Source: Limisphaerales bacterium
GTDB taxonomy: Bacteria > Verrucomicrobiota > Verrucomicrobiia > Limisphaerales > SXTU01
Assembly (NCBI GenBank): GCA_040081795.1
Contig: JBEBFV010000001.1
Span: forward strand, 959-64,958
Direction of reading: 5' to 3'
Length of the DNA: 64,000 nt
Shown here piece by piece: positions 1-64,000 of the stretch. Under the pieces are notes generated by a model that searched no databases, was not told where the DNA came from, and worked only from the letters and a program-made list of their open reading frames with translations. How positions within the stretch are numbered: position 1 is the stretch's first letter; the number at the start of each line of letters is the position of its first letter. Both the position numbers and the translations under genes were made by a program.

Positions 1-519
1 CGCTACGCCGGCCCGCCGGTCGAGGGGCGCGTGGCCGTTGAGCGCACCGACTGGTGGAACAAGCTGCTCGCCGTGCCCGTGCCGCGCGTGGTGGTGATTC
101 AGGACGTGAGCGAGCGACCTGGCTTTGGCTCGTTCATCGGCGAGGTCCACGCGCGCGTGCTCCAGGCGCTCGGCTGCCAAGGCGTGGTGACAAACGGCTC
201 GGTGCATGACCTGCCGGGCATTGAGGCGGCGGGCTTCCGGCTCTTCGCCGGCAGCGTCGCGGTGTCGCACGCCTACGTTCACATCGTGGACTACGGCAAG
301 CCGGTCGAAATCGGCGGGCTGAAGGTGAATCCCGGCGACCTGCTCCACGCGGACCAACACGGGGTGCTCTCCGTGCCGCCGGAAATCGCCGCCGAAATCC
401 CCGCTACCGCCGAGCGACTGCTCGAACGCGAGCGCAAGGTGATTGAACTCTGTCGTTCCGGTGAGGCCAGCGTCGAGAAGCTGCGTGATGCCGTGAAAGG
501 AATCTTCCACGAGCCATGA
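1..519 (+). CDS. RraA-family (RraA / HMG-aldolase-like) protein, probably 5'-partial
   Basis: ORF 31..519 stays open in frame back to base 1. Segments VVVIQD..FGSFIGEVHA..GVVTNGSVHDL..FAGSVAVSH resemble the RraA fold family. The stop overlaps the next start (ATGA at 516-519). Confidence 0.55.
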   Translation, partial: RYAGPPVEGRVAVERTDWWNKLLAVPVPRVVVIQDVSERPGFGSFIGEVHARVLQALGCQGVVTNGSVHDLPGIEAAGFRLFAGSVAVSHAYVHIVDYGKPVEIGGLKVNPGDLLHADQHGVLSVPPEIAAEIPATAERLLERERKVIELCRSGEASVEKLRDAVKGIFHEP

Positions 520-3500
520 CGCGCTTCGCCCTGCGGTTCCCTTACCTGACCATTGTCGTCAGCCTCATCGTGTGCGTGGTGGGCGTGACGAGTTTGCTGC
601 GCCTGCCGGTGGACTTGTTTCCCGCCATCCGCATCCCGGTCGTGGTCGTCGCCACGTTCTACTCCGGCATGCCGCCGGAGCAGATTGAGAACTCCATCAC
701 CGGCCGCTTCGAGCGCTTCTTCACGCTGGCCAGCGGCATTGACCACATCGAGTCGCGCTCCTTGCCGGGCGTGAGCCTCATCAAGATTTACTTCCAGCCC
801 GGCACGAATCCCGACACCGCCGTCAGCACCATCGCAAACCTGGCGACGGCGAACTTGCGCCGCCTACCGCCCGGCACGCTGCCGCCGGTCGTGCTCAAGT
901 TCGACGCCTCCAGCCTCCCCGTCTGCCTCATCACGCTCAAGGGCGAGGGCCTCACGGAGACCGAACTCCGCGATACGGGCCAATACGCCGTGCGCAACCA
1001 GGTCGCCAACGTCCCCGGCGCGTCCGTCCCGCAGCCCTTCGGCGGGCGCTACCGTCAGATCATGGTCTATGTGGACCCGTTGAAGTTGGAGTCGCACCAG
1101 CTCTCCGTCATGGATGTCGTCCGCGCGGTGAACGACTCGAACCTCATCCTCCCCGCCGGCGACGTGCGCATCGGCCCGCTGAACTACAACATCTACGCAA
1201 ACAGCCAGCTCCGCGACGTGGCCGACGTAAGCCGCCTCCCGCTCAAGACCGTCGGCAAGTCCTCCGTGCTCGTCGCCGACGTGGGCGAGGCGAAGGACGC
1301 CTCGCAAATCCAGAACAACATCGTGCGCGTGGACGGCCAGCGCTCGGTGTATCTGCCCGTGCTCAAGCAGGGCGGCAGCACCATCGCGGTCGTCAATGGC
1401 GTGAAGGAGGCGGTCGCGGGCCTGCTCGACGTGCCGCAGCAGCTCGTCAGCAAGGTCGTCTTCGACCAGTCGCTCTTCGTGAAGAGCGCCATCAAGAACC
1501 TCACGCTCATCGGCGTCATCGGCCTGCTGCTGACCGGCCTGATGATTCTGATGTTCTTCGGCAGCGTGCGCGGCACGCTCGCGGTCTTCCTCTCGATTCC
1601 CATCTCCGTCCTGGCCGCATTCCTCGCGCTCAGTCTGGGCGACAACTCGGTGAACTCGATGGTCCTCGGCGGCTTCGCGCTGGCCTTCTCGCGCCTCATC
1701 AACAACTCCGTCGTCGTCATCGAGAACATTTTCCGCCTGCTCGAACTCGGCGAATCCCCCGAGGTCGCCGCCGAGAAGGGCGGCGAGCAGGTCGCCATGC
1801 CCGTGCTCGCTTCGTCGCTCGCGACCGCCGTGGTGTTCTTCCCGGTCATCTTCCTCTACGGGGTGAGCCAGTTCCTGTTCACCGCGCTGGCGCTGGCCGT
1901 GGTGTTCTCGCTCTTCGCCTCCTACGTCGTTGCGCTCACGGTGGTGCCGCTCTTCTGCGCGAAGATGCTCAAGCGTCCGGCCATCCGCGATGCCGCGCTC
2001 GCCTCGCGCAGTTGGGGCCAGCGCTTCAACGACAACTTCAAGCGTGGCTTTAACGGCCTGCTCAACGCCTATGAGCGCCTGCTCAACGTCGCGCTCCGGC
2101 TCCCGCGCATCACGGTCATCGCCAGCCTGCTGCTCTTCGCCGCGAGCCTCGCGATTTATCCGATGGTCGGCGTGTCCTACTTCCCGCGCACGGACCCCAG
2201 CCAGTTCCTCATCAACGTGAAGTCCCCGACCGGCACGCGCGTGGAAATCACCGAGAAGCTCATCGCGCAGGTCGAAGACATCATCCGGCAGGAGGTCGCG
2301 AAGGAAGACCTCGGCGTCATCGTGTCGAACATCGGCGTGCAGCCGGGGTTCAGCTCGATTTACACCAGCAACTCCGGCCACCACACCGCGTCCGTCCAAG
2401 TCAGCTTGAACGAGGGGCACAAGACCGGCAGCTACGCCTACATGGACCGCGTGCGCCGCCGCATCACGCAGGAACTGCCGCAGTTGAGCGTGTATCTGCA
2501 ATCCGGCGGCCTCGTGGACGCGGTGCTGAACCTCGGCCTGCCCGCGCCCATTGACATCCAAATCAGCGGCTCAAACCTCGAAGTGGCGCACCGCACTGCG
2601 CTGGAAATCGCCCGCAAAGTTCGCGCGCTTCAAGGCGTGAGCGACGTGCTGGTGCCGCAGGACATTGACCACCCGGCGCTCAAGCTCGAAGTCATCCGCG
2701 CGCGCGCCGCCGAGCTGGGGCTGACTTCCAAGGAGGTCGTGCAGAACGTCATCACTGCGCTGACCTCGGGCGCGATGATTGCCCCGAGCTACTTCGTGGA
2801 CCCGCGCAACGGCAACGACTACCTGCTCACCGTGCAATACCAGGAGGGTTACGTGAAAAACATGGCGGACTTGGGGTCCATCCCGATGCGCTCGCCGAAG
2901 GGGCTGCGCACCGCGCGGCTGGATGCGATGAGCGAGTTCCACAACGCCTACGCCCCGACCGAGGTGGACCACTACCAGCTCCGCCGCGTCATCAACGTCT
3001 ATGTCGCGCCTGCTGGCGAGGACCTCGGCGCGGTGGTCAAGGATGTGAACCGCATCCTCGCGGAGACGGAGATTCCCGCCGGCCTGACGGTGACGTTGCG
3101 CGGCATGGTGCATGGGATGAACTCGTCGTTCAAAAGCTTCGGCCTCGGGCTGATTCTGGCGGTGGTGCTGGTGTATTTGATTCTGGTCGCGCAGTTCCAG
3201 TCGTTCCTTGACCCGCTCATCATCCTGCTGGCGGTGCCGTCGGCGTTGTCCGGCGTGCTCGTGCTGCTCGCGTCCACTGGCACAACGCTCAACATCATGT
3301 CGCTGATGGGCGTGGTGATGGTGGTGGGCATCGTGGTGGCGAACAGCATCCTCATTGTCGAGTTCGTCCGCCGTCTGCGGGAGGACCGGATGCCCGTGCG
3401 CGAGGCGCTCGTGCTGGCCTGCCGCGTCCGCCTGCGGCCCGTGGTCATCACGTCGCTGGCCACGCTCATGGGGCTGCTCCCGATGGCCGCCAAGTTCGGC

Positions 3501-3665
3501 ACCGGCAGCGAAGCCTATGCGCCGCTCGCGCTCGCCATCATCGGCGGGCTGACCTGTTCGCTGGTGCAAACCATCTTCATCGTCCCCGCCGCGTATCTCC
3601 TCGCGCACCGTCGGGAGGACGAGACGAATGGCGCGGCCCAAGTAGCGGAGGTTTCGGCGGCATGA
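516..3665 (+). CDS. RND efflux transporter permease (AcrB/CzcA superfamily), paralog 1
   Basis: 1049-aa ORF of typical RND length, with a 12-TM-like hydrophobic pattern and two large periplasmic loops. The N-terminus RFALRFPYLTIVVSLIV and repeated VVANSILIVEF-type motifs are characteristic. Confidence 0.9.
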   Translation: MTRFALRFPYLTIVVSLIVCVVGVTSLLRLPVDLFPAIRIPVVVVATFYSGMPPEQIENSITGRFERFFTLASGIDHIESRSLPGVSLIKIYFQPGTNPDTAVSTIANLATANLRRLPPGTLPPVVLKFDASSLPVCLITLKGEGLTETELRDTGQYAVRNQVANVPGASVPQPFGGRYRQIMVYVDPLKLESHQLSVMDVVRAVNDSNLILPAGDVRIGPLNYNIYANSQLRDVADVSRLPLKTVGKSSVLVADVGEAKDASQIQNNIVRVDGQRSVYLPVLKQGGSTIAVVNGVKEAVAGLLDVPQQLVSKVVFDQSLFVKSAIKNLTLIGVIGLLLTGLMILMFFGSVRGTLAVFLSIPISVLAAFLALSLGDNSVNSMVLGGFALAFSRLINNSVVVIENIFRLLELGESPEVAAEKGGEQVAMPVLASSLATAVVFFPVIFLYGVSQFLFTALALAVVFSLFASYVVALTVVPLFCAKMLKRPAIRDAALASRSWGQRFNDNFKRGFNGLLNAYERLLNVALRLPRITVIASLLLFAASLAIYPMVGVSYFPRTDPSQFLINVKSPTGTRVEITEKLIAQVEDIIRQEVAKEDLGVIVSNIGVQPGFSSIYTSNSGHHTASVQVSLNEGHKTGSYAYMDRVRRRITQELPQLSVYLQSGGLVDAVLNLGLPAPIDIQISGSNLEVAHRTALEIARKVRALQGVSDVLVPQDIDHPALKLEVIRARAAELGLTSKEVVQNVITALTSGAMIAPSYFVDPRNGNDYLLTVQYQEGYVKNMADLGSIPMRSPKGLRTARLDAMSEFHNAYAPTEVDHYQLRRVINVYVAPAGEDLGAVVKDVNRILAETEIPAGLTVTLRGMVHGMNSSFKSFGLGLILAVVLVYLILVAQFQSFLDPLIILLAVPSALSGVLVLLASTGTTLNIMSLMGVVMVVGIVVANSILIVEFVRRLREDRMPVREALVLACRVRLRPVVITSLATLMGLLPMAAKFGTGSEAYAPLALAIIGGLTCSLVQTIFIVPAAYLLAHRREDETNGAAQVAEVSAA

Positions 3666-3684
3666 GATGGGAAGTGCCAGCCCA

Positions 3685-3900
3685 GAATCCCAACGGGATT
3701 CCGTCCTCCAGCCCAGGGTTGGCGCGGAGCGCCTACCCTGGGAAGGTCACGCAACACGTCACAACCCCAACGGGGTTGTGGCCCGGTTGCCAGCCGCCCA
3801 GCCACAACCCCGTTGGGGTTGGCGTGCCAATGGATTCCGTTTCCCAGGGTAGCTCGTTCCTCGCAACCCAGGGCTGGAGGCCGGAATCCCGTTGGGATTC
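3685..3900. repeat. ~215-bp compound palindromic intergenic element (two head-to-head ~97-bp units)
   Basis: The left arm GAATCCCAACGGGATTCCGTCCTCCAGCCCAGGGTTG..CTACCCTGGGAA..CACAACCCCAACGGGGTTGTGG is mirrored by the reverse complement at 3801-3900 with a few mismatches. Each unit also contains its own short hairpins. Confidence 0.8.
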
Positions 3901-3930
3901 GCCGTTCCTGCCCCACCCCCGGAGGCCCGC

Positions 3931-6900
3931 GTGACGCGCTTCGCTCTCCGCTATCCGTATCTCACGGTGGTGCTTTGCCTCATCACCTGCGTCGTGGGCG
4001 TCACCAGCCTGCTGCGGCTGCCGGTGGATTTGTTCCCCGCCATCCGCATCCCGGTCGTCGTGGTCGCCACGTTCTATTCCGGCATGCCGCCGGAGCAGAT
4101 TGAGAACTCCATCACGGGCCGGTTCGAGCGCTTCTTCACGCTGGCCAGCGGCATCGAGCACATCGAATCGCGGTCACTGCCCGGCGTGAGCCTCATCAAA
4201 GTTTACTTCCAGCCCGGCACCGACCCGGACACGGCGGTCAGCACCATTGCCAACCTCGCCACCGCGAACCTCCGCCGGCTCCCTCCCGGCACGCTACCGC
4301 CGGTCGTGCTCAAGTTCGACGCCTCCAGCCTGCCCGTCTGCCTCATCACGCTCAAGGGCGACGGCATGACCGAGACGCAGCTCCGCGACACCGGCCAATA
4401 CGCCGTCCGCAACCAGGTCGCCAACGTCCCCGGCGCCTCCGTCCCGCAGCCCTTCGGCGGGCGCTACCGCCAAATCATGGTCTATGTGGACCCGCTCAAG
4501 CTCGAAGCGCACCACATGGGCGTGATGGACGTGGTGCGCGCGGTCAACGACTCGAACCTGATTCTTCCCGCCGGTGACGTGCGCATCATGCCGCTCAACT
4601 ACAACATTTACGCGAACAGCCAGCTCCGCGACGTGGTGGACGTGAACCGCCTGCCGCTCCGCACGGAAGGCAAGTCCTCCATCCTCGTCGGCGATGTCGG
4701 CGAGGCCCGTGACGCCGCGCAAATCCAGAACAACGTCGTCCGCATTGACGGCCAGCGCTCCGTCTATCTCCCGGTGCTCAAGCAGGGCGGCGACGCCAAC
4801 ACCATCGCCGTGGTGGACGGCATCAAGGCCTCGCTCAAGAACCTGCTCGATGTGCCGGAGTCGCTCGTCGCCAAGGTTGTCTTCGACCAGTCCATCTTCG
4901 TCCGCAACGCCATCACCAACCTCATCCACGAGGGGGCCATCGGCCTCGTGCTCACCGGCGCGCTCATTCTCATTTTCCTCGGCAGCATGAGGGCGACGGT
5001 CGCCGTATTCCTGTCCATCCCGCTCTCGACGCTGGCCACGTTTATCGCGCTGGCGATGAGCGACAACACGGTCAACTCCATGATTCTCGGCGGACTGGCG
5101 CTGGCCTTCTCCCGCCTGATTGACAACTCCGTCGTCGTTCTCGAAAACATCTTCCGCCACATCGAGCTGGGCGAAACGCCCGCCGTCGCCGCCCAGAAAG
5201 GCGGACAGGAAATGGCGCTGCCCGTGCTGGCCGCGACGCTCACGACGGTCGTGGTGTTCTTCCCCGTCACGTTCCTCTACGGCGTGAGCCGCTTCCTGTT
5301 CACCGCGCTGGCGTTGTCCGTGATGCTCTCGCTCTTCGCCTCGTATGTCGTCGCGCTGACCGTCGTTCCGCTCTTCTGCGCCAAGCTCATCAAGGGCCAC
5401 AAGCCCGACCACGACCCGAGCGAGGGCGGCGGCTTCAACCACTGGTTCAATGTGAAGTTCCACAACATGCTCAACGGCTACGAGCGCGTGCTGGGCTGGT
5501 CGCTGCTGCGGCCTGCTGCGACGGTCTTCGGCATCCTCGCCATTTTCGTCCTAAGCCTCGGCGTGTATCCGCTGATGGGCGTCGCCTACTTCCCGCGCAC
5601 GGACCCCGGCCAGTTCGTCATCAACCTGAAGACCCCGACCGGCACGCGGGTGGACATCACCGAGCTGTATGTGAAGCAGGTCGAGGACATCATCCGCGAG
5701 GAGGTGGCGAAGGATGAGCTGGGCGTCATCGTGGCGAACATCGGCGTGCAACCCGGCTTCAGCTCGATTTACACGAGCAACTCCGGGCATCACACGGCCA
5801 CTTTGCAGGTGAGCCTCAACGCGAAGCACAAGGTCGGCAGCTACGACTACATGGACCGCATCCGCCGCCGCGTCCGCAACGAGCTGCCGCAGCTCACGGC
5901 TTACTTCCAATCCGGCGGCCTCGTGGACGCAGTGTTGAACCTCGGCCTGCCCGCGCCCATTGACATCCAGGTGAGCGGCTCCGACCTGCAACTGGCGCAT
6001 CGCACGGCGTCCGAGATTGCCCGCAAGGTCCGCGAGCTGCCCGGCGTGAGCGACGTGCTGGTGCCGCAGGACATTGACCAGCCCGCGCTTCAGTTGGAGG
6101 TGGACCGCGCGCGCGCCGCCGAGCTGGGGCTGACTTCCAAGGAGGTCGTGCAGAACGTCATCACCGCGCTCACGTCCGGCGCGATGATTGCGCCGAGCTA
6201 CTTCGTGGACCCGCGCAACGGCAACGACTACCTGCTCACCGTGCAATACAACGAGGGTTACGTGAAAAACTTCGCCGACCTCCAGGCCATCCCCATCCGC
6301 TCGCCGATGCAGACCAAGCCGACGCGCCTCGACGCCGTGAGCCGCATCCACAACAGCTACGCGCCAACCGAGGTTAACCACTACCAGCTCCGCCGGGTCA
6401 TCAACGTCTATGTCGCGCCCGCCAAGGAAGACCTGGGCCAGGTGGTGAAGGGCGTCGAGCAAGTCCTCGCCGAAACGGAAATCCCGGCGGGCCTGCGCGT
6501 CACGCTGCGCGGCATGGTGCAGGGGATGAACTCGTCGTTCAAAAGCTTCGGCCTCGGGCTGATTCTCTCCGTGCTGCTGGTTTATCTCATTCTCGTGGCG
6601 CAGTTCCAGTCGTGGATTGACCCCATCCTCATCCTGTTGGCCGTGCCCACCGGTTTGACCGGCGTGCTGCTGCTGCTCTACTTCACCGGCACGACCCTGA
6701 ACGTCATGTCGCTCATGGGCATCGTGATGATGGTCGGCATCGTGGTGTCGAACAGCATCCTCATCGTCGAGTTCACGCACCGGCTGCGCGAGGACGGCAA
6801 GACCGTGCGGGAGGCCGTCACGTTGGCCTGCCGGGTCCGCCTGCGTCCGGTGCTGATGACCTCGCTCGCCACGCTCATCGGCCTGCTGCCGATGGCGCTC

Positions 6901-7059
6901 AAGCTCGGCACTGGCAGCGAAGCCTACGCGCCGCTCGCGCTCGCCATCATCGGCGGGCTGGCGGTGTCCGTGGTGCTCACCGTGTTCATCGTCCCGGCGG
7001 CGTATCTGCTGGTCTATGGGCGGAAGGAACAGGCGGCTGAGGCAACTCCTGCAACTTGA
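3931..7059 (+). CDS. RND efflux transporter permease, paralog 2 (tandem duplicate)
   Basis: The ORF track starts at 3892 inside the repeat element. GTG at 3931 (VTRFALRYPYL) aligns with the start of paralog 1. The two proteins are highly similar over their full length. Confidence 0.9.
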   Translation: MTRFALRYPYLTVVLCLITCVVGVTSLLRLPVDLFPAIRIPVVVVATFYSGMPPEQIENSITGRFERFFTLASGIEHIESRSLPGVSLIKVYFQPGTDPDTAVSTIANLATANLRRLPPGTLPPVVLKFDASSLPVCLITLKGDGMTETQLRDTGQYAVRNQVANVPGASVPQPFGGRYRQIMVYVDPLKLEAHHMGVMDVVRAVNDSNLILPAGDVRIMPLNYNIYANSQLRDVVDVNRLPLRTEGKSSILVGDVGEARDAAQIQNNVVRIDGQRSVYLPVLKQGGDANTIAVVDGIKASLKNLLDVPESLVAKVVFDQSIFVRNAITNLIHEGAIGLVLTGALILIFLGSMRATVAVFLSIPLSTLATFIALAMSDNTVNSMILGGLALAFSRLIDNSVVVLENIFRHIELGETPAVAAQKGGQEMALPVLAATLTTVVVFFPVTFLYGVSRFLFTALALSVMLSLFASYVVALTVVPLFCAKLIKGHKPDHDPSEGGGFNHWFNVKFHNMLNGYERVLGWSLLRPAATVFGILAIFVLSLGVYPLMGVAYFPRTDPGQFVINLKTPTGTRVDITELYVKQVEDIIREEVAKDELGVIVANIGVQPGFSSIYTSNSGHHTATLQVSLNAKHKVGSYDYMDRIRRRVRNELPQLTAYFQSGGLVDAVLNLGLPAPIDIQVSGSDLQLAHRTASEIARKVRELPGVSDVLVPQDIDQPALQLEVDRARAAELGLTSKEVVQNVITALTSGAMIAPSYFVDPRNGNDYLLTVQYNEGYVKNFADLQAIPIRSPMQTKPTRLDAVSRIHNSYAPTEVNHYQLRRVINVYVAPAKEDLGQVVKGVEQVLAETEIPAGLRVTLRGMVQGMNSSFKSFGLGLILSVLLVYLILVAQFQSWIDPILILLAVPTGLTGVLLLLYFTGTTLNVMSLMGIVMMVGIVVSNSILIVEFTHRLREDGKTVREAVTLACRVRLRPVLMTSLATLIGLLPMALKLGTGSEAYAPLALAIIGGLAVSVVLTVFIVPAAYLLVYGRKEQAAEATPAT

Positions 7060-7074
7060 TTGCGATGAAACCAA

Positions 7075-7280
7075 TTCCAAATCCCAAGCTCCAAGCTCCA
7101 AAGAAGCTCCAAATCCCAAGCGCCGAAGAACGGAGCGCCGAGCATTGCTCGGCAGGTGGTGGCGGACGCATCGAAGCCGAGCAATGCTCGGCGCTCCGCT
7201 ACGTCAGTGTGTTTCGCCTTTGTAGCTTGGTGCTTGGAGCTTGGTGTTTGTTTGGAGCTTGGAGCTTGGAGCTTGGAGCT
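7075..7280. repeat. Nested inverted-repeat element built from CCAAGCT/AGCTTGG heptamer runs around a perfect 21-bp stem
   Basis: GGAGCGCCGAGCATTGCTCGG (7132-7152) pairs perfectly with CCGAGCAATGCTCGGCGCTCC (7177-7197). It is flanked by CCAAGCTCCAAGCTCCAAA (left) and four tandem TTGGAGC heptamers (7253-7280, right). Confidence 0.75.
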
Positions 7281-8501
7281 TCTGAAAAGCTCACCCTGAA
7301 AGAAGCCCGCGACCTCGCCCTCCGCCAGCACCCGCGCATTACCGCCGCCGAGTTCAAAGCCCTCGCCGCGAAGCAGGCCGTCCTCCAAACCCGCGCCGCG
7401 CTCCTGCCCGCCTTCAGCCTGAACGCCGTTGCGGTCGGCGCGGCGGACCCGAATACACGCCTGACTGCCGGTGGCGGCTTGAACAACCCCACCGTCATCG
7501 AGCGCGCCGCCGGCGGCCTCTCCATCAGCCAGCTCATCACCGACTTCGGCCGCACCGACAACCTGCTCGGTGGCGCGAAGGACAAGGCCCGTGCCGAAGA
7601 AGCCAGCACCGACACCGCGCGCGCCCAGCTCCTCCTCGCCGTGAGTGCGACGTATTTCAGTGCGCAACAGGCACAGTCCGTCCTGCGCGTCGTGGACCAG
7701 ACTGTCACCAACCGCCAGACCTTGCTCGACCAAGTCAGCGCGCTGGCGAAAAACCAGTTGAAGTCCGACCTCGACGTGAGCTTCGCCCGCGTGTCGCTGG
7801 AGGAGGCGCGCCTCCTGCAACTCCGCGCCCGCAACGACCTCGACGCCAGCTTCACCTCTCTCGACACGCTGCTCGGTGGCCGCGAGCCGCGCCGTTACGA
7901 CCTCGTGGAGGAAGTCCTGCCCGCCGACCTGCCCAACGATTCCTCGCCGCTCGTGGCCGACGCGTTGCGGTTGCGTCCCGAACTGGCGCGCCTCCGCGCC
8001 GAGCGGGACGGGGCGCTGAAGCTGGCGCGTGCCGACAAGGCCCTGCACTATCCGACTCTCAGCGCGCTCGCCGGCGTCGGCTACACGCCCGTCCACGACA
8101 CGCGCCTGGAAGACACTTACGCCTCCGCCGGTCTCGTCCTGAGCCTCCCGCTCTTCAGCGGCGGACGCGACACCGCCCGCCAGAAGGAAGCCGAGCTGAA
8201 AGCCAAGGCCGCCGAGGAAGGGCTGAAGGACGAGGAGAACAACGTCATCCGCGATGTGCGGCTCGCCTTGCTGCGCGCGCAGCACGCCCACGAACGCCTC
8301 GCCCTCACCGCGAAGCTCCTCGCCCACGCCCGGACCGCGAACGACCTCGCCGTCGCCCGCTACAAGCTCGGAGCCAGCAGCATCACCGAACTCAATCAGG
8401 CCCAGCTCAACCTCACCGCCGCCGAAATCACCCAGGCCACGGCAAAATTCGACTATCTTCTCCAGCGTGCGGTTTTGGATTTCCAGTGCGGCCTGAATTG
8501 A
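7209..8501 (+). CDS. TolC-family outer membrane efflux protein
   Basis: The mature part LTLKEARDLALRQHPRI.. with coiled-coil/beta-barrel repeat halves is typical of OEP/TolC. The ORF-track start 7056 lies in the repeat element. In-frame GTG 7209 would give a signal-peptide-like VFRLCSLVLGAWCLFGAWSLELGA. The start remains uncertain. Confidence 0.8.
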   Translation: MFRLCSLVLGAWCLFGAWSLELGASEKLTLKEARDLALRQHPRITAAEFKALAAKQAVLQTRAALLPAFSLNAVAVGAADPNTRLTAGGGLNNPTVIERAAGGLSISQLITDFGRTDNLLGGAKDKARAEEASTDTARAQLLLAVSATYFSAQQAQSVLRVVDQTVTNRQTLLDQVSALAKNQLKSDLDVSFARVSLEEARLLQLRARNDLDASFTSLDTLLGGREPRRYDLVEEVLPADLPNDSSPLVADALRLRPELARLRAERDGALKLARADKALHYPTLSALAGVGYTPVHDTRLEDTYASAGLVLSLPLFSGGRDTARQKEAELKAKAAEEGLKDEENNVIRDVRLALLRAQHAHERLALTAKLLAHARTANDLAVARYKLGASSITELNQAQLNLTAAEITQATAKFDYLLQRAVLDFQCGLN

Positions 8502-8971
8502 CCATGAGGTCGAACTCTGCCGCCGATTCGCCGGGATGAACCTATGTCGAGGCTGGCTGGGCCGCCGCGAGCGGTGCATTCACCATGAAGCAAAGCACTT
8601 GCATAGCTATGTTGCTGGGCGACACGAAGCGATTTCAGGCAGTCGCAACTTTGTTGTCATCGCTGACAAGCAAGGGCGGCGATCCTTTGCAAGAGCAGCA
8701 TCGCCAAGCGTGGCCTAAACGTCAGCGAACCGCCGAAGCACTAAGCTGGCTGCACCCCTGCAAACATCGATTTCCAGTAGGCCAGCCAAGATCAGCGTCG
8801 CCCACACGGGGAAGGGACGCCGGAGGGCGAGTTGCGATTGTCGAACTGACTGAGCTTCGCAACACGGACTCTTCTGATCGGCCTCACCAATGGCCAGTCG
8901 CTCGTGGTCATTGACTTGAAGAAGCCCGGCGAGCGAGCTCGTGCGGTGTTCGACAAAACCCTGACACAAGC

Positions 8972-10120
8972 TCACTCCAAGCAACAAACGCCATCATCGT
9001 TCTGGCTCTCTGCGCTGCTCATCGCAGGCGCATCAACGGATTTCGGCCGGAAATCCACCGGCACCAGCGTTGGTTTCGGCAGGCTCTGGGGGCTGGCCTT
9101 CCACTGGCTTTCCCAATCATCGAGTGAAGGCACAGTGACCTCCGCGTGCTTGGCATAGGCGCGATGCACCGCCTTGGAGTTGTGTCCCAGCGCCTGCTTC
9201 GCGAAGCGCTCTGGGTAGCCGCATTGCAAGGCGCGCTCCGCCCACGCATACCGATACGAGTGCAAGGACACGCCTTGGATGTTCAGCCCTTGGCAGCGTT
9301 GCCGGAACTCCGTCGCCCGGTCATTCGCACGCACGGTGCAGAGATACGGGAACAATGGGCCGGTGGCGGGTCGCCGTTGCAGGATGGCCTCAATCTCCAC
9401 GCCAAAGCGCAGCAAGGTCGGCTTGATGCCGGCCCGGGATTTCAACTTGGCGCGCGTGTAGGAAATGGTCCGTGCGTTCCAGTTGATGTCCTCGGTGAAC
9501 AGACACGCGGCGTCCGTCTGCGAAGCCCCCGTGTGCCAGAGCAACTCGTAGAAGTCCCGCCGCTCGGGGTTCGGTTCGCGCTGGAGGATGGCGGAGTGTT
9601 CCAGCGCTGTGATGGCGCGCTTGGGTTTGAACACCGGCTTGGGCCATTGCAGGCGGGGGATGACGGACTTGAGCAGCCACTCCATGCCCAACGCATGGTT
9701 GTGGATGCGGCGCAGATAGACGTTGGTGGACACCTTACCGCCCGCCAATGCCCGGTCGAAGTGCTCGGGACGAGTCTCTGCCACACAGAGGTTGCGGAGG
9801 CAGTCAAAGCTCCGATCCTTGATGGCAGTCTCCCACCGGCGCAAGGTCGAGCCGGTCTTCTTGCTCACGAGGTTGTCCATCACCTCCTGCCAGGTTCGGG
9901 TTGCGAGCTTGGGGTCAGCACCGTTGACGTAAACCCGCGCCAGCGACAGATTGAGGTTGGGCTGACTTTCCGTCTCGTTGTGCGCATGGAGGATGCGTTG
10001 CGCCTCGTGCTTGTCGCTGGTCTTGAGGCTGGTTTGAACGCCGGTGACTTTGTTCTTGATTTAGAATACGCCCCAAGGACGCCGGACCAGACCGAATGCT
10101 TGCTTCATTGCTTCACTCAT
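8972..10120 (-). pseudogene. Tyrosine recombinase (phage-type integrase) interrupted by an in-frame TAA
   Basis: The C-terminal catalytic region (..HSYRYAWAERAL..LGHNSKAVHRAYAK) lies in ORF 8972..9883. The same frame continues upstream (IKNKVTGVQTSLKTSDKHEAQRILHAHNE..) to a TAA at 10061-10063. That stop is preceded by MSEAMKQAFGLVRRPWGVF starting at 10120. Confidence 0.7.
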
Positions 10121-10283
10121 GGTTGCGAGTGTGAAGCGGTCGGCGACTGTCGCGTAAGCGAGCAGTGGGCGAGCGGTGACCGCGCAGGGGCCAGATTCTG
10201 AACGGGCTGCCAAATGGGTGAAGATTCCGGTGAAACTTTCCCTCCGACTCGGGCAAAACCCCCAATAAATATGGGGTTCTAGC

Positions 10284-10307
10284 TGGAGGCGGAGGTCGGA
10301 ATCGAAC
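10284..10307 (-). other. Orphan tRNA 3' fragment (T-loop to CCA), putative att remnant
   Basis: The reverse complement reads GTTCGATTCCGACCTCCGCCTCCA, i.e. T-loop, T-stem 3' strand, acceptor 3' strand and CCA. Upstream sequence does not fold into D or anticodon arms. Confidence 0.5.
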
Positions 10308-10434
10308 GAAATAACCGTGCGCCAAGCCCTTTGTCGATCACATTCCCGAAGGAATCAACCCTAATCCGCCACTATCATTTCTTATCCGCCAGTATCCAAA
10401 CCTGTCAGTTTTCCTGTCAGTCAAAAATCACGTT

Positions 10435-10677
10435 TTAGCCCTGCGAACCCGCTCGCACAACCGCTCTATTTTCATTGAGCAACACCGTCTTGCCAACGCC
10501 GCGCAGACCGGTCAGCAGAAGGCTCTTCGCCGAGTGTTTCGCTGTCACACGCCTCAAGAGCACACGAGCCTGCTGAAGGACTCCTTCGCGTCCGACCAAT
10601 TCGGGCGGCGGTGAGCCAGCACCAGGAGAAAACGGGGTTTTGATGGCGTCCATCACGGTTTCGGCGACTTCTAGCAA
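10435..10677 (-). pseudogene. N-terminal fragment of a P-loop (AAA/ORC-like) ATPase
   Basis: FSPGAGSPPPELVGREGVLQQARVLL..LLLTGLRGVGKTVLLNE is the typical start of large AAA_16/ATPase proteins. The ORF ends after ~80 aa. Confidence 0.5.
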
Positions 10678-10893
10678 TTTCTAACAATGTCTAGCGGTTT
10701 TCTGCTAGAACGCCCTATAAACAGGTAGAAACGCGATGGCAGCGGGTGATGGCACTCGGAGGCGGCACGTCGGACTTCTCCGCACACCAACACCAGTCGG
10801 TGGAAACCCTCGATGGGCGGGTTGCCCAAGTCTGATTACCCCGGCGAAGCCTCCGAGGCGTGTTCCGAAACTTGGACAAGTCGAGCCTCCCAT

Positions 10894-11199
10894 TCAAGCC
10901 GCCTCGGCACGTGCCATAAAGCTCACCCGTGCTCCCGCGTTTTGATTCTTGGTCTGAACAGCTCGGTAGATTGCCTTGGTGACTTCGTTCAAGAATTCCT
11001 CTTCCTTAACCAGCTTCTCAATGCTTGGTGTGGAGAAATACTTTGTGGCGTTGTGGCGTGGTGACCCCAGCGGCTTCAGCAGTTTTTTCCGGACTAGAAT
11101 CCGGATAGAGTCGGGTTTGCAGTTCAACAGATCCGCCACTTGCTCTTCAGTGAGCCGGGCAGGGAGTCTGACAAGATTGAGGATATGGCGATCAGTCAT
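10894..11199 (-). CDS. Excisionase/AlpA-like helix-turn-helix DNA-binding protein
   Basis: The internal Met gives MTDRHILNLVRLPARLTEEQVADLLNCKPDSIRILVRKKLLKPLG, an excisionase-family HTH pattern. The ORF track extends to 11280. Confidence 0.5.
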   Translation of the reverse strand: MTDRHILNLVRLPARLTEEQVADLLNCKPDSIRILVRKKLLKPLGSPRHNATKYFSTPSIEKLVKEEEFLNEVTKAIYRAVQTKNQNAGARVSFMARAEAA

Positions 11200-12068
11200 G
11201 TCACTAAGAACTGGGCCTCCGCTTTTTTTGAACCCGTGGCCACGACACCCCGAACCGCACCCCGTTACGCTCACGTCCACAACTTCACGTCGCCAGGGGG
11301 AACACTGGTGTCCATGTTGCTCCCGGTCTTATTTTCCTCGACAAATGCGAGTATTTGACGCCGCATGGCGGCGTCATTTTTGAATCTTGAGTGCGTGAGC
11401 AGAGACGGATCGGTAACGCCAGAGTTTTTGGAATGACTCAGTGCTTCAGGAGCAGCAGGTGCACGGGGAGCCTAAGCACTGTCTACAACGATCCTGCTGC
11501 ACGCTGTCCACATTGCCCCGGCTGACTCCTTGGCAAGACTGCGAGCGTCGCCACTGGCCTACGTTTTCCAAACTGTTCTGCCGTCAGACTGTTGCCTGGC
11601 TTCGGTAGCTCATCCAATTCCATACCCCTAGCCTCCCCCTCAATGACATGGCTGACCGGGCACCTTCACCGCCACAGGCCCAAGTGCCCTCCTTGCCGCT
11701 CCTGACCAATGCCGTCTACCAGCATTGGCAAGGTCGCGCCAAGATGCTTGGGCCGGGAGCAGAATATGATTTGGTGGATGAGTTCTCCGACATGATGGTG
11801 CTGCGTGACTGGTCTGAGTGGCGACCCGACCCCGGCCAGCACGAAACCCCGGCAGAGTAAGCGAGGCAATCAGCGGCAGGGACGATGCCACGCACCGTCG
11901 GGTCACAAAGCCGAGTGACACCATCTGGTTGAGCCAGCCTGCGAGCGCTGCTCCGCACGGCGGGACACGGCAAAGGGGCGGCAAGCGGATGGCCGCCTAT
12001 TTCTTCCCAGCAACTTCGGACTCGAACTGAATCAGCAACACGAGTCCCCCCTCAAGTGTTGTGCGCCG

Positions 12069-13115
12069 TCAATCCTGCAACGTATTGAGCGCGGCCTTGG
12101 CGCGGAAGTCGGCAACCTTCGCCGTCCAGCTGAAGGGCTTGCGACCGGCCTTGGGAGCGGCGAGGTGAGCCGTGATGTCCGTTTGGAGTTGTGCCATGCT
12201 CTGGATCATCCCTTGGCGCAGCGGGCGCGTGGTCAGTGTGCGAACGAGGCGAAGCACCATGTCGCGCCAACTAAAGTTAACGAACTCGTAATCTCCGGGG
12301 GGCGGTGGAAGTTTGTGCCGCTGCGCAAACTCCTTGAAGCGAGCACGCGTGAGGCCGTCGCCTATGAACAGGTGGAGTTTCTGATCGGCTGGCATCTGCG
12401 TGTCGAACTGTTGCAGGAAGCGCAATAGTTCCCGGCGTCCATCCCCGGCCAGACCGGTGCTCGGGAGCGTGTCACAGAGAGTTTCATCGAGAGTGTTGAG
12501 TGCGGCAGACAGCGTGGGGGTGCGCCGCCGCCCCTGCGGCCTCGGAACACGTGTCAATGCCTCAGTCCTACTGCTCATACCCTTACACAGAACGAGCGCC
12601 CGTATCGGCGGGGCCAGATAAAGCCCGACGATGGCCTCCAGCCTCTCGGCGAAGCGAGGCTCGTCACCCACTTTTGGGAGGGCGACCCGGAACTTGATCT
12701 TAGCCGTCTTCCAAATCCGCCTCACGCTGGAGGCACTCACTCCAGCCTTCTTGGCCATAAGGTTTTGGCTCCAAACAGCCGCCGTGTCTGGGCTTTCGTC
12801 CCTTGTCAGGGTGAGGATCCTCTGCGGGTCGATCTGCCTGGGCCGACCGGGCCGGGGCCGGTCCTTGACCAAAGCCTTAAGGCCTTCCGCTAGGAACCGC
12901 GCCCGGATGCGCCCGCACCGCTGACGCGACGCGCACAGTTTGGCCGCAATGGCCGTGTCGTCTTTGCCCTCGTCTGCCATGAGCAGCACGCGGGCGCGCA
13001 GGCGCTGCTTGCCAAGAAGGGTTCGCGCCCTGCTCCAGCGCTCCAACTCCGCACGGTCTGGCAGGGTCAACTTTACTCGCTGTGGTTTGCGCATACCCCA
13101 CCAGATGCCGCCCAT
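12069..13115 (-). CDS. IS630-family transposase-like protein with degenerate DDE triad
   Basis: The N-terminal paired HTH (RAELERWSRART..RARVLLMADEGKDDTAIAAKL..RFLAEGLKALVKDRPRPGRPR..) is IS630-like. Expected catalytic blocks read VLCKGMSSR, LFIGDGLTR and FSWRDMV instead of VDEKS, LDNYxxH and WLNxVE. No terminal inverted repeats were found. Confidence 0.65.
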   Translation of the reverse strand: MGGIWWGMRKPQRVKLTLPDRAELERWSRARTLLGKQRLRARVLLMADEGKDDTAIAAKLCASRQRCGRIRARFLAEGLKALVKDRPRPGRPRQIDPQRILTLTRDESPDTAAVWSQNLMAKKAGVSASSVRRIWKTAKIKFRVALPKVGDEPRFAERLEAIVGLYLAPPIRALVLCKGMSSRTEALTRVPRPQGRRRTPTLSAALNTLDETLCDTLPSTGLAGDGRRELLRFLQQFDTQMPADQKLHLFIGDGLTRARFKEFAQRHKLPPPPGDYEFVNFSWRDMVLRLVRTLTTRPLRQGMIQSMAQLQTDITAHLAAPKAGRKPFSWTAKVADFRAKAALNTLQD

Positions 13116-13610
13116 GACTATTAGTTACATTATTTGTGACGCACTATTCAAAGTGTGGACAAGAATGTCTTCCGAGAAGAAGGCAGGTGCCGCCAATGTG
13201 GTTCATCCCCGACTGCACCAACGTCCCCGAAATGCAGAAGAGACCGCGCATCCCTAAGTAAACACGGGCCGTTCTGCCAAGGGTGGCCGCTGAATCTTGC
13301 TCACGATGCCGAGCCAAACTGACCCCGCCGTGGTTCGGCAACCATTGCCCGTGATGACCCCAAAATTCAGCCAGGGGAGCTGAAAGCGGATCCCATGTTC
13401 TTCCTCCCGATGGCCCCGTTGGGCCTTCGGGTTCATGAACCACCGACAACACAGCGGTCATCGCCGACCGCGCCAAGCCACCTGCAAGGGTGGTGGGCAT
13501 CGCACCGGGCGCGGTCCCTTTCGCCGGTTCACCCCAAGTATCACTCAAGGGGGAAGACATCTTTGTCCGTCCTCTCCCGCCAACAGCTCAACACACACGC
13601 ACACACAGTT

Positions 13611-14522
13611 ATGATTGACACCGTCCGTATCAAGACCAACCGACTCTTCCACCCAGACATCACCGACTGTCTCTCAGAGAACTGGCAGGCGACTGACTTC
13701 CAGTCAAGGGGTGTGAACGGCGATGGAAGCGGGTGGACAGGCAAAAACAGGATAACGCTGGAAGATAAAACTACCGGCCTCCGCATTGGCGGCACTCGGT
13801 TCGCAGCCGAGTGGATCGAAACTTCCCTGCCCACGTTGCTTCACGGCCACAACGGCATGCTCATCGTCAACCAGCAGGAGCTTGATGATGCCCTCGACAT
13901 GCTCTACGAGACCGTCGATCAGGTGTGCGAACCTGCCGAGGATGCGGCTGAGGACACTTTCACACGCGTGGATCCGGTCTGGCAGTTCAGGGGCAACCCT
14001 GAAGCGTTCAAGGCCGCGCATCGGAACTGCCGCCATAGACGGATTCGCAAGGAGGCAATGGAGTATGATGGCCAAGGCATGGTCTGGAAAGGCACACAAC
14101 TGAGCGTGACTCTGTATGACAAGCGATTGAAAATGTTCAAAAAGCCCGGTGACGTTGTGCGGGTCGAGGTGCGGCTCTGGGGCAAGGTGCTGCGGAAGGA
14201 GTTCACTGGATCAGAGCACGGCGACTTGAGAAATCTCTCTTTCTGGCGTTGCTACGAGGTCTATCGTGAGATCATGTGCGGCTTCTGTCCTGCGCCTATC
14301 CCACGCGTGTCCAAGCTGGCGGAATTCTTGACCCTTGGTGAGGTTGAGGGGTGGAAAACAAAGGCAGGTGTCTCGCAGTTCGACATCTGGAAGATTGGAG
14401 TCTCCCCGCGTCAGGTGAGCCGGATGCGCAGGGATATGGCGTCCCTCCGTCCAATAGTTCACCACATCGACTGGGAGACACTCTTGCCGGTGCACGAGCT
14501 GCCTCCCTTGGTCGAGTTGTAG
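13611..14522 (+). CDS. Rep_trans-like replication initiation protein (rolling-circle plasmid/phage type)
   Basis: The start MIDTVRIKT at 13611 lies within ORF 13395..14522. Motifs LSVTLYDKRLKM and VVRVEVRLWGK resemble the replication initiation factor family. Confidence 0.5.
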   Translation: MIDTVRIKTNRLFHPDITDCLSENWQATDFQSRGVNGDGSGWTGKNRITLEDKTTGLRIGGTRFAAEWIETSLPTLLHGHNGMLIVNQQELDDALDMLYETVDQVCEPAEDAAEDTFTRVDPVWQFRGNPEAFKAAHRNCRHRRIRKEAMEYDGQGMVWKGTQLSVTLYDKRLKMFKKPGDVVRVEVRLWGKVLRKEFTGSEHGDLRNLSFWRCYEVYREIMCGFCPAPIPRVSKLAEFLTLGEVEGWKTKAGVSQFDIWKIGVSPRQVSRMRRDMASLRPIVHHIDWETLLPVHELPPLVEL

Positions 14523-15868
14523 TGGGCCAGCCACTGCTGTGATGACGAAGGCCTGACCACGGACAAGCAAAAGCCAACCCGGCTCGGCACGCCACGGCAG
14601 CACGCCAGAAGACCGCTGGCCTTTAGGTTTCTGGCCGCACAAGTTGCCACGCACCATGGGGTGTGCAACTGCCCCCGTGTGCCAGTGAAGTGGAGGGCCA
14701 GACTCAGCACGACCAAGCCTGACAGTGATACTGGCTGACACGAGCAGGCGTGAAGGTGGCGCAGGCTGACCTTCAAGGCCCGCTGGCTCGTCCGCGACCC
14801 ACCGTGGCCGACCGCTGTTGCCGCCTTCACGACCTAGTCACGCAAGGCGCAGGCGCGGCCCATCGAGTCACGCCACGGCGGCGAGCTGGGCGTCCGCACA
14901 AAGCGGCTGAGTGTGAACTCATGCGGTTCACCAAGCAGAGCCTTCACCGGAAAGCTCCGACCCTCATCATGTCCGGGAGGAAGAGGCCGAGCAGTTGGAA
15001 CCTGAGCACTGCCATCACCCACGCCATGGTGTGAACCAGACGGAGCTGTGCGTGCCAGTGCTGACGGAGGGAGTCCGAGTTCACCAGCCATTGGCATGTC
15101 ACCTTCTGGCTCTTCAGGCCATGACCAGCTCGCTAGCAATGAGCACTGGAATCTCACACGCCAGTGTAGCAATGGTGGATGTCCAGAGTGAGGCAGTCAA
15201 CCTCAGCCAAGTGAGGTGCGCCTGGTCGTGAGCCTTGCCGGGAGGCAGCTGCACGGCGAGGCGGTGGGACACTCCATCCATTCATTCCCACTGCCCCAAA
15301 GGGTCAGCCAGCCATCTGCCCAAGCTGGATGGTGGATGGGCCAGCCGTCCCCCGGCTCGAAAAGGAGGAGCGGAGGCGCAGACGACGGGCGCAGGGCAAG
15401 AGGTGGACGCGCCTCCGGCGCGGGCAGCGCGGCGCCTGCGCACCGGAGGTGCGCCTCCGGGACTGCTTGGTGAGCCAGGACGAGGGTGGCCCAGACCTTC
15501 CCAGCCATCGGGCAGGCGCTGACGAGGCTCCAGCCCTCTTCTCTCCAGCAGCCCCTCGTTATCTGCCCACGCCGCCCTGTCCGTGCCTTCAAGACTGCCC
15601 ATTCCCGGCCTGTCCAGCAGGAGCAGGCGAGTCCGCTTGCCCTCGCTGTCTACTGTCTACTGACCCGCCCAGCGGTTCATTTTCAAATTGTGCACAAACT
15701 TCAAACGTGCCCAAAACCCTTGCTGGACAGGCCTATTTGCATCACACGTCGGCACCGTCTTCTCCTGCTTCCCAGACTTGAGCGCCCCGCCCCGTTAAAC
15801 CGGAACAGCGCATTCCAGACTTTGCTGTTCTTGAAGGTAGGCCGGGGTATCTGGCCGGACACGAAATC

Positions 15869-17419
15869 ATGAACATGAAGACTCACCTCAAGAAAATGCC
15901 CATTAGCGATCAACCTCACCAGCCCGCTAAAACGCACCACCTGCAAGCTGGCACGGCAGAAACACGGGCGAAAGCCGCAGACACACAAGCGGGTTCCACT
16001 GCCATCGGCGTCATGAGTGGAAACGAAAAGGACTCAACTGGCCACGGCAGTAACCCCGGTGCAAGCGACGCCGAACCAGCCTCCCCGCCAACTCCTTTGA
16101 CGGACGCGCAGCGGGAGGTGGCGGATCGGTTCAGAGACAAACGGGCGCAGCCAGATTCCACGGACCTTGAGTCCGGTTTGGACTTACTCGACATCATCCG
16201 CAACCAGCGCCTGCCCATGCGTGGAGGTAGGATATTGGACAGCGAGCAACTACTCGGCCTGGACCGCTTTGAGGTTCGCCGGTTGGTTGAGGTTGCGGAA
16301 CTGCATCGCGCCGGGCAAGGCGGCGGCAGTCCTGCCCTCGGTGCAGACGTTCGTGCATCCAAGTTCAGCGCTAGCAAGGAGCCGCCCGCCAGTCCTCCGA
16401 AGGCAGCTACCGGAGAGGGGAAGAGTGCAGCTTCGGCACCTAGCCCGGCACCGGAGAAAAAGCGCCCCGTCAAAATGAAGGAAGAGGCGACGGAGGCCAA
16501 CGCACTACAAACCGGAGCACCGGTTCAAAGCCTCGCCAATCCATCAGTCGAAACGGTTCAGCCCGGCCCGGAAGAGCCTACCCGTGCAGGTGAGAAAACG
16601 CCTGAAGATCCAACTGGCACAGGTGAGATTCCATCAGCCACCAGGCAAAGGAAAAAGCGTCAAACGGTCGCCAATCAAGCTGCCGACAAGGCGACCGTCG
16701 GCACCACGCTCACGCTCATCGAACAGGAGCAGCGCCTCATCCAGTTGGAAACCATCGTCGAGAACGGCTTCACCACTTTGTGGGAGATGGGCAAGGCCAT
16801 GCTCGAAATCCGAGACACGAAGCTTTACGTGAAACGCTACAAAACCTTCGAGCGATACTGCGAGCAACGCTGGGCCAAGCATCGGTCTCGCTGCTACCAG
16901 CTGATGGACGCCGCCGAGGTCCAGCAGAATTTGTCCATGTCCACCCAGGTGGACATTTCTGAGCTAACCGAGAAGCACTGCCGGGAGTTGGTCAAGCTCA
17001 AGAAGCCCGCAGACCAACGCACAGCTTGGAAGGAGGCGGCAGCGTCAGCGGACGGCACCGTGTCGCTCGTGCATCTGAAGCAGGCGGTGGCAAAACTCCG
17101 GCCTCCGGCTCGACCGCTGCCCGCCGACAAAGCCCCGGCAACCGCCGCGCCTGTAGCAGGGGCAGCGGAGGGCACACCCGATCACGCAGTGCCCGCCGAA
17201 ACTCATGAAGAGCCAACCACTGACCAGCCTGAGTCTCCACCTGCCACCGGCCCCGCAGCCTTTGCCCGCGATGAGTTCGACCTCGACGAGGAGTGGCTCG
17301 TCGTCGAGCAGACCCTCACCAGCCTGTTCCGGCGCTGCCCCAAGTATCGGTGGCCGGTCTTGTGGAAACGATTGAATGGCTATTTTGAGAAAAATCCTGA
17401 ACTCATCCCTGCTGACTAG
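15869..17419 (+). CDS. Hypothetical protein: low-complexity N-terminus, DUF3102-like C-terminal region
   Basis: 516-aa ORF. The segment WEMGKAMLEIRDTKLYVKRYKTFERYCEQRWAKHRSRCYQLMDAAEV resembles plasmid/phage DUF3102-type proteins. Confidence 0.5.
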   Translation: MNMKTHLKKMPISDQPHQPAKTHHLQAGTAETRAKAADTQAGSTAIGVMSGNEKDSTGHGSNPGASDAEPASPPTPLTDAQREVADRFRDKRAQPDSTDLESGLDLLDIIRNQRLPMRGGRILDSEQLLGLDRFEVRRLVEVAELHRAGQGGGSPALGADVRASKFSASKEPPASPPKAATGEGKSAASAPSPAPEKKRPVKMKEEATEANALQTGAPVQSLANPSVETVQPGPEEPTRAGEKTPEDPTGTGEIPSATRQRKKRQTVANQAADKATVGTTLTLIEQEQRLIQLETIVENGFTTLWEMGKAMLEIRDTKLYVKRYKTFERYCEQRWAKHRSRCYQLMDAAEVQQNLSMSTQVDISELTEKHCRELVKLKKPADQRTAWKEAAASADGTVSLVHLKQAVAKLRPPARPLPADKAPATAAPVAGAAEGTPDHAVPAETHEEPTTDQPESPPATGPAAFARDEFDLDEEWLVVEQTLTSLFRRCPKYRWPVLWKRLNGYFEKNPELIPAD

Positions 17420-17495
17420 GGTATCAACCCGCGTTGCGGCTCGGTCCCCCGCCTGAACCAGCCACCTTCAGCCATCATCCCCGTCCTCAACTGTC

Positions 17496-18365
17496 ATGTC
17501 ATCCATGGATACCTTCCTCGCCACTAAAGCCGAGATGCGCCGCGTCGCCCGCGCTCAGATGAAGCGCGGTGTCCGGCAGAACTGCCACGCCTGCCACAAC
17601 TCCGCCCATGGCGGCAAACTCCGCTCGCCCGACCAAGGGCGATTTTTCCCCACCGGTCACGGCCTCTTCTGGGTTTGTTGTTCCTGCCTCACCCGCATGT
17701 CTGTGCGTGACCGTAAGCGGATGCGTGACTCTCTGGAGCGCAGGGGCTTGCCCTACACCTCTACATTGTCCGTTCCTGTTCCACCTACCAGGGAGCAGCT
17801 CCGCCGCCGAAGGCCCAAATACTGCTCGGAGTGTAACAACGGCTTGGGTGGCCGAGTGCTACTCTCCTCCGACCAGGGCCAGTTCCTCATCGACCACCGG
17901 GGTGAGCGCTGGGTATGCCACCGCTGCATCAACCAGAGCAACTGCGCCGCCTGCACCTCCCCGGATGAGAAGCAGCTCCACGCGTGGCTGGTCTCCGAGC
18001 ATATAAGCCACCGGATGCAGGCCTTGATTGGTGGCGAGCTGTTCGATTGCCACATTACGGATTGGGACCTGCTTATCGAGTTGGGCATCCGGTCGGCCCA
18101 TCCTACCGCCGCCCAAACGAAGAAAGACTGGCAACGTAACCGGATTGCCAAAGAGCACAATACCCGCCTCCTGTGCTTGCAGTGGGATGATCGGGACTCG
18201 GTTGCCAAGATACAGGCAGCCCGAAAGCTGGATGAGCGTCCACAGCAACAGCCTGCTTTCAGAAGCCTTTCACCTTGGGCACCGCCGCACTATTACGTTC
18301 AGGCAGATCGTGAACCGGAGGGGATTCCCTCGGACACGCCGCCAGAAGACGCGCCATGGCAGTAG
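17496..18365 (+). CDS. Cys-rich protein with two internal zinc-ribbon-like repeats
   Basis: CHACHNSAHGGKLRSPDQGRFFPTGHGLFWVCCSC is repeated as CSECNNGLGGRVLLSSDQGQFLIDHRGERWVCHRC. Confidence 0.5.
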   Translation: MSSMDTFLATKAEMRRVARAQMKRGVRQNCHACHNSAHGGKLRSPDQGRFFPTGHGLFWVCCSCLTRMSVRDRKRMRDSLERRGLPYTSTLSVPVPPTREQLRRRRPKYCSECNNGLGGRVLLSSDQGQFLIDHRGERWVCHRCINQSNCAACTSPDEKQLHAWLVSEHISHRMQALIGGELFDCHITDWDLLIELGIRSAHPTAAQTKKDWQRNRIAKEHNTRLLCLQWDDRDSVAKIQAARKLDERPQQQPAFRSLSPWAPPHYYVQADREPEGIPSDTPPEDAPWQ

Positions 18366-18476
18366 TTAGGCGATGGCTGCTCCCGTCAAAACCATCCGGC
18401 TCCTGATGCACGAAAAGGATTTCCTCGCCATGTTCTCGCCCATCACGAGGTGCCTGGCTGGAGCCTTCCTCTGGAG

Positions 18477-18893
18477 TGTAGACACCAACCCACCCATCTA
18501 CCAGTCTACAGGATCTCTAGCTGACCAGGTCAGGTTAAGGAGCCTGTCTACAGCGTGGTCGCCGCCCGCCGAGTGTCGTGGTGCATCACATAGCGACTTG
18601 GGGCTGGCGAGAGATTACCGCGAACAGATCGGTGGCGGCGGTGTTTCCGCTCCCGGCGAGGGTGCTCGTCACGATGGAGACAGCGCCAGCAAGCAACCGC
18701 CAACCAGTCCTACGCACGCGGCAGCCGCAGCTGGTGGGAGCACAACGCAAAAGCAATTTCAGCCGCCGCCGTGTGGCGTTTCCACTCCCCGTCTGAGGTC
18801 ATCCTGTCTACAAGTTCCGTGTAGACAGGATGGTTGAGTGCCCGGCCCAAACGGATGAGCGGTGCAAGGTTCCTGAACAAGGGACTGTCTACA
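18477..18893. promoter_or_regulatory. Cluster of TGTCTACA/TGTAGACA sites including a perfect 12-bp inverted repeat
   Basis: Sites lie at 18477-18484, 18503-18510, 18545-18552, 18803-18812, 18820-18829 and 18885-18893. ATCCTGTCTACA-AGTTCCG-TGTAGACAGGAT spans 18801-18831. The cluster sits just upstream of the gene starting at 18982. Confidence 0.5.
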
Positions 18894-18981
18894 AAACGGC
18901 CACGTTCTATGCGTGACGGCCATGCTTGGTGGCAGACGGGACCCTCCAGTCTCGCAGACACCGGTGACCGCAAAACAAAAA

Positions 18982-19668
18982 ATGAAAGACCAAATGAAGA
19001 AACAAGCCCTTGGAACTCAGCCTGACCACTCAGCTCACAGTCATTCCCACCGCCGCACTCGTGCCGGTAGTGCGACGAAACCAAGTCAGGACTACACACC
19101 TACAAGCTCGACCGCTCATGCCGCAGGCACCAGCGCGGCCAGCGCAGCACTCAACCTCCCTGCGATCACCGTGCCCGACGGCTGGACGCCACAGCGTGAC
19201 CGCGAACACTTCGATTCCCAGTGGGACTGTGGGGACAACAAACGCCACGAGGCCGCATTGGACCTTGTCGCCGACGGACAGCACCGTCTTGGTGCCACGC
19301 TCGTCGTTGGTCGGAGCATTCTGCTTTGCGCCGGGGGAGGTGCTGATCATGCCGCCATCGTTCACCTATCGTTAGCTTGCCAGGTAAGCCTTCTGGAATC
19401 CGCACTCGGTGCATACCCACCTCCCGGTGAAGATCGCTTCTTCGTCGCCGCCAAGAAGTGTCGCATAGCCGTGGCTGAAAGTGATCGGATACTGATGAAG
19501 TTGGCCACCAACCCTGAAGGCACGACGCTCCTAGAATTGTGCGTGGCATCAGAATGGCTGTTCAAGGCGGCGTGGGGATTGGAACAGTGCTTCCGGATGG
19601 AATTCGATGGCTCTCAGTCCCTGTTCAGCGACATCGACGATACTTGGGATGGCGAAATACCCGACTGA
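18982..19668 (+). CDS. Hypothetical protein, paralog A of a duplicated island gene
   Basis: MKDQMKKQ.. start within ORF 18913..19668. The C-terminal ~190 aa are near-identical to 23109..23789 (TVPDGWTPQRDREHFDS..MEFDGSQSLF.DIDD.WDGE.PD). Confidence 0.6.
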   Translation: MKDQMKKQALGTQPDHSAHSHSHRRTRAGSATKPSQDYTPTSSTAHAAGTSAASAALNLPAITVPDGWTPQRDREHFDSQWDCGDNKRHEAALDLVADGQHRLGATLVVGRSILLCAGGGADHAAIVHLSLACQVSLLESALGAYPPPGEDRFFVAAKKCRIAVAESDRILMKLATNPEGTTLLELCVASEWLFKAAWGLEQCFRMEFDGSQSLFSDIDDTWDGEIPD

Positions 19669-19884
19669 CTTGCGCCATCGCCATTGGCCCAATGGTCAGG
19701 GATCAGGTGTCTTGCGCAGACCCTCGCAGTCAGCTCCGCTATACCGCCTGAACTGCACAGGCATCGTTCACCACCGGCCATCAAGCCAGCGACTTGGGAA
19801 CTCTCTGGATGCAGGGCGCACACGTCAACTGCCAGCGGCCAGTGGTGGAAGCTTTCTCCACCAGCACCCGTGTAGTTATGGTGT

Positions 19885-20673
19885 ATGAGCAATGTCATCC
19901 TGACTCCCGGCAGCCCCAACTCGATGCCAGTCGAACCTGACCCAGCACCTTCAGCGCAGCCCTATGCGCTGCCAGCGTCTCATCCAGAGCTGCCGCCACT
20001 CAACACGGATGACCCAGCCCTGTTGGCCAGACTGGAGCGGCAGCTTGGCAGCGGCAAAACGCCATCGTCTACAGTGGCCACAGCGGTGGCGACCATCAAG
20101 CGCAAGGGACTGGCGAGGCTCCACCAGCTTACCTTTCACGAATACTGTTCCCAGCGCCTCCGCCTCAAAAAAAGCCGCATTCACCAACTCTTGGAATTTG
20201 CGGAGCTACTTGAGGCCACGTCGGCTTCAGGCACTCTGCCTCAAGCCGATAATGAAAGGCAGCTTCGCCCATTGAAAAGGTTGCCGCGTCCAGACTGGGC
20301 GGACGCTTGGCGGGAAGCAGTCCGAACCGCTCTGGACGGAGTGATCACAGGGAAGCACGTCGAGCAGGTCGTAGATTCCAGGCTCGCACGGAAGCAGATC
20401 GCCGAGTCACTCGCCAGTCAGCCCACGTCCGACCAGCCGCCAGCGCAGGCCACCATGCCAACGACCTCAGCTGACATGGTGGACACCAGCACGCCGGTGC
20501 ATTCCACCACGTCGGCTCCAGAGCGAAGCACCACGGAAATCATCCCGACCGTTCCGGATTCTGAGATCAGGTTGTCAGGATGGAAGCCTGCATGGCAGGA
20601 GATTCTCCGTGCTGCTCCGCGCCCGTCCTCCTCACTCAGGTCTGGGATTTTCGGTTGGCAGGCCCCTGATTGA
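19885..20673 (+). CDS. Hypothetical protein (DUF3102-like central segment)
   Basis: 262-aa ORF. KRKGLARLHQLTFHEYCSQRLRLKKSRIHQLLEFAELL resembles the segment in 15869..17419. Confidence 0.45.
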   Translation: MSNVILTPGSPNSMPVEPDPAPSAQPYALPASHPELPPLNTDDPALLARLERQLGSGKTPSSTVATAVATIKRKGLARLHQLTFHEYCSQRLRLKKSRIHQLLEFAELLEATSASGTLPQADNERQLRPLKRLPRPDWADAWREAVRTALDGVITGKHVEQVVDSRLARKQIAESLASQPTSDQPPAQATMPTTSADMVDTSTPVHSTTSAPERSTTEIIPTVPDSEIRLSGWKPAWQEILRAAPRPSSSLRSGIFGWQAPD

Positions 20674-20713
20674 GTCTCACCAAGAACCGCTGAGTCAGTC
20701 TCGTAGTTACCTT

Positions 20714-21121
20714 ATGAGCGCCGAATCTCGTGCTGCGAATGCACGCATCAAGAAATCCCTGCGTGAGCACAAATCGGTGTTGCGCCGCCAGCGGCAAAGC
20801 CACCGGCCAGATGGTTTGGTGGCCATGGCGGACGATTGGGATCGCGCATTGGTGACCACCCTGCGCCGCCAACCGGAGCATGAGTTCCCTTGGTCATGTC
20901 TGGTCAACGCTGCGTTGAAAGGATGCAATCCAAGGTGCCGGGCCGACCGCGAAATGGTGAAGCGGGACATCATCCACCGCATAACCGTGCTGCGCCGGGC
21001 GGGCATCCTGGGTTATCGCCGCCGCACGATGGTGAAGCTGCTCGTCCACGATCCGCCGCTCGTCTTCAAGTCAGTCGGCCCTGCCATCCTGCCTGAGCCA
21101 AATCTGGACTATGGTCGCTGA
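20714..21121 (+). CDS. Hypothetical basic protein
   Basis: MSAESRAANARIKK.. start at an internal Met of ORF 20609..21121. Its 3' tail (..LPEPNLDYGR*) is repeated at ~23920-23950. Confidence 0.4.
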   Translation: MSAESRAANARIKKSLREHKSVLRRQRQSHRPDGLVAMADDWDRALVTTLRRQPEHEFPWSCLVNAALKGCNPRCRADREMVKRDIIHRITVLRRAGILGYRRRTMVKLLVHDPPLVFKSVGPAILPEPNLDYGR

Positions 21122-21270
21122 CGCTGCTGGGTGGGCTTGAGCAATCTTCCATCCACCAGCTCAACTTCCATGGCGTGCTCACCACCGGTCGTCATCCCCA
21201 GTGGGTTTTGGTGGATCCCGCCGTTGGGGAATAGCTCCGCACTCTCAACGAAATTGTGCGCTACGAGCAC
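21051..21270. repeat. Module-tail repeat, copy A
   Basis: Alignable by eye with 23885-24100 (..CTATGGTCGCTGACGCTGCTGG..CTTCCATGGCGTGCTCACCAC..CGCACTCTCAACGAAA..). Confidence 0.6.
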
Positions 21271-22114
21271 CCCCCTGTTACGGGCAACCTGCTCCCGACG
21301 GCCAGCGCCCCGGAAAAGTCCTCTCTGGCCCCACCGATGAACTCCACTCATCGAGGCATAACCTTCAGCGCTGCCCACACTTGTGGTGATGCGCGCAGGA
21401 GAAATCGGCTGGAATCTTGCTTCGGGTGCAGACCGTGGACGTTGAAATCACTTCACGTCCAGAGAGCACTTTTGGCCGGTTGAAAGCCGATAACGGCTGC
21501 GGAGAGCGCACTCTCAGTCCTCGAATTTTGACCATTTTCCACATCCGAGCCTCAGAAAATGCCACTTCTGGCAGACTCCACGCCTTTGAAAACACGTCGC
21601 AAAATCAGCATTTGGTGGACGCTCCGGCGGCAGAATATCCTGCCACAGGCATTGATGGAGTGGGTTAGATGAGCATGCTCCTTGGTGCTGGTCCTCGATG
21701 CGGTCGCGGGGTTATCCCACCATTGCTCGCATGGTCGCCGCGCCCATCCACCAGAGCTACGCTCCTGTCAGGCGTTGGATCTCCTGTTGCCATCAGGGAG
21801 TTGGTGAAGCCGAGCATTGCGAGGTGCATGGCACACCCGGACGTGCGAACGGCTGCCGTTGGCTGATGGCACGCTCACCGCTCATGTGAGCAGATGACGA
21901 CCCCATCTGCGGTGATGCGAAGCGGGTGGCTCATGGCATCAGGCGCTTGCCACGGCCACGGAGATTATTCCAAGTTGCAGCGCACCGACCAACCATTGGT
22001 CGCCAGCTAGGGAATGGGTGGCAGCAGTTCGAGACCGTCGGGTGTTCCAGACTTTGTCTACAAAGATCCAAGCAAGGATTGTTTGGAGGTAGGCAGTTCT
22101 TAGGGGTGTGCGCA

Positions 22115-22810
22115 ATGAGCGCGAACTCAACCAAAGAACTACCAATGAAATCCACCGAGGCCTCCTCACCCAAAGTTATCACTCCTGAACTCGACTCAAC
22201 TGCGCGGCAGCCTGACCGCCGACCAGCTCAACGTGGCCGCGTGCCTTCCGCGCCGCAGGAGGCAGCCGCTGTCCTGCACGCCGCTCCGCCGTCAACAGCA
22301 AGCGTGGACGACTGGGTGGAGGACATCCGGCGGGCGAATGGAGGCAGCACGCGTGCCATCGTGGAGTTGGGTCGGCTCATCCGCGAAGCCAAGGAGGCCC
22401 TTGGGCACGGCAAGTGGCTGGCCCTGTTCAAGCAGAAGCGTCCCGGCTTCGGCCTGCGCCGCGCAGAGATGCTCCTCAAGATCGGCGGCAACGAGGCGCT
22501 CGCAAAGTCGCAATGGTTTGCGAATTTGCCGCACGGCATCGTCGTGCTCTATGAACTAAGCCACATTCCCGCAGACCAGCTCGAACGGCTCCTAGATGTG
22601 GGCAAGGTGCATCAGCGGCTGACGCGGGCGCAGGCACGGACCCTCGCTGGAAGGGATAAGAATGACCACGAACGCGCCTTCGATCTTGTGAAAGCTGAGC
22701 AGCGCCTCAAGAACCTGCTAGACCAAGAGGTCGTGCGGTGGCCGGGCGAGCAACTTGGCGGCTTCGTCACGGTGGTCGAGGATGTCCTGGTCAACGTAAA
22801 AACCGGGTGA
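22115..22810 (+). CDS. DUF3102-like protein
   Basis: Start at an internal Met of ORF 21926..22810. IVELGRLIREAKEALGHGKWLALFKQ..FGLRRAEMLLKIGGNEAL matches the DUF3102 pattern. A CTTTGTCTACAAAG palindrome lies at 22052-22065 upstream. Confidence 0.55.
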   Translation: MSANSTKELPMKSTEASSPKVITPELDSTARQPDRRPAQRGRVPSAPQEAAAVLHAAPPSTASVDDWVEDIRRANGGSTRAIVELGRLIREAKEALGHGKWLALFKQKRPGFGLRRAEMLLKIGGNEALAKSQWFANLPHGIVVLYELSHIPADQLERLLDVGKVHQRLTRAQARTLAGRDKNDHERAFDLVKAEQRLKNLLDQEVVRWPGEQLGGFVTVVEDVLVNVKTG

Positions 22811-23108
22811 GCAGTCCGTGAGCACCAGCCACATCGTCCAGCACCAGGGCCTCCACGCCGCCAGTCATTTCGTTGGCCTCCATGAACACGCACCGCGCAG
22901 ACTGAACGACCCACCAGTGTATCCCGTCGCTCCGACTGCGGCACTGAAGCCGATCCCGCCGGTAAGTGGACAGAAAATCGGCTTCAAATCCTGTCCACGA
23001 TCAGACCTCCCGTTTCTGGCTTAATGCACTCGTCGCCTCCAGATCGGAGGCCCGAACGAGTGCAGAGTCGTTATGCGCGCTCGTGTGGCCGCAAGTTCAA
23101 ACACTAAC

Positions 23109-23789
23109 ATGAAAACGCATCAGAAGAAGAAATCCACTGTGTCTAACCGTCCAACTCACCGTCACGCCCGCCGACGCACTCGTGACGGTATTGTGGCGAA
23201 ACCAAGCGAAGAGCGCAGACGCACCAACTCGACCGCTGATACCGCAGGCACCAAGACGGCCAGCGCGGCATTCACCGTCCCGACGATCACCGTGCCCGAC
23301 GGTTGGACGCCACAGCGCGACCGCGAGCACTTCGATTCGGAGTGGGACTCCGAGGACAACAAACGCCACGAGGCCGCATTGGACCTTGTCGCCGACGGAC
23401 AGCACCGACTTGGTGCCACGCTAATCATTGGGAGAGGTATCCTGCTCTGTGCCGGGGGAGGTGATCATCATGCCGCCGTCGTTCACCTACCATTGGCTTG
23501 CCAGGTAAGCCTGCTGGAATCGGCACTCAGTGCCTGCCCGCCTCCCGATGAAGATCGCTTCTTCGCAGCCGCCAAGGAGTGCCGCATAGCCGTGGATGAA
23601 AGTGAGCGGATACTGATGAAGTTGGCCAGCAACCCTGAAGGCACCACGCTCTGGGAATTGTGCGCAGCATCAGAATTGTTGTTCTTGGCGGCGTGGAAAA
23701 TGGAGGCGAGTTTTTGCATGGAATTCGATGGCTCTCAGTCCCTGTTCGCCGACATCGACGATTCTTGGGATGGCGAAACGCCCGACTGA
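23109..23789 (+). CDS. Hypothetical protein, paralog B of duplicated island gene
   Basis: MKTHQKKK.. start within ORF 23073..23789. Highly similar to 18982..19668. Confidence 0.6.
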   Translation: MKTHQKKKSTVSNRPTHRHARRRTRDGIVAKPSEERRRTNSTADTAGTKTASAAFTVPTITVPDGWTPQRDREHFDSEWDSEDNKRHEAALDLVADGQHRLGATLIIGRGILLCAGGGDHHAAVVHLPLACQVSLLESALSACPPPDEDRFFAAAKECRIAVDESERILMKLASNPEGTTLWELCAASELLFLAAWKMEASFCMEFDGSQSLFADIDDSWDGETPD

Positions 23790-23884
23790 CACTCTGCATC
23801 GCCATCCTCTCAATGGTCTGTGTTCAGGTGCCATGCACATCGTCGGCTACGTCCGCCGGTGAATCCTAAAGCTCTTGGTGGAGT

Positions 23885-24100
23885 GTCCGCCGATTATCTT
23901 CCGACCCTTCAACCCAGCCAACTTGCCAGAGCCGGACCTCGACTATGGTCGCTGACGCTGCTGGTGGGCCTGAGCATCCTCCATCTACCAGCTCAGCTTC
24001 CATGGCGTGCTCACCACTGGTCGTCATCCCCAGCGGGTTCTGGTGGATCCTGACCTGGGGGGAATCGCTCCGCACTCTCAACGAAAATCTGCGCGACGAA
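23885..24100. repeat. Module-tail repeat, copy B (more degraded)
   Basis: Homologous to 21051-21270. It retains only the last codons (LPEPDLDYGR*) of the 20714..21121-type gene. Confidence 0.6.
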
Positions 24101-24691
24101 AACTCCGGCCTTCACGCGCAACACCGGCTTAATGGCCGGCGTCCCGAAAATGCTCACTCTGGCCAGGCCGATGAACGCGGCTCATCAAGCACAACCCCCG
24201 GCGCAGAGCGCACTTGCGGAGTTCCGGGTATGCGAAATCGTCGCGAATCTCACGCCAAAGGTTGAACGTGAGCGCTCGAAATGCGTTGTGTCCGAGACGC
24301 GCTTTCGTGCCGGTTTGAAGCCGTTGGCGGCGCATGAAGCGCACTCCCAAGCCCTGTTTCCTTGCACTTTTGCCTCCCGAAACCGGCCAAACTGGCACTT
24401 ATTACCGAGGCTGCGCACTCGCCGAAGCGGGTGAAAACCAGCTTTTGGTGGATGTGGTGGTGACGGCGTATGTGACCATGACGCCATGGAGGGATACCGG
24501 CCCACCAGACCCCCTTCATCGCTCAGACTGCATTTGTCCCACCGTGGAAGGGATGATGTGGATTGTCTCGGTCGCCTGATGATGACGAGCCGCACCCCGT
24601 GGCCATCCAGGCGCACGAGCGAAAAATCGCGAATGCACGCTCGACAGAGATTTTCACCAAAGCCATTCTTGGCGGCAGTGACCGCAGGACC

Positions 24692-25654
24692 ATGAGGACA
24701 GCAGCGCCATACCGGATTTCGGGCCACGAGTCGTTCTCGTGCCGCTACACATGGTTACCCAAAGCCGTTCGTGGACTGACCGAGAATGGCAAGCTCTTCT
24801 CCGATGAAGCGAAGGCCATGGTCGTTTTAGGCCTCGGCAAGAACATGGTGCGCTCCGTCAGGTTCTGGGCACAGGTCGCCGGGATGACTACCCCCGGGAC
24901 CAAAGGCGATGGGCACCTGCTCACCGATTTGGGCCGGGCGCTTCTCGGTGAGCGCGGACTCGATCCGTTCTTGGAGGACATTCGGACGCTCTGGCTGCTG
25001 CACTGGAACCTGTCCACCGACACCAAAACTCCGCTCCTCGCTTGGGACTTCCTGCTCAACCGCTGGCAGGAACCTGAAATGGTGCCAAGCGTAGTGCTCC
25101 GGGCACTGGAAAGGGAGGCCGCCAGGCAGGGCGAATCTCCCTCGCCTGTGACCATCAACCAGCACTGGGACACGTTTCTCCACACCTACGTGCCGACTCG
25201 TGGGCGCAAAGGAGAAGTGCAGGAAGACAACCTCGATTGTCCGCTCGTCGAACTTGGACTTATCGTGCGCGTAGGGGAGCGACCTGTAGACAAGGCCGCC
25301 GGGCGCGCTGAGCCAATTTTCGCCTTCCGGCGTGAGGAAAAACCGGACATCACGCCAGAACTTTTTGTCTACAGCTTGAATGATTTCTGGAACAGGCGTC
25401 ACCCGGAGGAGGGCACAATGACCTTCCGCGAGGTCGCACACGGACACGGCAGCCCCGGCCAAATTTATAAACTGCCGGAGGACGACGTGCGGGCGCGGGT
25501 TGAACGATTGGCCCAGCAGACGAAGAGTTCCTTTGCTTACACTGAGTCCTCAAATCTCCAAAGGGTTCAACGCCGCGAGCGGCGCGAGAGCATTGACTTG
25601 CTGGACGACGTGTTTCGACAGGAGGGAAGAGCATGGCTGAAAAGCGCATTGTAG
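24692..25654 (+). CDS. sspB: DUF4007-family protein, SspB-like (phosphorothioation nickase candidate)
   Basis: The N-terminal hallmark YRISGHESFSCRYTWLPKAV (F.GHE.F.CRY.WL.K) of DUF4007 follows Met 24692 within ORF 24563..25654. The gene is followed by an ATPase and a PAPS-reductase gene. Confidence 0.75.
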   Translation: MRTAAPYRISGHESFSCRYTWLPKAVRGLTENGKLFSDEAKAMVVLGLGKNMVRSVRFWAQVAGMTTPGTKGDGHLLTDLGRALLGERGLDPFLEDIRTLWLLHWNLSTDTKTPLLAWDFLLNRWQEPEMVPSVVLRALEREAARQGESPSPVTINQHWDTFLHTYVPTRGRKGEVQEDNLDCPLVELGLIVRVGERPVDKAAGRAEPIFAFRREEKPDITPELFVYSLNDFWNRRHPEEGTMTFREVAHGHGSPGQIYKLPEDDVRARVERLAQQTKSSFAYTESSNLQRVQRRERRESIDLLDDVFRQEGRAWLKSAL

Positions 25655-28600
25655 ACGTATTCAATATCAAGAGCCGCTTCCTGCGCTCGGCGCACCTTGA
25701 GCGAGACTTTCACGACACCGACGCGCTCTCCGGCTACGTCCGAACGGAGTTCATCCAGGGGTGCTGTGACCGTATTGGCGACGGCCTTCGTCCCAAGTCG
25801 GGCCGCAGGGCATGGCGCGTGACCGGCGATTACGGCTCAGGCAAATCCAGCTTTGCCCTGCTGCTCGCAAACTCGCTCGGCGGGCGCGACCATGACCTTC
25901 CCCCACAGCTCCGTCGGGTAATTGATTGGAGAAAACTTGGCGTGGAGCAACCCGCGTTTCTCCCGGTCCTGGTCACCTGCTCCCGGCAGCCACTCGGCAC
26001 TTCCATTCTACAGGCGTTGCACACGAGCATCTCTGCGGTCTACAAGCGCGGAGCGAAGTCCATACCTGCCGAACACATCCAGCAGCTGCTTAACGCCAAG
26101 CCTGAAGCAAGCGATGAACAAATTGTAGACACCATCCTTGCTGCCAATTGCCAGATCATCGCCGACTCAAAAGGGCATGGACTGCTGCTGATTGTAGACG
26201 AGTTGGGCAAGTTTCTCGAATTCGCTGCCCTCAATCCGCACAGGCAAGATGTCTTCCTGTTGCAGCGCCTTGCGGAGGCCGCGTCGCGGAGTGGGAATGA
26301 ACCTTGGTTCCTGGTTGGCCTGTTACACCAAGGCTTCAACGCCTACGCCGACCATCTCAACCAGTCCGCGCAGAGGGAATGGGAGAAGGTTGCCGGGCGT
26401 TTCGATGAAATCGTTTTTGACCAACCAGTGGAGCAAATTGGCCATCTCATCGCGTCCGCGCTGAACGTCCGAGTTGACCAAATTCCCAGACCGCAGTCGT
26501 CCTGGATGCGGCACGGGATGGAGGATGCGTTGAGATTGGACTGGTTTGGAGGAGCGCAGCGGCAGCCGCTCATGGACTTGGCCCTGCGGCTCTTCCCCCT
26601 CCACGCCACTGTGCTGCCGATTCTCATTCGCGTGTTCAAGCGCTTTGGCCAGAACGAGCGTTCGCTGTTCAGCTTTCTGCTTTCCAACGAGCCATTCGGT
26701 TTGCAGGCGTTTGGCGAACAGCGACTACACGACGCACAACCATACAGGCTCCACAATCTTTTCGACTACGTCCGCAGCAACTTCGGCCACAGGTTGAGCG
26801 TTCACAGCTACAGAAGTCACTGGAACCTTATTGAGTCAATTGTTGAAAGTTACGCGACCGACGAGGCGCTACACATCCAGATTCTCAAGACGGTTGGCAT
26901 CCTGAATCTGCTAAACGACGACCTGCTGGCCACGGAGGACTCGGTGGTGTGCGCCGTGGCTGGCGATGACCGCGTGCTTCAACGTCAGGCCAGGAACGCG
27001 TTGGACAAGCTGCACCGGGCCAAGCGCGTTCTCTACGACCGGGGTCGTGGTCGCGGCCTGTGTCTATGGCCGCATACGTCCGTTGACCTGGAGCAAGCCT
27101 ACGACAATGCGCGCCGCGCCGTGCAGACTCCACAGCGCGTCGCCACCCTAATCAAAGAGCATCTTGAGACGCGCCCCATCGTCGCTCGCAGGCATTACAT
27201 CGAGACCGGCAATCTCCGGCACTACGACGTGCGCTACTGTTCAGTCACGGAACTGTCGGGCCTGCTCCCGGAGAAGCTCGGCAATGCTGATGGCGTCATC
27301 GTTGTGCCGCTGTGTGAGACCGTCGCCGAGCGAGATGTTGGGGTCGCGTTCACGAGGACAAACGGACTCAAGGATCGGAAGAACTGGCTGGTGGCGGTGC
27401 CGCAACCGTTGAGCAATCTGGCCAGTTTGGTGCAGGAAGTTCAGCGGTGGGAGTGGGTTGCCACGAACACGCTCGAATTGAATGCGGACAAGTATGGCCG
27501 TGAGGAAGCCTCACGCCAACTTCAAGCAGCACGGGCACAATTGGAGCGGCGTATCCAGGCGCAGGTCGGATTCAAGCAGTTTGGGGAGCGCACCTCCCTT
27601 GCGTGGTTTCACAAAGGCAACCCGCTTGAAATTCGGGATGGTCGGCAGTTGCTTTCCAAACTCTCGCAGATCTGCGATGAAACGTATGCTGACGCGCCGA
27701 GAATCCATAACGAACTGGTGAATCGCCGCAACCTGAGTTCCGCAGCGGCGGCGGCTCGGATGCGGCTTGTTGAGAGAATGTTCACCCACGGCAATTCGGA
27801 ATGGCTGGGAATGGACTCCGCCAAGAAGCCGCCGGAGATGAGCATGTATCTGTCGGTGCTGCTCCACACCGGAATTCACCAGCGGCACGACGGCTCATGG
27901 CGCATCGGTGAACCTGATAAAATCCATGACGAGAAGCGCAACGTCCTGCCCACTCTCAAAAGGATTCGAGAAATTGTGCAACGTCAGCCCGATGCCCGCG
28001 TGAGCGTCGCCGCCCTGTTCGAGGAACTGCGCAAGCCGCCGCTCGGTGTGCGTGACGGCATGATTCCACTTCTGCTCACGGTGTTCGCGATCACGCACGA
28101 GAAAGACGTGGCTTTCTACAAGGACGGCAGCTTCCTTCGCGAAATGACCGGAGAGGCGATGCTTGTCCTCACCAAGATGCCGGAGCGCTTTGAGCTTCAA
28201 TACTGCAAAATCGAAGGCGTCCGGGCAGAGCTTTTCGAGAAGTTACTGAGTGTGTTGGAGGTCAAGCCCACCGGCGAGCGCCGCACAGAGTTGTTGGACG
28301 TGGTCAAGCCACTGTGCGTTTTCGTGGCCCAGCTGCCTGCCTACGTTCACAACACGAAGAAGCTCTCGTCAACAGCGCTGGCTGTGCGGGATGTCATCCT
28401 CGCTGCGCGTGAACCTGCCCGTCTGCTCTTCATTGACCTGCCCATAGCGTGTGGTTTCGAGCCATTCTCGGCCAGCGCCGCAGCGACCAAGGAATTGCAG
28501 ACGTTTATTCGAGCCTTGAAGGCCGCACTCGACGAACTCCGGGCAGCGTTCCCGGAATTGCAGGAGCGTCTACGGAAATTGCTACGCGAAGCGTTCGACC

Positions 28601-29085
28601 TGCCCGGTTCCTTCCAACAATTCCGGTCGGCGCTGGCACGTCGAGCCGAACAGGTGGTGCTCGGCGTCAATGAACCAAAGCTCCGCGCCTTCTGCCTCCG
28701 GTTGATGGACGACAACCTCCCGGATTCCGAGTGGCTTGAATCGCTGGGCAGTTACCTCGCGCTCAAGCCGCCTGCAAAGTGGCACGACGCCGAAGATGAT
28801 TTGTTCGTTCAGGAACTTGCTCCACTCGCCACCCGATTTCACCGTGTCGAGAGCATTGTGTTCGCCCACGGCAAACCCTCGAAGTCCGGTATCGGTATCC
28901 GGCTTGCCATCACTCAAGCTAACGGGACTGAACACGAACAGGTCATCCACTTTGCAGCCGATGAAGAAACTGCTCTTGGTCAACTCCAAGCGCAGTTTGA
29001 AGCCCTGCTCACCAAGGACAAACGCCTTGGTTTGGCAGCAGCCTCACGCGCTATCTGGTCGAAGTTAGACAAGGTCCAAAAATGA
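25633..29085 (+). CDS. sspC: Large P-loop ATPase, SspC-like
   Basis: 1150 aa. Walker A is GDYGSGKSSFAL and Walker B is LLLIVDELGKFLE. It sits between the DUF4007 and PAPS-reductase genes and overlaps the upstream gene by 22 nt. Confidence 0.7.
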   Translation: MAEKRIVDVFNIKSRFLRSAHLERDFHDTDALSGYVRTEFIQGCCDRIGDGLRPKSGRRAWRVTGDYGSGKSSFALLLANSLGGRDHDLPPQLRRVIDWRKLGVEQPAFLPVLVTCSRQPLGTSILQALHTSISAVYKRGAKSIPAEHIQQLLNAKPEASDEQIVDTILAANCQIIADSKGHGLLLIVDELGKFLEFAALNPHRQDVFLLQRLAEAASRSGNEPWFLVGLLHQGFNAYADHLNQSAQREWEKVAGRFDEIVFDQPVEQIGHLIASALNVRVDQIPRPQSSWMRHGMEDALRLDWFGGAQRQPLMDLALRLFPLHATVLPILIRVFKRFGQNERSLFSFLLSNEPFGLQAFGEQRLHDAQPYRLHNLFDYVRSNFGHRLSVHSYRSHWNLIESIVESYATDEALHIQILKTVGILNLLNDDLLATEDSVVCAVAGDDRVLQRQARNALDKLHRAKRVLYDRGRGRGLCLWPHTSVDLEQAYDNARRAVQTPQRVATLIKEHLETRPIVARRHYIETGNLRHYDVRYCSVTELSGLLPEKLGNADGVIVVPLCETVAERDVGVAFTRTNGLKDRKNWLVAVPQPLSNLASLVQEVQRWEWVATNTLELNADKYGREEASRQLQAARAQLERRIQAQVGFKQFGERTSLAWFHKGNPLEIRDGRQLLSKLSQICDETYADAPRIHNELVNRRNLSSAAAAARMRLVERMFTHGNSEWLGMDSAKKPPEMSMYLSVLLHTGIHQRHDGSWRIGEPDKIHDEKRNVLPTLKRIREIVQRQPDARVSVAALFEELRKPPLGVRDGMIPLLLTVFAITHEKDVAFYKDGSFLREMTGEAMLVLTKMPERFELQYCKIEGVRAELFEKLLSVLEVKPTGERRTELLDVVKPLCVFVAQLPAYVHNTKKLSSTALAVRDVILAAREPARLLFIDLPIACGFEPFSASAAATKELQTFIRALKAALDELRAAFPELQERLRKLLREAFDLPGSFQQFRSALARRAEQVVLGVNEPKLRAFCLRLMDDNLPDSEWLESLGSYLALKPPAKWHDAEDDLFVQELAPLATRFHRVESIVFAHGKPSKSGIGIRLAITQANGTEHEQVIHFAADEETALGQLQAQFEALLTKDKRLGLAAASRAIWSKLDKVQK

Positions 29086-29089
29086 AGCC

Positions 29090-29899
29090 ATGAGCAAACC
29101 CACGCGCCACATTCTCTGCATGTCCGGGGGGAAGGACAGCACCGCCCTCGCGCTCTACATGCGTGACCGGGTGAAGGACATGGAATATGTCTTCTGCGAC
29201 ACCGACAAAGAGTTGACCGAGACGTATGAATATCTGAACCGCGTCGAGGCATTCTTGGGCAAGAAAATTGTCCGACTCAATGCGAAAGCTGGATTCGACC
29301 ACTGGCTTGACGTGTTCGGTGGTTACCTGCCCTCACCGCACATGCGCTGGTGCACCAAGCTGCTCAAGCTGAAGCCGTTCGAGGAATACGTTGGTGATGA
29401 ACCAGTGGTCAGCTACGTCGGCATCCGGGCCGATGAAGACCGAGAGGGCTACATCAGCACCAAGGAGAACATCAAGGCAACCTTTCCGTTCAAGGAAGAC
29501 GGCATCGGATACGCAGGCGTCATGAAGATTTTGGTGGATAGCGGCATCGGGATGCCGCCCTACCTCAAGTGGGGTCGCACGCACTCTGGCTGCTACTTCT
29601 GCTTCTTTCAGCGCCCGATTGAGTGGGTGCGGCTGCTCGAAAACCATCCTGAACAATTCGAGGCTGCCATGAAATACGAGAAGGTCACGGACGACCCCGG
29701 CAAGACTTTCACTTGGATTCAAGGGATGCCGTTGACCGAGCTACGCAAGCCGGAAACCATCGAGGGCATCAAGCGCCGCTACGCCGAACACGAGGAACGC
29801 AGGAAAGCCAACCGTGGGAACAAGCGTCTCGTCGAAGTGCTGGCCGGGATGGATGAAGAGGACGACGGGCCAAAGGCGTGCCTCATCTGCCAACTTTAA
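29090..29899 (+). CDS. sspD: PAPS-reductase/PP-loop ATP pyrophosphatase family protein, SspD-like
   Basis: PP-loop motif CMSGGKDSTALALYM. 269 aa. The start is 4 nt after the sspC-like stop. Confidence 0.8.
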   Translation: MSKPTRHILCMSGGKDSTALALYMRDRVKDMEYVFCDTDKELTETYEYLNRVEAFLGKKIVRLNAKAGFDHWLDVFGGYLPSPHMRWCTKLLKLKPFEEYVGDEPVVSYVGIRADEDREGYISTKENIKATFPFKEDGIGYAGVMKILVDSGIGMPPYLKWGRTHSGCYFCFFQRPIEWVRLLENHPEQFEAAMKYEKVTDDPGKTFTWIQGMPLTELRKPETIEGIKRRYAEHEERRKANRGNKRLVEVLAGMDEEDDGPKACLICQL

Positions 29900-29921
29900 T
29901 CGTTCACAAGCGAAAACGGGA

Positions 29922-30923
29922 ATGCACTTCAAGAACTACGAATGGAATGTCGAAAAGCTGAATGGCCTACGTGACCAAATCGACCCGAAGCCACAGTATC
30001 AACGAGGGGACGCTTGGGACGACAGGAAAAGGGCGTTGCTGATTGATTCGGTGCTCAAGAATTTCGACATCCCCAAGATTTACCTTCGCCACAGCAAGCA
30101 CATCAGCCCATTCGATTACGAGGCCGCAGATGGGCAGCAGCGTTTGAAAGCCATCTGGCGCTTTCTTGATGGCCAGCTAGTTCTTGAAGGAATGACTGAT
30201 GAGCATTCGCACTTGAATGGAAGGACTTTTTGCGACCTAAGCGAGCAAGAGCAGCATCACATCATGCAGTATGCCTTCGTAACGACGGTCGTCTACAACG
30301 CGAGCACTGACCAAGTGCGGGAATTGTTTAGGCGACTTCAACTCGGAGTGCGCCTCAATCCTGCTGAACTTCGCAACAGCATGGCGAGCGCACTGGGGAA
30401 CGAAATCAGAGCGATGGCCTTAACCCACCCCTTCTTCAAAAACAGCGCATTCACGTCGGCCCGTTACAAAGCCGATGACCTGTTGGGGCACGCCTTTGCG
30501 ATTCTGATTTACAAACGCAAGCGCGACATCAAAGCCGCTGACTTGAAGGTCATGTATTTGGAACACGATGCGAATGTGGATGCTGCATACTCGAAACAGC
30601 TTAATGCGATGCTGCACGTCATGGACGCGATGCAACGTCACAAGGCGGGCTGCATCAAAACTAAGTGGGGCTTCGTAGATTTAGTGAGTGTCTTGGCCGG
30701 TCGCAATTTGAAAACCCTTGATGCGAATGCTTTTGCTGACGCCTATTCCGATTGGGAGGTTGAAAGGGCGCAGAAAGTGGGGCGACTTGCACAACTTGCT
30801 GCTGCGCGGGCTGGAAGTCGGGATAGGCAACTGTTCGATTACATCACGGCATTTCAAAAAGAGGGAGCAACCAAGAAGCATCTGGAATCAAGGTATGGCG
30901 TGTTGAACTCGGTGCTTCCGTAG
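29922..30923 (+). CDS. DUF262 (ParB-like/GmrSD N-terminal type) protein without recognisable nuclease domain
   Basis: Met 29922 within ORF 29814..30923. Motifs YQRGDAW..LIDSVLKNFDIPKIYL and ADGQQRLKAIWRFL (DGQQR) are present. At 333 aa there is no room for the DUF1524/HNH-type C-terminal domain found in SspE/GmrSD. Confidence 0.8.
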   Translation: MHFKNYEWNVEKLNGLRDQIDPKPQYQRGDAWDDRKRALLIDSVLKNFDIPKIYLRHSKHISPFDYEAADGQQRLKAIWRFLDGQLVLEGMTDEHSHLNGRTFCDLSEQEQHHIMQYAFVTTVVYNASTDQVRELFRRLQLGVRLNPAELRNSMASALGNEIRAMALTHPFFKNSAFTSARYKADDLLGHAFAILIYKRKRDIKAADLKVMYLEHDANVDAAYSKQLNAMLHVMDAMQRHKAGCIKTKWGFVDLVSVLAGRNLKTLDANAFADAYSDWEVERAQKVGRLAQLAAARAGSRDRQLFDYITAFQKEGATKKHLESRYGVLNSVLP

Positions 30924-30933
30924 TCGCAAATTT

Positions 30934-31794
30934 ATGAACGCCTTACCTTCCATTCCAGATGAACTGATTGATTCCCTCAAGAAAGACCGCTGTTCACTAT
31001 TTGTTGGTGCTGGACTTTCGGTGGGCGCTGGCTATCCCACTTGGGTTTCACTGTTGGAGCTTCTTATCCAACGAGCGACTGACCAAGCCATTATTTCCGC
31101 TCAGAAGCAGTCCGAGCTTCTCGACATCGCGAAAGCCCCAAACAAGTGGCTGATGGTCGCTCAAGAATTGAGTGACCTGTATGGGCGAGGGCCGTTCCAC
31201 AACGAGCTTGGCAAGATTTTTGAAGAGACGCAGGTTCAACCGACAAAGGCCCACGAGGTAATTACGCAAATCCCGTTTAAGTTTGTCGTGACCACGAACT
31301 ACGACCAGTTGATTGAGAATGCTTACTTCCCGCTGTTGAAGCGCATCCCGAAGATTTTTACTCATCAGGACACGCCAGATTTTGCAGATGCACTTTGGAA
31401 ACAAGAATTTTTCATTTTGAAAGCGCATGGCGACTTGCAAAAAAGGAGCAGCATTATTCTGACTGAGAAGGATTACAGAACGATTGTGTATTCCTCGCCG
31501 GGCTACAGGGCACTGTTGGCAGCAATTTTCACGACAAAGACTCTCTTGTTTTTGGGTGCCTCGCTAAGTGACCCTGAGATTCAGTTGCTCCTACGCTCCC
31601 TTCACGACGCTTTCCAAGGCTCTGGGCAATACCATTTCGCGCTGGTATCGAACAAAGACTTTAGTGATACAGAGGCGAGTCATTGGCGTAAGAATTACAA
31701 TGTTCGCTGCATTCGATACGAAGCCAGCCAAGGGCACCCGGAATTGACAGGGTTTTTGGAATCCATCAAATCCTCACTCGGCGCAGCCCAATGA
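30934..31794 (+). CDS. SIR2-family (SIR2_2 type) protein, putative NADase effector
   Basis: Motifs LFVGAGLSVGAGYPTW, VVTTNYDQLIENAY, ILKAHGDL and LLFLGASLSDPEI are present. The stop overlaps the next start (ATGA at 31791-31794). Confidence 0.85.
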   Translation: MNALPSIPDELIDSLKKDRCSLFVGAGLSVGAGYPTWVSLLELLIQRATDQAIISAQKQSELLDIAKAPNKWLMVAQELSDLYGRGPFHNELGKIFEETQVQPTKAHEVITQIPFKFVVTTNYDQLIENAYFPLLKRIPKIFTHQDTPDFADALWKQEFFILKAHGDLQKRSSIILTEKDYRTIVYSSPGYRALLAAIFTTKTLLFLGASLSDPEIQLLLRSLHDAFQGSGQYHFALVSNKDFSDTEASHWRKNYNVRCIRYEASQGHPELTGFLESIKSSLGAAQ

Positions 31795-33686
31795 GATGGC
31801 TAAAATTTCTTCGTCACTACGGGCCAGTGCCCCGGAATGACAACATGTATGACGAGACGATTCAGCGGTCGGCTCGTCGTCAGGGAATTGCCCCCATCGA
31901 CTTCGAGCACCCCTATCAGAAACGCATCGCGGACTCCTTCAATCAGGCCACGTCTGACCCGGTATCGGTTATCCTGACTGGAACGGCGGGCGACGGTAAA
32001 ACGCACTTGTGTCGGCAGGTCTGGAAGGCGCTGCAAGGGAAGGACGAGGACTGGGCTTCCGACAATCCCTACCTGACCATCCGCTTCCACTATCCCAAAG
32101 ACCGAACGAAGTGGCCGGACTCGCAAGAACCAAGCCTGTATCGCTCGGTGCAGATTCACTTCATCCGCGACCTGAGCGGATGGGCACCGCAGCAAGGGGC
32201 GGACTGGGATGTAGACAAGGAGGCGCTACTCCAAAAGTTTTGCCACTCGTTGTTCAACGCCGAGGCGGACGAGATTTTTCTTATCGCGGCCAACGATGGT
32301 CAACTCATCGAATCGTTCCGGCGCTTGAAGGACACCGACGACGTGAAGCGGGCGCGGCAGGTGTTCGAGGATTTGCTCGTCGAAGACCGGCAGGAGCAAC
32401 CCGGAGTGCGTCTGCGCTTTTTCAATCTGAGCCGCGCCAGTTCTGCCGAGTTGTTCGACCGCGCCATCGAGAAGTTCCTCGCTCATCCGGGCTGGGACGA
32501 ACTCAAGCTAGGCGTGCCCGGTGAGAACGACGTGTTCGGCCCCAAGTGCCCCATCCGCCAGAACTACGAACTGCTCGGCACGCCGCTGGTCAAAGCGCGG
32601 CTGCGGTCGCTGCTGGAACTGTGCGACTACAATGGCCTTCACGTTCCAGTGCGCCAGATCCTCCTGCTGCTCTCCAATGCTGTGCTCGGCCATCCTGATG
32701 CCAGCCAACATTTGATGCTGCCGAGCGACGTGCCGAAGCTCATCGCGTCGGGCACGGTGTCCAAGGCCAGTCTCTACAACAACATCTTTGGCGCGAACCT
32801 CTCCGACATCCGGCGGCAGTCCATCACCATCTTCGATTTCTTGGAACGGTTCCAAATTGGCTACGAGACATCGAACCGCGTGGACAACTTGCTCATCTTC
32901 GGCGAGGACGACGACCATCTGGGCAGCTACTTCAAGACCTTCGTCGAGCAGGACAAGTTCTACGGTGCTGACGAGCGGTTCTACGCAGCCAAACACGAAT
33001 ACATCGAGGGCACGAGTGAGGATGAGGACAAGGACAAGGAATTCCTGCAAATGCTCGTGGCCCAGCGACGAGGGCTGTTCTTCAAGATTCCCAAGGAGGC
33101 CGAGCACGAGTTGAACCTGTGGGAGTTGACCGTGTTCAGGTTTGCCGGGGAATACCTTGGTGAAATTGTAGACGTGCTCAAACGCGGCGCGGTGGTCAAG
33201 CGCCCGCTCGTGTCTCGCTTGGTCAAAGGGTTGAACCGCGTGTTCACGGGAATGCTCATCAACAGCGACCGTGAACTGTTTTTGGCAACGAGCGGCAACT
33301 ACTCTCAGGCCAAGGTGAGCCGCATCCTCGTGGAGCGCGTGTCGGTAGAGCCGAGCAAGGGCGAGAAAGTGATGCTGCGTTTTGACCAGCCGAGCGGGCG
33401 CGTGTTGCTGTCCGTCTTCTTCACGCCGGAGAGCTTCGTAGACTTCAATCTGACGCTCATCCGTTACGAGTTCTTGTCGCGTATCGCGGTGGAAGGCGCT
33501 CTGCCCGCCAGCTTCTCCAAGGAGTGCTACGAGGATTTGCTCGCGTTCAAGAGTCAACTGATTGCCGCCTACACCAAGCGTCAGGCCAAGGAGGAAGCGC
33601 CAGTGGGTTCCACGATTGCGCTCACGCTTCTGTCTCTGACCGAGCAAGGAACGCCAGACCCACGGGCTGTTGAAATAATGCCATGA
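31791..33686 (+). CDS. P-loop protein, DptF/SspF-like (PT-dependent restriction component candidate)
   Basis: 631 aa with Walker A ILTGTAGDGKTHLCRQVW. It is the first of three translationally coupled genes whose sizes and order (~630/~510/~1760 aa) match the dptFGH/sspFGH pattern. The assignment rests on context and memory of those families. Confidence 0.55.
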   Translation: MRWLKFLRHYGPVPRNDNMYDETIQRSARRQGIAPIDFEHPYQKRIADSFNQATSDPVSVILTGTAGDGKTHLCRQVWKALQGKDEDWASDNPYLTIRFHYPKDRTKWPDSQEPSLYRSVQIHFIRDLSGWAPQQGADWDVDKEALLQKFCHSLFNAEADEIFLIAANDGQLIESFRRLKDTDDVKRARQVFEDLLVEDRQEQPGVRLRFFNLSRASSAELFDRAIEKFLAHPGWDELKLGVPGENDVFGPKCPIRQNYELLGTPLVKARLRSLLELCDYNGLHVPVRQILLLLSNAVLGHPDASQHLMLPSDVPKLIASGTVSKASLYNNIFGANLSDIRRQSITIFDFLERFQIGYETSNRVDNLLIFGEDDDHLGSYFKTFVEQDKFYGADERFYAAKHEYIEGTSEDEDKDKEFLQMLVAQRRGLFFKIPKEAEHELNLWELTVFRFAGEYLGEIVDVLKRGAVVKRPLVSRLVKGLNRVFTGMLINSDRELFLATSGNYSQAKVSRILVERVSVEPSKGEKVMLRFDQPSGRVLLSVFFTPESFVDFNLTLIRYEFLSRIAVEGALPASFSKECYEDLLAFKSQLIAAYTKRQAKEEAPVGSTIALTLLSLTEQGTPDPRAVEIMP

Positions 33687-35221
33687 ACGTGCTGCCACCA
33701 ACCTTGCCGCCACCGGAGAGCTTGGAGCAATCGTCCTCGATGTGGGTGGACGAGGCGATTTGGGGGCACCGCCTCTACGACGAGCAGTTGCCGTGGTTCG
33801 TGTTCCTTGAGTTCCTGAACGTGTTCACGCACGAGGACGACAAGGGCCGTGCTTTCGATGAACAGGGCAGACCGAACGAGTTGAAGTATCGCGCCGCGCA
33901 TCGTCTTTATCTGCGGAACATCCTGTTTAACAACCCGCACTTGCCCGAAATCCGGCTGAACTATCCGAACGACACGAACCGTTGGGATGAATGGAATCGA
34001 AAGATGAAAGCCGGAAAGACTGGGTTGAACCATCCCGACTTCGCTTATCTCAGCAACCGTTTCCACTCGTTTGACGATTTTTCGGAAATCTGGTCGCTAG
34101 TTCGATCCACCAGCCTCGAAGTGAACAGCAACAAGCGGTGGACATCGAAGTTCGTTTTTCCGTATGGACGCGATTGTCTCTACGAGGACTTGGACAACAA
34201 CGCCTCGACCAACGACCGCCGCTTTTTCGGCAGGACGGGCGAGATGCTCTACTTGATGCTCTGCCGCACGAGCCGCAAACAGGAGCTTCTTGCCGCTCTC
34301 AAAGGACGTTTGGAGAAGACGGACAAAACGTGGGATTCCATCATCCGGTGCCTGCAACCGACCGCTGATGAAGACATCAGCAACGAACGCGCAAATGCGT
34401 TTCTGCCCTACGCGAACCACCCGTGCTTCGATGACCTTGCTGATGACTGGTTGGCAGTGCTGCGGCTGAACATTCCGGGTTTCGACGTGTATCCGCATCT
34501 GGTCAATCTGGCCGGGCTGCACCTGCTGAAATACCAGTTGACCGTTTCACGACAGCTTCTCGCCTCGCCAACCCCGCTCACGCTCATCTGTGAAGTGGTC
34601 GCGCCGAAGAAGACCCTCGTCAGGGAAGTCTCCTGCGAACTCTACCAGTCGAACAACTTGCTGCCCGCGCAGGCCGTTGAAGCTTTCTTCAACAACATCG
34701 AGCAGTCCGACGACTGGCAGCGTGCTATCACCGAGAGCGGGGCGTTCGAGAAGTGTAGACGGATTCTCAAAGAGCAAGTGCGTTGGGGTGAGGACTACGA
34801 TGGCCCGTGCGATGCAGGAGAACTCATCTCGCGCCTCCGCCAGGATGCCATGAAGCGCCATCGCCAGCACGTTGCCAACATCCACCGCAACTACGGGCGT
34901 GAAATCGGCCTCGTGTCAAAGCGTGGCACCGTGAAGCTGCGCTACGCACCAACGGACGCGCTGCTCAAGACACTCCTCTTCGCCAACGTCGAAAAGCGCA
35001 TCGAGCTTCATCAGTTCCTTGCCCGTCTACACTCGCGATACGGACTGGTCTTCGGGGACAAGCAGGCCGAGCAGGTGCTCTCGAAGGATGAGTTCGACAA
35101 GAAGGCATTTCAGGGCAACTCGCGTCGCCTTGAACAGCGGCTTGGCAGCTTGGGTTTGTTGCGCCGGTTGTCGGACGGATGCGCTTACGTCGTCAACCCG
35201 TATCACGCAGAGGCCCGATGA
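33683..35221 (+). CDS. DptG/SspG-like protein (assignment by position)
   Basis: 512-aa ORF with 4-nt overlaps to both neighbours. No diagnostic motif was recognised. Confidence 0.45.
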   Translation: MNVLPPTLPPPESLEQSSSMWVDEAIWGHRLYDEQLPWFVFLEFLNVFTHEDDKGRAFDEQGRPNELKYRAAHRLYLRNILFNNPHLPEIRLNYPNDTNRWDEWNRKMKAGKTGLNHPDFAYLSNRFHSFDDFSEIWSLVRSTSLEVNSNKRWTSKFVFPYGRDCLYEDLDNNASTNDRRFFGRTGEMLYLMLCRTSRKQELLAALKGRLEKTDKTWDSIIRCLQPTADEDISNERANAFLPYANHPCFDDLADDWLAVLRLNIPGFDVYPHLVNLAGLHLLKYQLTVSRQLLASPTPLTLICEVVAPKKTLVREVSCELYQSNNLLPAQAVEAFFNNIEQSDDWQRAITESGAFEKCRRILKEQVRWGEDYDGPCDAGELISRLRQDAMKRHRQHVANIHRNYGREIGLVSKRGTVKLRYAPTDALLKTLLFANVEKRIELHQFLARLHSRYGLVFGDKQAEQVLSKDEFDKKAFQGNSRRLEQRLGSLGLLRRLSDGCAYVVNPYHAEAR

Positions 35222-38200
35222 CCAGCGACCAACTCATTGGTAAAGTCGTTGCGAGTTACCTGCGCGACCGTCTCACGGAGGATGATTCCACCGGCGTTGC
35301 CCGTTACCAACTGGATTGCCTGCTCGCCGACCAGACCGCTGCGGTCGCCAAGGCCATCCTCGACGATGCTTCGCTCGCTGCGCTGGTAGACATCAGACTG
35401 CCCATCCACTTTGTCGGTGAGCACGGGTTGCCCGCGCACATCCTCACGAGCGAGCGCACGACGTATTTCCGAAATGCCGCGTGCGCCAAATCCGCTCTGC
35501 TCGTGGCCAACACCGGCGACGACGAAGAGCAGTCGCTCAAGGAACTGGTGCCGATTGGCGGATCAGAACTTCTCGCGCATCCGGCACTCTGGGTGAATTG
35601 GGCTGCCGAGGGATTGCCCATCCTCGCCGAACATCAGCATTGGTGGGTGAAGGCTCTGGAAGGTCTGTTGGAAGTCCGCTCGTTCGCCCTCGACCGGCTT
35701 GCCTCCTACATCTTGCAAACCCGCGTGGCCATCGAAGACGGTCAGACGGTGCTGGCTGCGCTGGGCGTGGCCTTGCCCGCACTGCAAGTCCCGAAAGACA
35801 CGGCCTTCGCTTTGTCACTCACGCCGAAGAATGCCGGTCACCCGTCCCGGTGGAAGGCGCTCTTCGCGCAGGTCATAAAAAAGCGGGCGTGCTTTCTTTT
35901 GAAGCAGACTCCGACACAGGCGTTGTTGCTCGAAGACGATTTGGCGGAGTCGTTCGTGAAGGTGAAGGATTCCATCCCCGACGAGATTCACCCTGCCATT
36001 AAAGCGTTCATCGCTGCCGCGAGCGGGTGGAACCAGCAAGCTGCCGACCTCGCTCAGTGCGAGTGGGAGATGGTTAAGCCGTTGTTCGACGGCTTGAAGA
36101 AGGAGAGGTTCAACCTCGGCAAAGCGACGCTCGAATTTTACGACGAGCGCGATGAGTCGCTGCTGACGGCGGACGAACGCGATTATCTTGAACGCCTCCG
36201 GGACAACAACCGCACCGAGGCTCAGGACGAGGACGAGGACTTTTATCGTCGGCACAGAAACGAACTCAAAGAGTTGGCGGCGCTCAAGTCGAAATGGGAC
36301 AGATTCATCTTCGGTGCGCCCATCGAGACGGAGGACTTCCTGATTGGCCTCACGCTCTGCTTGGAGCGGCTGTTCGACCACGACGACGCGCCATCGTTTA
36401 AGCGCCGCCTGAAAATCACCTGCGACCGGCGCACGAAGAAAGACCTCAAGGAACTGAACGAAGAGGCAGGGCTGTTCTTCGCCCGCCGCTATCGGGGTTT
36501 GAAATCCCTTTTTGGAAATCGCGTTTCGTGGGATGTCGGCGACCTGATGAACTTCGATGCGCTGGCCGACCAGTGGCAGAGGGCATCCAAGCCCTTCCGA
36601 AACAAGTCCGCCGCCAAGGCTGCGTTGCAGTTGAAATTCCTGATTGAGTTGGAGGTTGAACTGACCACCGGCACAACCGAGACATACTTCAAACAACTGG
36701 TCTGGATGTTCGACCCGAACTCCATTGCCAGCGAGTTCGCCGTTGACTGGCTCCGGCTCGCGGAACATCCCCTCATGCTCTGCCGCGTGAACCGTGAGCC
36801 GGTGAGCGGCAAAGGACGATACCAGTCCCTCGACCTGCGAAACGTCCGCACTCTTTCGCCTGCCTACGATCAAGACCGTGGCTCGTTCGTCTCCACCTAC
36901 AAGAAGGAGAACGACATCTCACTGCTCTGGCCGGCGAATCTCATCAAGGCCCAGCAGGAGGGACTCGTGTCCGAGGCGACCGGTGCGAAGCTGCTGTCTT
37001 TGTTCCAAGCCTTTCAGCAGAGCTACCAAGCGGCGGTGAAAGGCTTCGCCGAGGACGGGCTGGCGTGCGCGGGCATGGTCAAGCAGGCCGAGGATTACGG
37101 CGCGTTGCTTGATACCATCTGCCGTGACGCGAAGGGCGACCGGAACCGGGAGAGCCTGCTGCGTCCGTTACTGCAAATTGGCTCCGTTATCGTAGTCGGC
37201 GGTCGCGTCACCGCCATCGTCGCGCCGTGGCATCCGCTCCGGCTCTCGGCGATGGCGAACAAGGCGCTCCAAGTTTCATCGCTGCTCCGGTATTTGTTGA
37301 CGGCTGAAAATGTTTTCTTCGGCGACGCACCGCTGTTCTTCAATGAGCTTGAGGCGGAACTCGCACATCCCTACTGCCCGGAAATCGTCTTGGGCTGGCA
37401 CGACAAGAAGCCAGAGATGCTGTCTCTGACCGACCACCATCTCGACTACAGCCTGCACGAGTCCCCGGTCATCAGCAACGACGGCTACGATGACACGAAC
37501 GAAAGTCCGGCGGAGACATCTACGCTCATCGTGGATTTGACGAAACGGTTCCTGTCCCTCTACCCGCACGAACGGGCCAACCTCTCGGTCGTCCTCTACA
37601 ACTGCGACTCTGCGCGGCTGCCCTATTCGCTCGTAGACAAGATGAACGAGCTTCACGAGGACGAAGATGACATGCGCTGCCAAATCATCCTGCGTCACCG
37701 CGATGGCGCGAAGCTGCGCGAACTCTACGAGAGAATCATCGAGTCCTCGGACGCGGACGCAGACACGTTTGTATCCAGCGAGGCCGCGAAGGATTTCATG
37801 GCCCGGCTCCGCATCGGCATCATGGCTGACCAAGCGCCGGTGCCTGACCCGAAGGATGGCCCTCCTGCTGACATGGTGTTCTTGCAGGATGTCATCGCCC
37901 GGCACGCGGGCATGGAGTGGTATCCAGAAACCTGCGTGCCCGTTGACTCTGCGACCTTTATCCCGGCCCGTTGGTCACGGAGGCGTCCCTCTCCGAGCGA
38001 CGACATGAAGTCCGTGGTCTACCTGTGCTGCCCCGTGCAGACCAAGGAGGGCTGGTCGTTCATCACCGCCTTGACCACCTTCATCCGGGGCGACTGGGAT
38101 TGTGTCGAAGGCAAGCGCCTGCTTCCGGCCCGCAAACTCGACTTCAACGACCCGCAAACGGCGAGCATCTTCAAAGAGATTCACAACCTCGGAAACTGGG

Positions 38201-40500
38201 TCGTGAACTACGACGAGCTTCTCGACCGTCGCCAACTGATGAACCAAGAAGTGAAGGTCATCCGTTACAAGCAAGGCGCGACGCAGGGACGCAACATCCT
38301 GATTTCCTCAACGGCCTCGTTGAGCCTGCTGCGCTCTATGGTGCTGGGGCGCGTGAAGGACTTGAACCTGGAGTTGAGTGATGCCGAGTGCAAGGCGCTC
38401 ACCGAGAAGTTCATCAACGACGCGAATGAAATCTCCGGCGACATCGTGCTGCGTGCCGCCAAGCGCGGGCGCAACGCGAGCGAACTGATGGGCGTCGTCC
38501 TCAGCCGTTACATGATTCGTCACGAGCTTGGCGCGACGCGGCGCTTCGGTTGGTATTTCCTCGACGACTACGCCGAGTGGCTTGGCCAGCGTGAAGAACA
38601 GATTGCTGACATCCTTGCCCTCACGCCGGAGCAGACGCCGGATGGAAAATTCCAACTGGCGGTTATCGTGGCGGAGTCCAAATACATCGACCACGCCAGC
38701 CTCTCGGCGAAGCGCAAGGAGTCACAAAAACAACTGCGCGACACGGTGCGACGTATCCACGACGCCATCTTCGGCGACCCGCAGCGGCTCGACCGTGACC
38801 TGTGGCTGTCGCGTTTCTCCGACCTGATGCTGAACGGCATCCAGTTCCCAGCGAACTCGCCCATTGATTTGTCCGCATGGCGGAAGGCCGTGCGTTGCGG
38901 TGAGTGTGGCATCCACATGCGCGGCTACTCGCACGTCTTCGTATCCGGGCCTTCTGATTCACCGGAGTGCTCCGACTTCGTAACCGTGGCGGAATCCGAT
39001 GACTCGTGGCAGGAAGTCTTTTCGCGAGCGCGGCTCCGCGAATTGGTGTTGAGCTACGCCAAGGACGTGAACCCAACGCCCATCCGAAAAGCGAACGCAG
39101 GCAGCGACATCTGGACTGAGCAGACCTACCGCAAGCCGTCAGACCGTATCCAGATAGTTCACCGGCGCACGGTGGAAGTGGAACCGAACACCGGCGGCGT
39201 CGCGCCTGGCTCAGGCGGCAGTGGTTCGTCGAAGCCGACAACCTCAACGACTCCTGCAATGCCCACACCATCCCCGGCACCTGCCCCCACGTCCGCACCG
39301 ACACCGGCACCACAAGCCGCGCCAAGCGGCACATGGCCGTTCCCGCAGGTGGGCCAGCTCGTCGCCGGTTATCAGGGAGGGTCACAAGACAGCGCCGCCG
39401 ACGAGGAATGGCTGCGTCAGGTGGAGAGCAGATGCAAAGGCGCGTTGCAGCAGTTCCAGCTTCAATCGAAGTTGCTGACCAAGGCGCTCACGCCCAACGC
39501 GGCGCTGTTGAAATTCCAAGGCAGCGCCAACCTCACGGTGGAGCAGGTGCTCAAGCGGCGTTCAGAATTTTTGACCACTCACGGGCTGAACGTCATCTCC
39601 GTTCGTGCTGAACCGGGTATCGTGTCCATCGCCATCGCTCGCCCGAATCGTCGTGTGCTGCATCTCCCCGACGTGTGGAAGAACTGGAACCCGGTCTGCG
39701 CCCACGGCAATCACGACCTGCTCATCGCGGTGCGCGAGGAAGACAGCAGCCCGCTGTTCATTTCCCCGAAGTCCAACGCGCCGCACACGCTCATCGCTGG
39801 CTCGACCGGCAGCGGCAAGTCGGTGTTGATGCAAAACATCATCTTGGGCATCGCCTGCACCAACACGACCGCGCAGGCGAACATTGTTCTGATCGACCCG
39901 AAGCAGGGCGTGGACTACTTCGCCTTCGAGGGCTTGCCGCATCTCCAAAGCGGCATCATCGAGGCGCAGGACAAGGCTGTTCACACGTTGAACGAACTCG
40001 TCGTTGAGATGAACCGGCGCTATGCCGTCCTCAAGGAGAACAAGGTTTCAAACATCTTCGACCTGAACAAAAAGCCGACCGCGACCGAGCGCCTGCCGTT
40101 CCTTTGGGTCATTCACGACGAGTTTGCGGAGTGGATGATGACGGAGGAATACGCTGCTGCGGTGTCCGACATCGTGGGCCGACTCGGCGTGAAGGCCCGC
40201 GCCGCAGGCATCTCGCTGGTCTTCGCGGCGCAGCGCCCGGACGCGAACGTGATGCCGATGCAGCTTCGCGCCAACCTCGGCAACCGGCTCGTGCTCCGCG
40301 TGGACGGCGAAGGCACGTCGGAAATCGCGCTAGGTGAAAAGGGCGCAGAGCGTTTGCTCGGAAAAGGTCATCTCGCCGCGAAGCTCGAAGGCGCACCCGA
40401 AATTATTTTCGGTCAGGTGCCCTACGTGGACAGCGAGTTCCTCGCTCAAGTTGTCGAGGCTTTGAAGCAGGCGGCTGCATCGTCGCCCTCGTGCCGATGA
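35218..40500 (+). CDS. Giant DptH/SspH-like protein with C-terminal FtsK/HerA-type ATPase
   Basis: ~1760 aa from ATG 35218 (ATGA overlap). A Pro/Thr/Ser/Ala-rich linker lies at ~39184-39333. It is followed by Walker A LIAGSTGSGKSVLMQN, Walker B LWVIHDEFAEWM, and LVFAAQRPD..LRANLGNRLVLRV. Confidence 0.7.
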   Translation: MTSDQLIGKVVASYLRDRLTEDDSTGVARYQLDCLLADQTAAVAKAILDDASLAALVDIRLPIHFVGEHGLPAHILTSERTTYFRNAACAKSALLVANTGDDEEQSLKELVPIGGSELLAHPALWVNWAAEGLPILAEHQHWWVKALEGLLEVRSFALDRLASYILQTRVAIEDGQTVLAALGVALPALQVPKDTAFALSLTPKNAGHPSRWKALFAQVIKKRACFLLKQTPTQALLLEDDLAESFVKVKDSIPDEIHPAIKAFIAAASGWNQQAADLAQCEWEMVKPLFDGLKKERFNLGKATLEFYDERDESLLTADERDYLERLRDNNRTEAQDEDEDFYRRHRNELKELAALKSKWDRFIFGAPIETEDFLIGLTLCLERLFDHDDAPSFKRRLKITCDRRTKKDLKELNEEAGLFFARRYRGLKSLFGNRVSWDVGDLMNFDALADQWQRASKPFRNKSAAKAALQLKFLIELEVELTTGTTETYFKQLVWMFDPNSIASEFAVDWLRLAEHPLMLCRVNREPVSGKGRYQSLDLRNVRTLSPAYDQDRGSFVSTYKKENDISLLWPANLIKAQQEGLVSEATGAKLLSLFQAFQQSYQAAVKGFAEDGLACAGMVKQAEDYGALLDTICRDAKGDRNRESLLRPLLQIGSVIVVGGRVTAIVAPWHPLRLSAMANKALQVSSLLRYLLTAENVFFGDAPLFFNELEAELAHPYCPEIVLGWHDKKPEMLSLTDHHLDYSLHESPVISNDGYDDTNESPAETSTLIVDLTKRFLSLYPHERANLSVVLYNCDSARLPYSLVDKMNELHEDEDDMRCQIILRHRDGAKLRELYERIIESSDADADTFVSSEAAKDFMARLRIGIMADQAPVPDPKDGPPADMVFLQDVIARHAGMEWYPETCVPVDSATFIPARWSRRRPSPSDDMKSVVYLCCPVQTKEGWSFITALTTFIRGDWDCVEGKRLLPARKLDFNDPQTASIFKEIHNLGNWVVNYDELLDRRQLMNQEVKVIRYKQGATQGRNILISSTASLSLLRSMVLGRVKDLNLELSDAECKALTEKFINDANEISGDIVLRAAKRGRNASELMGVVLSRYMIRHELGATRRFGWYFLDDYAEWLGQREEQIADILALTPEQTPDGKFQLAVIVAESKYIDHASLSAKRKESQKQLRDTVRRIHDAIFGDPQRLDRDLWLSRFSDLMLNGIQFPANSPIDLSAWRKAVRCGECGIHMRGYSHVFVSGPSDSPECSDFVTVAESDDSWQEVFSRARLRELVLSYAKDVNPTPIRKANAGSDIWTEQTYRKPSDRIQIVHRRTVEVEPNTGGVAPGSGGSGSSKPTTSTTPAMPTPSPAPAPTSAPTPAPQAAPSGTWPFPQVGQLVAGYQGGSQDSAADEEWLRQVESRCKGALQQFQLQSKLLTKALTPNAALLKFQGSANLTVEQVLKRRSEFLTTHGLNVISVRAEPGIVSIAIARPNRRVLHLPDVWKNWNPVCAHGNHDLLIAVREEDSSPLFISPKSNAPHTLIAGSTGSGKSVLMQNIILGIACTNTTAQANIVLIDPKQGVDYFAFEGLPHLQSGIIEAQDKAVHTLNELVVEMNRRYAVLKENKVSNIFDLNKKPTATERLPFLWVIHDEFAEWMMTEEYAAAVSDIVGRLGVKARAAGISLVFAAQRPDANVMPMQLRANLGNRLVLRVDGEGTSEIALGEKGAERLLGKGHLAAKLEGAPEIIFGQVPYVDSEFLAQVVEALKQAAASSPSCR

Positions 40501-40588
40501 CTAACCCCATCAGCCGTGACAGCGCCTCGACTTCAAAGGCGACCTCCCAGCCGGGGACGAAGGTAGGCGGTCGCTCGAAACCATTCGC

Positions 40589-41671
40589 TCAACACGAGGC
40601 GTCGAACATCTCCTTGGCCTGCTCGTATTCCGTCGCCACGTCAAAACCAATGTCAGTGCCAGGAGCCAGACGCTGCATCGCAACGTGGAGGAAACACACC
40701 ATCGCCAGACCGGAGAAGTCGCCTTCCAGCCCCTTGAGCCGGTAACGACGGTCGGGATCGTGGACTGCAAATCCATCGCGGCCCGCTAGGGCGAGTTCGA
40801 GGCACAACTTCTTGAGTTCGTCCGGCGACAATTTTGCCACCCGTTGCAGCGCATCGAGGCAGTAGTGCACTGCGTCCTGTCTCGGAACCACTTTCCGAAT
40901 CCGGTCGAAGCCGGATTGTGCCAGCAGATTGCTGCCCGTCCGCGCCTTGTCCGCCAGTTCACCGTGCGGGTTTAGCTTGATGGCGGCCCCATAGGCATCC
41001 TGAGCTTCCTTCGTGCGCCCAGCGAGCCGACACGCATCCGCCAGCCCCAGCCAGGCGATCTGATCGTCCGGCAGCAGTTGCGTGGCCGTCTGGTAATGTG
41101 CCACGGCCTCGTCGCTTTGCTCGGTCTGAACCAGCATGGCTCCCAGGTTCCGGTGTGCCCATGGATTCTTTGGCTCCTGCCTGACTGCCGCCCGCAGCAC
41201 CGCCACCGCCTCGTCACAGCGGCCCATGCGCCCAAGTGCCATACCCAGTGCAACCGGGATGTTGGTGTCGTTGGGATTAAGCTCTGCCGCCTGCCGCAAG
41301 CAGTGTTCCGCCCGCTCCAAGCGCCCGGCATCACTCAGGGCCAGCCCAAGATTGTAGAGCACGACGGGATCATCCGGGTGGTTGCTCAAGAACAACTCCA
41401 GCAGTTGGATGCCCTCGGCCTGTTTGCCCTGTTGAAGTTTCTGGACAATCGCTGCCATCGGATTGGGCCGCTGGCTGTCCGGATCCCAGGCCACGGAAAT
41501 GGTCTGGTCGTCCACGCGGATCGTGGCGTGTCCGCCGAAGCCCTTGAACTCCCCTGCGAGGAAGCCGTTGATCGCCTCACGAAACGCGGGCGTGCCTGCC
41601 TGCCGGGCTGCTGCTGGCAGCAGGCTGGTGTCGAACGCGGAAGCGGCGATGGAAAAGGAGAGCGTGGCCAT
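40589..41671 (-). CDS. Tetratricopeptide-repeat protein
   Basis: 360 aa with multiple TPR-like units (..YNLGLALSDAGRLERAEHCLRQAAELNP.., ..AWLGLADACRLAGRTKEAQDAYGAAIKLNP..). Confidence 0.75.
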   Translation of the reverse strand: MATLSFSIAASAFDTSLLPAAARQAGTPAFREAINGFLAGEFKGFGGHATIRVDDQTISVAWDPDSQRPNPMAAIVQKLQQGKQAEGIQLLELFLSNHPDDPVVLYNLGLALSDAGRLERAEHCLRQAAELNPNDTNIPVALGMALGRMGRCDEAVAVLRAAVRQEPKNPWAHRNLGAMLVQTEQSDEAVAHYQTATQLLPDDQIAWLGLADACRLAGRTKEAQDAYGAAIKLNPHGELADKARTGSNLLAQSGFDRIRKVVPRQDAVHYCLDALQRVAKLSPDELKKLCLELALAGRDGFAVHDPDRRYRLKGLEGDFSGLAMVCFLHVAMQRLAPGTDIGFDVATEYEQAKEMFDASC

Positions 41672-41677
41672 GTCTCG

Positions 41678-42619
41678 TTACTTCGGAGCCGAGTATGGCA
41701 CCCACTGATACCAGCCCGCGACACCCAGTTTATCCGCCCAGGCGTCGATGACTGCCCGGTCGTTCTCGGCCACGTCCGGCGTGGCTTCCCAGATCGCCAG
41801 CAACTCCTGCCCGGCCTGAAGGTAGCCAGCCGCCTTGAACGGGAGCACCAGCTGCGGCTGGTTCAGCCGGGCCGCCCAAAAGGCTGCGAATGCCGCGCTG
41901 ATCGCCTGCGAAGCATCGTAAATCTTCGGCGGGGAAACCTGACGGTGCTTTGGCGCAAGCGTGGTTATCGAGTCCTGCAACTGCCGCAGCACTGACGCCT
42001 GCTGCAACTCTGCCAAGGCTGGAAACTCGGTCGCCAGCCACCGGTCCACCCGCATCCCCAGCGGGATGGAGCGCAAGTGATTCAGCAGCCCGTCACGGAG
42101 AATCTGGCAGAGCTGCGGCAGTGCTTGTGGAGGCAGCGCCTTTCCGACCGGATGGGCTTTCACCAGGTGCTCGACGGCGGCGTCACCGACCGGGGAGGCG
42201 GCGAAGTCGAAACGCTTGTCCGGCGGCGTGTCGAAGAGCCGCAGGATGAAACCGGCCTGCGCGCAGATCAGATAGTCGGGCGGGGCCGAGCTGTCAGGCC
42301 GGTAGCTCACGCGGTGCAGGGCCAGCGCGCCGCGTGCCATCACGACCCTGGCCAGAATGGTGCCCGGCAGACTGGGATCGGGTTCAACATGGACGGGGAT
42401 TCCCGACCGCGTTTCCACCAGCCTGAGCACCGTCTGGGTTATCTCGCTGAGACTCATGTGCGCGCCACTGTCTGCCCTTGGTAGTGAATTCCCCACAGAA
42501 AGGCGAGCGACGAATCCCGTCGCAGGCCGGGTTTTCGTCACACCAACCGCCGCGCAGCCGTCCGCCAGCGCGCTCCCGGCAACCCGTAGTTTGGCTCCGT
42601 AGTTTGGCTCCGTTGCCAT
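41678..42619 (-). CDS. Hypothetical protein (likely start MSLSEITQ at 42457)
   Basis: Long ORF immediately upstream of the TPR gene. A ~130-bp piece of it is duplicated at 44448-44575. Confidence 0.5.
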   Translation of the reverse strand: MATEPNYGAKLRVAGSALADGCAAVGVTKTRPATGFVARLSVGNSLPRADSGAHMSLSEITQTVLRLVETRSGIPVHVEPDPSLPGTILARVVMARGALALHRVSYRPDSSAPPDYLICAQAGFILRLFDTPPDKRFDFAASPVGDAAVEHLVKAHPVGKALPPQALPQLCQILRDGLLNHLRSIPLGMRVDRWLATEFPALAELQQASVLRQLQDSITTLAPKHRQVSPPKIYDASQAISAAFAAFWAARLNQPQLVLPFKAAGYLQAGQELLAIWEATPDVAENDRAVIDAWADKLGVAGWYQWVPYSAPK

Positions 42620-42647
42620 CAGTTCTCCCGTGTGCTATCCTAGCTCC

Positions 42648-42902
42648 ATGCTTCAGAAGAAACTTGGCCGACGGATTGCCGACCTGCGCAGGACGCAGAA
42701 GATGCCACAGACAGAACTGGCGAAAAGGATCGGCTGCTCGGTGTAGTTCATCAGCCTGGTTGAGCGGGGAGTGAACGCGCCTTCCGTGGCCGGGTTGGAG
42801 AAGTTTGCCAGGGTGCTCAAGGTGGAGGTCGTGGACTTGTTCAAATTCACGGGTCGAAAGCCAACGCGCATCAGCAAGGGGGGAGCATGGCCGAAAATCT
42901 AA
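42648..42902 (+). pseudogene. XRE-family HTH regulator with in-frame TAG
   Basis: MLQKKLGRRIADLRRTQKMPQTELAKRIGCSV-TAG(42744-42746)-FISLVERGVNAPSVAGLEKFARVLKVEVVDLF is a textbook Cro/C1 HTH split by one stop codon. Confidence 0.6.
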
Positions 42903-43381
42903 TTCTCTATCAGTTCAGTCGGCTGAAGGTGCAGGACGGGAACTTCACCCATTTCCTGAGCCTGTATGGACCGGACAAGCTGCCCACGGGCCGTCGGCAG
43001 CGGATGCTGATGAACACGTTCGTCTTCTGCATCGAGGGCTGGGACGATGATGAGCGGGAGCTTCACTGCATCCCGGAGGTGCGGCGTTTCTACTCGGCCT
43101 TCCACGAGGCGTGGCCCTATTGGTTCTACTTCTGCAACCTCGACACCGACACGCTCAGAACGATGACGATGTGCTGCTTGCCTACGGTCACCGCCATCAA
43201 GGTTGACGGCAGCCCGAACGTGCAGGTGGAATACGAACCGACCGAGCTGCTACGGTTTCTGGCCAACGACTTCGTTCACATGAATGGAATGTGCGACCGG
43301 GGCGGGATGCGGGAGCAGGAGATCGAGGCGCGCACGCGGAGCTTGTTCGAGTATTTCAACCTGCCCTACCGGACTGAGTAG
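42887..43381 (+). CDS. Hypothetical 164-aa protein
   Basis: Clean ORF overlapping the end of the HTH pseudogene frame. No confident family assignment. Confidence 0.5.
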   Translation: MAENLILYQFSRLKVQDGNFTHFLSLYGPDKLPTGRRQRMLMNTFVFCIEGWDDDERELHCIPEVRRFYSAFHEAWPYWFYFCNLDTDTLRTMTMCCLPTVTAIKVDGSPNVQVEYEPTELLRFLANDFVHMNGMCDRGGMREQEIEARTRSLFEYFNLPYRTE

Positions 43382-43424
43382 CGACGGCACTTTCGCTTCC
43401 GGGCCGGTAGACGGCCGCTGAAGG

Positions 43425-43603
43425 TGCCGCCGCTCCCGTGACAGCCGCTCAGAACCATGCGACACTCCCCGCCATGAAACGCCTGCTGCTGCCTGCCCTC
43501 GTAGCGTTTTCCTCCCTGCTCACCGTCAGCGCCGCCGCGAAGCTCAACGTGCTGATGATTGCCATTGATGACCTGCGTCCCTCCATCGGCTCCTACGGTG
43601 AAC
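43425..43603 (+). repeat. Direct repeat 1: duplicated sulfatase upstream region plus first ~43 codons (truncated copy)
   Basis: MKRLLLPALVAFSSLLTVSAAAKLNVLMIAIDDLRPSIG is encoded from ATG 43474 and then diverges, stopping at 43647. It is about 90% identical by eye to 44598-44776. Confidence 0.7.
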
Positions 43604-43646
43604 CGCGACGGCGGCAGGGGAAATTCACATTCCTGATTGAACACTG

Positions 43647-44279
43647 ATGCCACGAGCCAGGCCAATAACTCCCAAGGAACTCGCCGAGATCAAGCAGTCG
43701 GTCGCCAAGGCGTGGGGCGAGAAGTGGCTGCAACTGACAGCGGTCAAAGACTTCAGGAAAATGCAACACTTGGAAGCCGATCTCAGCCCCGCGAAGCGTC
43801 TGCAACTGCGGATGCTTTTCAGCCTGCGTTTCATGCAGCAACGTGATTTGCGTGCCACCCCGATTCCAGATGTCATCGCCGAAGCGGTGAAGGCCAACGA
43901 TCTGGAGTTCTTCATCGAATTGGGTAAGACCCTCAAAAAGCGCCCAGCCCGTGAGGGTGATTATCCGTTGAGTCGCGGCGAAGCACCAATGCTCAACAAA
44001 CTGGAGCAATTCCTCTTGTCCCGTTGGACAACCGCAAAGGATGGGCTGCCTGAGTTGTTTTACCTCACGCCGGAGGGACTGGCGGCGGCGTGCAACCATT
44101 GGTTGAGGGCACAGCACATCACTCCCGATGCGGTTGTGAAGCTGCGCCAGCGGCTCGGCCTGAAGCCATTCAAGCGCCAGAAGATTCATGTGACGCTTGT
44201 GGATGGCAAACTACGCATCCCACAACTGGACAAACTTTCGTCCACGAATCCTGTCCACGACCGGAAACGGCGTTTGTGA
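43647..44279 (+). CDS. Hypothetical 210-aa protein carried between the sulfatase repeats
   Basis: Clean ORF with no recognised family. Confidence 0.45.
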   Translation: MPRARPITPKELAEIKQSVAKAWGEKWLQLTAVKDFRKMQHLEADLSPAKRLQLRMLFSLRFMQQRDLRATPIPDVIAEAVKANDLEFFIELGKTLKKRPAREGDYPLSRGEAPMLNKLEQFLLSRWTTAKDGLPELFYLTPEGLAAACNHWLRAQHITPDAVVKLRQRLGLKPFKRQKIHVTLVDGKLRIPQLDKLSSTNPVHDRKRRL

Positions 44280-44447
44280 TTTGCTACACACGTCGCCTGC
44301 GGAACGGGACAACGTCCGAAACGGCAGAGTCCAACGACAGAGTCCAGTGGCAAAGCCAAACATGGCATAACCCCGCGACAGAGTCCCGCGACACAGCCAG
44401 AGTGACAGTCCGTTCCGCAGTGCGACACCAATGGAAATTTGTTCAGC

Positions 44448-44575
44448 CGCAGGATGAAACCGGCCTGTGCACAGATCAAATAGTCGGGCGGTGCCGAGCT
44501 GTCAGGCCGGAAGCTCACGCGGTGCAGGGCAAGCGCGCCACGCACCATTGCGACCCTGGCCAGAATGGTGGCTGC
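44448..44575 (-). pseudogene. Fragment homologous to the 41678..42619 gene
   Basis: Encodes ..ARGALALHRVSFRPDSSAPPDYLICAQAGFILRL, matching ..ARGALALHRVSYRPDSSAPPDYLICAQAGFILRL of the full gene (nt 42238-42365). Confidence 0.6.
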
Positions 44576-44597
44576 TCATCTCCTTCGGAAACGATGA

Positions 44598-44776
44598 TGC
44601 CGCCGCTCCCCGTGACAGCCGCCTGAAACCGTGCGACACTCCGCGCCATGAAACGCCTGCTGCTGCCTGCCCTCGTAGCGTTTTCCTCCCTGCTCACCGT
44701 CAGCGCCGCCGCGAAGCTCAACGTGCTGATGATTGCCATTGATGACCTGCGCCCCTCCATCGGCTGCTACGGCGAC
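44598..44776 (+). repeat. Direct repeat 2: authentic sulfatase upstream region and 5' end
   Basis: See 43425-43603. Confidence 0.7.
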
Positions 44777-46147
44777 CCCAACGCGAAGACGCCGCACATG
44801 GACGCGCTCGCCGCACGCGGGCTGCGCTTCGAGCGGGCGTATTGCCAGCAGGCCCTCTGCTCGCCGTCGCGGATCTCGCTCCTGAGCGGACGCCGCCCCT
44901 CAACCTCGAAGATTTACACCATCGGCCCGACGCTGCGCAGCGCGATGCCCGACATCTCCACCCTGCCGCAGCATTTCAAGAACGAGGGCTATTTCACGCG
45001 CAGCCTGGGCAAGGTGTATCACGTCGGCATTGACGACCCGGCGTCGTGGAGCGTGCCGTCCTGGCAGTCGCCCAAGCCGCGTAACGGCGCGGAAGGTCAG
45101 CGCCTCATGGCCGAGCGGCGCAAGGCCTACGCCGCGAAGCAGGCCGAGCCGCCGCAGAAGGGCGAAGGCTCCATCGGCTATGCGGTGCCCGCCTTCGAGG
45201 CCCCGGACGTGGGCGACGAGGACTTGAAGGACGGTGATTGTGCGCGTGAGGGCATCGCCGCGCTGCGCGGGTTTGCGCAGAAACCGGGGCAGCCCTTCTT
45301 CCTCGCCGTCGGGTTCGCCAACCCGCACGTCCCGTGGGTCGCGCCCAAGATATACTGGAGCCTCTACGACCCGGCGAAGCTGGTCATGGCGGACAACCAG
45401 TTTCTCCCGCGCCAAGCGCCCGCGTTCGCAGCGAAGTCAGGCGATGACTTCTACTGGTATTCCTACGTGCCCAAAGACCGGAAAATCACCGAGGCGTTCG
45501 GACGGCAATGTCTCCACGGCTACCTCGCCGCGACCAGTTACATTGACGCCCAAGTGGGTCGCCTGCTCGCCGCGCTCGACGAGACGGGACTGGCGAAGAA
45601 CACGGTCGTCATCCTCTGGGGCGACCACGGCTACTACATGGGCGAGCACTCCTGGTGGGGTGGCAAGCACAACACCTACGAGGGCGCGACGCGGACGCTG
45701 CTCCTCTGCGCACTGCCGGGTCAGAAGACCGCTGGCCAGTCCACCCGTGGCCTCGTCGAGTTCGTGGACATCTATCCGACGCTGGTGCAACTGTGCGGCC
45801 TGCCGCCGCCCAAGGACGCCGCGCAGCTTGAGGGCGTGAGCTTCGCGCCGCTGTTCGAGCAGCCGAACCGCCCGTGGAAGCAGGCCGCGTTCAGCGAGTA
45901 TCCCAAGGGCGGTCCCGACGCGGACGGCAACCAAGTGAACTATCAGGGCCTCACGATGCGAACCGACCGCTGGCGCTACGTCGAGTGGACGGAGAAGCGC
46001 ACCGGCAAAATCGCCGCCCGCGAACTCTACGACCACCAGACCGACCCGCAGGAGAATGAGAACATCTTCGCCAAGGCTGACCCGGCGCTGCTCGGCAAGT
46101 TGGCGGAGCAGATGCGCGGCTACTGGAGAGCAGCTCGCCCGCAGTGA
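44648..46147 (+). CDS. Secreted sulfatase (iduronate-2-sulfatase/arylsulfatase family)
   Basis: Signal peptide followed by the sulfatase signature QQALCSPSRISLLSGRRP (C-x-P-x-R). 499 aa. Confidence 0.9.
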   Translation: MKRLLLPALVAFSSLLTVSAAAKLNVLMIAIDDLRPSIGCYGDPNAKTPHMDALAARGLRFERAYCQQALCSPSRISLLSGRRPSTSKIYTIGPTLRSAMPDISTLPQHFKNEGYFTRSLGKVYHVGIDDPASWSVPSWQSPKPRNGAEGQRLMAERRKAYAAKQAEPPQKGEGSIGYAVPAFEAPDVGDEDLKDGDCAREGIAALRGFAQKPGQPFFLAVGFANPHVPWVAPKIYWSLYDPAKLVMADNQFLPRQAPAFAAKSGDDFYWYSYVPKDRKITEAFGRQCLHGYLAATSYIDAQVGRLLAALDETGLAKNTVVILWGDHGYYMGEHSWWGGKHNTYEGATRTLLLCALPGQKTAGQSTRGLVEFVDIYPTLVQLCGLPPPKDAAQLEGVSFAPLFEQPNRPWKQAAFSEYPKGGPDADGNQVNYQGLTMRTDRWRYVEWTEKRTGKIAARELYDHQTDPQENENIFAKADPALLGKLAEQMRGYWRAARPQ

Positions 46148-46213
46148 ACTGGGCGGATGGTGAACTCAGTGGGGATTTTTTGACTGCGGCCAAACGTCCG
46201 GCCACCATCAGCC

Positions 46214-47158
46214 ATGCCCTTCGACCGGGACGCACTAAAGCAGCGCCTTACCGCGCTGGCGGCCAGGAACATGTTCATTGGCACGTCGTCCTGGAAATAC
46301 CCTGGCTGGAAGGGGCTGCTCTACGACGAGGCGCGCTACGTGTATCGGGGCAAGTTCGCCGAGACCCGGTTCGAGCGGCTGTGCTTGGCCGAATATGCGG
46401 AGGTGTTCAAGACCGTGTGTGTGGATGCCGCCTACTACAGCTTCCCGTCAGAGACGTATCTGGCCGGACTGGCGGCTCAGGTGCCCGCCGATTTCCGCTT
46501 CACCTTCAAGGTCACGGACGACATCACACTGAAGCACTTCCCGAATCTCGCACGCTTCGGCAAGCGGGCGGGCCAGCCCAACCCGCACTTCCTCGATGCC
46601 GACCTGTTTGAGCGGGCCTTCCTGCGGCCCTGCGGGACACTGCTGCCCAAGGTGGGCATGCTCATCTTCGAGTTTTCCAAGTTCTACGCGGCGGACTACG
46701 AGCATGGCCGGGACTTCATCACGGCGCTCGACAAGTTCCTTGGCCGGATTCCCCCGGAGTGGTGCTATGGCGTTGAGCTGCGAAACCGGCATTGGTTGGT
46801 GCCCGAATACTTTGCCATGCTGGCCAGCCACGGCGTCGCGCACGTCTTCAACTCCTGGGCCGACATGCCGGTGGTGTCAGCGCAGATGGCCCTGCCCGGC
46901 TGCGTGACCAATCCGCAGCTCGTCGGTGCGCGCTTCCTGCTGAAGCCGGGCCGGAAATATCAGGAAGCGGTGGACATGTTTAGCCCCTACAACCGCGTGC
47001 AGGAGCCAAACCCGGAGGCCCGCGCCGCAGGTGCCAGGCTCATCGCGGACGGTGCGGCGGCTGGCGAGGCGCGCAAGACGCTGATCTACGTCAATAATCG
47101 GCTGGAGGGGAATGCGCTGGAGACCATCAGCGCAATGGTGGATGAATCAGGAGTCTAG
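46214..47158 (+). CDS. DUF72 (YecE-like) family protein
   Basis: FIGTSSWKYPGWKGLLY.. and the overall 314-aa pattern are typical of DUF72. Confidence 0.8.
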   Translation: MPFDRDALKQRLTALAARNMFIGTSSWKYPGWKGLLYDEARYVYRGKFAETRFERLCLAEYAEVFKTVCVDAAYYSFPSETYLAGLAAQVPADFRFTFKVTDDITLKHFPNLARFGKRAGQPNPHFLDADLFERAFLRPCGTLLPKVGMLIFEFSKFYAADYEHGRDFITALDKFLGRIPPEWCYGVELRNRHWLVPEYFAMLASHGVAHVFNSWADMPVVSAQMALPGCVTNPQLVGARFLLKPGRKYQEAVDMFSPYNRVQEPNPEARAAGARLIADGAAAGEARKTLIYVNNRLEGNALETISAMVDESGV

Positions 47159-47183
47159 CTGGCCTTGAGCCGCAGCGTCTCAC
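47102..47183. repeat. Direct repeat: DUF72 3' end / convergent junction, copy 1
   Basis: CTGGAGGGGAATGCGCTGGAGACCATCAGCGCAATGGTGGATGAATCAGGAGTCTAGCTGGCCTTGAGCCGCAGCG is alignable with 48074-48154. Confidence 0.6.
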
Positions 47184-47189
47184 CCGTCT

Positions 47190-47498
47190 TCAGGATAACT
47201 TTTCCTCTGCCCACTCACACGGTGCTGTTGGGCTGTCAGCGGGCAACAGAAACCGAAAGGTGACGGAATACCGACCCGCCACGAGCTGCTGGATCTCGTG
47301 AGCCAAGGCCCGGCCAGTTTCGTTGTAGCTCCGCCGGTCGAAGTCAGGTGGTGCGTCGTCGTGTTCACGATAGCGCACCAGCCAGGCATCGAAGCGGGCG
47401 CACAGATCCTCCGAAGCGCCCAGTTCCTTCGGGCCGAGTCCGCCCTCCGGCAGGAACAGCCCACAGATGTAATCAGCCATGACGATGAGTTTCTTCAC
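47190..47498 (-). CDS. Hypothetical 102-aa protein
   Basis: ORF with a 4-nt overlap to the upstream 109-aa ORF. No family recognised. Confidence 0.4.
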   Translation of the reverse strand: MKKLIVMADYICGLFLPEGGLGPKELGASEDLCARFDAWLVRYREHDDAPPDFDRRSYNETGRALAHEIQQLVAGRYSVTFRFLLPADSPTAPCEWAEEKLS

Positions 47499-47824
47499 GG
47501 GGGAGATGTGGCAACGTCCAGAGTCCCAAATTCTACCGCTTGGTTGGCTTTGCGGAGTCTGCGGCGGAGTCGTTCGTTAGTGTTGGGTGTTGCCGCTGTC
47601 TGGCGGCCTTCCGGCCCGCAGTATTCGCCGCTCGCCTCTGGTGGATACAACGCCGGCAGGGCCAGACAGCGACGACGGATCGCTTCAAGTTCGGGGTGGC
47701 CGATAGGAGACGCCGTGAAGTTGTCCCAAGCGCTCGCACTGCACTTGGCATACGCCATCGCCTGGACGATGCCGCCAACATCAAGCTGGCTCAGTCGTGG
47801 TTTCGGGTGACGCTTCTTCATCAT
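47495..47824 (-). CDS. Hypothetical 109-aa protein
   Basis: ORF coupled to 47190..47498. Confidence 0.4.
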   Translation of the reverse strand: MMKKRHPKPRLSQLDVGGIVQAMAYAKCSASAWDNFTASPIGHPELEAIRRRCLALPALYPPEASGEYCGPEGRQTAATPNTNERLRRRLRKANQAVEFGTLDVATSPP

Positions 47825-48073
47825 TGCTCAGAGTGCGCGTAACGGCACGCAACGCTTGGCAAGTTGAAACACGACACCATCTCCGTCAACCATCGGCTAG
47901 GGTAGTGCCTCCGTTTTGAATCCTGAGCGGAGAAACCCGTCTGGCGTGTCTCGTTGGAGGTAACAAACGGCAGAACCAAGCGCGGACTCGCCGCACGCCG
48001 CCAGACGGGAGAGTGGACGCGGAAGGTTTAGCAACCGGAAACCGGAGAGGCCAAGTTCAAATTGGGACACTGC

Positions 48074-48154
48074 CTTGGAGGGGAATGCACTCGAAATCAT
48101 CACCGCGATGGTGGAGGAAGCGGAAGTCTAACGGACCTTGAGCCGCACTCGCAG
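48074..48154. repeat. Direct repeat: orphan DUF72 3' end (..LEGNALEIITAMVEEAEV*) / junction, copy 2
   Basis: See 47102-47183. It overlaps the 3' end of the minus-strand gene 48128..48907. Confidence 0.6.
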
Positions 48155-48907
48155 AAGCAAGTCATTCAGCGCGGCCCGCGTGTCCTCGCCGGGCAGCTCT
48201 GGCAACTGGCTCTGGTCATGCGCCGCCTGAAGTTCGCCGCGCAGCCGCTGGTATTCCGACTCGTGGAACGCGATGTCCGCATCCTCCAGCTTCGACTTCT
48301 CCGGCCCAGCCAGCTTGCGCGCCACCAACTCGGCGAGGTAGGGCAGCCGGAACGCCTCGTTCAGCGTGACCAGATTCGCCTCCACCACGCCGGTCCGCAT
48401 CAGGTGAATGCCCGTGAGCAGGACGCGATACACGTAGAGCAGCGGCTTCACCCTGCGCGGCGATTCCTTGAGGAACAGTTTCCACTGCGTCTCCGCGAAG
48501 CCGAAGTAGTGATGCGAGTGATGCTCCGTGATGCAGCCAGGCGCGATGGCCTTCAACTCCGCGTGCTCCGGCGTCGTGTGGACGATGAGGGGCGAGAACA
48601 ACTGCTCCAGGACGTAGCCGTTCTTCTTGAGCAGCAGGCCAAAGAACTTCCGCACGTCATGGCTCACAATGTCCATCTCCAGCCCTTCAATGACGCGGGC
48701 CTCCTGCACCGTCTCGTCGCGCACGTCCAAGCCGATGATCTTGTCGAGCGGCAGCACATGCGCGCCGCGCAGGTCAAAGTCCGAGTCCGGCGACGGAAAC
48801 CCGTAGAGGTGCGCGCCGCTGATGGTAGCGAACAGCAGCGGATACGGCTGGTCCGCTACGATGCGGTGCAGGCGCGGGTCAATGGTCATGGGCATCACGG
48901 TGCTCAC
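48128..48907 (-). CDS. RlaP-like nucleotidyltransferase (RNA-repair-associated pol-beta superfamily)
   Basis: PYPLLFATISGAHLYGFPSPDSDFDLRGAHV.. is an NTase G-[SG]..D.D pattern. 259 aa. The start overlaps the pnkp stop. Confidence 0.65.
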   Translation of the reverse strand: MSTVMPMTIDPRLHRIVADQPYPLLFATISGAHLYGFPSPDSDFDLRGAHVLPLDKIIGLDVRDETVQEARVIEGLEMDIVSHDVRKFFGLLLKKNGYVLEQLFSPLIVHTTPEHAELKAIAPGCITEHHSHHYFGFAETQWKLFLKESPRRVKPLLYVYRVLLTGIHLMRTGVVEANLVTLNEAFRLPYLAELVARKLAGPEKSKLEDADIAFHESEYQRLRGELQAAHDQSQLPELPGEDTRAALNDLLLRVRLKVR

Positions 48908-51456
48908 AGTCGCGGGTCCACCGGCTCACTCTCCATGGCCAGCACGCCGAAGACGCACTCGTGGACACGCCGCAGCGGCTCGCCACGCGTGAACCGCTCC
49001 AACGCCTCGACCCCCAGCGCGAACTCCCGCAGGGCGAGCGAGCGCTTCGCGTTCAGTCCGCGTGAGCGCAGCCGCTCCAGGTTTTCGGGGGCGGTGTATT
49101 CCGGGCCGTAGATGATGCGCAGGTATTCCCGACCCCGGCATTTGACCGCCGGTTGGATCAGCCCCCGCTTGCCGCGCACCACAAAGTCAAGCGGCTTCAC
49201 CACCATGCCTTCACCACCGAGCGCCGTGAGTTCCTCCCACCAACGGACGGCGGCGGCCTCGCTGTCGGGGTTGGTCACCTCGACGACTTGAAAGGGCGTG
49301 GCGATGAGGATGCCACCGGCCAGCCGCGCCAGAGTCTGCATGTGCCAGTCGTTGGGTTTGTCCACGTGGACCTTGCCCTCCGTTGCCAGCAGGTGGAAGG
49401 GAGCGAGCTTGAGGTCGTCCACCGAGTTCACCGGCCAGCAGTAGCGACGGTAGGAGGCGACATAGTCGGCAGCCATTTCACGCCGGGCACCGGTGCGGAG
49501 AAGCAGGTCGCCCACGTCCAGGCCACGGCCATCGGCTTGCTTCAGCAGCCCGACTGCGTCGCCTAGCATCGCCCCGGCGGATGCGCCCACCGGGGCGTAT
49601 TGCTCTTTCAGCAACCCCTGAGCCTTCGCCGACCACGGCATCAGCTCGCAGTCGAGGCAGGCCCAGTCGGTTTGGAACTCGTCCCAGAACCCGGCCCGCG
49701 TCACCGCGTCGCGCACATGTTCGAGGAAGCCGGTTTCCATGACCGTGTCGTCAAAGAACCGCCGACCCGTGCGCGTGTAGCAGACGCCGAAGCCCTCACC
49801 CGTAACGCCGAAGCGTTTTCTCGCCACATCCTCATCACGGCAGACAATCACGACGGCGCGTGAACCCATGTGCTTCTCCTCGCAGACCACGCGGGGCACG
49901 CCTTCATGGCGGTAGTAGGCGAACGCCTCCGCAGGATGCTCCAGCAAACCGGGCTGCTGGCTCGTGCCACTGGGCGACATCGTGGGCGGCAGGTAAATCA
50001 GCCACTTCGGATTTGTGGCGAAGCGGCTCATCACCTCCAGCGCGGCGGTGGCGTTCTCCTCCCGGATGGTCACGTTCCCGTGCAGGCGCGTGCTGACGAT
50101 GCGCTTGCCCATCACGTCGGCGAGGTCGAGCAAGTCGTCGTGCTGCTGCTGCGCGGACAAGGTCGGTGCCTGAGCTTCTGGCAGGAGAAACGGTTTGCGC
50201 GGCTCGGCGTAAGTCTGTTTGGCGGCAACCGAGACCAGTTCCCGCTCCGGATACCGCAGCGCCGTGAGCTTCCCGCCGAAGACGCAGCCGGTGTCGATGT
50301 TGAGGGTGCGGTTCAGCCACTCCGGCTCTGGCACCGGCGTGTGCCCATAGACTACCGCCGCCGAGCCGCGATACTCGGCGGCCCAGTTGTAGCGCACCGG
50401 CAGACCAAACTCGTCCGTCTCGCCCGTGGTCTCGCCGAACAGGGCGAACTCTCGCACCGCCCCGGAGCCGCGCCCCTGCATGGATTCCTTCATGCCCGCG
50501 TGGGCGACCACCAGCTTGCCGTCGTCGAGCACGTAATGGCTCACGAGCGAGTCAATGAACTCCGCCGCGACGCGACTGAACCCCCGGTAGTGCTGCTCGT
50601 AGGCTTCAAACTGGGCCAGCGTCTCCGCCAGCCCGTGCGTGATTTGCACGTCCTTGCCCCAGACCTTGCGCATGAACTTCATGTCGTGGTTGCCCGGCAC
50701 GCACAGCGCGCTGCCGAACTTCACGCTGTCCATCACGAGCCGCACGACTTCGGGCACCTTCGGTCCGCGGTCCACCAGGTCGCCCACGAAGACGAGCTTG
50801 CGGCCTGCCGGGTGATGCCACGCGCCCGCGCTCTGCCCCGTTTCATAGCCCAGCTTCGCCAGCAGCTCGACCAGCTCATCGAGGCACCCATGCACATCGC
50901 CGATGAGGTCAAACGGGCCGTGCTCGTGCTTCAGGTTGTTCCAAAGCGGCTCACGCACGATCTCGACCGTCTCGATTTCCTCCAGCGACTTGAGCACATG
51001 CACATGGCGAAAACCTTCGCGCTCCAGCCCGCGCAGCGACTGGTGCAGTTGCGTGGCCTGCTGCCGAATGACGTGCGGCCCGAAGTTGCGGTCGGGCCGG
51101 GTCTGGTTGCGCTCGTGCGCGACGCGCTCCGGCACGTCGAGCACGATGGCCACGGGCAGGCAGTGGAACTCCCGTGCGAGCTGCACCAGCGGCTTGCGCG
51201 CCTCCGGCTGGACGTTGGTGGCGTCCACCACCGTGAGCTTGCCCGCTGCGAGCCGCTTGCGTGCAATGAAGTGGAGCACGTCAAACGCGTCCTTCGTCGC
51301 CGCCTGGCTGTTCTCTTCATCGGACACCAGCCCGCGACAGTAGTCCGAGGAAAGCACCTCCGTCGGCTTGAAGTGCCGCCGCGCAAACGTGCTCTTGCCA
51401 GAGCCGGACACGCCGACCAGCACGACGAGGGAGAGTTCGGGGACGGTGAGTTTCAT
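48904..51456 (-). CDS. pnkp: Polynucleotide kinase-phosphatase-ligase (bacterial Pnkp)
   Basis: Kinase P-loop LVGVSGSGKSTF. Metallophosphoesterase motifs GDVHGC, GDLVDRG and GNHD. A C-terminal adenylyltransferase-like region has CEEKHMGSRAV. 850 aa. Confidence 0.9.
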   Translation of the reverse strand: MKLTVPELSLVVLVGVSGSGKSTFARRHFKPTEVLSSDYCRGLVSDEENSQAATKDAFDVLHFIARKRLAAGKLTVVDATNVQPEARKPLVQLAREFHCLPVAIVLDVPERVAHERNQTRPDRNFGPHVIRQQATQLHQSLRGLEREGFRHVHVLKSLEEIETVEIVREPLWNNLKHEHGPFDLIGDVHGCLDELVELLAKLGYETGQSAGAWHHPAGRKLVFVGDLVDRGPKVPEVVRLVMDSVKFGSALCVPGNHDMKFMRKVWGKDVQITHGLAETLAQFEAYEQHYRGFSRVAAEFIDSLVSHYVLDDGKLVVAHAGMKESMQGRGSGAVREFALFGETTGETDEFGLPVRYNWAAEYRGSAAVVYGHTPVPEPEWLNRTLNIDTGCVFGGKLTALRYPERELVSVAAKQTYAEPRKPFLLPEAQAPTLSAQQQHDDLLDLADVMGKRIVSTRLHGNVTIREENATAALEVMSRFATNPKWLIYLPPTMSPSGTSQQPGLLEHPAEAFAYYRHEGVPRVVCEEKHMGSRAVVIVCRDEDVARKRFGVTGEGFGVCYTRTGRRFFDDTVMETGFLEHVRDAVTRAGFWDEFQTDWACLDCELMPWSAKAQGLLKEQYAPVGASAGAMLGDAVGLLKQADGRGLDVGDLLLRTGARREMAADYVASYRRYCWPVNSVDDLKLAPFHLLATEGKVHVDKPNDWHMQTLARLAGGILIATPFQVVEVTNPDSEAAAVRWWEELTALGGEGMVVKPLDFVVRGKRGLIQPAVKCRGREYLRIIYGPEYTAPENLERLRSRGLNAKRSLALREFALGVEALERFTRGEPLRRVHECVFGVLAMESEPVDPRL

Positions 51457-51621
51457 TGTCGGCTGCCGCCGTGCGCTACAGGTCTTGCACCTGCCCGACC
51501 CCCATCATCCTGCCTTTGGCCCGTTCGGGCGGGGGGGCATGCTGCTTTTGCGTCAGGCTCGCTTACATCAAGCGCACGGCTAGCTTGAGACTACGGGTTT
51601 AGAGCCTTCGTGTGCAATCCA

Positions 51622-53922
51622 CTACGGCTGGGGCTTCAGAAGTTTCTCCGCACTGGCAGTCATTTCAACAGCGTGCTGTCTGCGATTCTCCATGGCCTCA
51701 TTGCTCTGCGGCACTGGCAACTGTTGCAGGCCTGCCAGCCACTCTTTGATGAACCGAATGAACACCTCGGTGTGCGTGCAAGCTTGTTTGATGAAGTGCT
51801 CCCAGTTCTTCAAAACGCGTGCGCTCACCGCGTTGTGAATCGCTTCAAGCGAGTTGTGAACACCACTTTGAAGGTGCCCGCGCATCCGTGCTGCGCATCC
51901 AGTGCCCCCCTCGCCTCCGATAAGACTGAACGCTGGCGATAGAATTTCCCGAATCTCAGGCGTAAGCCTCGCACGTAAAGATTCGTAGTCGTCCGTGCTC
52001 TTGCGAAAATCCTCTCGTAAGGCCTTTAGTTGAAGCGTCGCTTTCGTTCCGAAGTCTGCCATGCGCTCGTCCACGAACCGCACGGTGGCCGGGTCTTGGG
52101 CCAAAGCGAAGCCCCTCGCCTCCTGGATAATCTTCTCAATGGAGTGTATCAACTCGTCCAGTTTAGTGCCGCAGATGATTTCGATAAGCCGGTCACGGTC
52201 TTGCACCCAAGTCGCTCTGAGCTGCTCGCAATAAATTTCAGCCAAGTCCCCTTGAATGTGATACTCACGTCCATCATACGTCGTGTGCCATCCGCGCTTT
52301 GAGCCAAGCGCCCTCATCGTCCTCCAGTGCAATCCGGTCCACACTTCCATCCTCCATCGCAGCGGATTCTGGAATCCGCGTTGCGCGTGCATCAGGATTT
52401 CCGCTGCCTTCTGGTGAAAGCTTGACTCGATTTGTCCGAGTAACCGCTCACTGTCGTCGGTTTCAACGAGGAACTGCGTGACACCGGCCTCAACGTGTTT
52501 TGCAATTTCACGGTAAGCTTCGGCTTGGCCGGCCAAGCCGAGTTCAGCTCCCATCCTCTGGCGGCGAAAAAAGTCGATGACCGAACCCACCTCGCTTTCC
52601 AGGTGGCTTTGCATTCGCCTGAGAAAATGAGTGCTCAAATACTGCTCCGTGGATTCTTGAAGCACACGTCGCATCTTCGGGATGCCAGTCTTCTCCGTGT
52701 CCTCGTCGAAGCGAAGGAAACGAGACATCATTTCCAGATTTGCAGGTTTGTAGGGATTATCCCGCACCCTAGTTCGCAGCCCTCGGTCGCTGAGTTGCCG
52801 AAAAGTTTTGGCAGATACAAAATGCACCGGCATCGAGTTCACGAACTCATCGAGGCGAGCGACGAGTTTGGCGTCAGCGAACTTGTCGCGCACTAACTGA
52901 CGTAACTGTCGTCGAAAATGGGCTTCCTGCTCTCGACAGTGGGCCTCAAGAAACGGCCATGTTGATGGTGCGTCTTCCGGGACGTTTTCTAAAGGCTGCT
53001 CGTCAATGACCGTGCGAACCACCATCACTCGCTGCTGGTTTCGCTCGGTGCTCTCAGCGATTTCCGACAGGATGGAAGTCTGCTTGAACCACTCCATGAC
53101 ATCGCTGCCCAACTGAGTGCCTTTCGTAATCAGCATCAATCCAGCAACTTTACTTTGGGCCTGCTCGGTGACTTCCGTCCTAAACGGGTCGATGTCGTTG
53201 GTTCCGGGCATGTCGATGAGTTCCATCTGTGGTGCCCACTCAGGAAACCGCCCTTCCAGAACGCACTCCTCGACAACGAATGCCTTCTTGCCCTGCGCTG
53301 CCAGGTGCTCTGCAACCGCCGCGTCGTCCTCGACAGCGATTTCACGGCTCGCTCCAAATTCGTCAAAAGTGATGCCTTCGGGACGAACGAGGCATTGCTT
53401 GCAGAACTCCACTATCTGAGCTGGGGAGCGGTCACGGATTCCAAAGAAGCCGATAAATCTACCGAGCGCCTTTCGGATTTCCTCGCCCGCAGTCGCGGCA
53501 GACTCCTCGCCAGAGAGCGCCGTTTCAGCATCCTTGAGTCCGTCTTTGAGCTTCGACAGGAAATCCTCTTGAGAAACGTAGCGCACCGTCATCCTGTAAC
53601 CGTCAATTTCCAGGTAGCGACACCGCACCACGGCGGCGGAACACGCTCCAACATGGCCTTCCGTGAGAATCTTCCGACCCAAGAGCACGTTGACGAGAGT
53701 GCTCTTGCCATTCTGCGAGCTACCCAGCAGGTGAATCGCAAAGCGAGGCTCGTCTTTGAGTTCTGCCCGGAGAGCGTTCAACCGCTCGACTCGCTCTTTG
53801 AAGAATTTCGTCGTCTCTGGCGATGCGAAGTAGGCTTCCGCCTTCGGTCGAAGTTCAGCCGAGATGGCGTGAATTGCGTTCTCGGCTATTGCCAGCAACT
53901 CGATGGTTGAAGTTTTCGGCAT
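51622..53922 (-). CDS. Dynamin-family large GTPase-like protein
   Basis: G1 is LLGSSQNGKSTLVNVLLG and G3 is LIDMPGTND. A long helical C-terminal region follows. 766 aa. Confidence 0.65.
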   Translation of the reverse strand: MPKTSTIELLAIAENAIHAISAELRPKAEAYFASPETTKFFKERVERLNALRAELKDEPRFAIHLLGSSQNGKSTLVNVLLGRKILTEGHVGACSAAVVRCRYLEIDGYRMTVRYVSQEDFLSKLKDGLKDAETALSGEESAATAGEEIRKALGRFIGFFGIRDRSPAQIVEFCKQCLVRPEGITFDEFGASREIAVEDDAAVAEHLAAQGKKAFVVEECVLEGRFPEWAPQMELIDMPGTNDIDPFRTEVTEQAQSKVAGLMLITKGTQLGSDVMEWFKQTSILSEIAESTERNQQRVMVVRTVIDEQPLENVPEDAPSTWPFLEAHCREQEAHFRRQLRQLVRDKFADAKLVARLDEFVNSMPVHFVSAKTFRQLSDRGLRTRVRDNPYKPANLEMMSRFLRFDEDTEKTGIPKMRRVLQESTEQYLSTHFLRRMQSHLESEVGSVIDFFRRQRMGAELGLAGQAEAYREIAKHVEAGVTQFLVETDDSERLLGQIESSFHQKAAEILMHAQRGFQNPLRWRMEVWTGLHWRTMRALGSKRGWHTTYDGREYHIQGDLAEIYCEQLRATWVQDRDRLIEIICGTKLDELIHSIEKIIQEARGFALAQDPATVRFVDERMADFGTKATLQLKALREDFRKSTDDYESLRARLTPEIREILSPAFSLIGGEGGTGCAARMRGHLQSGVHNSLEAIHNAVSARVLKNWEHFIKQACTHTEVFIRFIKEWLAGLQQLPVPQSNEAMENRRQHAVEMTASAEKLLKPQP

Positions 53923-53961
53923 GGTTGAAACCCTATTTTACTTCTCGATTCGCGTCGAGAA

Positions 53962-55380
53962 TTACGAACCCCCACGCGTCCGCTCGAACACCCCCATCTG
54001 CGTCGGTGAGCCGACGGTCGCATCCTCCGGCCCGACTGGCAGAAACCGCACCGCGTAGCCGAAGCGGGCGGCGATGCCGTTGGCCCACCCCTGAAACTCC
54101 GCACGCGTCCACTCGAAGCGGTGGTCGCGGTGGCGGAACTTGCCCGCCGGAAGGGTCTCCCATTTCACGTTGTATTCGCGGTTGGGCGTGGTGAGCACCA
54201 CGGTGCCGGGCCGGGCGAACTCGAAGAGCACGCGCTCGAACGCCGCCAGGCGCGGCGGGTCGAGGTGTTCAACGACCTCGACGACAGCAGCGGCATCGAA
54301 GCCGGCCAGCCGCTCGTCCCGATACATGAGCGAGCCGTGCAGGAGCTTGAGTCGCTCCTTTTGCAGCGCGGGCAGGCGGTCGTAGTGCAGGTTCTCCACC
54401 GCCATCTCCAGCACGCGATGCGACACGTCCAGCCCGACGATGCGCGTGAACTGGCGTTCCTTGAGCAGCATGCGCAGCAGCTTTCCTTCGCCGCAGCCGA
54501 GGTCGAGCACGGAGGTTGCGCCAGCGGCCTTGAGCACGGCGAGCACGGTCCCGAGGCGCTGCTCGTTCAGACTCAGGGCACGCTCGACGGTCGCCTCCTC
54601 CTGAGCTTGGGCCTCCGCAGTGTCGTCGGGATGCGGGTCGCTCTCGTCCACGAGCTGGGCGAGCGCGTCCGTGACGAGGCTGCGCTGGTGCTTCAGGTAG
54701 CGGCGCGTGATGGCGTCACGTTCGGGATGCGCGGCGAGCCAGCCTTCGCCGTGGCGCAGGAGCTTGCTCACTTCGTCGTCGCCGACCCAATAGTGCTTGT
54801 CGTTGTCGAGCACCGGCACGAGCACGTAGAGGTGGCTGAGGAACTGGTGCAGCGGGAGCGTGGCCTCCAGCTCGACGCGGTGATAAGCGCTCTCGCCCCA
54901 GGCCGGGAAGGTTTCGTCGAGTGGCAGTCGCGTGGCACTGACACGATAGCCGAGCGGCTCAAAGAGCTTGCGCAGGAATTCCTCGCCCCCTCGACAGGGC
55001 AACGCGGGAAGTTGGACGCGCAGTGGCAGCGGCGTCTGGGACAGTCCCGGATGGTCTTTGCACTCCGTGCCCGACAGCGCGCTGCCGAAGACCTCCGCGA
55101 TGGCCACGCTGAGGAACGACGAGGCGGCGTAGGGCCGGTCGTTGACGTATTGCTCCAGCAAGCCGCCCTCACCGGACGGGCCGCGCCGCTTGCGCACGAG
55201 TCCCACCGGGTCCACCTCCACGAGCAGCGCCACCGAGCAGCGTTCCTCGCCCGCTTCGGGATAGAAGACATGGGCGTTGCCGAACGTGAGTTCAAACGAC
55301 TGCGAGCGCGCCGGGTTCTTGCGGAGCAAGTAGCCCAAGTCCGTCGCGGGACGGTGCGTGGTCGTCAAGGTGAGTAGCAT
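53962..55380 (-). CDS. hen1: Bacterial Hen1 RNA 3'-terminal 2'-O-methyltransferase
   Basis: The N-terminus MLLTLTTTHRPATDLGYLLRKNP is typical of bacterial Hen1. The C-terminal SAM motif is VLDLGCGEGKLL. 472 aa. Confidence 0.88.
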   Translation of the reverse strand: MLLTLTTTHRPATDLGYLLRKNPARSQSFELTFGNAHVFYPEAGEERCSVALLVEVDPVGLVRKRRGPSGEGGLLEQYVNDRPYAASSFLSVAIAEVFGSALSGTECKDHPGLSQTPLPLRVQLPALPCRGGEEFLRKLFEPLGYRVSATRLPLDETFPAWGESAYHRVELEATLPLHQFLSHLYVLVPVLDNDKHYWVGDDEVSKLLRHGEGWLAAHPERDAITRRYLKHQRSLVTDALAQLVDESDPHPDDTAEAQAQEEATVERALSLNEQRLGTVLAVLKAAGATSVLDLGCGEGKLLRMLLKERQFTRIVGLDVSHRVLEMAVENLHYDRLPALQKERLKLLHGSLMYRDERLAGFDAAAVVEVVEHLDPPRLAAFERVLFEFARPGTVVLTTPNREYNVKWETLPAGKFRHRDHRFEWTRAEFQGWANGIAARFGYAVRFLPVGPEDATVGSPTQMGVFERTRGGS

Positions 55381-55407
55381 GGGAGGAAGCTATTGAGTTC
55401 CTGGTGC

Positions 55408-56337
55408 CTAGCCAGCCATCTCACGCCGAGCCTTGAGGAGGAAAAGGTTAGCCGACTCGTAGTCGGGGCGTTCGGGCAGTTTGGTCTCCGCTAGGGCGCG
55501 CTCAAAGTCCCGGTGGAGTTCCTGTCGCCATGCGTCCACGTCGGCCCAAGGCATCTCGCCGCGCTTGACCACAAGCAGTCGGTCGCGGTGGGCCTCGACG
55601 CGCACAGGGACGCGGGCCTCACGCAACGTGGCCGCGCCGGTGAGCAGCAGGCGCAGCAGGTGCATGGCGTGCTTCCATCGCACCGCGCCCTGGTTGCGGA
55701 TGTCCTGCTCGATCTTCTTGAACTGCGACATGGCGTAGCCGTTGAAGGTCTGGAAAATCATCTGGCTGAGGAAGCCTTGGCGCAGGGCCACCAGCTCCGC
55801 GCCCAACGGCGTGGCCTTTTCGACCAGCGGCGAATAGAGGCACTCCAGGATGTTGGGGTTGGCCTTGAGCGCCATGGTCAGGAACTTCTGCAATTCCCAG
55901 TAGCAGCTCTGCGAGGCGTTGTCCTCGAACTGCTCCGGCGCACCGAACAGCGACCATTGCAGGTCGGCGGGCGCAAGGTAGATGCCGCGCTGGTCGGTGT
56001 CGGAGTCGTCCTGGTCCAGCCCGTAGGCACGCGACCCGACGACGCAGCGGTAGATGATGAACTGTTCGAGGTCGAAGTCCGCCGTCGCCCCGCCGTCACC
56101 GAGGCGATCCTTGAAGTGCTTCAGGACTTCGAGCTGCGAGCGCTCCAGTGATTTCTCGAAGCCGTCGGGGAAGCGGACAAGGAACTGCACCTGATCGCCC
56201 GTAGGTGTGCGGGTGACGACCCCGACCGCGCCACGCGGATGGACAAGCGAGTTGTTCGTCCCCCGCACTTCCACCAGCGACACGACCTGCGTGCCCGCGA
56301 AGATGTTGTTGGGTTGATGTGACACAAGGCACCTCAT
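55408..56337 (-). CDS. RlaP-like nucleotidyltransferase, first gene of the RNA-repair operon
   Basis: VVGSRAYGLDQDDSDTDQRGIYLAP..YWELQKFLTMALKANPNILECLYSP matches the RNA-repair-pathway pol-beta family pattern. 309 aa. Confidence 0.7.
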   Translation of the reverse strand: MRCLVSHQPNNIFAGTQVVSLVEVRGTNNSLVHPRGAVGVVTRTPTGDQVQFLVRFPDGFEKSLERSQLEVLKHFKDRLGDGGATADFDLEQFIIYRCVVGSRAYGLDQDDSDTDQRGIYLAPADLQWSLFGAPEQFEDNASQSCYWELQKFLTMALKANPNILECLYSPLVEKATPLGAELVALRQGFLSQMIFQTFNGYAMSQFKKIEQDIRNQGAVRWKHAMHLLRLLLTGAATLREARVPVRVEAHRDRLLVVKRGEMPWADVDAWRQELHRDFERALAETKLPERPDYESANLFLLKARREMAG

Positions 56338-56376
56338 CTCAGAAGGGCTTGGGCTTTCTCTCCGATTCCAACCCGC

Positions 56377-56392
56377 CTGTCAAACTTGACAG
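56377..56392. promoter_or_regulatory. Candidate SOS box CTGTCAAACTTGACAG (CTGT-N8-ACAG, perfect palindrome)
   Basis: Located in the 88-bp divergent region between the RNA-repair operon (start 56337) and lexA (start 56426). Confidence 0.5.
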
Positions 56393-56406
56393 CCGCATCC
56401 TCTGGC

Positions 56407-56424
56407 ACTACTCAAGCGAGTAGT
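56407..56424. promoter_or_regulatory. Second palindrome ACTACTC-AAGC-GAGTAGT abutting the lexA start
   Basis: Perfect 7-4-7 inverted repeat ending 2 nt before ATG 56426. Confidence 0.35.
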
Positions 56425-56425
56425 A

Positions 56426-57046
56426 ATGGCCAAACTCACCAAACGACAGCAGCAGGTCCTCAGCTTCATCCAGTCGGCGCAGCAGCGCGGCCACGCCGTG
56501 CCCACCCTGCGGGAGATTGCCGCCCACTTCGGCTTCGCCAGCACGCGGGCCGCCGCCGACCACCTGGCCGCACTCAAACGCAAGAGCATGCTCGCCTCCA
56601 CTCCCGGCCAGGCGCGCTCGCTGCGCGTCATCACGCCCCTGCAAGCCCTGCGCAGGCTGGTGGTGGACATCCCGGTCTATGGCTCAATCCCCGCCGGGTT
56701 CGCCGACGACCGCAAGCAGGAGGCCAAGGGCTGCGTCTCCATTGACATCGAGACGCTGGGCATCAAGCCAACACCGCGCACCTTCGCGCTCGAAGTCCGG
56801 GGTGAGTCCATGGTCGGCAAACACATCATGGACGGCGACCTTGTGGTGCTGGAACACGGCATGACCCCGCGCCACGGCGACGTGGTGGCCGCGCTCATCG
56901 ACAACGAGAGCACGCTCAAGACGTTTCAGTTGAACCGGGGCAAGCCCTTCCTCCACGCCGAGAACCCCAAGTTCCCCGACCTCATCCCGGCGCAGGAGCT
57001 GGTCATTCAGGGGGTGATGGTGGCGCTCATCCGAAAGCGGAAATGA
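56426..57046 (+). CDS. lexA: LexA repressor
   Basis: Winged HTH (PTLREIAAHFGFASTRAAADHLAALKRKSML), an Ala-Gly cleavage site (SIPAGF), Ser (GESMVG) and Lys (LIRKRK). 206 aa. Confidence 0.9.
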   Translation: MAKLTKRQQQVLSFIQSAQQRGHAVPTLREIAAHFGFASTRAAADHLAALKRKSMLASTPGQARSLRVITPLQALRRLVVDIPVYGSIPAGFADDRKQEAKGCVSIDIETLGIKPTPRTFALEVRGESMVGKHIMDGDLVVLEHGMTPRHGDVVAALIDNESTLKTFQLNRGKPFLHAENPKFPDLIPAQELVIQGVMVALIRKRK

Positions 57047-57052
57047 CTCCCA

Positions 57053-60000
57053 GTGCCCCGCGTCATCGTTCATCTCGATGCCGACGCCTTCTTTGCGTCG
57101 GTGGAACAGGCGTCCGACACGCGCCTGCGTGGCAAGCCGGTCGCCGTCGGTGGTGAGAAGCGCGGCATCATCGCCTCTGCCAGCTATGAGGCCCGCAAGT
57201 TCGGCGTCTTCACGCCCATGCCCACCGTGCGGGCGCGCAAGCTCTGTCCCCAGCTCATCGTCCTGCCCGGCGACTTCGACAAGTATGAGCACTTCTCCCG
57301 GTGGATGTTCAGCTACGCGCAGGACTTCACTCCCGATGTCGAGATTGCGAGCATCGACGAGGGCTACTTCGACCTGAGCGCCGTGCGGAAGCCGCCGCTG
57401 AACGTGGCCGAGACCATCCGCACGGCCATCCGGCAGTCACTCAAGATTTCGGTCAGCGAGGGCATCGCCAGCAACAAGCTCGTCAGTCAGATTGCCTCCA
57501 AGCTGTCCAAGCCTGCCGCGTTCAGGGAGGTGCCCGCCGGGTTGGAAGTCCGCTTCATCCATCCGCTGCCCAACAAGTGGCTGCCCGGTGTCGGCCCCGC
57601 GACCGCGCAGCGGCTCGACGCCGCCGGGTTGGCCTGCATCCGCCACGTCGCGGCCACGCCCACGGACATGCTGCACCTGCTGGTGGGCAACCTGGCCCCG
57701 ACGCTCAAGGCGCACGCGGACGGCATTGACGAGCGCCCGGTGCTGCCGATGAGCGCCCCGGCCAAGTCCTACAGCCAGCAGCAGACCTTCGAGGTGGACC
57801 TCACGGACGAGGAGTTTGCCGAGGCGGTCCTCCGGCGCATGGCTGACGACCTGATGGCCAAGGTGCGGTCGGATGGCAAGAGCATCCGCACCCTCACCGT
57901 CAAGGTGCGCTACAACGACATGGGCGAGGACCAGTGTGGTGAGAGCCTGCTCGAACCGACCGACCTCGAAACGGATGTCTACGGCCGCTTGCACATCCTC
58001 TTCCGGCAGGCGTGGAAGCGGCGCGTCAGCCTGCGCCTCGTCTCCCTGAAGCTGTCGAATGTGTATGACGGCCTCTTCCGCGCTGAACTCGCCCTCGAAC
58101 GGTCAGCGGAGCAGCACGAGGCCCGGCGACGCTTGGCTGGCATCGTGGATGAGCTGCGCCGCGCACGCGGTCGTGACGTGGTGCTGCGCGGCCATGACTT
58201 CCGGTTGCGTGAGGCTCCGATGGACACGGCGAAGTTTCTGGAGCAGCAGAGCGCGCCGCGTGTGGTCGTGCGCGTGCCGGTGCGCCGAGTCACGCCGACC
58301 AGCTACGTGCCGCTGTCTGTTCACAGCGCCTACTCGTTCCTGAACTCGACGCTCAAGGTGGACGCCCTCGTGGCGCTGGCGAAGCGGCGCGGCCTCTCCG
58401 CCATCGCCCTCACGGACACCGGCAACCTGCACGGCGCGGTGGAGTTCACGCAGGCGGCCAAGCAGGCGGGCATCAAACCCATCCTCGGTGCGACGGTAAT
58501 GGTGGAGGGCCAGCTCGCCCGGCTCTACGTCCAGACTGCGACCGGCTACCAGAACCTCTGCCGCCTGCTCACGACGACCACGCCGCACGCGGAGTCCGAG
58601 GACGACCCCACCGAGCCGCGCCACGTTCACCTGCGTCTGTCACAGCTTGATGGCCTGAACGCCGGACTGCTCGCCGTCGGCGCGGACACGCGGCTGTCCT
58701 CCGTGTTCGATGACCGCTTCTGCCGGGCCGTCTCCAGCTTGGACGAGGCGAAGGCGGCCAGCAGTGCGCGGTGCGTGGCCGTGATGCCGGTTCACTACGC
58801 CGAGCGTGACGACCGTTGGCAGTGGAACATCGTGCAGAGCATCCGCACGCGCACGCTGCTGCGGCAGACGCATCCGGGGAAGCTACTCGATGGTGACTTC
58901 CACCTGCGGACCCCTGCGGAGATGACGGCCCTGTTCCGTGACTTCCCCGATGTCGTCGCCAACACGCTGGAGCTGGCCGAGCGTTGCCCGTTCGAGTTGC
59001 CGCTCGGTGCGCCGCAGTTCCCGGCATTCAAGCCGGAGGATGGCTCCACGCCCCGCGCTTACCTGCGGAAACTCGTGCTGGAAGGACTGCGCCGCCGTTA
59101 CCGTGACCGGGCGGATGCCATGCACGCGCAGGTGGACGAGGAGCTGGGCATCATCGCGGAGGTCGGCTACGAGGCCTACTTCCTCGTCGTCTGGGACATC
59201 CTGCAAGCGTGTCGGCAGCACGGCATCGAGTGGATTACCCGTGGCAGCGCGGCGGACTCGCTCGTGTGCTACTGCCTGGGCATCTCGGACGTGTGCCCCA
59301 TCCGGTTCGATCTCTACTTCAAGAGGTTCCTGAACAAGGAGCGCATGGCCATGAACAAGCTCCCGGACATCGACATTGATTTCGCGCACGACCGGAAGGA
59401 CGACGTGGTGGACCTCATCTTCGCCAAGTATGGCGCGGCGCACGCGGCGGTCGTGGGCGGCTTCTCGACTTTTCAGGCCCGCAGTGCCTTTGCCGAAATC
59501 GCCAAGGTGCTCGGTGTCGGGGAACGGGAGGTGCGCAAGTTCACCGACCACTTCCCCTGGAGCTTCGGCGGCGGCTGGGTGCCCAATGAGCCGACGCCCA
59601 GTGGCGGCACGGGCCTGATTGAGATGCTCAAGGCCAGCCCGGAGAACCGTGACCTACCCTTCGAGGAGGAGCCTTACCGGACGGCGCTGCTCATGGCCGA
59701 GTTCCTCGACGGGATGCCGCGCTACCCGAAGATGCACCCGTGCGGCGTGGTGCTCTCGTGCCAGCCGATGACGGAGCTGACGCCCACGTTCACCTCGAAC
59801 AAGGGACGCCCCACGACGCACTTCGACATGGACGCGGTCGAGGCCATCGGGCTGGTGAAGATTGACGTGCTGGCCCAGGGCGGGCTGGCCGCGATGCGGG
59901 ACGCCAGAGAGTCGTTGGCCCGGCGTGGCATCGAGGTTGACCTCGCCGGACTGGAGCCGTGGCAGGACAAGAACGTCTGGGAGATGCTGGCCAGCGGTGG

Positions 60001-61372
60001 AGGCCGGGCGGTGCATCACATCGAGTCACCGGCGATGATTGGCCTGAGCCGCCAGTGCAACGTGCGCGACATCGACGGTCTCGTAGCCATCGTCAGCGTC
60101 ATCCGGCCCGGCGCGGCCAACGAGGGCAAGAAGCAGTCGTTTGCCCGGCGGTATCAGGGCCTGGAGCCGGTCGTGTATCCGCACCCGTCACTGGAGGCGT
60201 GCCTCAAGAGCACGTTCGGGCTGGTCGTGTATGAGGAGCACATCCTGCAACTGTGCGAGGCCTTCGCCGGGCTGCCACCGGGCCGCGCCGACGTGTTGCG
60301 CCGGGCGCTGTCCAAATACAAGGCACCGCTCATAGAGACCATCCGCCAGGAGTTCTTCGCCTGCGCCAAGGCACGCGGCCACGAAGACGAGAAGATGGTT
60401 GAGGTCTGGCGGCTAGTGACCGGCTTCAGCGGCTACGCGTTCTGCAAGGCGCACAGCACGGCCTACGGGGTCGAGGCGTATCAGAGCGCGTGGCTGAAGC
60501 GCTACCACCCGGTTGAGTTCATGGCGGGCGTGCTGACCAACGGGAAGGGGTTCTATCACCCGCTGGTCTATGTCCTAGAGTGTCACCGGCTCGGCATCAC
60601 GTTGCTGCCACCGTGCGTGACCAGTCCCGGCCCGCAGTTCTCCGTCGAGGGCCAGTCCATCCGCGTGCCGCTGACCCGCGTGAAGGGACTTACCGGGCGC
60701 ACGACCGAACGCATCCTCGATGAGCATGGCCGGAGCGTGTTCACGTCCATGTCCGACTTCTACCGGCGCGTGCTGCCCACGCCCGACGAGCTGGAGGCGA
60801 TGATTCGGGTGGGTGCGTTCGACATCTTCGGCAAGACGCGCACGGCGCAGTTCTGGGAGTCCCGTCATCTTCACCACGCCTTCGGGGACAGCGGCACGAG
60901 CGCGCCGGGCCAGGGCTGGCTCCTGCCCCCACCCGCGACCGACCGGCTGCCTGCGGTGCCGTTGCAGGAGCCGACACGTCGCCAGCGGCTTGAGTGGGAG
61001 GCAGAGCTGCTCGACTTCACGGCCAGCGGCCATCCCCTCGAACTCCACGACCACATCGCGTGGGGCACCTACTGCCCGGTGAACCGGCTCGGCGAGCACA
61101 TCGGCCAGCAGGTCGTCGTGTGCGGCCTCATCATCGAGCAGCGCGTCCACCACCAAGTCACCGGCGAGCCGATGAAGTTCCTGACGCTCGCCGACTGGAC
61201 GGGCATGGTGGAGACGGAACTCTTCGCGCCAACGTATCGGAGCTATGGGCTGGCGACCGTGCGCTACCCCGTGCTCGCAATCACCGCGACCGTGGAGCCG
61301 TTCGAGAATGGCCGAGGCTTCTCCCTGCGCGTGCTGCACGCGGGCAAGCCTCGTCAGGGACACCAGCACTGA
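57053..61372 (+). CDS. dnaE2: Fusion protein: DinB-type Y-family polymerase (N-terminus) + DnaE2 error-prone Pol III alpha (C-terminus)
   Basis: One uninterrupted 1439-aa ORF. The first ~390 aa carry the Pol IV motifs LDADAFFASVEQ and SIDEGYFDLS. From ~aa 410 comes a PHP domain (LSVHSAYSFLNST..LTDTGNLHGAVEF), then GYEAYFLVVWDI, LPDIDIDFAH and the rest of a DnaE-type alpha subunit. Confidence 0.85.
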   Translation: MPRVIVHLDADAFFASVEQASDTRLRGKPVAVGGEKRGIIASASYEARKFGVFTPMPTVRARKLCPQLIVLPGDFDKYEHFSRWMFSYAQDFTPDVEIASIDEGYFDLSAVRKPPLNVAETIRTAIRQSLKISVSEGIASNKLVSQIASKLSKPAAFREVPAGLEVRFIHPLPNKWLPGVGPATAQRLDAAGLACIRHVAATPTDMLHLLVGNLAPTLKAHADGIDERPVLPMSAPAKSYSQQQTFEVDLTDEEFAEAVLRRMADDLMAKVRSDGKSIRTLTVKVRYNDMGEDQCGESLLEPTDLETDVYGRLHILFRQAWKRRVSLRLVSLKLSNVYDGLFRAELALERSAEQHEARRRLAGIVDELRRARGRDVVLRGHDFRLREAPMDTAKFLEQQSAPRVVVRVPVRRVTPTSYVPLSVHSAYSFLNSTLKVDALVALAKRRGLSAIALTDTGNLHGAVEFTQAAKQAGIKPILGATVMVEGQLARLYVQTATGYQNLCRLLTTTTPHAESEDDPTEPRHVHLRLSQLDGLNAGLLAVGADTRLSSVFDDRFCRAVSSLDEAKAASSARCVAVMPVHYAERDDRWQWNIVQSIRTRTLLRQTHPGKLLDGDFHLRTPAEMTALFRDFPDVVANTLELAERCPFELPLGAPQFPAFKPEDGSTPRAYLRKLVLEGLRRRYRDRADAMHAQVDEELGIIAEVGYEAYFLVVWDILQACRQHGIEWITRGSAADSLVCYCLGISDVCPIRFDLYFKRFLNKERMAMNKLPDIDIDFAHDRKDDVVDLIFAKYGAAHAAVVGGFSTFQARSAFAEIAKVLGVGEREVRKFTDHFPWSFGGGWVPNEPTPSGGTGLIEMLKASPENRDLPFEEEPYRTALLMAEFLDGMPRYPKMHPCGVVLSCQPMTELTPTFTSNKGRPTTHFDMDAVEAIGLVKIDVLAQGGLAAMRDARESLARRGIEVDLAGLEPWQDKNVWEMLASGGGRAVHHIESPAMIGLSRQCNVRDIDGLVAIVSVIRPGAANEGKKQSFARRYQGLEPVVYPHPSLEACLKSTFGLVVYEEHILQLCEAFAGLPPGRADVLRRALSKYKAPLIETIRQEFFACAKARGHEDEKMVEVWRLVTGFSGYAFCKAHSTAYGVEAYQSAWLKRYHPVEFMAGVLTNGKGFYHPLVYVLECHRLGITLLPPCVTSPGPQFSVEGQSIRVPLTRVKGLTGRTTERILDEHGRSVFTSMSDFYRRVLPTPDELEAMIRVGAFDIFGKTRTAQFWESRHLHHAFGDSGTSAPGQGWLLPPPATDRLPAVPLQEPTRRQRLEWEAELLDFTASGHPLELHDHIAWGTYCPVNRLGEHIGQQVVVCGLIIEQRVHHQVTGEPMKFLTLADWTGMVETELFAPTYRSYGLATVRYPVLAITATVEPFENGRGFSLRVLHAGKPRQGHQH

Positions 61373-61419
61373 GACTTGCAGGAAGGTGGGCAGCTTGCGC
61401 CCGAACGACCGGTAGTGTC

Positions 61420-61914
61420 CTAATTTGAAACTGCCCCGAATCCGAAGCCCTGTTTTCTCAGCATTTCAAACAGCTTCACACATGGAACGCCAAAGTGGTT
61501 GCACACCGATGGAATTTTTACACGATGCTTTGAGTTCTCGTGTTTCTCAAAAGTCACAACCGCGTGACGGTGGGCATGGGCGTGAGCAATCAGCCAGTAA
61601 TCCGCATCATTTAGGAACTCTGCCTTCGCCGCAGAACTGTAGGTGTTGTGACTGTCCAGCCAAACGGCAATTGCTTTGAGCGATTCGGCGGTTTTCTCGT
61701 CTGGTGGCAAAAAGAAGCCCAAACCGAGACTTTTCGACCAAACAGAAAGTTGGTCGGCGTGGCCTTGCAATTCCTCCATCACTTTTTCAACGCTATAGAC
61801 GTGCCCATCTTGGTTGGCCTTAATGAGCCAATCCCAATATGGCTTTGCCATGTCAAACGGGTAAAAGTCGTTCTTCGCCTGAATCAAAGTATTGCTGTCT
61901 AGCAGGTAAGCCAT
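61420..61914 (-). CDS. DUF4411-family (PIN-like) protein
   Basis: MAYLLDSNTLIQAKNDFYPFD..YWDWL.. is typical of DUF4411. The start is at an internal Met of ORF 61420..62010, 1 nt after the upstream stop. Confidence 0.7.
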   Translation of the reverse strand: MAYLLDSNTLIQAKNDFYPFDMAKPYWDWLIKANQDGHVYSVEKVMEELQGHADQLSVWSKSLGLGFFLPPDEKTAESLKAIAVWLDSHNTYSSAAKAEFLNDADYWLIAHAHAHRHAVVTFEKHENSKHRVKIPSVCNHFGVPCVKLFEMLRKQGFGFGAVSN

Positions 61915-61915
61915 G

Positions 61916-63049
61916 TCAGCACCCCAATCTCTTTGCCAACTCGTGGAACGTGTTGATGCTGCTAACCCCGACGAGTTGCATCGCCTCACGGTAGCTCGTT
62001 CCGCCTTCAAGGGCGCTTACAACCAAACTTCTCGTAAGGCGTCTGCCTGCGCGAATCGGAGCGCTCCTGTAGAAACTTCCTCCCGCCCCCTTTCGGTGGT
62101 ATCTGCGCACCTCGTTCGCGTAGATTTCTTTGAAACGCGGTTGGTCAATGAATCCAGCATCAAGCGCACGCCTAGCAGTAACCAATGTGCTGACCTTGAA
62201 CTGCCTGCCAAGCCGGACAACTTCGGAATAACTGTCTGCTTGAGTGCGCCAATGCACTCTAAACATTGCCATTGGTATCAGCAGTTCAGCTCCAACGGAA
62301 TTGCAATAGCGTTCAACGCTTTGATCGGGGGGCAGGCTGTCATCAAGATTGAAAACCACAGACTCTCCAATCCAAAGGTGAACAAGCTCGTGGGCCAATG
62401 TGAACAGTTGCGCTGCCTTGGAGTCGGCGGTGTTAATAAACAGAACCGGCGCATACTTGTCGCAAAGCGCGAATCCCCGAAAATCGCTCACAGAAATAGC
62501 CCTGCGCGTTGCGTTTCCAACGATGCTGCTTCGCATCACGACAATTCCAGCGTCCTCTGCCTCTTCGACATGGAGTTCAAGGCTTTCCTCCCAACTGCTC
62601 GCCCTGAATGAAATTTCTGGCCCAATGCTCAAGGTGGAGCGGATTACTTCTGCCGCCGTTTCAACCCGCGTATCTGGCCTCAAAGAGCCGATAAACGGCA
62701 GAGGTTCGTTGCCAGCCTTTTTCAGATGATCGCGATACCATTCCTGCCTGCGTTGGGCGTGGTAAATGACATCGAGCAGGTTGGGGCTTACTGTGGCTAC
62801 GCCGGAAACGGTTCTAAAATCCTTCACCGGCAGCTTCTCTACAGGCGGCTTTGGTAGGAAAAGATAACCAACCGGCGTGTGCGTCTTTTCGGCCAACGCC
62901 TCCACTTGCTTTAGGGAAAGGATGCCATCCATCTCCCACTCCACAACACGGGACACTTTCTTCCCCAACCTTTTTGCGAGTTCTTCGGGGCTTAACCCGG
63001 CCCTGATTCTCGCCCAGCGCAACACATTTGGCTCCAGGTTCGTATTCAT
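61916..63049 (-). CDS. XRE-HTH / ImmA-IrrE family zinc metallopeptidase
   Basis: N-terminal HTH (LRWARIRAGLSPEELAKRLGKKVSRVVEWE) and the HExxH motif TLAHELVHLWIGE. 377 aa. Confidence 0.85.
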   Translation of the reverse strand: MNTNLEPNVLRWARIRAGLSPEELAKRLGKKVSRVVEWEMDGILSLKQVEALAEKTHTPVGYLFLPKPPVEKLPVKDFRTVSGVATVSPNLLDVIYHAQRRQEWYRDHLKKAGNEPLPFIGSLRPDTRVETAAEVIRSTLSIGPEISFRASSWEESLELHVEEAEDAGIVVMRSSIVGNATRRAISVSDFRGFALCDKYAPVLFINTADSKAAQLFTLAHELVHLWIGESVVFNLDDSLPPDQSVERYCNSVGAELLIPMAMFRVHWRTQADSYSEVVRLGRQFKVSTLVTARRALDAGFIDQPRFKEIYANEVRRYHRKGAGGSFYRSAPIRAGRRLTRSLVVSALEGGTSYREAMQLVGVSSINTFHELAKRLGC

Positions 63050-63171
63050 TGGCGAGCTTCTTCCCTCATGTAGCGGGCGAGCAGCATATCAACCAAGCGC
63101 GAGCCTTTGTCGTTCCATCGTTTGACGGCAGCTTCCCAGACCGTGCCGTCAACAGAAACACAAATTTTCAC
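63046..63171 (-). CDS. Possible 41-aa ribbon-helix-helix-like protein (GTG start)
   Basis: My own translation gives VKICVSVDGTVWEAAVKRWNDKGSRLVDMLLARYMREEARQ*. The stop overlaps the ImmA start (ATGA-type). It is below the ORF-track size cut-off. Confidence 0.3.
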   Translation of the reverse strand: MKICVSVDGTVWEAAVKRWNDKGSRLVDMLLARYMREEARQ

Positions 63172-63347
63172 CTTGGAAGCCCCTTTTGGCCTTCCAACGC
63201 CGGGCCTACAACCGCCCGCTGCGGATGCACCGCCGCCGCCTCACCCCGTTGCTGTGCTGGAAATCCCGCCCGTGGAGTCGGCTCAAACCGCCGTGCGCGT
63301 CCAGATCGTCAAGGATGTGAAGTCTGGCTACTCCAAGTAACGAGAGC

Positions 63348-63446
63348 GGACGCGACCGGAGTCGAACCGGTATCAACCCCTTCTTCAAGCCACCACGCGG
63401 ATGGCCTGAAGCAGGGGGCCGCTCTGTCCATTTGAGCTACACGTCC
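63348..63446 (-). tRNA. tRNA-like gene with canonical acceptor, D and T arms but a ~34-nt hairpin in place of the anticodon loop (isotype unassignable)
   Basis: The sense strand reads GGACGTG-TA-GCTC-AAATGGACA-GAGC-G-GCCCC-[CTGCTTCAGGCCATCCGCGTGGTGGCTTGAAGAA]-GGGGT-TGAT-ACCGG-TTCGACT-CCGGT-CGCGTCC. The bracketed part extends the anticodon stem into an ~18-bp helix capped by CGCGT. No CCA is encoded. Confidence 0.55.
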
Positions 63447-63726
63447 ACAGCTACAGACGGCGCAACTGCTCAAAGCTTCAAATTCGGACACCACCGAATG
63501 AGCGGCTGTGTTGACAGCAGGGCGCTCGGCCACTAACAAGCAATCGGTGTGCGCGCTGGAAACCCCGTAGGAATATGGGCAGTGCCGGTTCCAGTGGCCA
63601 GTGGGACAGATGGGTGCAAGACCCATGGCGCAAACTCCGATTTCCTCTTTGGAGTGGGTGGTGGTGGCGTTGGTCAACGCGCTGGCCGTCAACGACAACT
63701 ATTCCGTCCGCAACGGGAACTGCGCG

Positions 63727-63999
63727 CTACTGCTCGATTACCCGGTAGTAGCGAAACGGGCGACTGGCGGCGTTGGTGTCATCAAAACGCAGCATCCCGT
63801 TGGTCAGCGAGAGGCCGTTCGTGTAGGTGATGGAGAGCCAGTTGGTCGGCGTGAGGTTCGTGCTGGTCTGAAAAGTGAAGAACGCCAGATCGTTCGTGGT
63901 GAGCAGGCCGCCGTCCTGATCGGCGGAGAGCAGGCGGAACATCCCGTTGGTTGCGACCGGCGGCTGGAGGCGGTGTGGCACGCGCACGCGGATGGAACC
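63727..63999 (-). CDS. C-terminal end of a protein continuing beyond the window (hypothetical)
   Basis: The reading frame is open to the window edge and ends ..FDDTNAASRPFRYYRVIEQ* at 63727. Confidence 0.4.
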   Translation of the reverse strand, partial: GSIRVRVPHRLQPPVATNGMFRLLSADQDGGLLTTNDLAFFTFQTSTNLTPTNWLSITYTNGLSLTNGMLRFDDTNAASRPFRYYRVIEQ

Positions 64000-64000
64000 G

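Follow-up and report, generated by a model that had tools for sequence, protein, structure and literature searches.

A probable phage-type tRNA-Arg gene with a hairpin in its anticodon loop in a Limisphaerales chromosome, and a class of interrupted tRNA-Arg genes that hints at an undescribed way of splicing tRNAs in bacteria and their viruses

We analyzed a 64,000-nucleotide (64-kb) stretch of a Limisphaerales chromosome, here called the window, near the end of which lies a genuine tRNA-type gene with a hairpin of 27 bases interrupting its anticodon loop (Table 1). The Rfam tRNA model RF00005 matches this gene with 50.3 bits (gathering threshold 29; E 8.5e-8 for the 64-kb window), covers it over all 71 model positions and places a 31-nt insertion in the anticodon loop. 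A permissive scan of positions 63200-63600, with E values up to 1, gave no match to other Rfam families (tRNA-Sec, tmRNA, Y RNA, introns). RNAfold returns a cloverleaf with an acceptor stem of 7 bp, a D stem of 4 bp, a T stem of 5 bp and an anticodon arm of 5 bp that continues, after a 1x1 internal loop, into 12 bp under a CGCGU cap (minimum free energy -50.9 kcal/mol, z = -3.87; 1 of 200 shuffles folds equally well). In this minimum-free-energy structure the anticodon stem is slid by one position, to CCCCU/AGGGG with a G.A 1x1 loop; the tRNA register adopted here has the stem GCCCC/GGGGU and leaves C32 unpaired. Read in this way, the 5' exon consists of the 5' strand of the acceptor stem, U8, a D arm GCUC/GAGC with G18 G19 A20, and the anticodon stem strand GCCCC followed by C32 U33 G34 C35 U36, and the 3' exon of A37 A38, GGGGU, a variable loop of 4 nt (UGAU), a T arm ACCGG-UUCGACU-CCGGU, the 3' strand of the acceptor stem and a discriminator G.

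A first-pass annotation, made by a model from the letters alone, had described the acceptor, D, T and anticodon stems as canonical, had counted 34 nt in the place of the 7-nt anticodon loop and had found that a Sec fold would not fit. All three observations agree with our results, as every listed stem is present in the Rfam alignment and the RNAfold structure, 34 nt separate the strands of the anticodon stem with no contiguous 7-nt loop between them, and the Rfam scan yields RF00005 only. The position it gave, 63348-63446, is right as to the locus but not as to the extent, which is 63347-63446 on the minus strand once the discriminator G is included. Of the tools that it suggested, default ARAGORN reports zero tRNAs and zero tmRNA across the whole 64-kb window, the Rfam models recognize a tRNA and nothing else, and ARAGORN with its intron search calls a "tRNA-Leu(aag)" with a 27-nt intron at 34/35. 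Because the intron mode assigns Leu or Arg inconsistently to plainly homologous members of the class described below, and its splice register is arbitrary, we set aside both its isotype and its register. The earlier claim that no anticodon context could be extracted is nevertheless wrong: the window gene shows a standard 7-nt loop, C-U-NNN-A-A, once the 27 nt are deleted.

Table 1. Features of the interrupted tRNA-type gene and its surroundings (window positions).
Feature	Position	Strand	Description	Basis
Whole tRNA-type gene	63347..63446	-	100 nt including discriminator G at 63347; CCA not encoded	Rfam tRNA; cloverleaf minimum free energy
5' exon	63410..63446	-	tRNA positions 1-36	Family alignment; boundary from L119/L132 and PX29/phiAS5
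Intervening hairpin	63383..63409	-	27 nt, UCAGGCCAUC-CGCGU-GGUGGCUUGA-AG	Register test, geometry, class covariation
3' exon	63347..63382	-		Rfam match, fold, family alignment
Inserted segment	61419..63511		About 2.1 kb (one repeat copy counted), replaces about 29 bp in L133/L134	blastn against L133-L137, junction alignment
Left direct repeat	61401..61418	+	Imperfect, 18 bp, CCGAACGACCGGTAGTGT	
Right direct repeat	63494..63511	+	Imperfect, 18 bp, CCGAATGAGCGGCTGTGT	
HTH_3 + Peptidase_M78 (ImmA/IrrE-type)	61916..63049	-	377 aa	Pfam; PADLOC RmrA/CapP models
DUF4411 (VapC-group PIN-like, predicted toxin)	61420..61914	-	164 aa as called on L001	Pfam 1.7e-49
Palindrome	63122..63152		TTGACGGCA-N13-TGCCGTCAA, between tRNA-type gene and ImmA	Sequence reading

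Comparison with related genomes shows that the gene and an HTH-ImmA/DUF4411(PIN) module entered the Limisphaerales chromosome in one 2.1-kb insertion. Orthologous loci were found via a conserved ImuB-DnaE2 fusion, and those of the closest relatives, which are 94%, 88% and 85% identical in ImuB-DnaE2, lack the segment and run from DnaE2 directly to an Ig-like gene. Synteny via ImmA was useless for this purpose, considering that the best other ImmA homologue has only 52% identity, which leaves the window copy without a near relative for comparison. In blastn alignments the segment extends over window positions 61383-63502, and the empty site of one relative (L133) holds a single related copy of the flanking repeat, ACAGATGATCCGGCGGTGT. 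Its cargo is made up of DUF4411, HTH-ImmA and the tRNA-type gene, so that the link to the ImmA/DUF4411 module noted in the first-pass annotation holds, although "abuts" was too weak a word for three genes that share one insertion; an ordinary tRNA at the site in relatives, which it had named as a refuting observation, was not found at the five orthologous loci (L133-L137). The palindrome between the tRNA-type gene and ImmA is probably the operator of the HTH-ImmA gene. No tRNA-like gene was found at four other ImmA/DUF4411 loci, and we therefore rejected a general partnership of tRNA genes with this module. DUF4411 has been classified as a PIN-like protein of the VapC group and a predicted toxin in HTH/protease/PIN systems of three components (PMC5499597), and VapC toxins cleave tRNAs in the anticodon or variable loops (PMC13273310). 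The surroundings in the window are rich in defence genes (Ssp, Pnkp/Hen1).

Pattern scans and phage orthologues together gave at least 26 distinct sequences of the same hairpin-interrupted tRNA-Arg type, carried by the T4-like Aeromonas phages PX29, Aeh1, Ah1, avDM12 and AsFcp, by many uncultured phage contigs and by one Chitinophagaceae MAG. The first scan pattern, which asked for an Arg-type D arm and a T loop separated by more nucleotides than a class-I tRNA allows and left the anticodon loop sequence unspecified, returned 115 viral contigs of several kinds, a few of which had the architecture of the window gene. The genome scan returned a single bacterial genome among 185,579 species representatives (the Chitinophagaceae MAG, L118) and the metagenome scan 12 contigs with a class-type gene; both scans used a D-arm-restricted pattern, which makes the count for cellular genomes a lower bound, and later scans added more viral contigs. 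The gene in the MAG is chromosomal and has ordinary chromosomal neighbours. Members share a tRNA-Arg-type body with G18 G19 A20 and a 25-42 nt hairpin whose last two bases are AG, with A-A after it, and the loop starts with C-U-U-C-U in all of them but the window copy (C-U-G-C-U); the invariance of CUNCU, AGAA and the T loop, and in early scans that of the D arm, was partly imposed by the search patterns. The inserts have their structure in common, not their sequence, and the window hairpin occurs only once in the 64 kb, on which grounds we rejected a repeated element as its nature. Most members sit within phage tRNA clusters, and the genes near them are T4-like (baseplate, gp19, RegA, Acb1); no ligase or RNase recurred beside the class genes among the best 25 of 51 Pfam families (109 ORFs). 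An archaeal gene recovered in the scans (L117) is an ordinary intron-bearing tRNA gene that looks different from the class, and it was used as a control. We found no description of hairpin-interrupted tRNA-Arg genes in the literature. The class is apparently rare, mostly one of T4-like phages, and undescribed.

Throughout the class, the insert is placed between anticodon nucleotide 36 and nucleotide 37. This placement follows from comparison with uninterrupted genes. In one phage contig (L119), each of the two exons matches annotated ordinary phage tRNA-Arg genes at 94-100%, and an uninterrupted tRNA-Arg(UCU) of a 634-kb uncultured phage (L132) has a 3' exon identical to that of L119 and a nearly identical 5' exon; between these two genes, U36|A37 is the sole possible placement of the 30-nt insert. 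Likewise, phage phiAS5 has an uninterrupted Arg(UCU) gene just after acb1/57B, and the same locus in PX29, Aeh1, Ah1, avDM12 and AsFcp_4 holds genes with inserts of 26-28 nt. In other words, presence of the insert is sporadic between near relatives (phiAS5 against PX29 and Aeh1, L132 against L119). GenBank labels the gene as a tRNA-Lys in two pieces in PX29 and as tRNA-Glu in Aeh1, and it is unannotated in Ah1, avDM12 and AsFcp_4; the Aeh1 genome paper does not list Arg-UCU for this phage and counts three "pseudo" tRNAs (PMC1524935). For the window copy on its own, other registers can be written, namely CU|AAGAA, CUG|AGAA and CUGC|GAA, giving the anticodons AAG, GAG and GCG (Arg), respectively. 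We set these aside because the class fixes the junction at 36|37, and the GCG register would further require blunt rather than staggered cuts.

Under the rule that insert nucleotide +i pairs with nucleotide -(i+2), 86% of the positions form standard pairs, against 37-46% at other offsets. In an alignment of 16 sequences, 96.4% of the cells are paired (35-46% in slid registers), the covariation score is 0.777 compared with 0.187 in shuffles, none of 500 shuffles reaches 0.777, and all of the insert pairs (8/8) change on both sides. The arms measure 10-12 nt in 14 of the 16 members, and the apical loops 3-6 nt. In the class precursor, the terminal AG of the insert is the partner of C35-U36, as A37-A38 are of N34-U33 (N34 being U34 in members other than the window copy). 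With C32 bulged, the anticodon arm becomes a duplex of 19-21 bp, so that the 5-bp stem runs into a helix of about 20 bp that masks the anticodon. An offset of 2 bp, with a 3' overhang of 2 nt, separates the two junctions, which fall around the middle of this duplex. Judged by comparison of sequences, this pattern argues for selection on the class hairpin. The check for covariation recommended in the first-pass annotation was thus positive, with an insert helix that covaries strongly across class members, and among the options listed there, our results favor a tRNA with a short non-canonical insertion or intron, since position, register and size of the window insert are those of the covarying tRNA-Arg(UCU)-type class.

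Phage PX29 indicates that at least some of these genes may be needed. ARAGORN finds 23 standard tRNAs in its complete genome, for nearly all amino acids but not for Arg, which leaves the interrupted gene as the sole candidate for a tRNA-Arg there. Taken together with the covarying hairpin, this speaks against a dead insertion and in favor of a precursor that would need processing. At least two phage contigs (L123 and L106/L124) have an ordinary Arg(UCU) gene alongside the interrupted one, which is therefore not indispensable in every case.

The window copy very probably belongs to this class, with its insert at 36/37. It has the class site, pairs in 7 of 7 positions at offset 2, and its 27 nt form arms of 10 and 10 nt around a loop of 5 nt, a length and geometry also seen in three other members (L074, L127, L131), with the 3'-terminal AG paired to C35-U36. 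All stems are kept, including the 12-bp insert helix with only G-U wobbles, and so is the tertiary pair A15-U48. It departs from the other members in its setting, being the sole tRNA in 64 kb of a bacterial chromosome rather than part of a phage genome or tRNA cluster, and in its wobble nucleotide. G34 (anticodon GCU) occurs in the window copy only among about 26 members, the others having U34 (UCU), in scans that left position 34 free or searched it as G, G34-targeted scans included; in the precursor this G34 makes a G.A mismatch with A37. The insert has 63% G+C, compared with 31-52% in other members, the variable loop of 4 nt is a further difference, and the host chromosome is GC-rich. A20, C35, U36 and G73 fit the identity rules of ArgRS. 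When the gene was spliced in silico, blastn ranked annotated phage tRNA-Arg genes best (E 1e-3), followed by tRNA-Asn (E 1e-2), both weak matches, and the unspliced gene gave no match in phages or E. coli genomes; an Arg identity is thus predicted from this weak ranking and a small number of identity nucleotides. If the window copy were processed like its relatives, the result would be a tRNA of Arg identity with the loop CUGCUAA and the anticodon GCU, which ArgRS should charge and which would read AGC/AGU. Among the serine codons of these genes AGC is the most frequent (18.7 per 1000 codons), and an Arg-charged GCU tRNA would misread it, which is why we think that in this host the copy is most likely not matured into an active tRNA and is a passenger, silent or recently disabled. 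A scan around it found no sigma-70-like promoter and no intrinsic terminator. In our estimate the copy could equally well be inactive as active.

Across the class, we propose, the hairpin would be cut out after transcription and that the two halves would be sealed, giving a normal CUUCUAA loop. From the conservation of the hairpin, we put the odds that the class is spliced at about even. RNase III makes a staggered cut with a 2-nt 3' overhang and leaves a 3'-OH and a 5'-phosphate, ends that are direct substrates of ATP-dependent RNA ligases, and the junction geometry of the class agrees with the geometry of RNase III products. An RNase III-like double-strand-specific endonuclease might therefore excise the hairpin from the extended anticodon helix, after which U36 would be joined to A37 by a ligase, of the Rnl1 type (with PNK) in T4-like phages, and of the Pnkp/Hen1 type or another in cells. 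That RNase III and a ligase perform the splicing is a tentative proposal: the RNase III-like geometry follows from the AG/CU pairing and could have another purpose, and an endonuclease of another sort, acting with RtcB, is possible instead. PX29 encodes rnlA, rnlB and pseT, along with a CCA-adding enzyme and an RlaP nucleotidyltransferase. T4-like phages commonly have Rnl1 and PNK, however, and no ligase or RNase recurs beside the interrupted genes among the 25 of 51 Pfam families mentioned above, so we do not count the presence of a ligase as specific evidence. The product of 57B adjoining the PX29 gene, labelled "RNA ligase", is Acb1, an anti-CBASS phosphodiesterase, and is no evidence for splicing. 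The window itself encodes Pnkp, Hen1 and RlaP (48904-56337), an operon that could be the sealing machinery for the window RNA. On this speculative reading, which we consider less likely than not, the inserts would mark out a pathway by which bacteria and phages splice tRNAs with the help of proteins.

We give a probability of roughly 0.55 to the overall reading in which a phage-type tRNA-Arg gene of the interrupted class, with its hairpin at 36|37, reached this chromosome by horizontal transfer, the class is processed as proposed above, and the window copy is a passenger that is probably not matured in its host. Another reading, which we regard as possible though somewhat doubtful, is that of a decayed relic: the gene would have arrived with a mobile or prophage fragment, its wobble U34 would have changed to G, and it would now be a pseudogene whose intactness reflects recent acquisition. 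The solitary G34 among some 26 members, the position as the only tRNA within 64 kb, inside a 2.1-kb insertion missing from relatives, the lack of a promoter-like site in the scan and the expected misreading of AGC are all compatible with this. The intact stems, including the 12-bp insert helix, and the retained A15-U48 pair count against it, as does the base composition of the insert, in which 63% G+C with pairing kept suggests long evolution in a GC-rich genome and hence selection until recently. It is improbable, in our judgment, that the gene yields an unspliced tRNA-like RNA with a masked anticodon, acting as decoy, inhibitor or sensor for a tRNA-directed enzyme such as DUF4411 or an anticodon nuclease. 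Such a role would suit the co-insertion with the HTH-ImmA/DUF4411 module, the predicted toxin nature of DUF4411 (PMC5499597), the cleavage of tRNA loops by VapC toxins (PMC13273310), the defence-gene-rich region (Ssp, Pnkp/Hen1) and the phages that hold an ordinary Arg(UCU) beside the interrupted gene. Yet the four other ImmA/DUF4411 loci do without a tRNA-like gene, the loop halves CUUCU and AA are preserved in the class exactly as decoding needs them, and PX29, with no other tRNA-Arg, is better explained by a precursor.

The acquired interrupted gene also has to be weighed against readings with far smaller claims. The predicted CUGCUAA loop, the Arg identity elements A20, C35 and U36 and the defence-island setting would allow a deliberate recoding tRNA, charged with Arg and reading the serine codons AGC/AGU as a toxic or regulated mistranslation device; we consider this very improbable, considering that the G34 form occurs once and is unconserved, and that constitutive activity on the main serine codon would be strongly harmful. 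A tRNA gene that serves as the attB integration site of a genomic island might be suspected from its 3' end, which faces ImmA/DUF4411 as is usual for tRNA-associated islands, and the first-pass annotation had proposed a decayed tRNA kept as an integration target. Both ideas founder on the empty site, which in the closest relatives (L133/L134) contains no tRNA, and on the position of the gene inside the inserted segment; moreover, the flanking repeats are unrelated to the tRNA, and a second copy of the tRNA 3' end is absent from the window, with none at the island border, leaving attB hardly credible. We see practically no chance that the insert is an archaeal/eukaryal bulge-helix-bulge intron or a group I intron, despite its location in the anticodon loop and an intron-anticodon pairing like that of eukaryotic pre-tRNAs. 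The helix runs through unbroken and lacks a pair of 3-nt bulges, the site is 36/37 rather than 37/38, the organism is bacterial, the archaeal control (L117) looks different, and 27 nt is far below the size of a group I core, with no Rfam intron family matched.

Compared with known systems, the class combines familiar parts in an unfamiliar way. In bulge-helix-bulge tRNA introns, a 4-bp helix lies between two 3-nt bulges that mark the splice sites, and the canonical position is 37/38. The class shares with them a short insert in the anticodon loop, pairing with the anticodon and the requirement (proposed for the class) for an endonuclease and an RNA ligase in removal, and differs in having no bulge-helix-bulge, a site at 36/37, a continuous duplex of about 20 bp and hosts that are bacteria and phages, in which we know of no splicing endonuclease of the bulge-helix-bulge type. 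Group I introns interrupt bacterial tRNA genes at the anticodon loop as well, in tRNA-Leu UAA of cyanobacteria and tRNA-Arg CCU of Agrobacterium; these are self-splicing ribozymes of more than 200 nt, whereas the class inserts of 25-42 nt have neither a ribozyme core nor an Rfam match. As the closest analogy we would name the intervening sequences excised by RNase III from bacterial 23S/16S rRNA, known from Salmonella, Campylobacter and alpha-proteobacteria, with a need for ligation added. In both cases an extended hairpin stands in for the native loop and presence is sporadic, and the cuts predicted for the class would have the RNase III stagger, but the host molecule of the class is a tRNA and the site its anticodon loop, and while rRNA fragments stay unligated, a class tRNA would need sealing in order to decode. 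Sealing of an anticodon-loop break by a ligase is what the T4 PrrC/Pnkp/Rnl1 and bacterial Pnkp-Hen1 systems do, and their sealing enzymes are found in PX29 (rnlA, pseT) and in the window (Pnkp, Hen1, RlaP). Those systems mend nuclease damage, whereas the break in the class would be a step of programmed maturation, a link that we propose here. Finally, ordinary phage tRNA-Arg(UCU) genes (T4, cyanophages, phiAS5, Melnitz) have exons homologous to those of the class, from which they differ in lacking the 25-42 nt hairpin at 36/37 and, with respect to the window copy, also G34.

To our knowledge, bacteria and their viruses have been thought to hold only self-splicing (group I) introns in their tRNA genes, while tRNA splicing that depends on proteins is seen as a trait of archaea and eukaryotes. 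A covarying hairpin at a fixed 36/37 position, in a gene that is the sole tRNA-Arg candidate of PX29, would imply an excision-and-sealing process that has not been described, and thereby hints at a further way in which bacteria and their viruses may splice tRNAs. If excision and sealing do take place, this would be a new category of splicing and not just an interrupted tRNA gene. PX29, Aeh1 and Ah1 are in culture, which makes the question directly testable. Because class genes are at present missed or mislabelled, phage tRNA repertoires are under-counted. The window copy is a separate case, a wobble-mutated member in a verrucomicrobial defence-rich region, accompanied by a PIN-type toxin module. 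In a survey of jumbo phages, the RNA ligases, RlaP and TROVE proteins of phages are treated as systems for repair and nothing else (PMC7824862). Should the proposal hold, such "RNA repair" ligases would gain a programmed, housekeeping substrate, which bears on the old question of what role Rnl1, Rnl2, Pnkp/Hen1 and RtcB have where toxin damage is absent.

The window is a region rich in defence genes. Its Ssp phosphorothioate defence set looks complete, and the PADLOC matches of the components are very strong. A 9.3-kb segment encodes Pnkp, Hen1 and RlaP and stands in place of 1.26 kb in L133, the closest relative. This is a second variable segment, and it is separated by a LexA/ImuB-DnaE2 cassette from the tRNA insertion, the segment that holds the hairpin-interrupted tRNA-Arg-type gene. 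In the window, a single 1439-aa ORF fuses ImuB (IMS domains) with DnaE2, and many relatives from the Limisphaerales and Verrucomicrobiota keep this fusion, at 68-94% identity. The relatives L135/L136 of the window locus (88% identical) carry different cargo at the site downstream of ImuB-DnaE2: a BREX system (BrxE/A/B/C) together with a D12 methyltransferase and proteins of the pentapeptide-repeat and ASCH types. The 3' flank of DnaE2 thus has the appearance of a defence-gene insertion hot spot. Within the tRNA insertion, the start codon of the HTH-ImmA gene is preceded, at a distance of 73-103 nt, by a perfect 9-bp inverted repeat, TTGACGGCA-N13-TGCCGTCAA, probably the operator of this gene.

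Coordinates of features in the window and in the T4-like Aeromonas phage PX29 (NC_023688.1)
Feature	Location	Coordinates	Remarks
Ssp set	Window	25633-40500	
SspC	Window	25633-29085	PADLOC
SspF	Window	31791-33686	PADLOC
SspG	Window	33683-35221	PADLOC
SspH	Window	35179-40500	PADLOC
9.3-kb variable segment	Window	47147-56406	
Pnkp	Window	48904-51456	In 9.3-kb variable segment
Dynamin-like GTPase	Window	51622-53922	In 9.3-kb variable segment
Hen1	Window	53962-55380	In 9.3-kb variable segment
RlaP	Window	55408-56337	In 9.3-kb variable segment
ImuB-DnaE2 fusion	Window	57053-61372	
Inverted repeat	Window	63122-63152	
Second long tRNA-like class	PX29	83777-83893	Also in L007, L013, L010, L021, L031, L059, L084, L088
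57B	PX29	101287-101784	

Other unusual tRNA-like genes were found in phages. In a second, distinct class of long genes, the stretch from the D arm to the T arm is enlarged by ~45 nt, which include a hairpin and, after it, an ACAGCAA-like motif. Beyond the members listed in the table, dozens more occur among the viral contigs returned by the first D-arm/T-loop pattern scan, and gut-phage contigs of sample 3300045988 are rich in such genes. The PX29 member encodes its CCA, and 2.5 kb from it lies a DUF2828+VWA protein, annotated as 'RNA-binding protein', which, judged by domain architecture, appears to resemble Ro60/TROVE. In the same phage, 57B matches Acb1, an anti-CBASS 2H phosphodiesterase (Pfam 9.1e-36), and has orthologues in Aeh1, Ah1 and phiAS5; the product name 'RNA ligase' in the RefSeq records of these phages is misleading.

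In the viral contigs L002, L076, L097, L099, L110, L071 and L011, phage tRNA-Arg-like genes combine a normal anticodon loop (UCU, CCG or ACG) with a long class-II-like variable arm of ~20 nt. The GC-rich phage tRNA-like genes of the viral contigs L012/L108, L081, L043, L009 and L018 keep the Arg-type D arm and the T arm intact but have an extended anticodon arm, and neither a standard anticodon loop nor a UCU motif is recognisable in them.

Among the hairpin-interrupted genes, three tRNA-Arg bodies that are clearly distinct (L034, L129 and L217/L266) share one identical 26-nt insert, CATTCCATTCTGAGGAATGGAGAGAG, although their acceptor stems, D arms, anticodon stems and T arms differ. Conservation is thus higher in the insert than in its exons, which suggests either lateral movement of the insert or very strong constraint.
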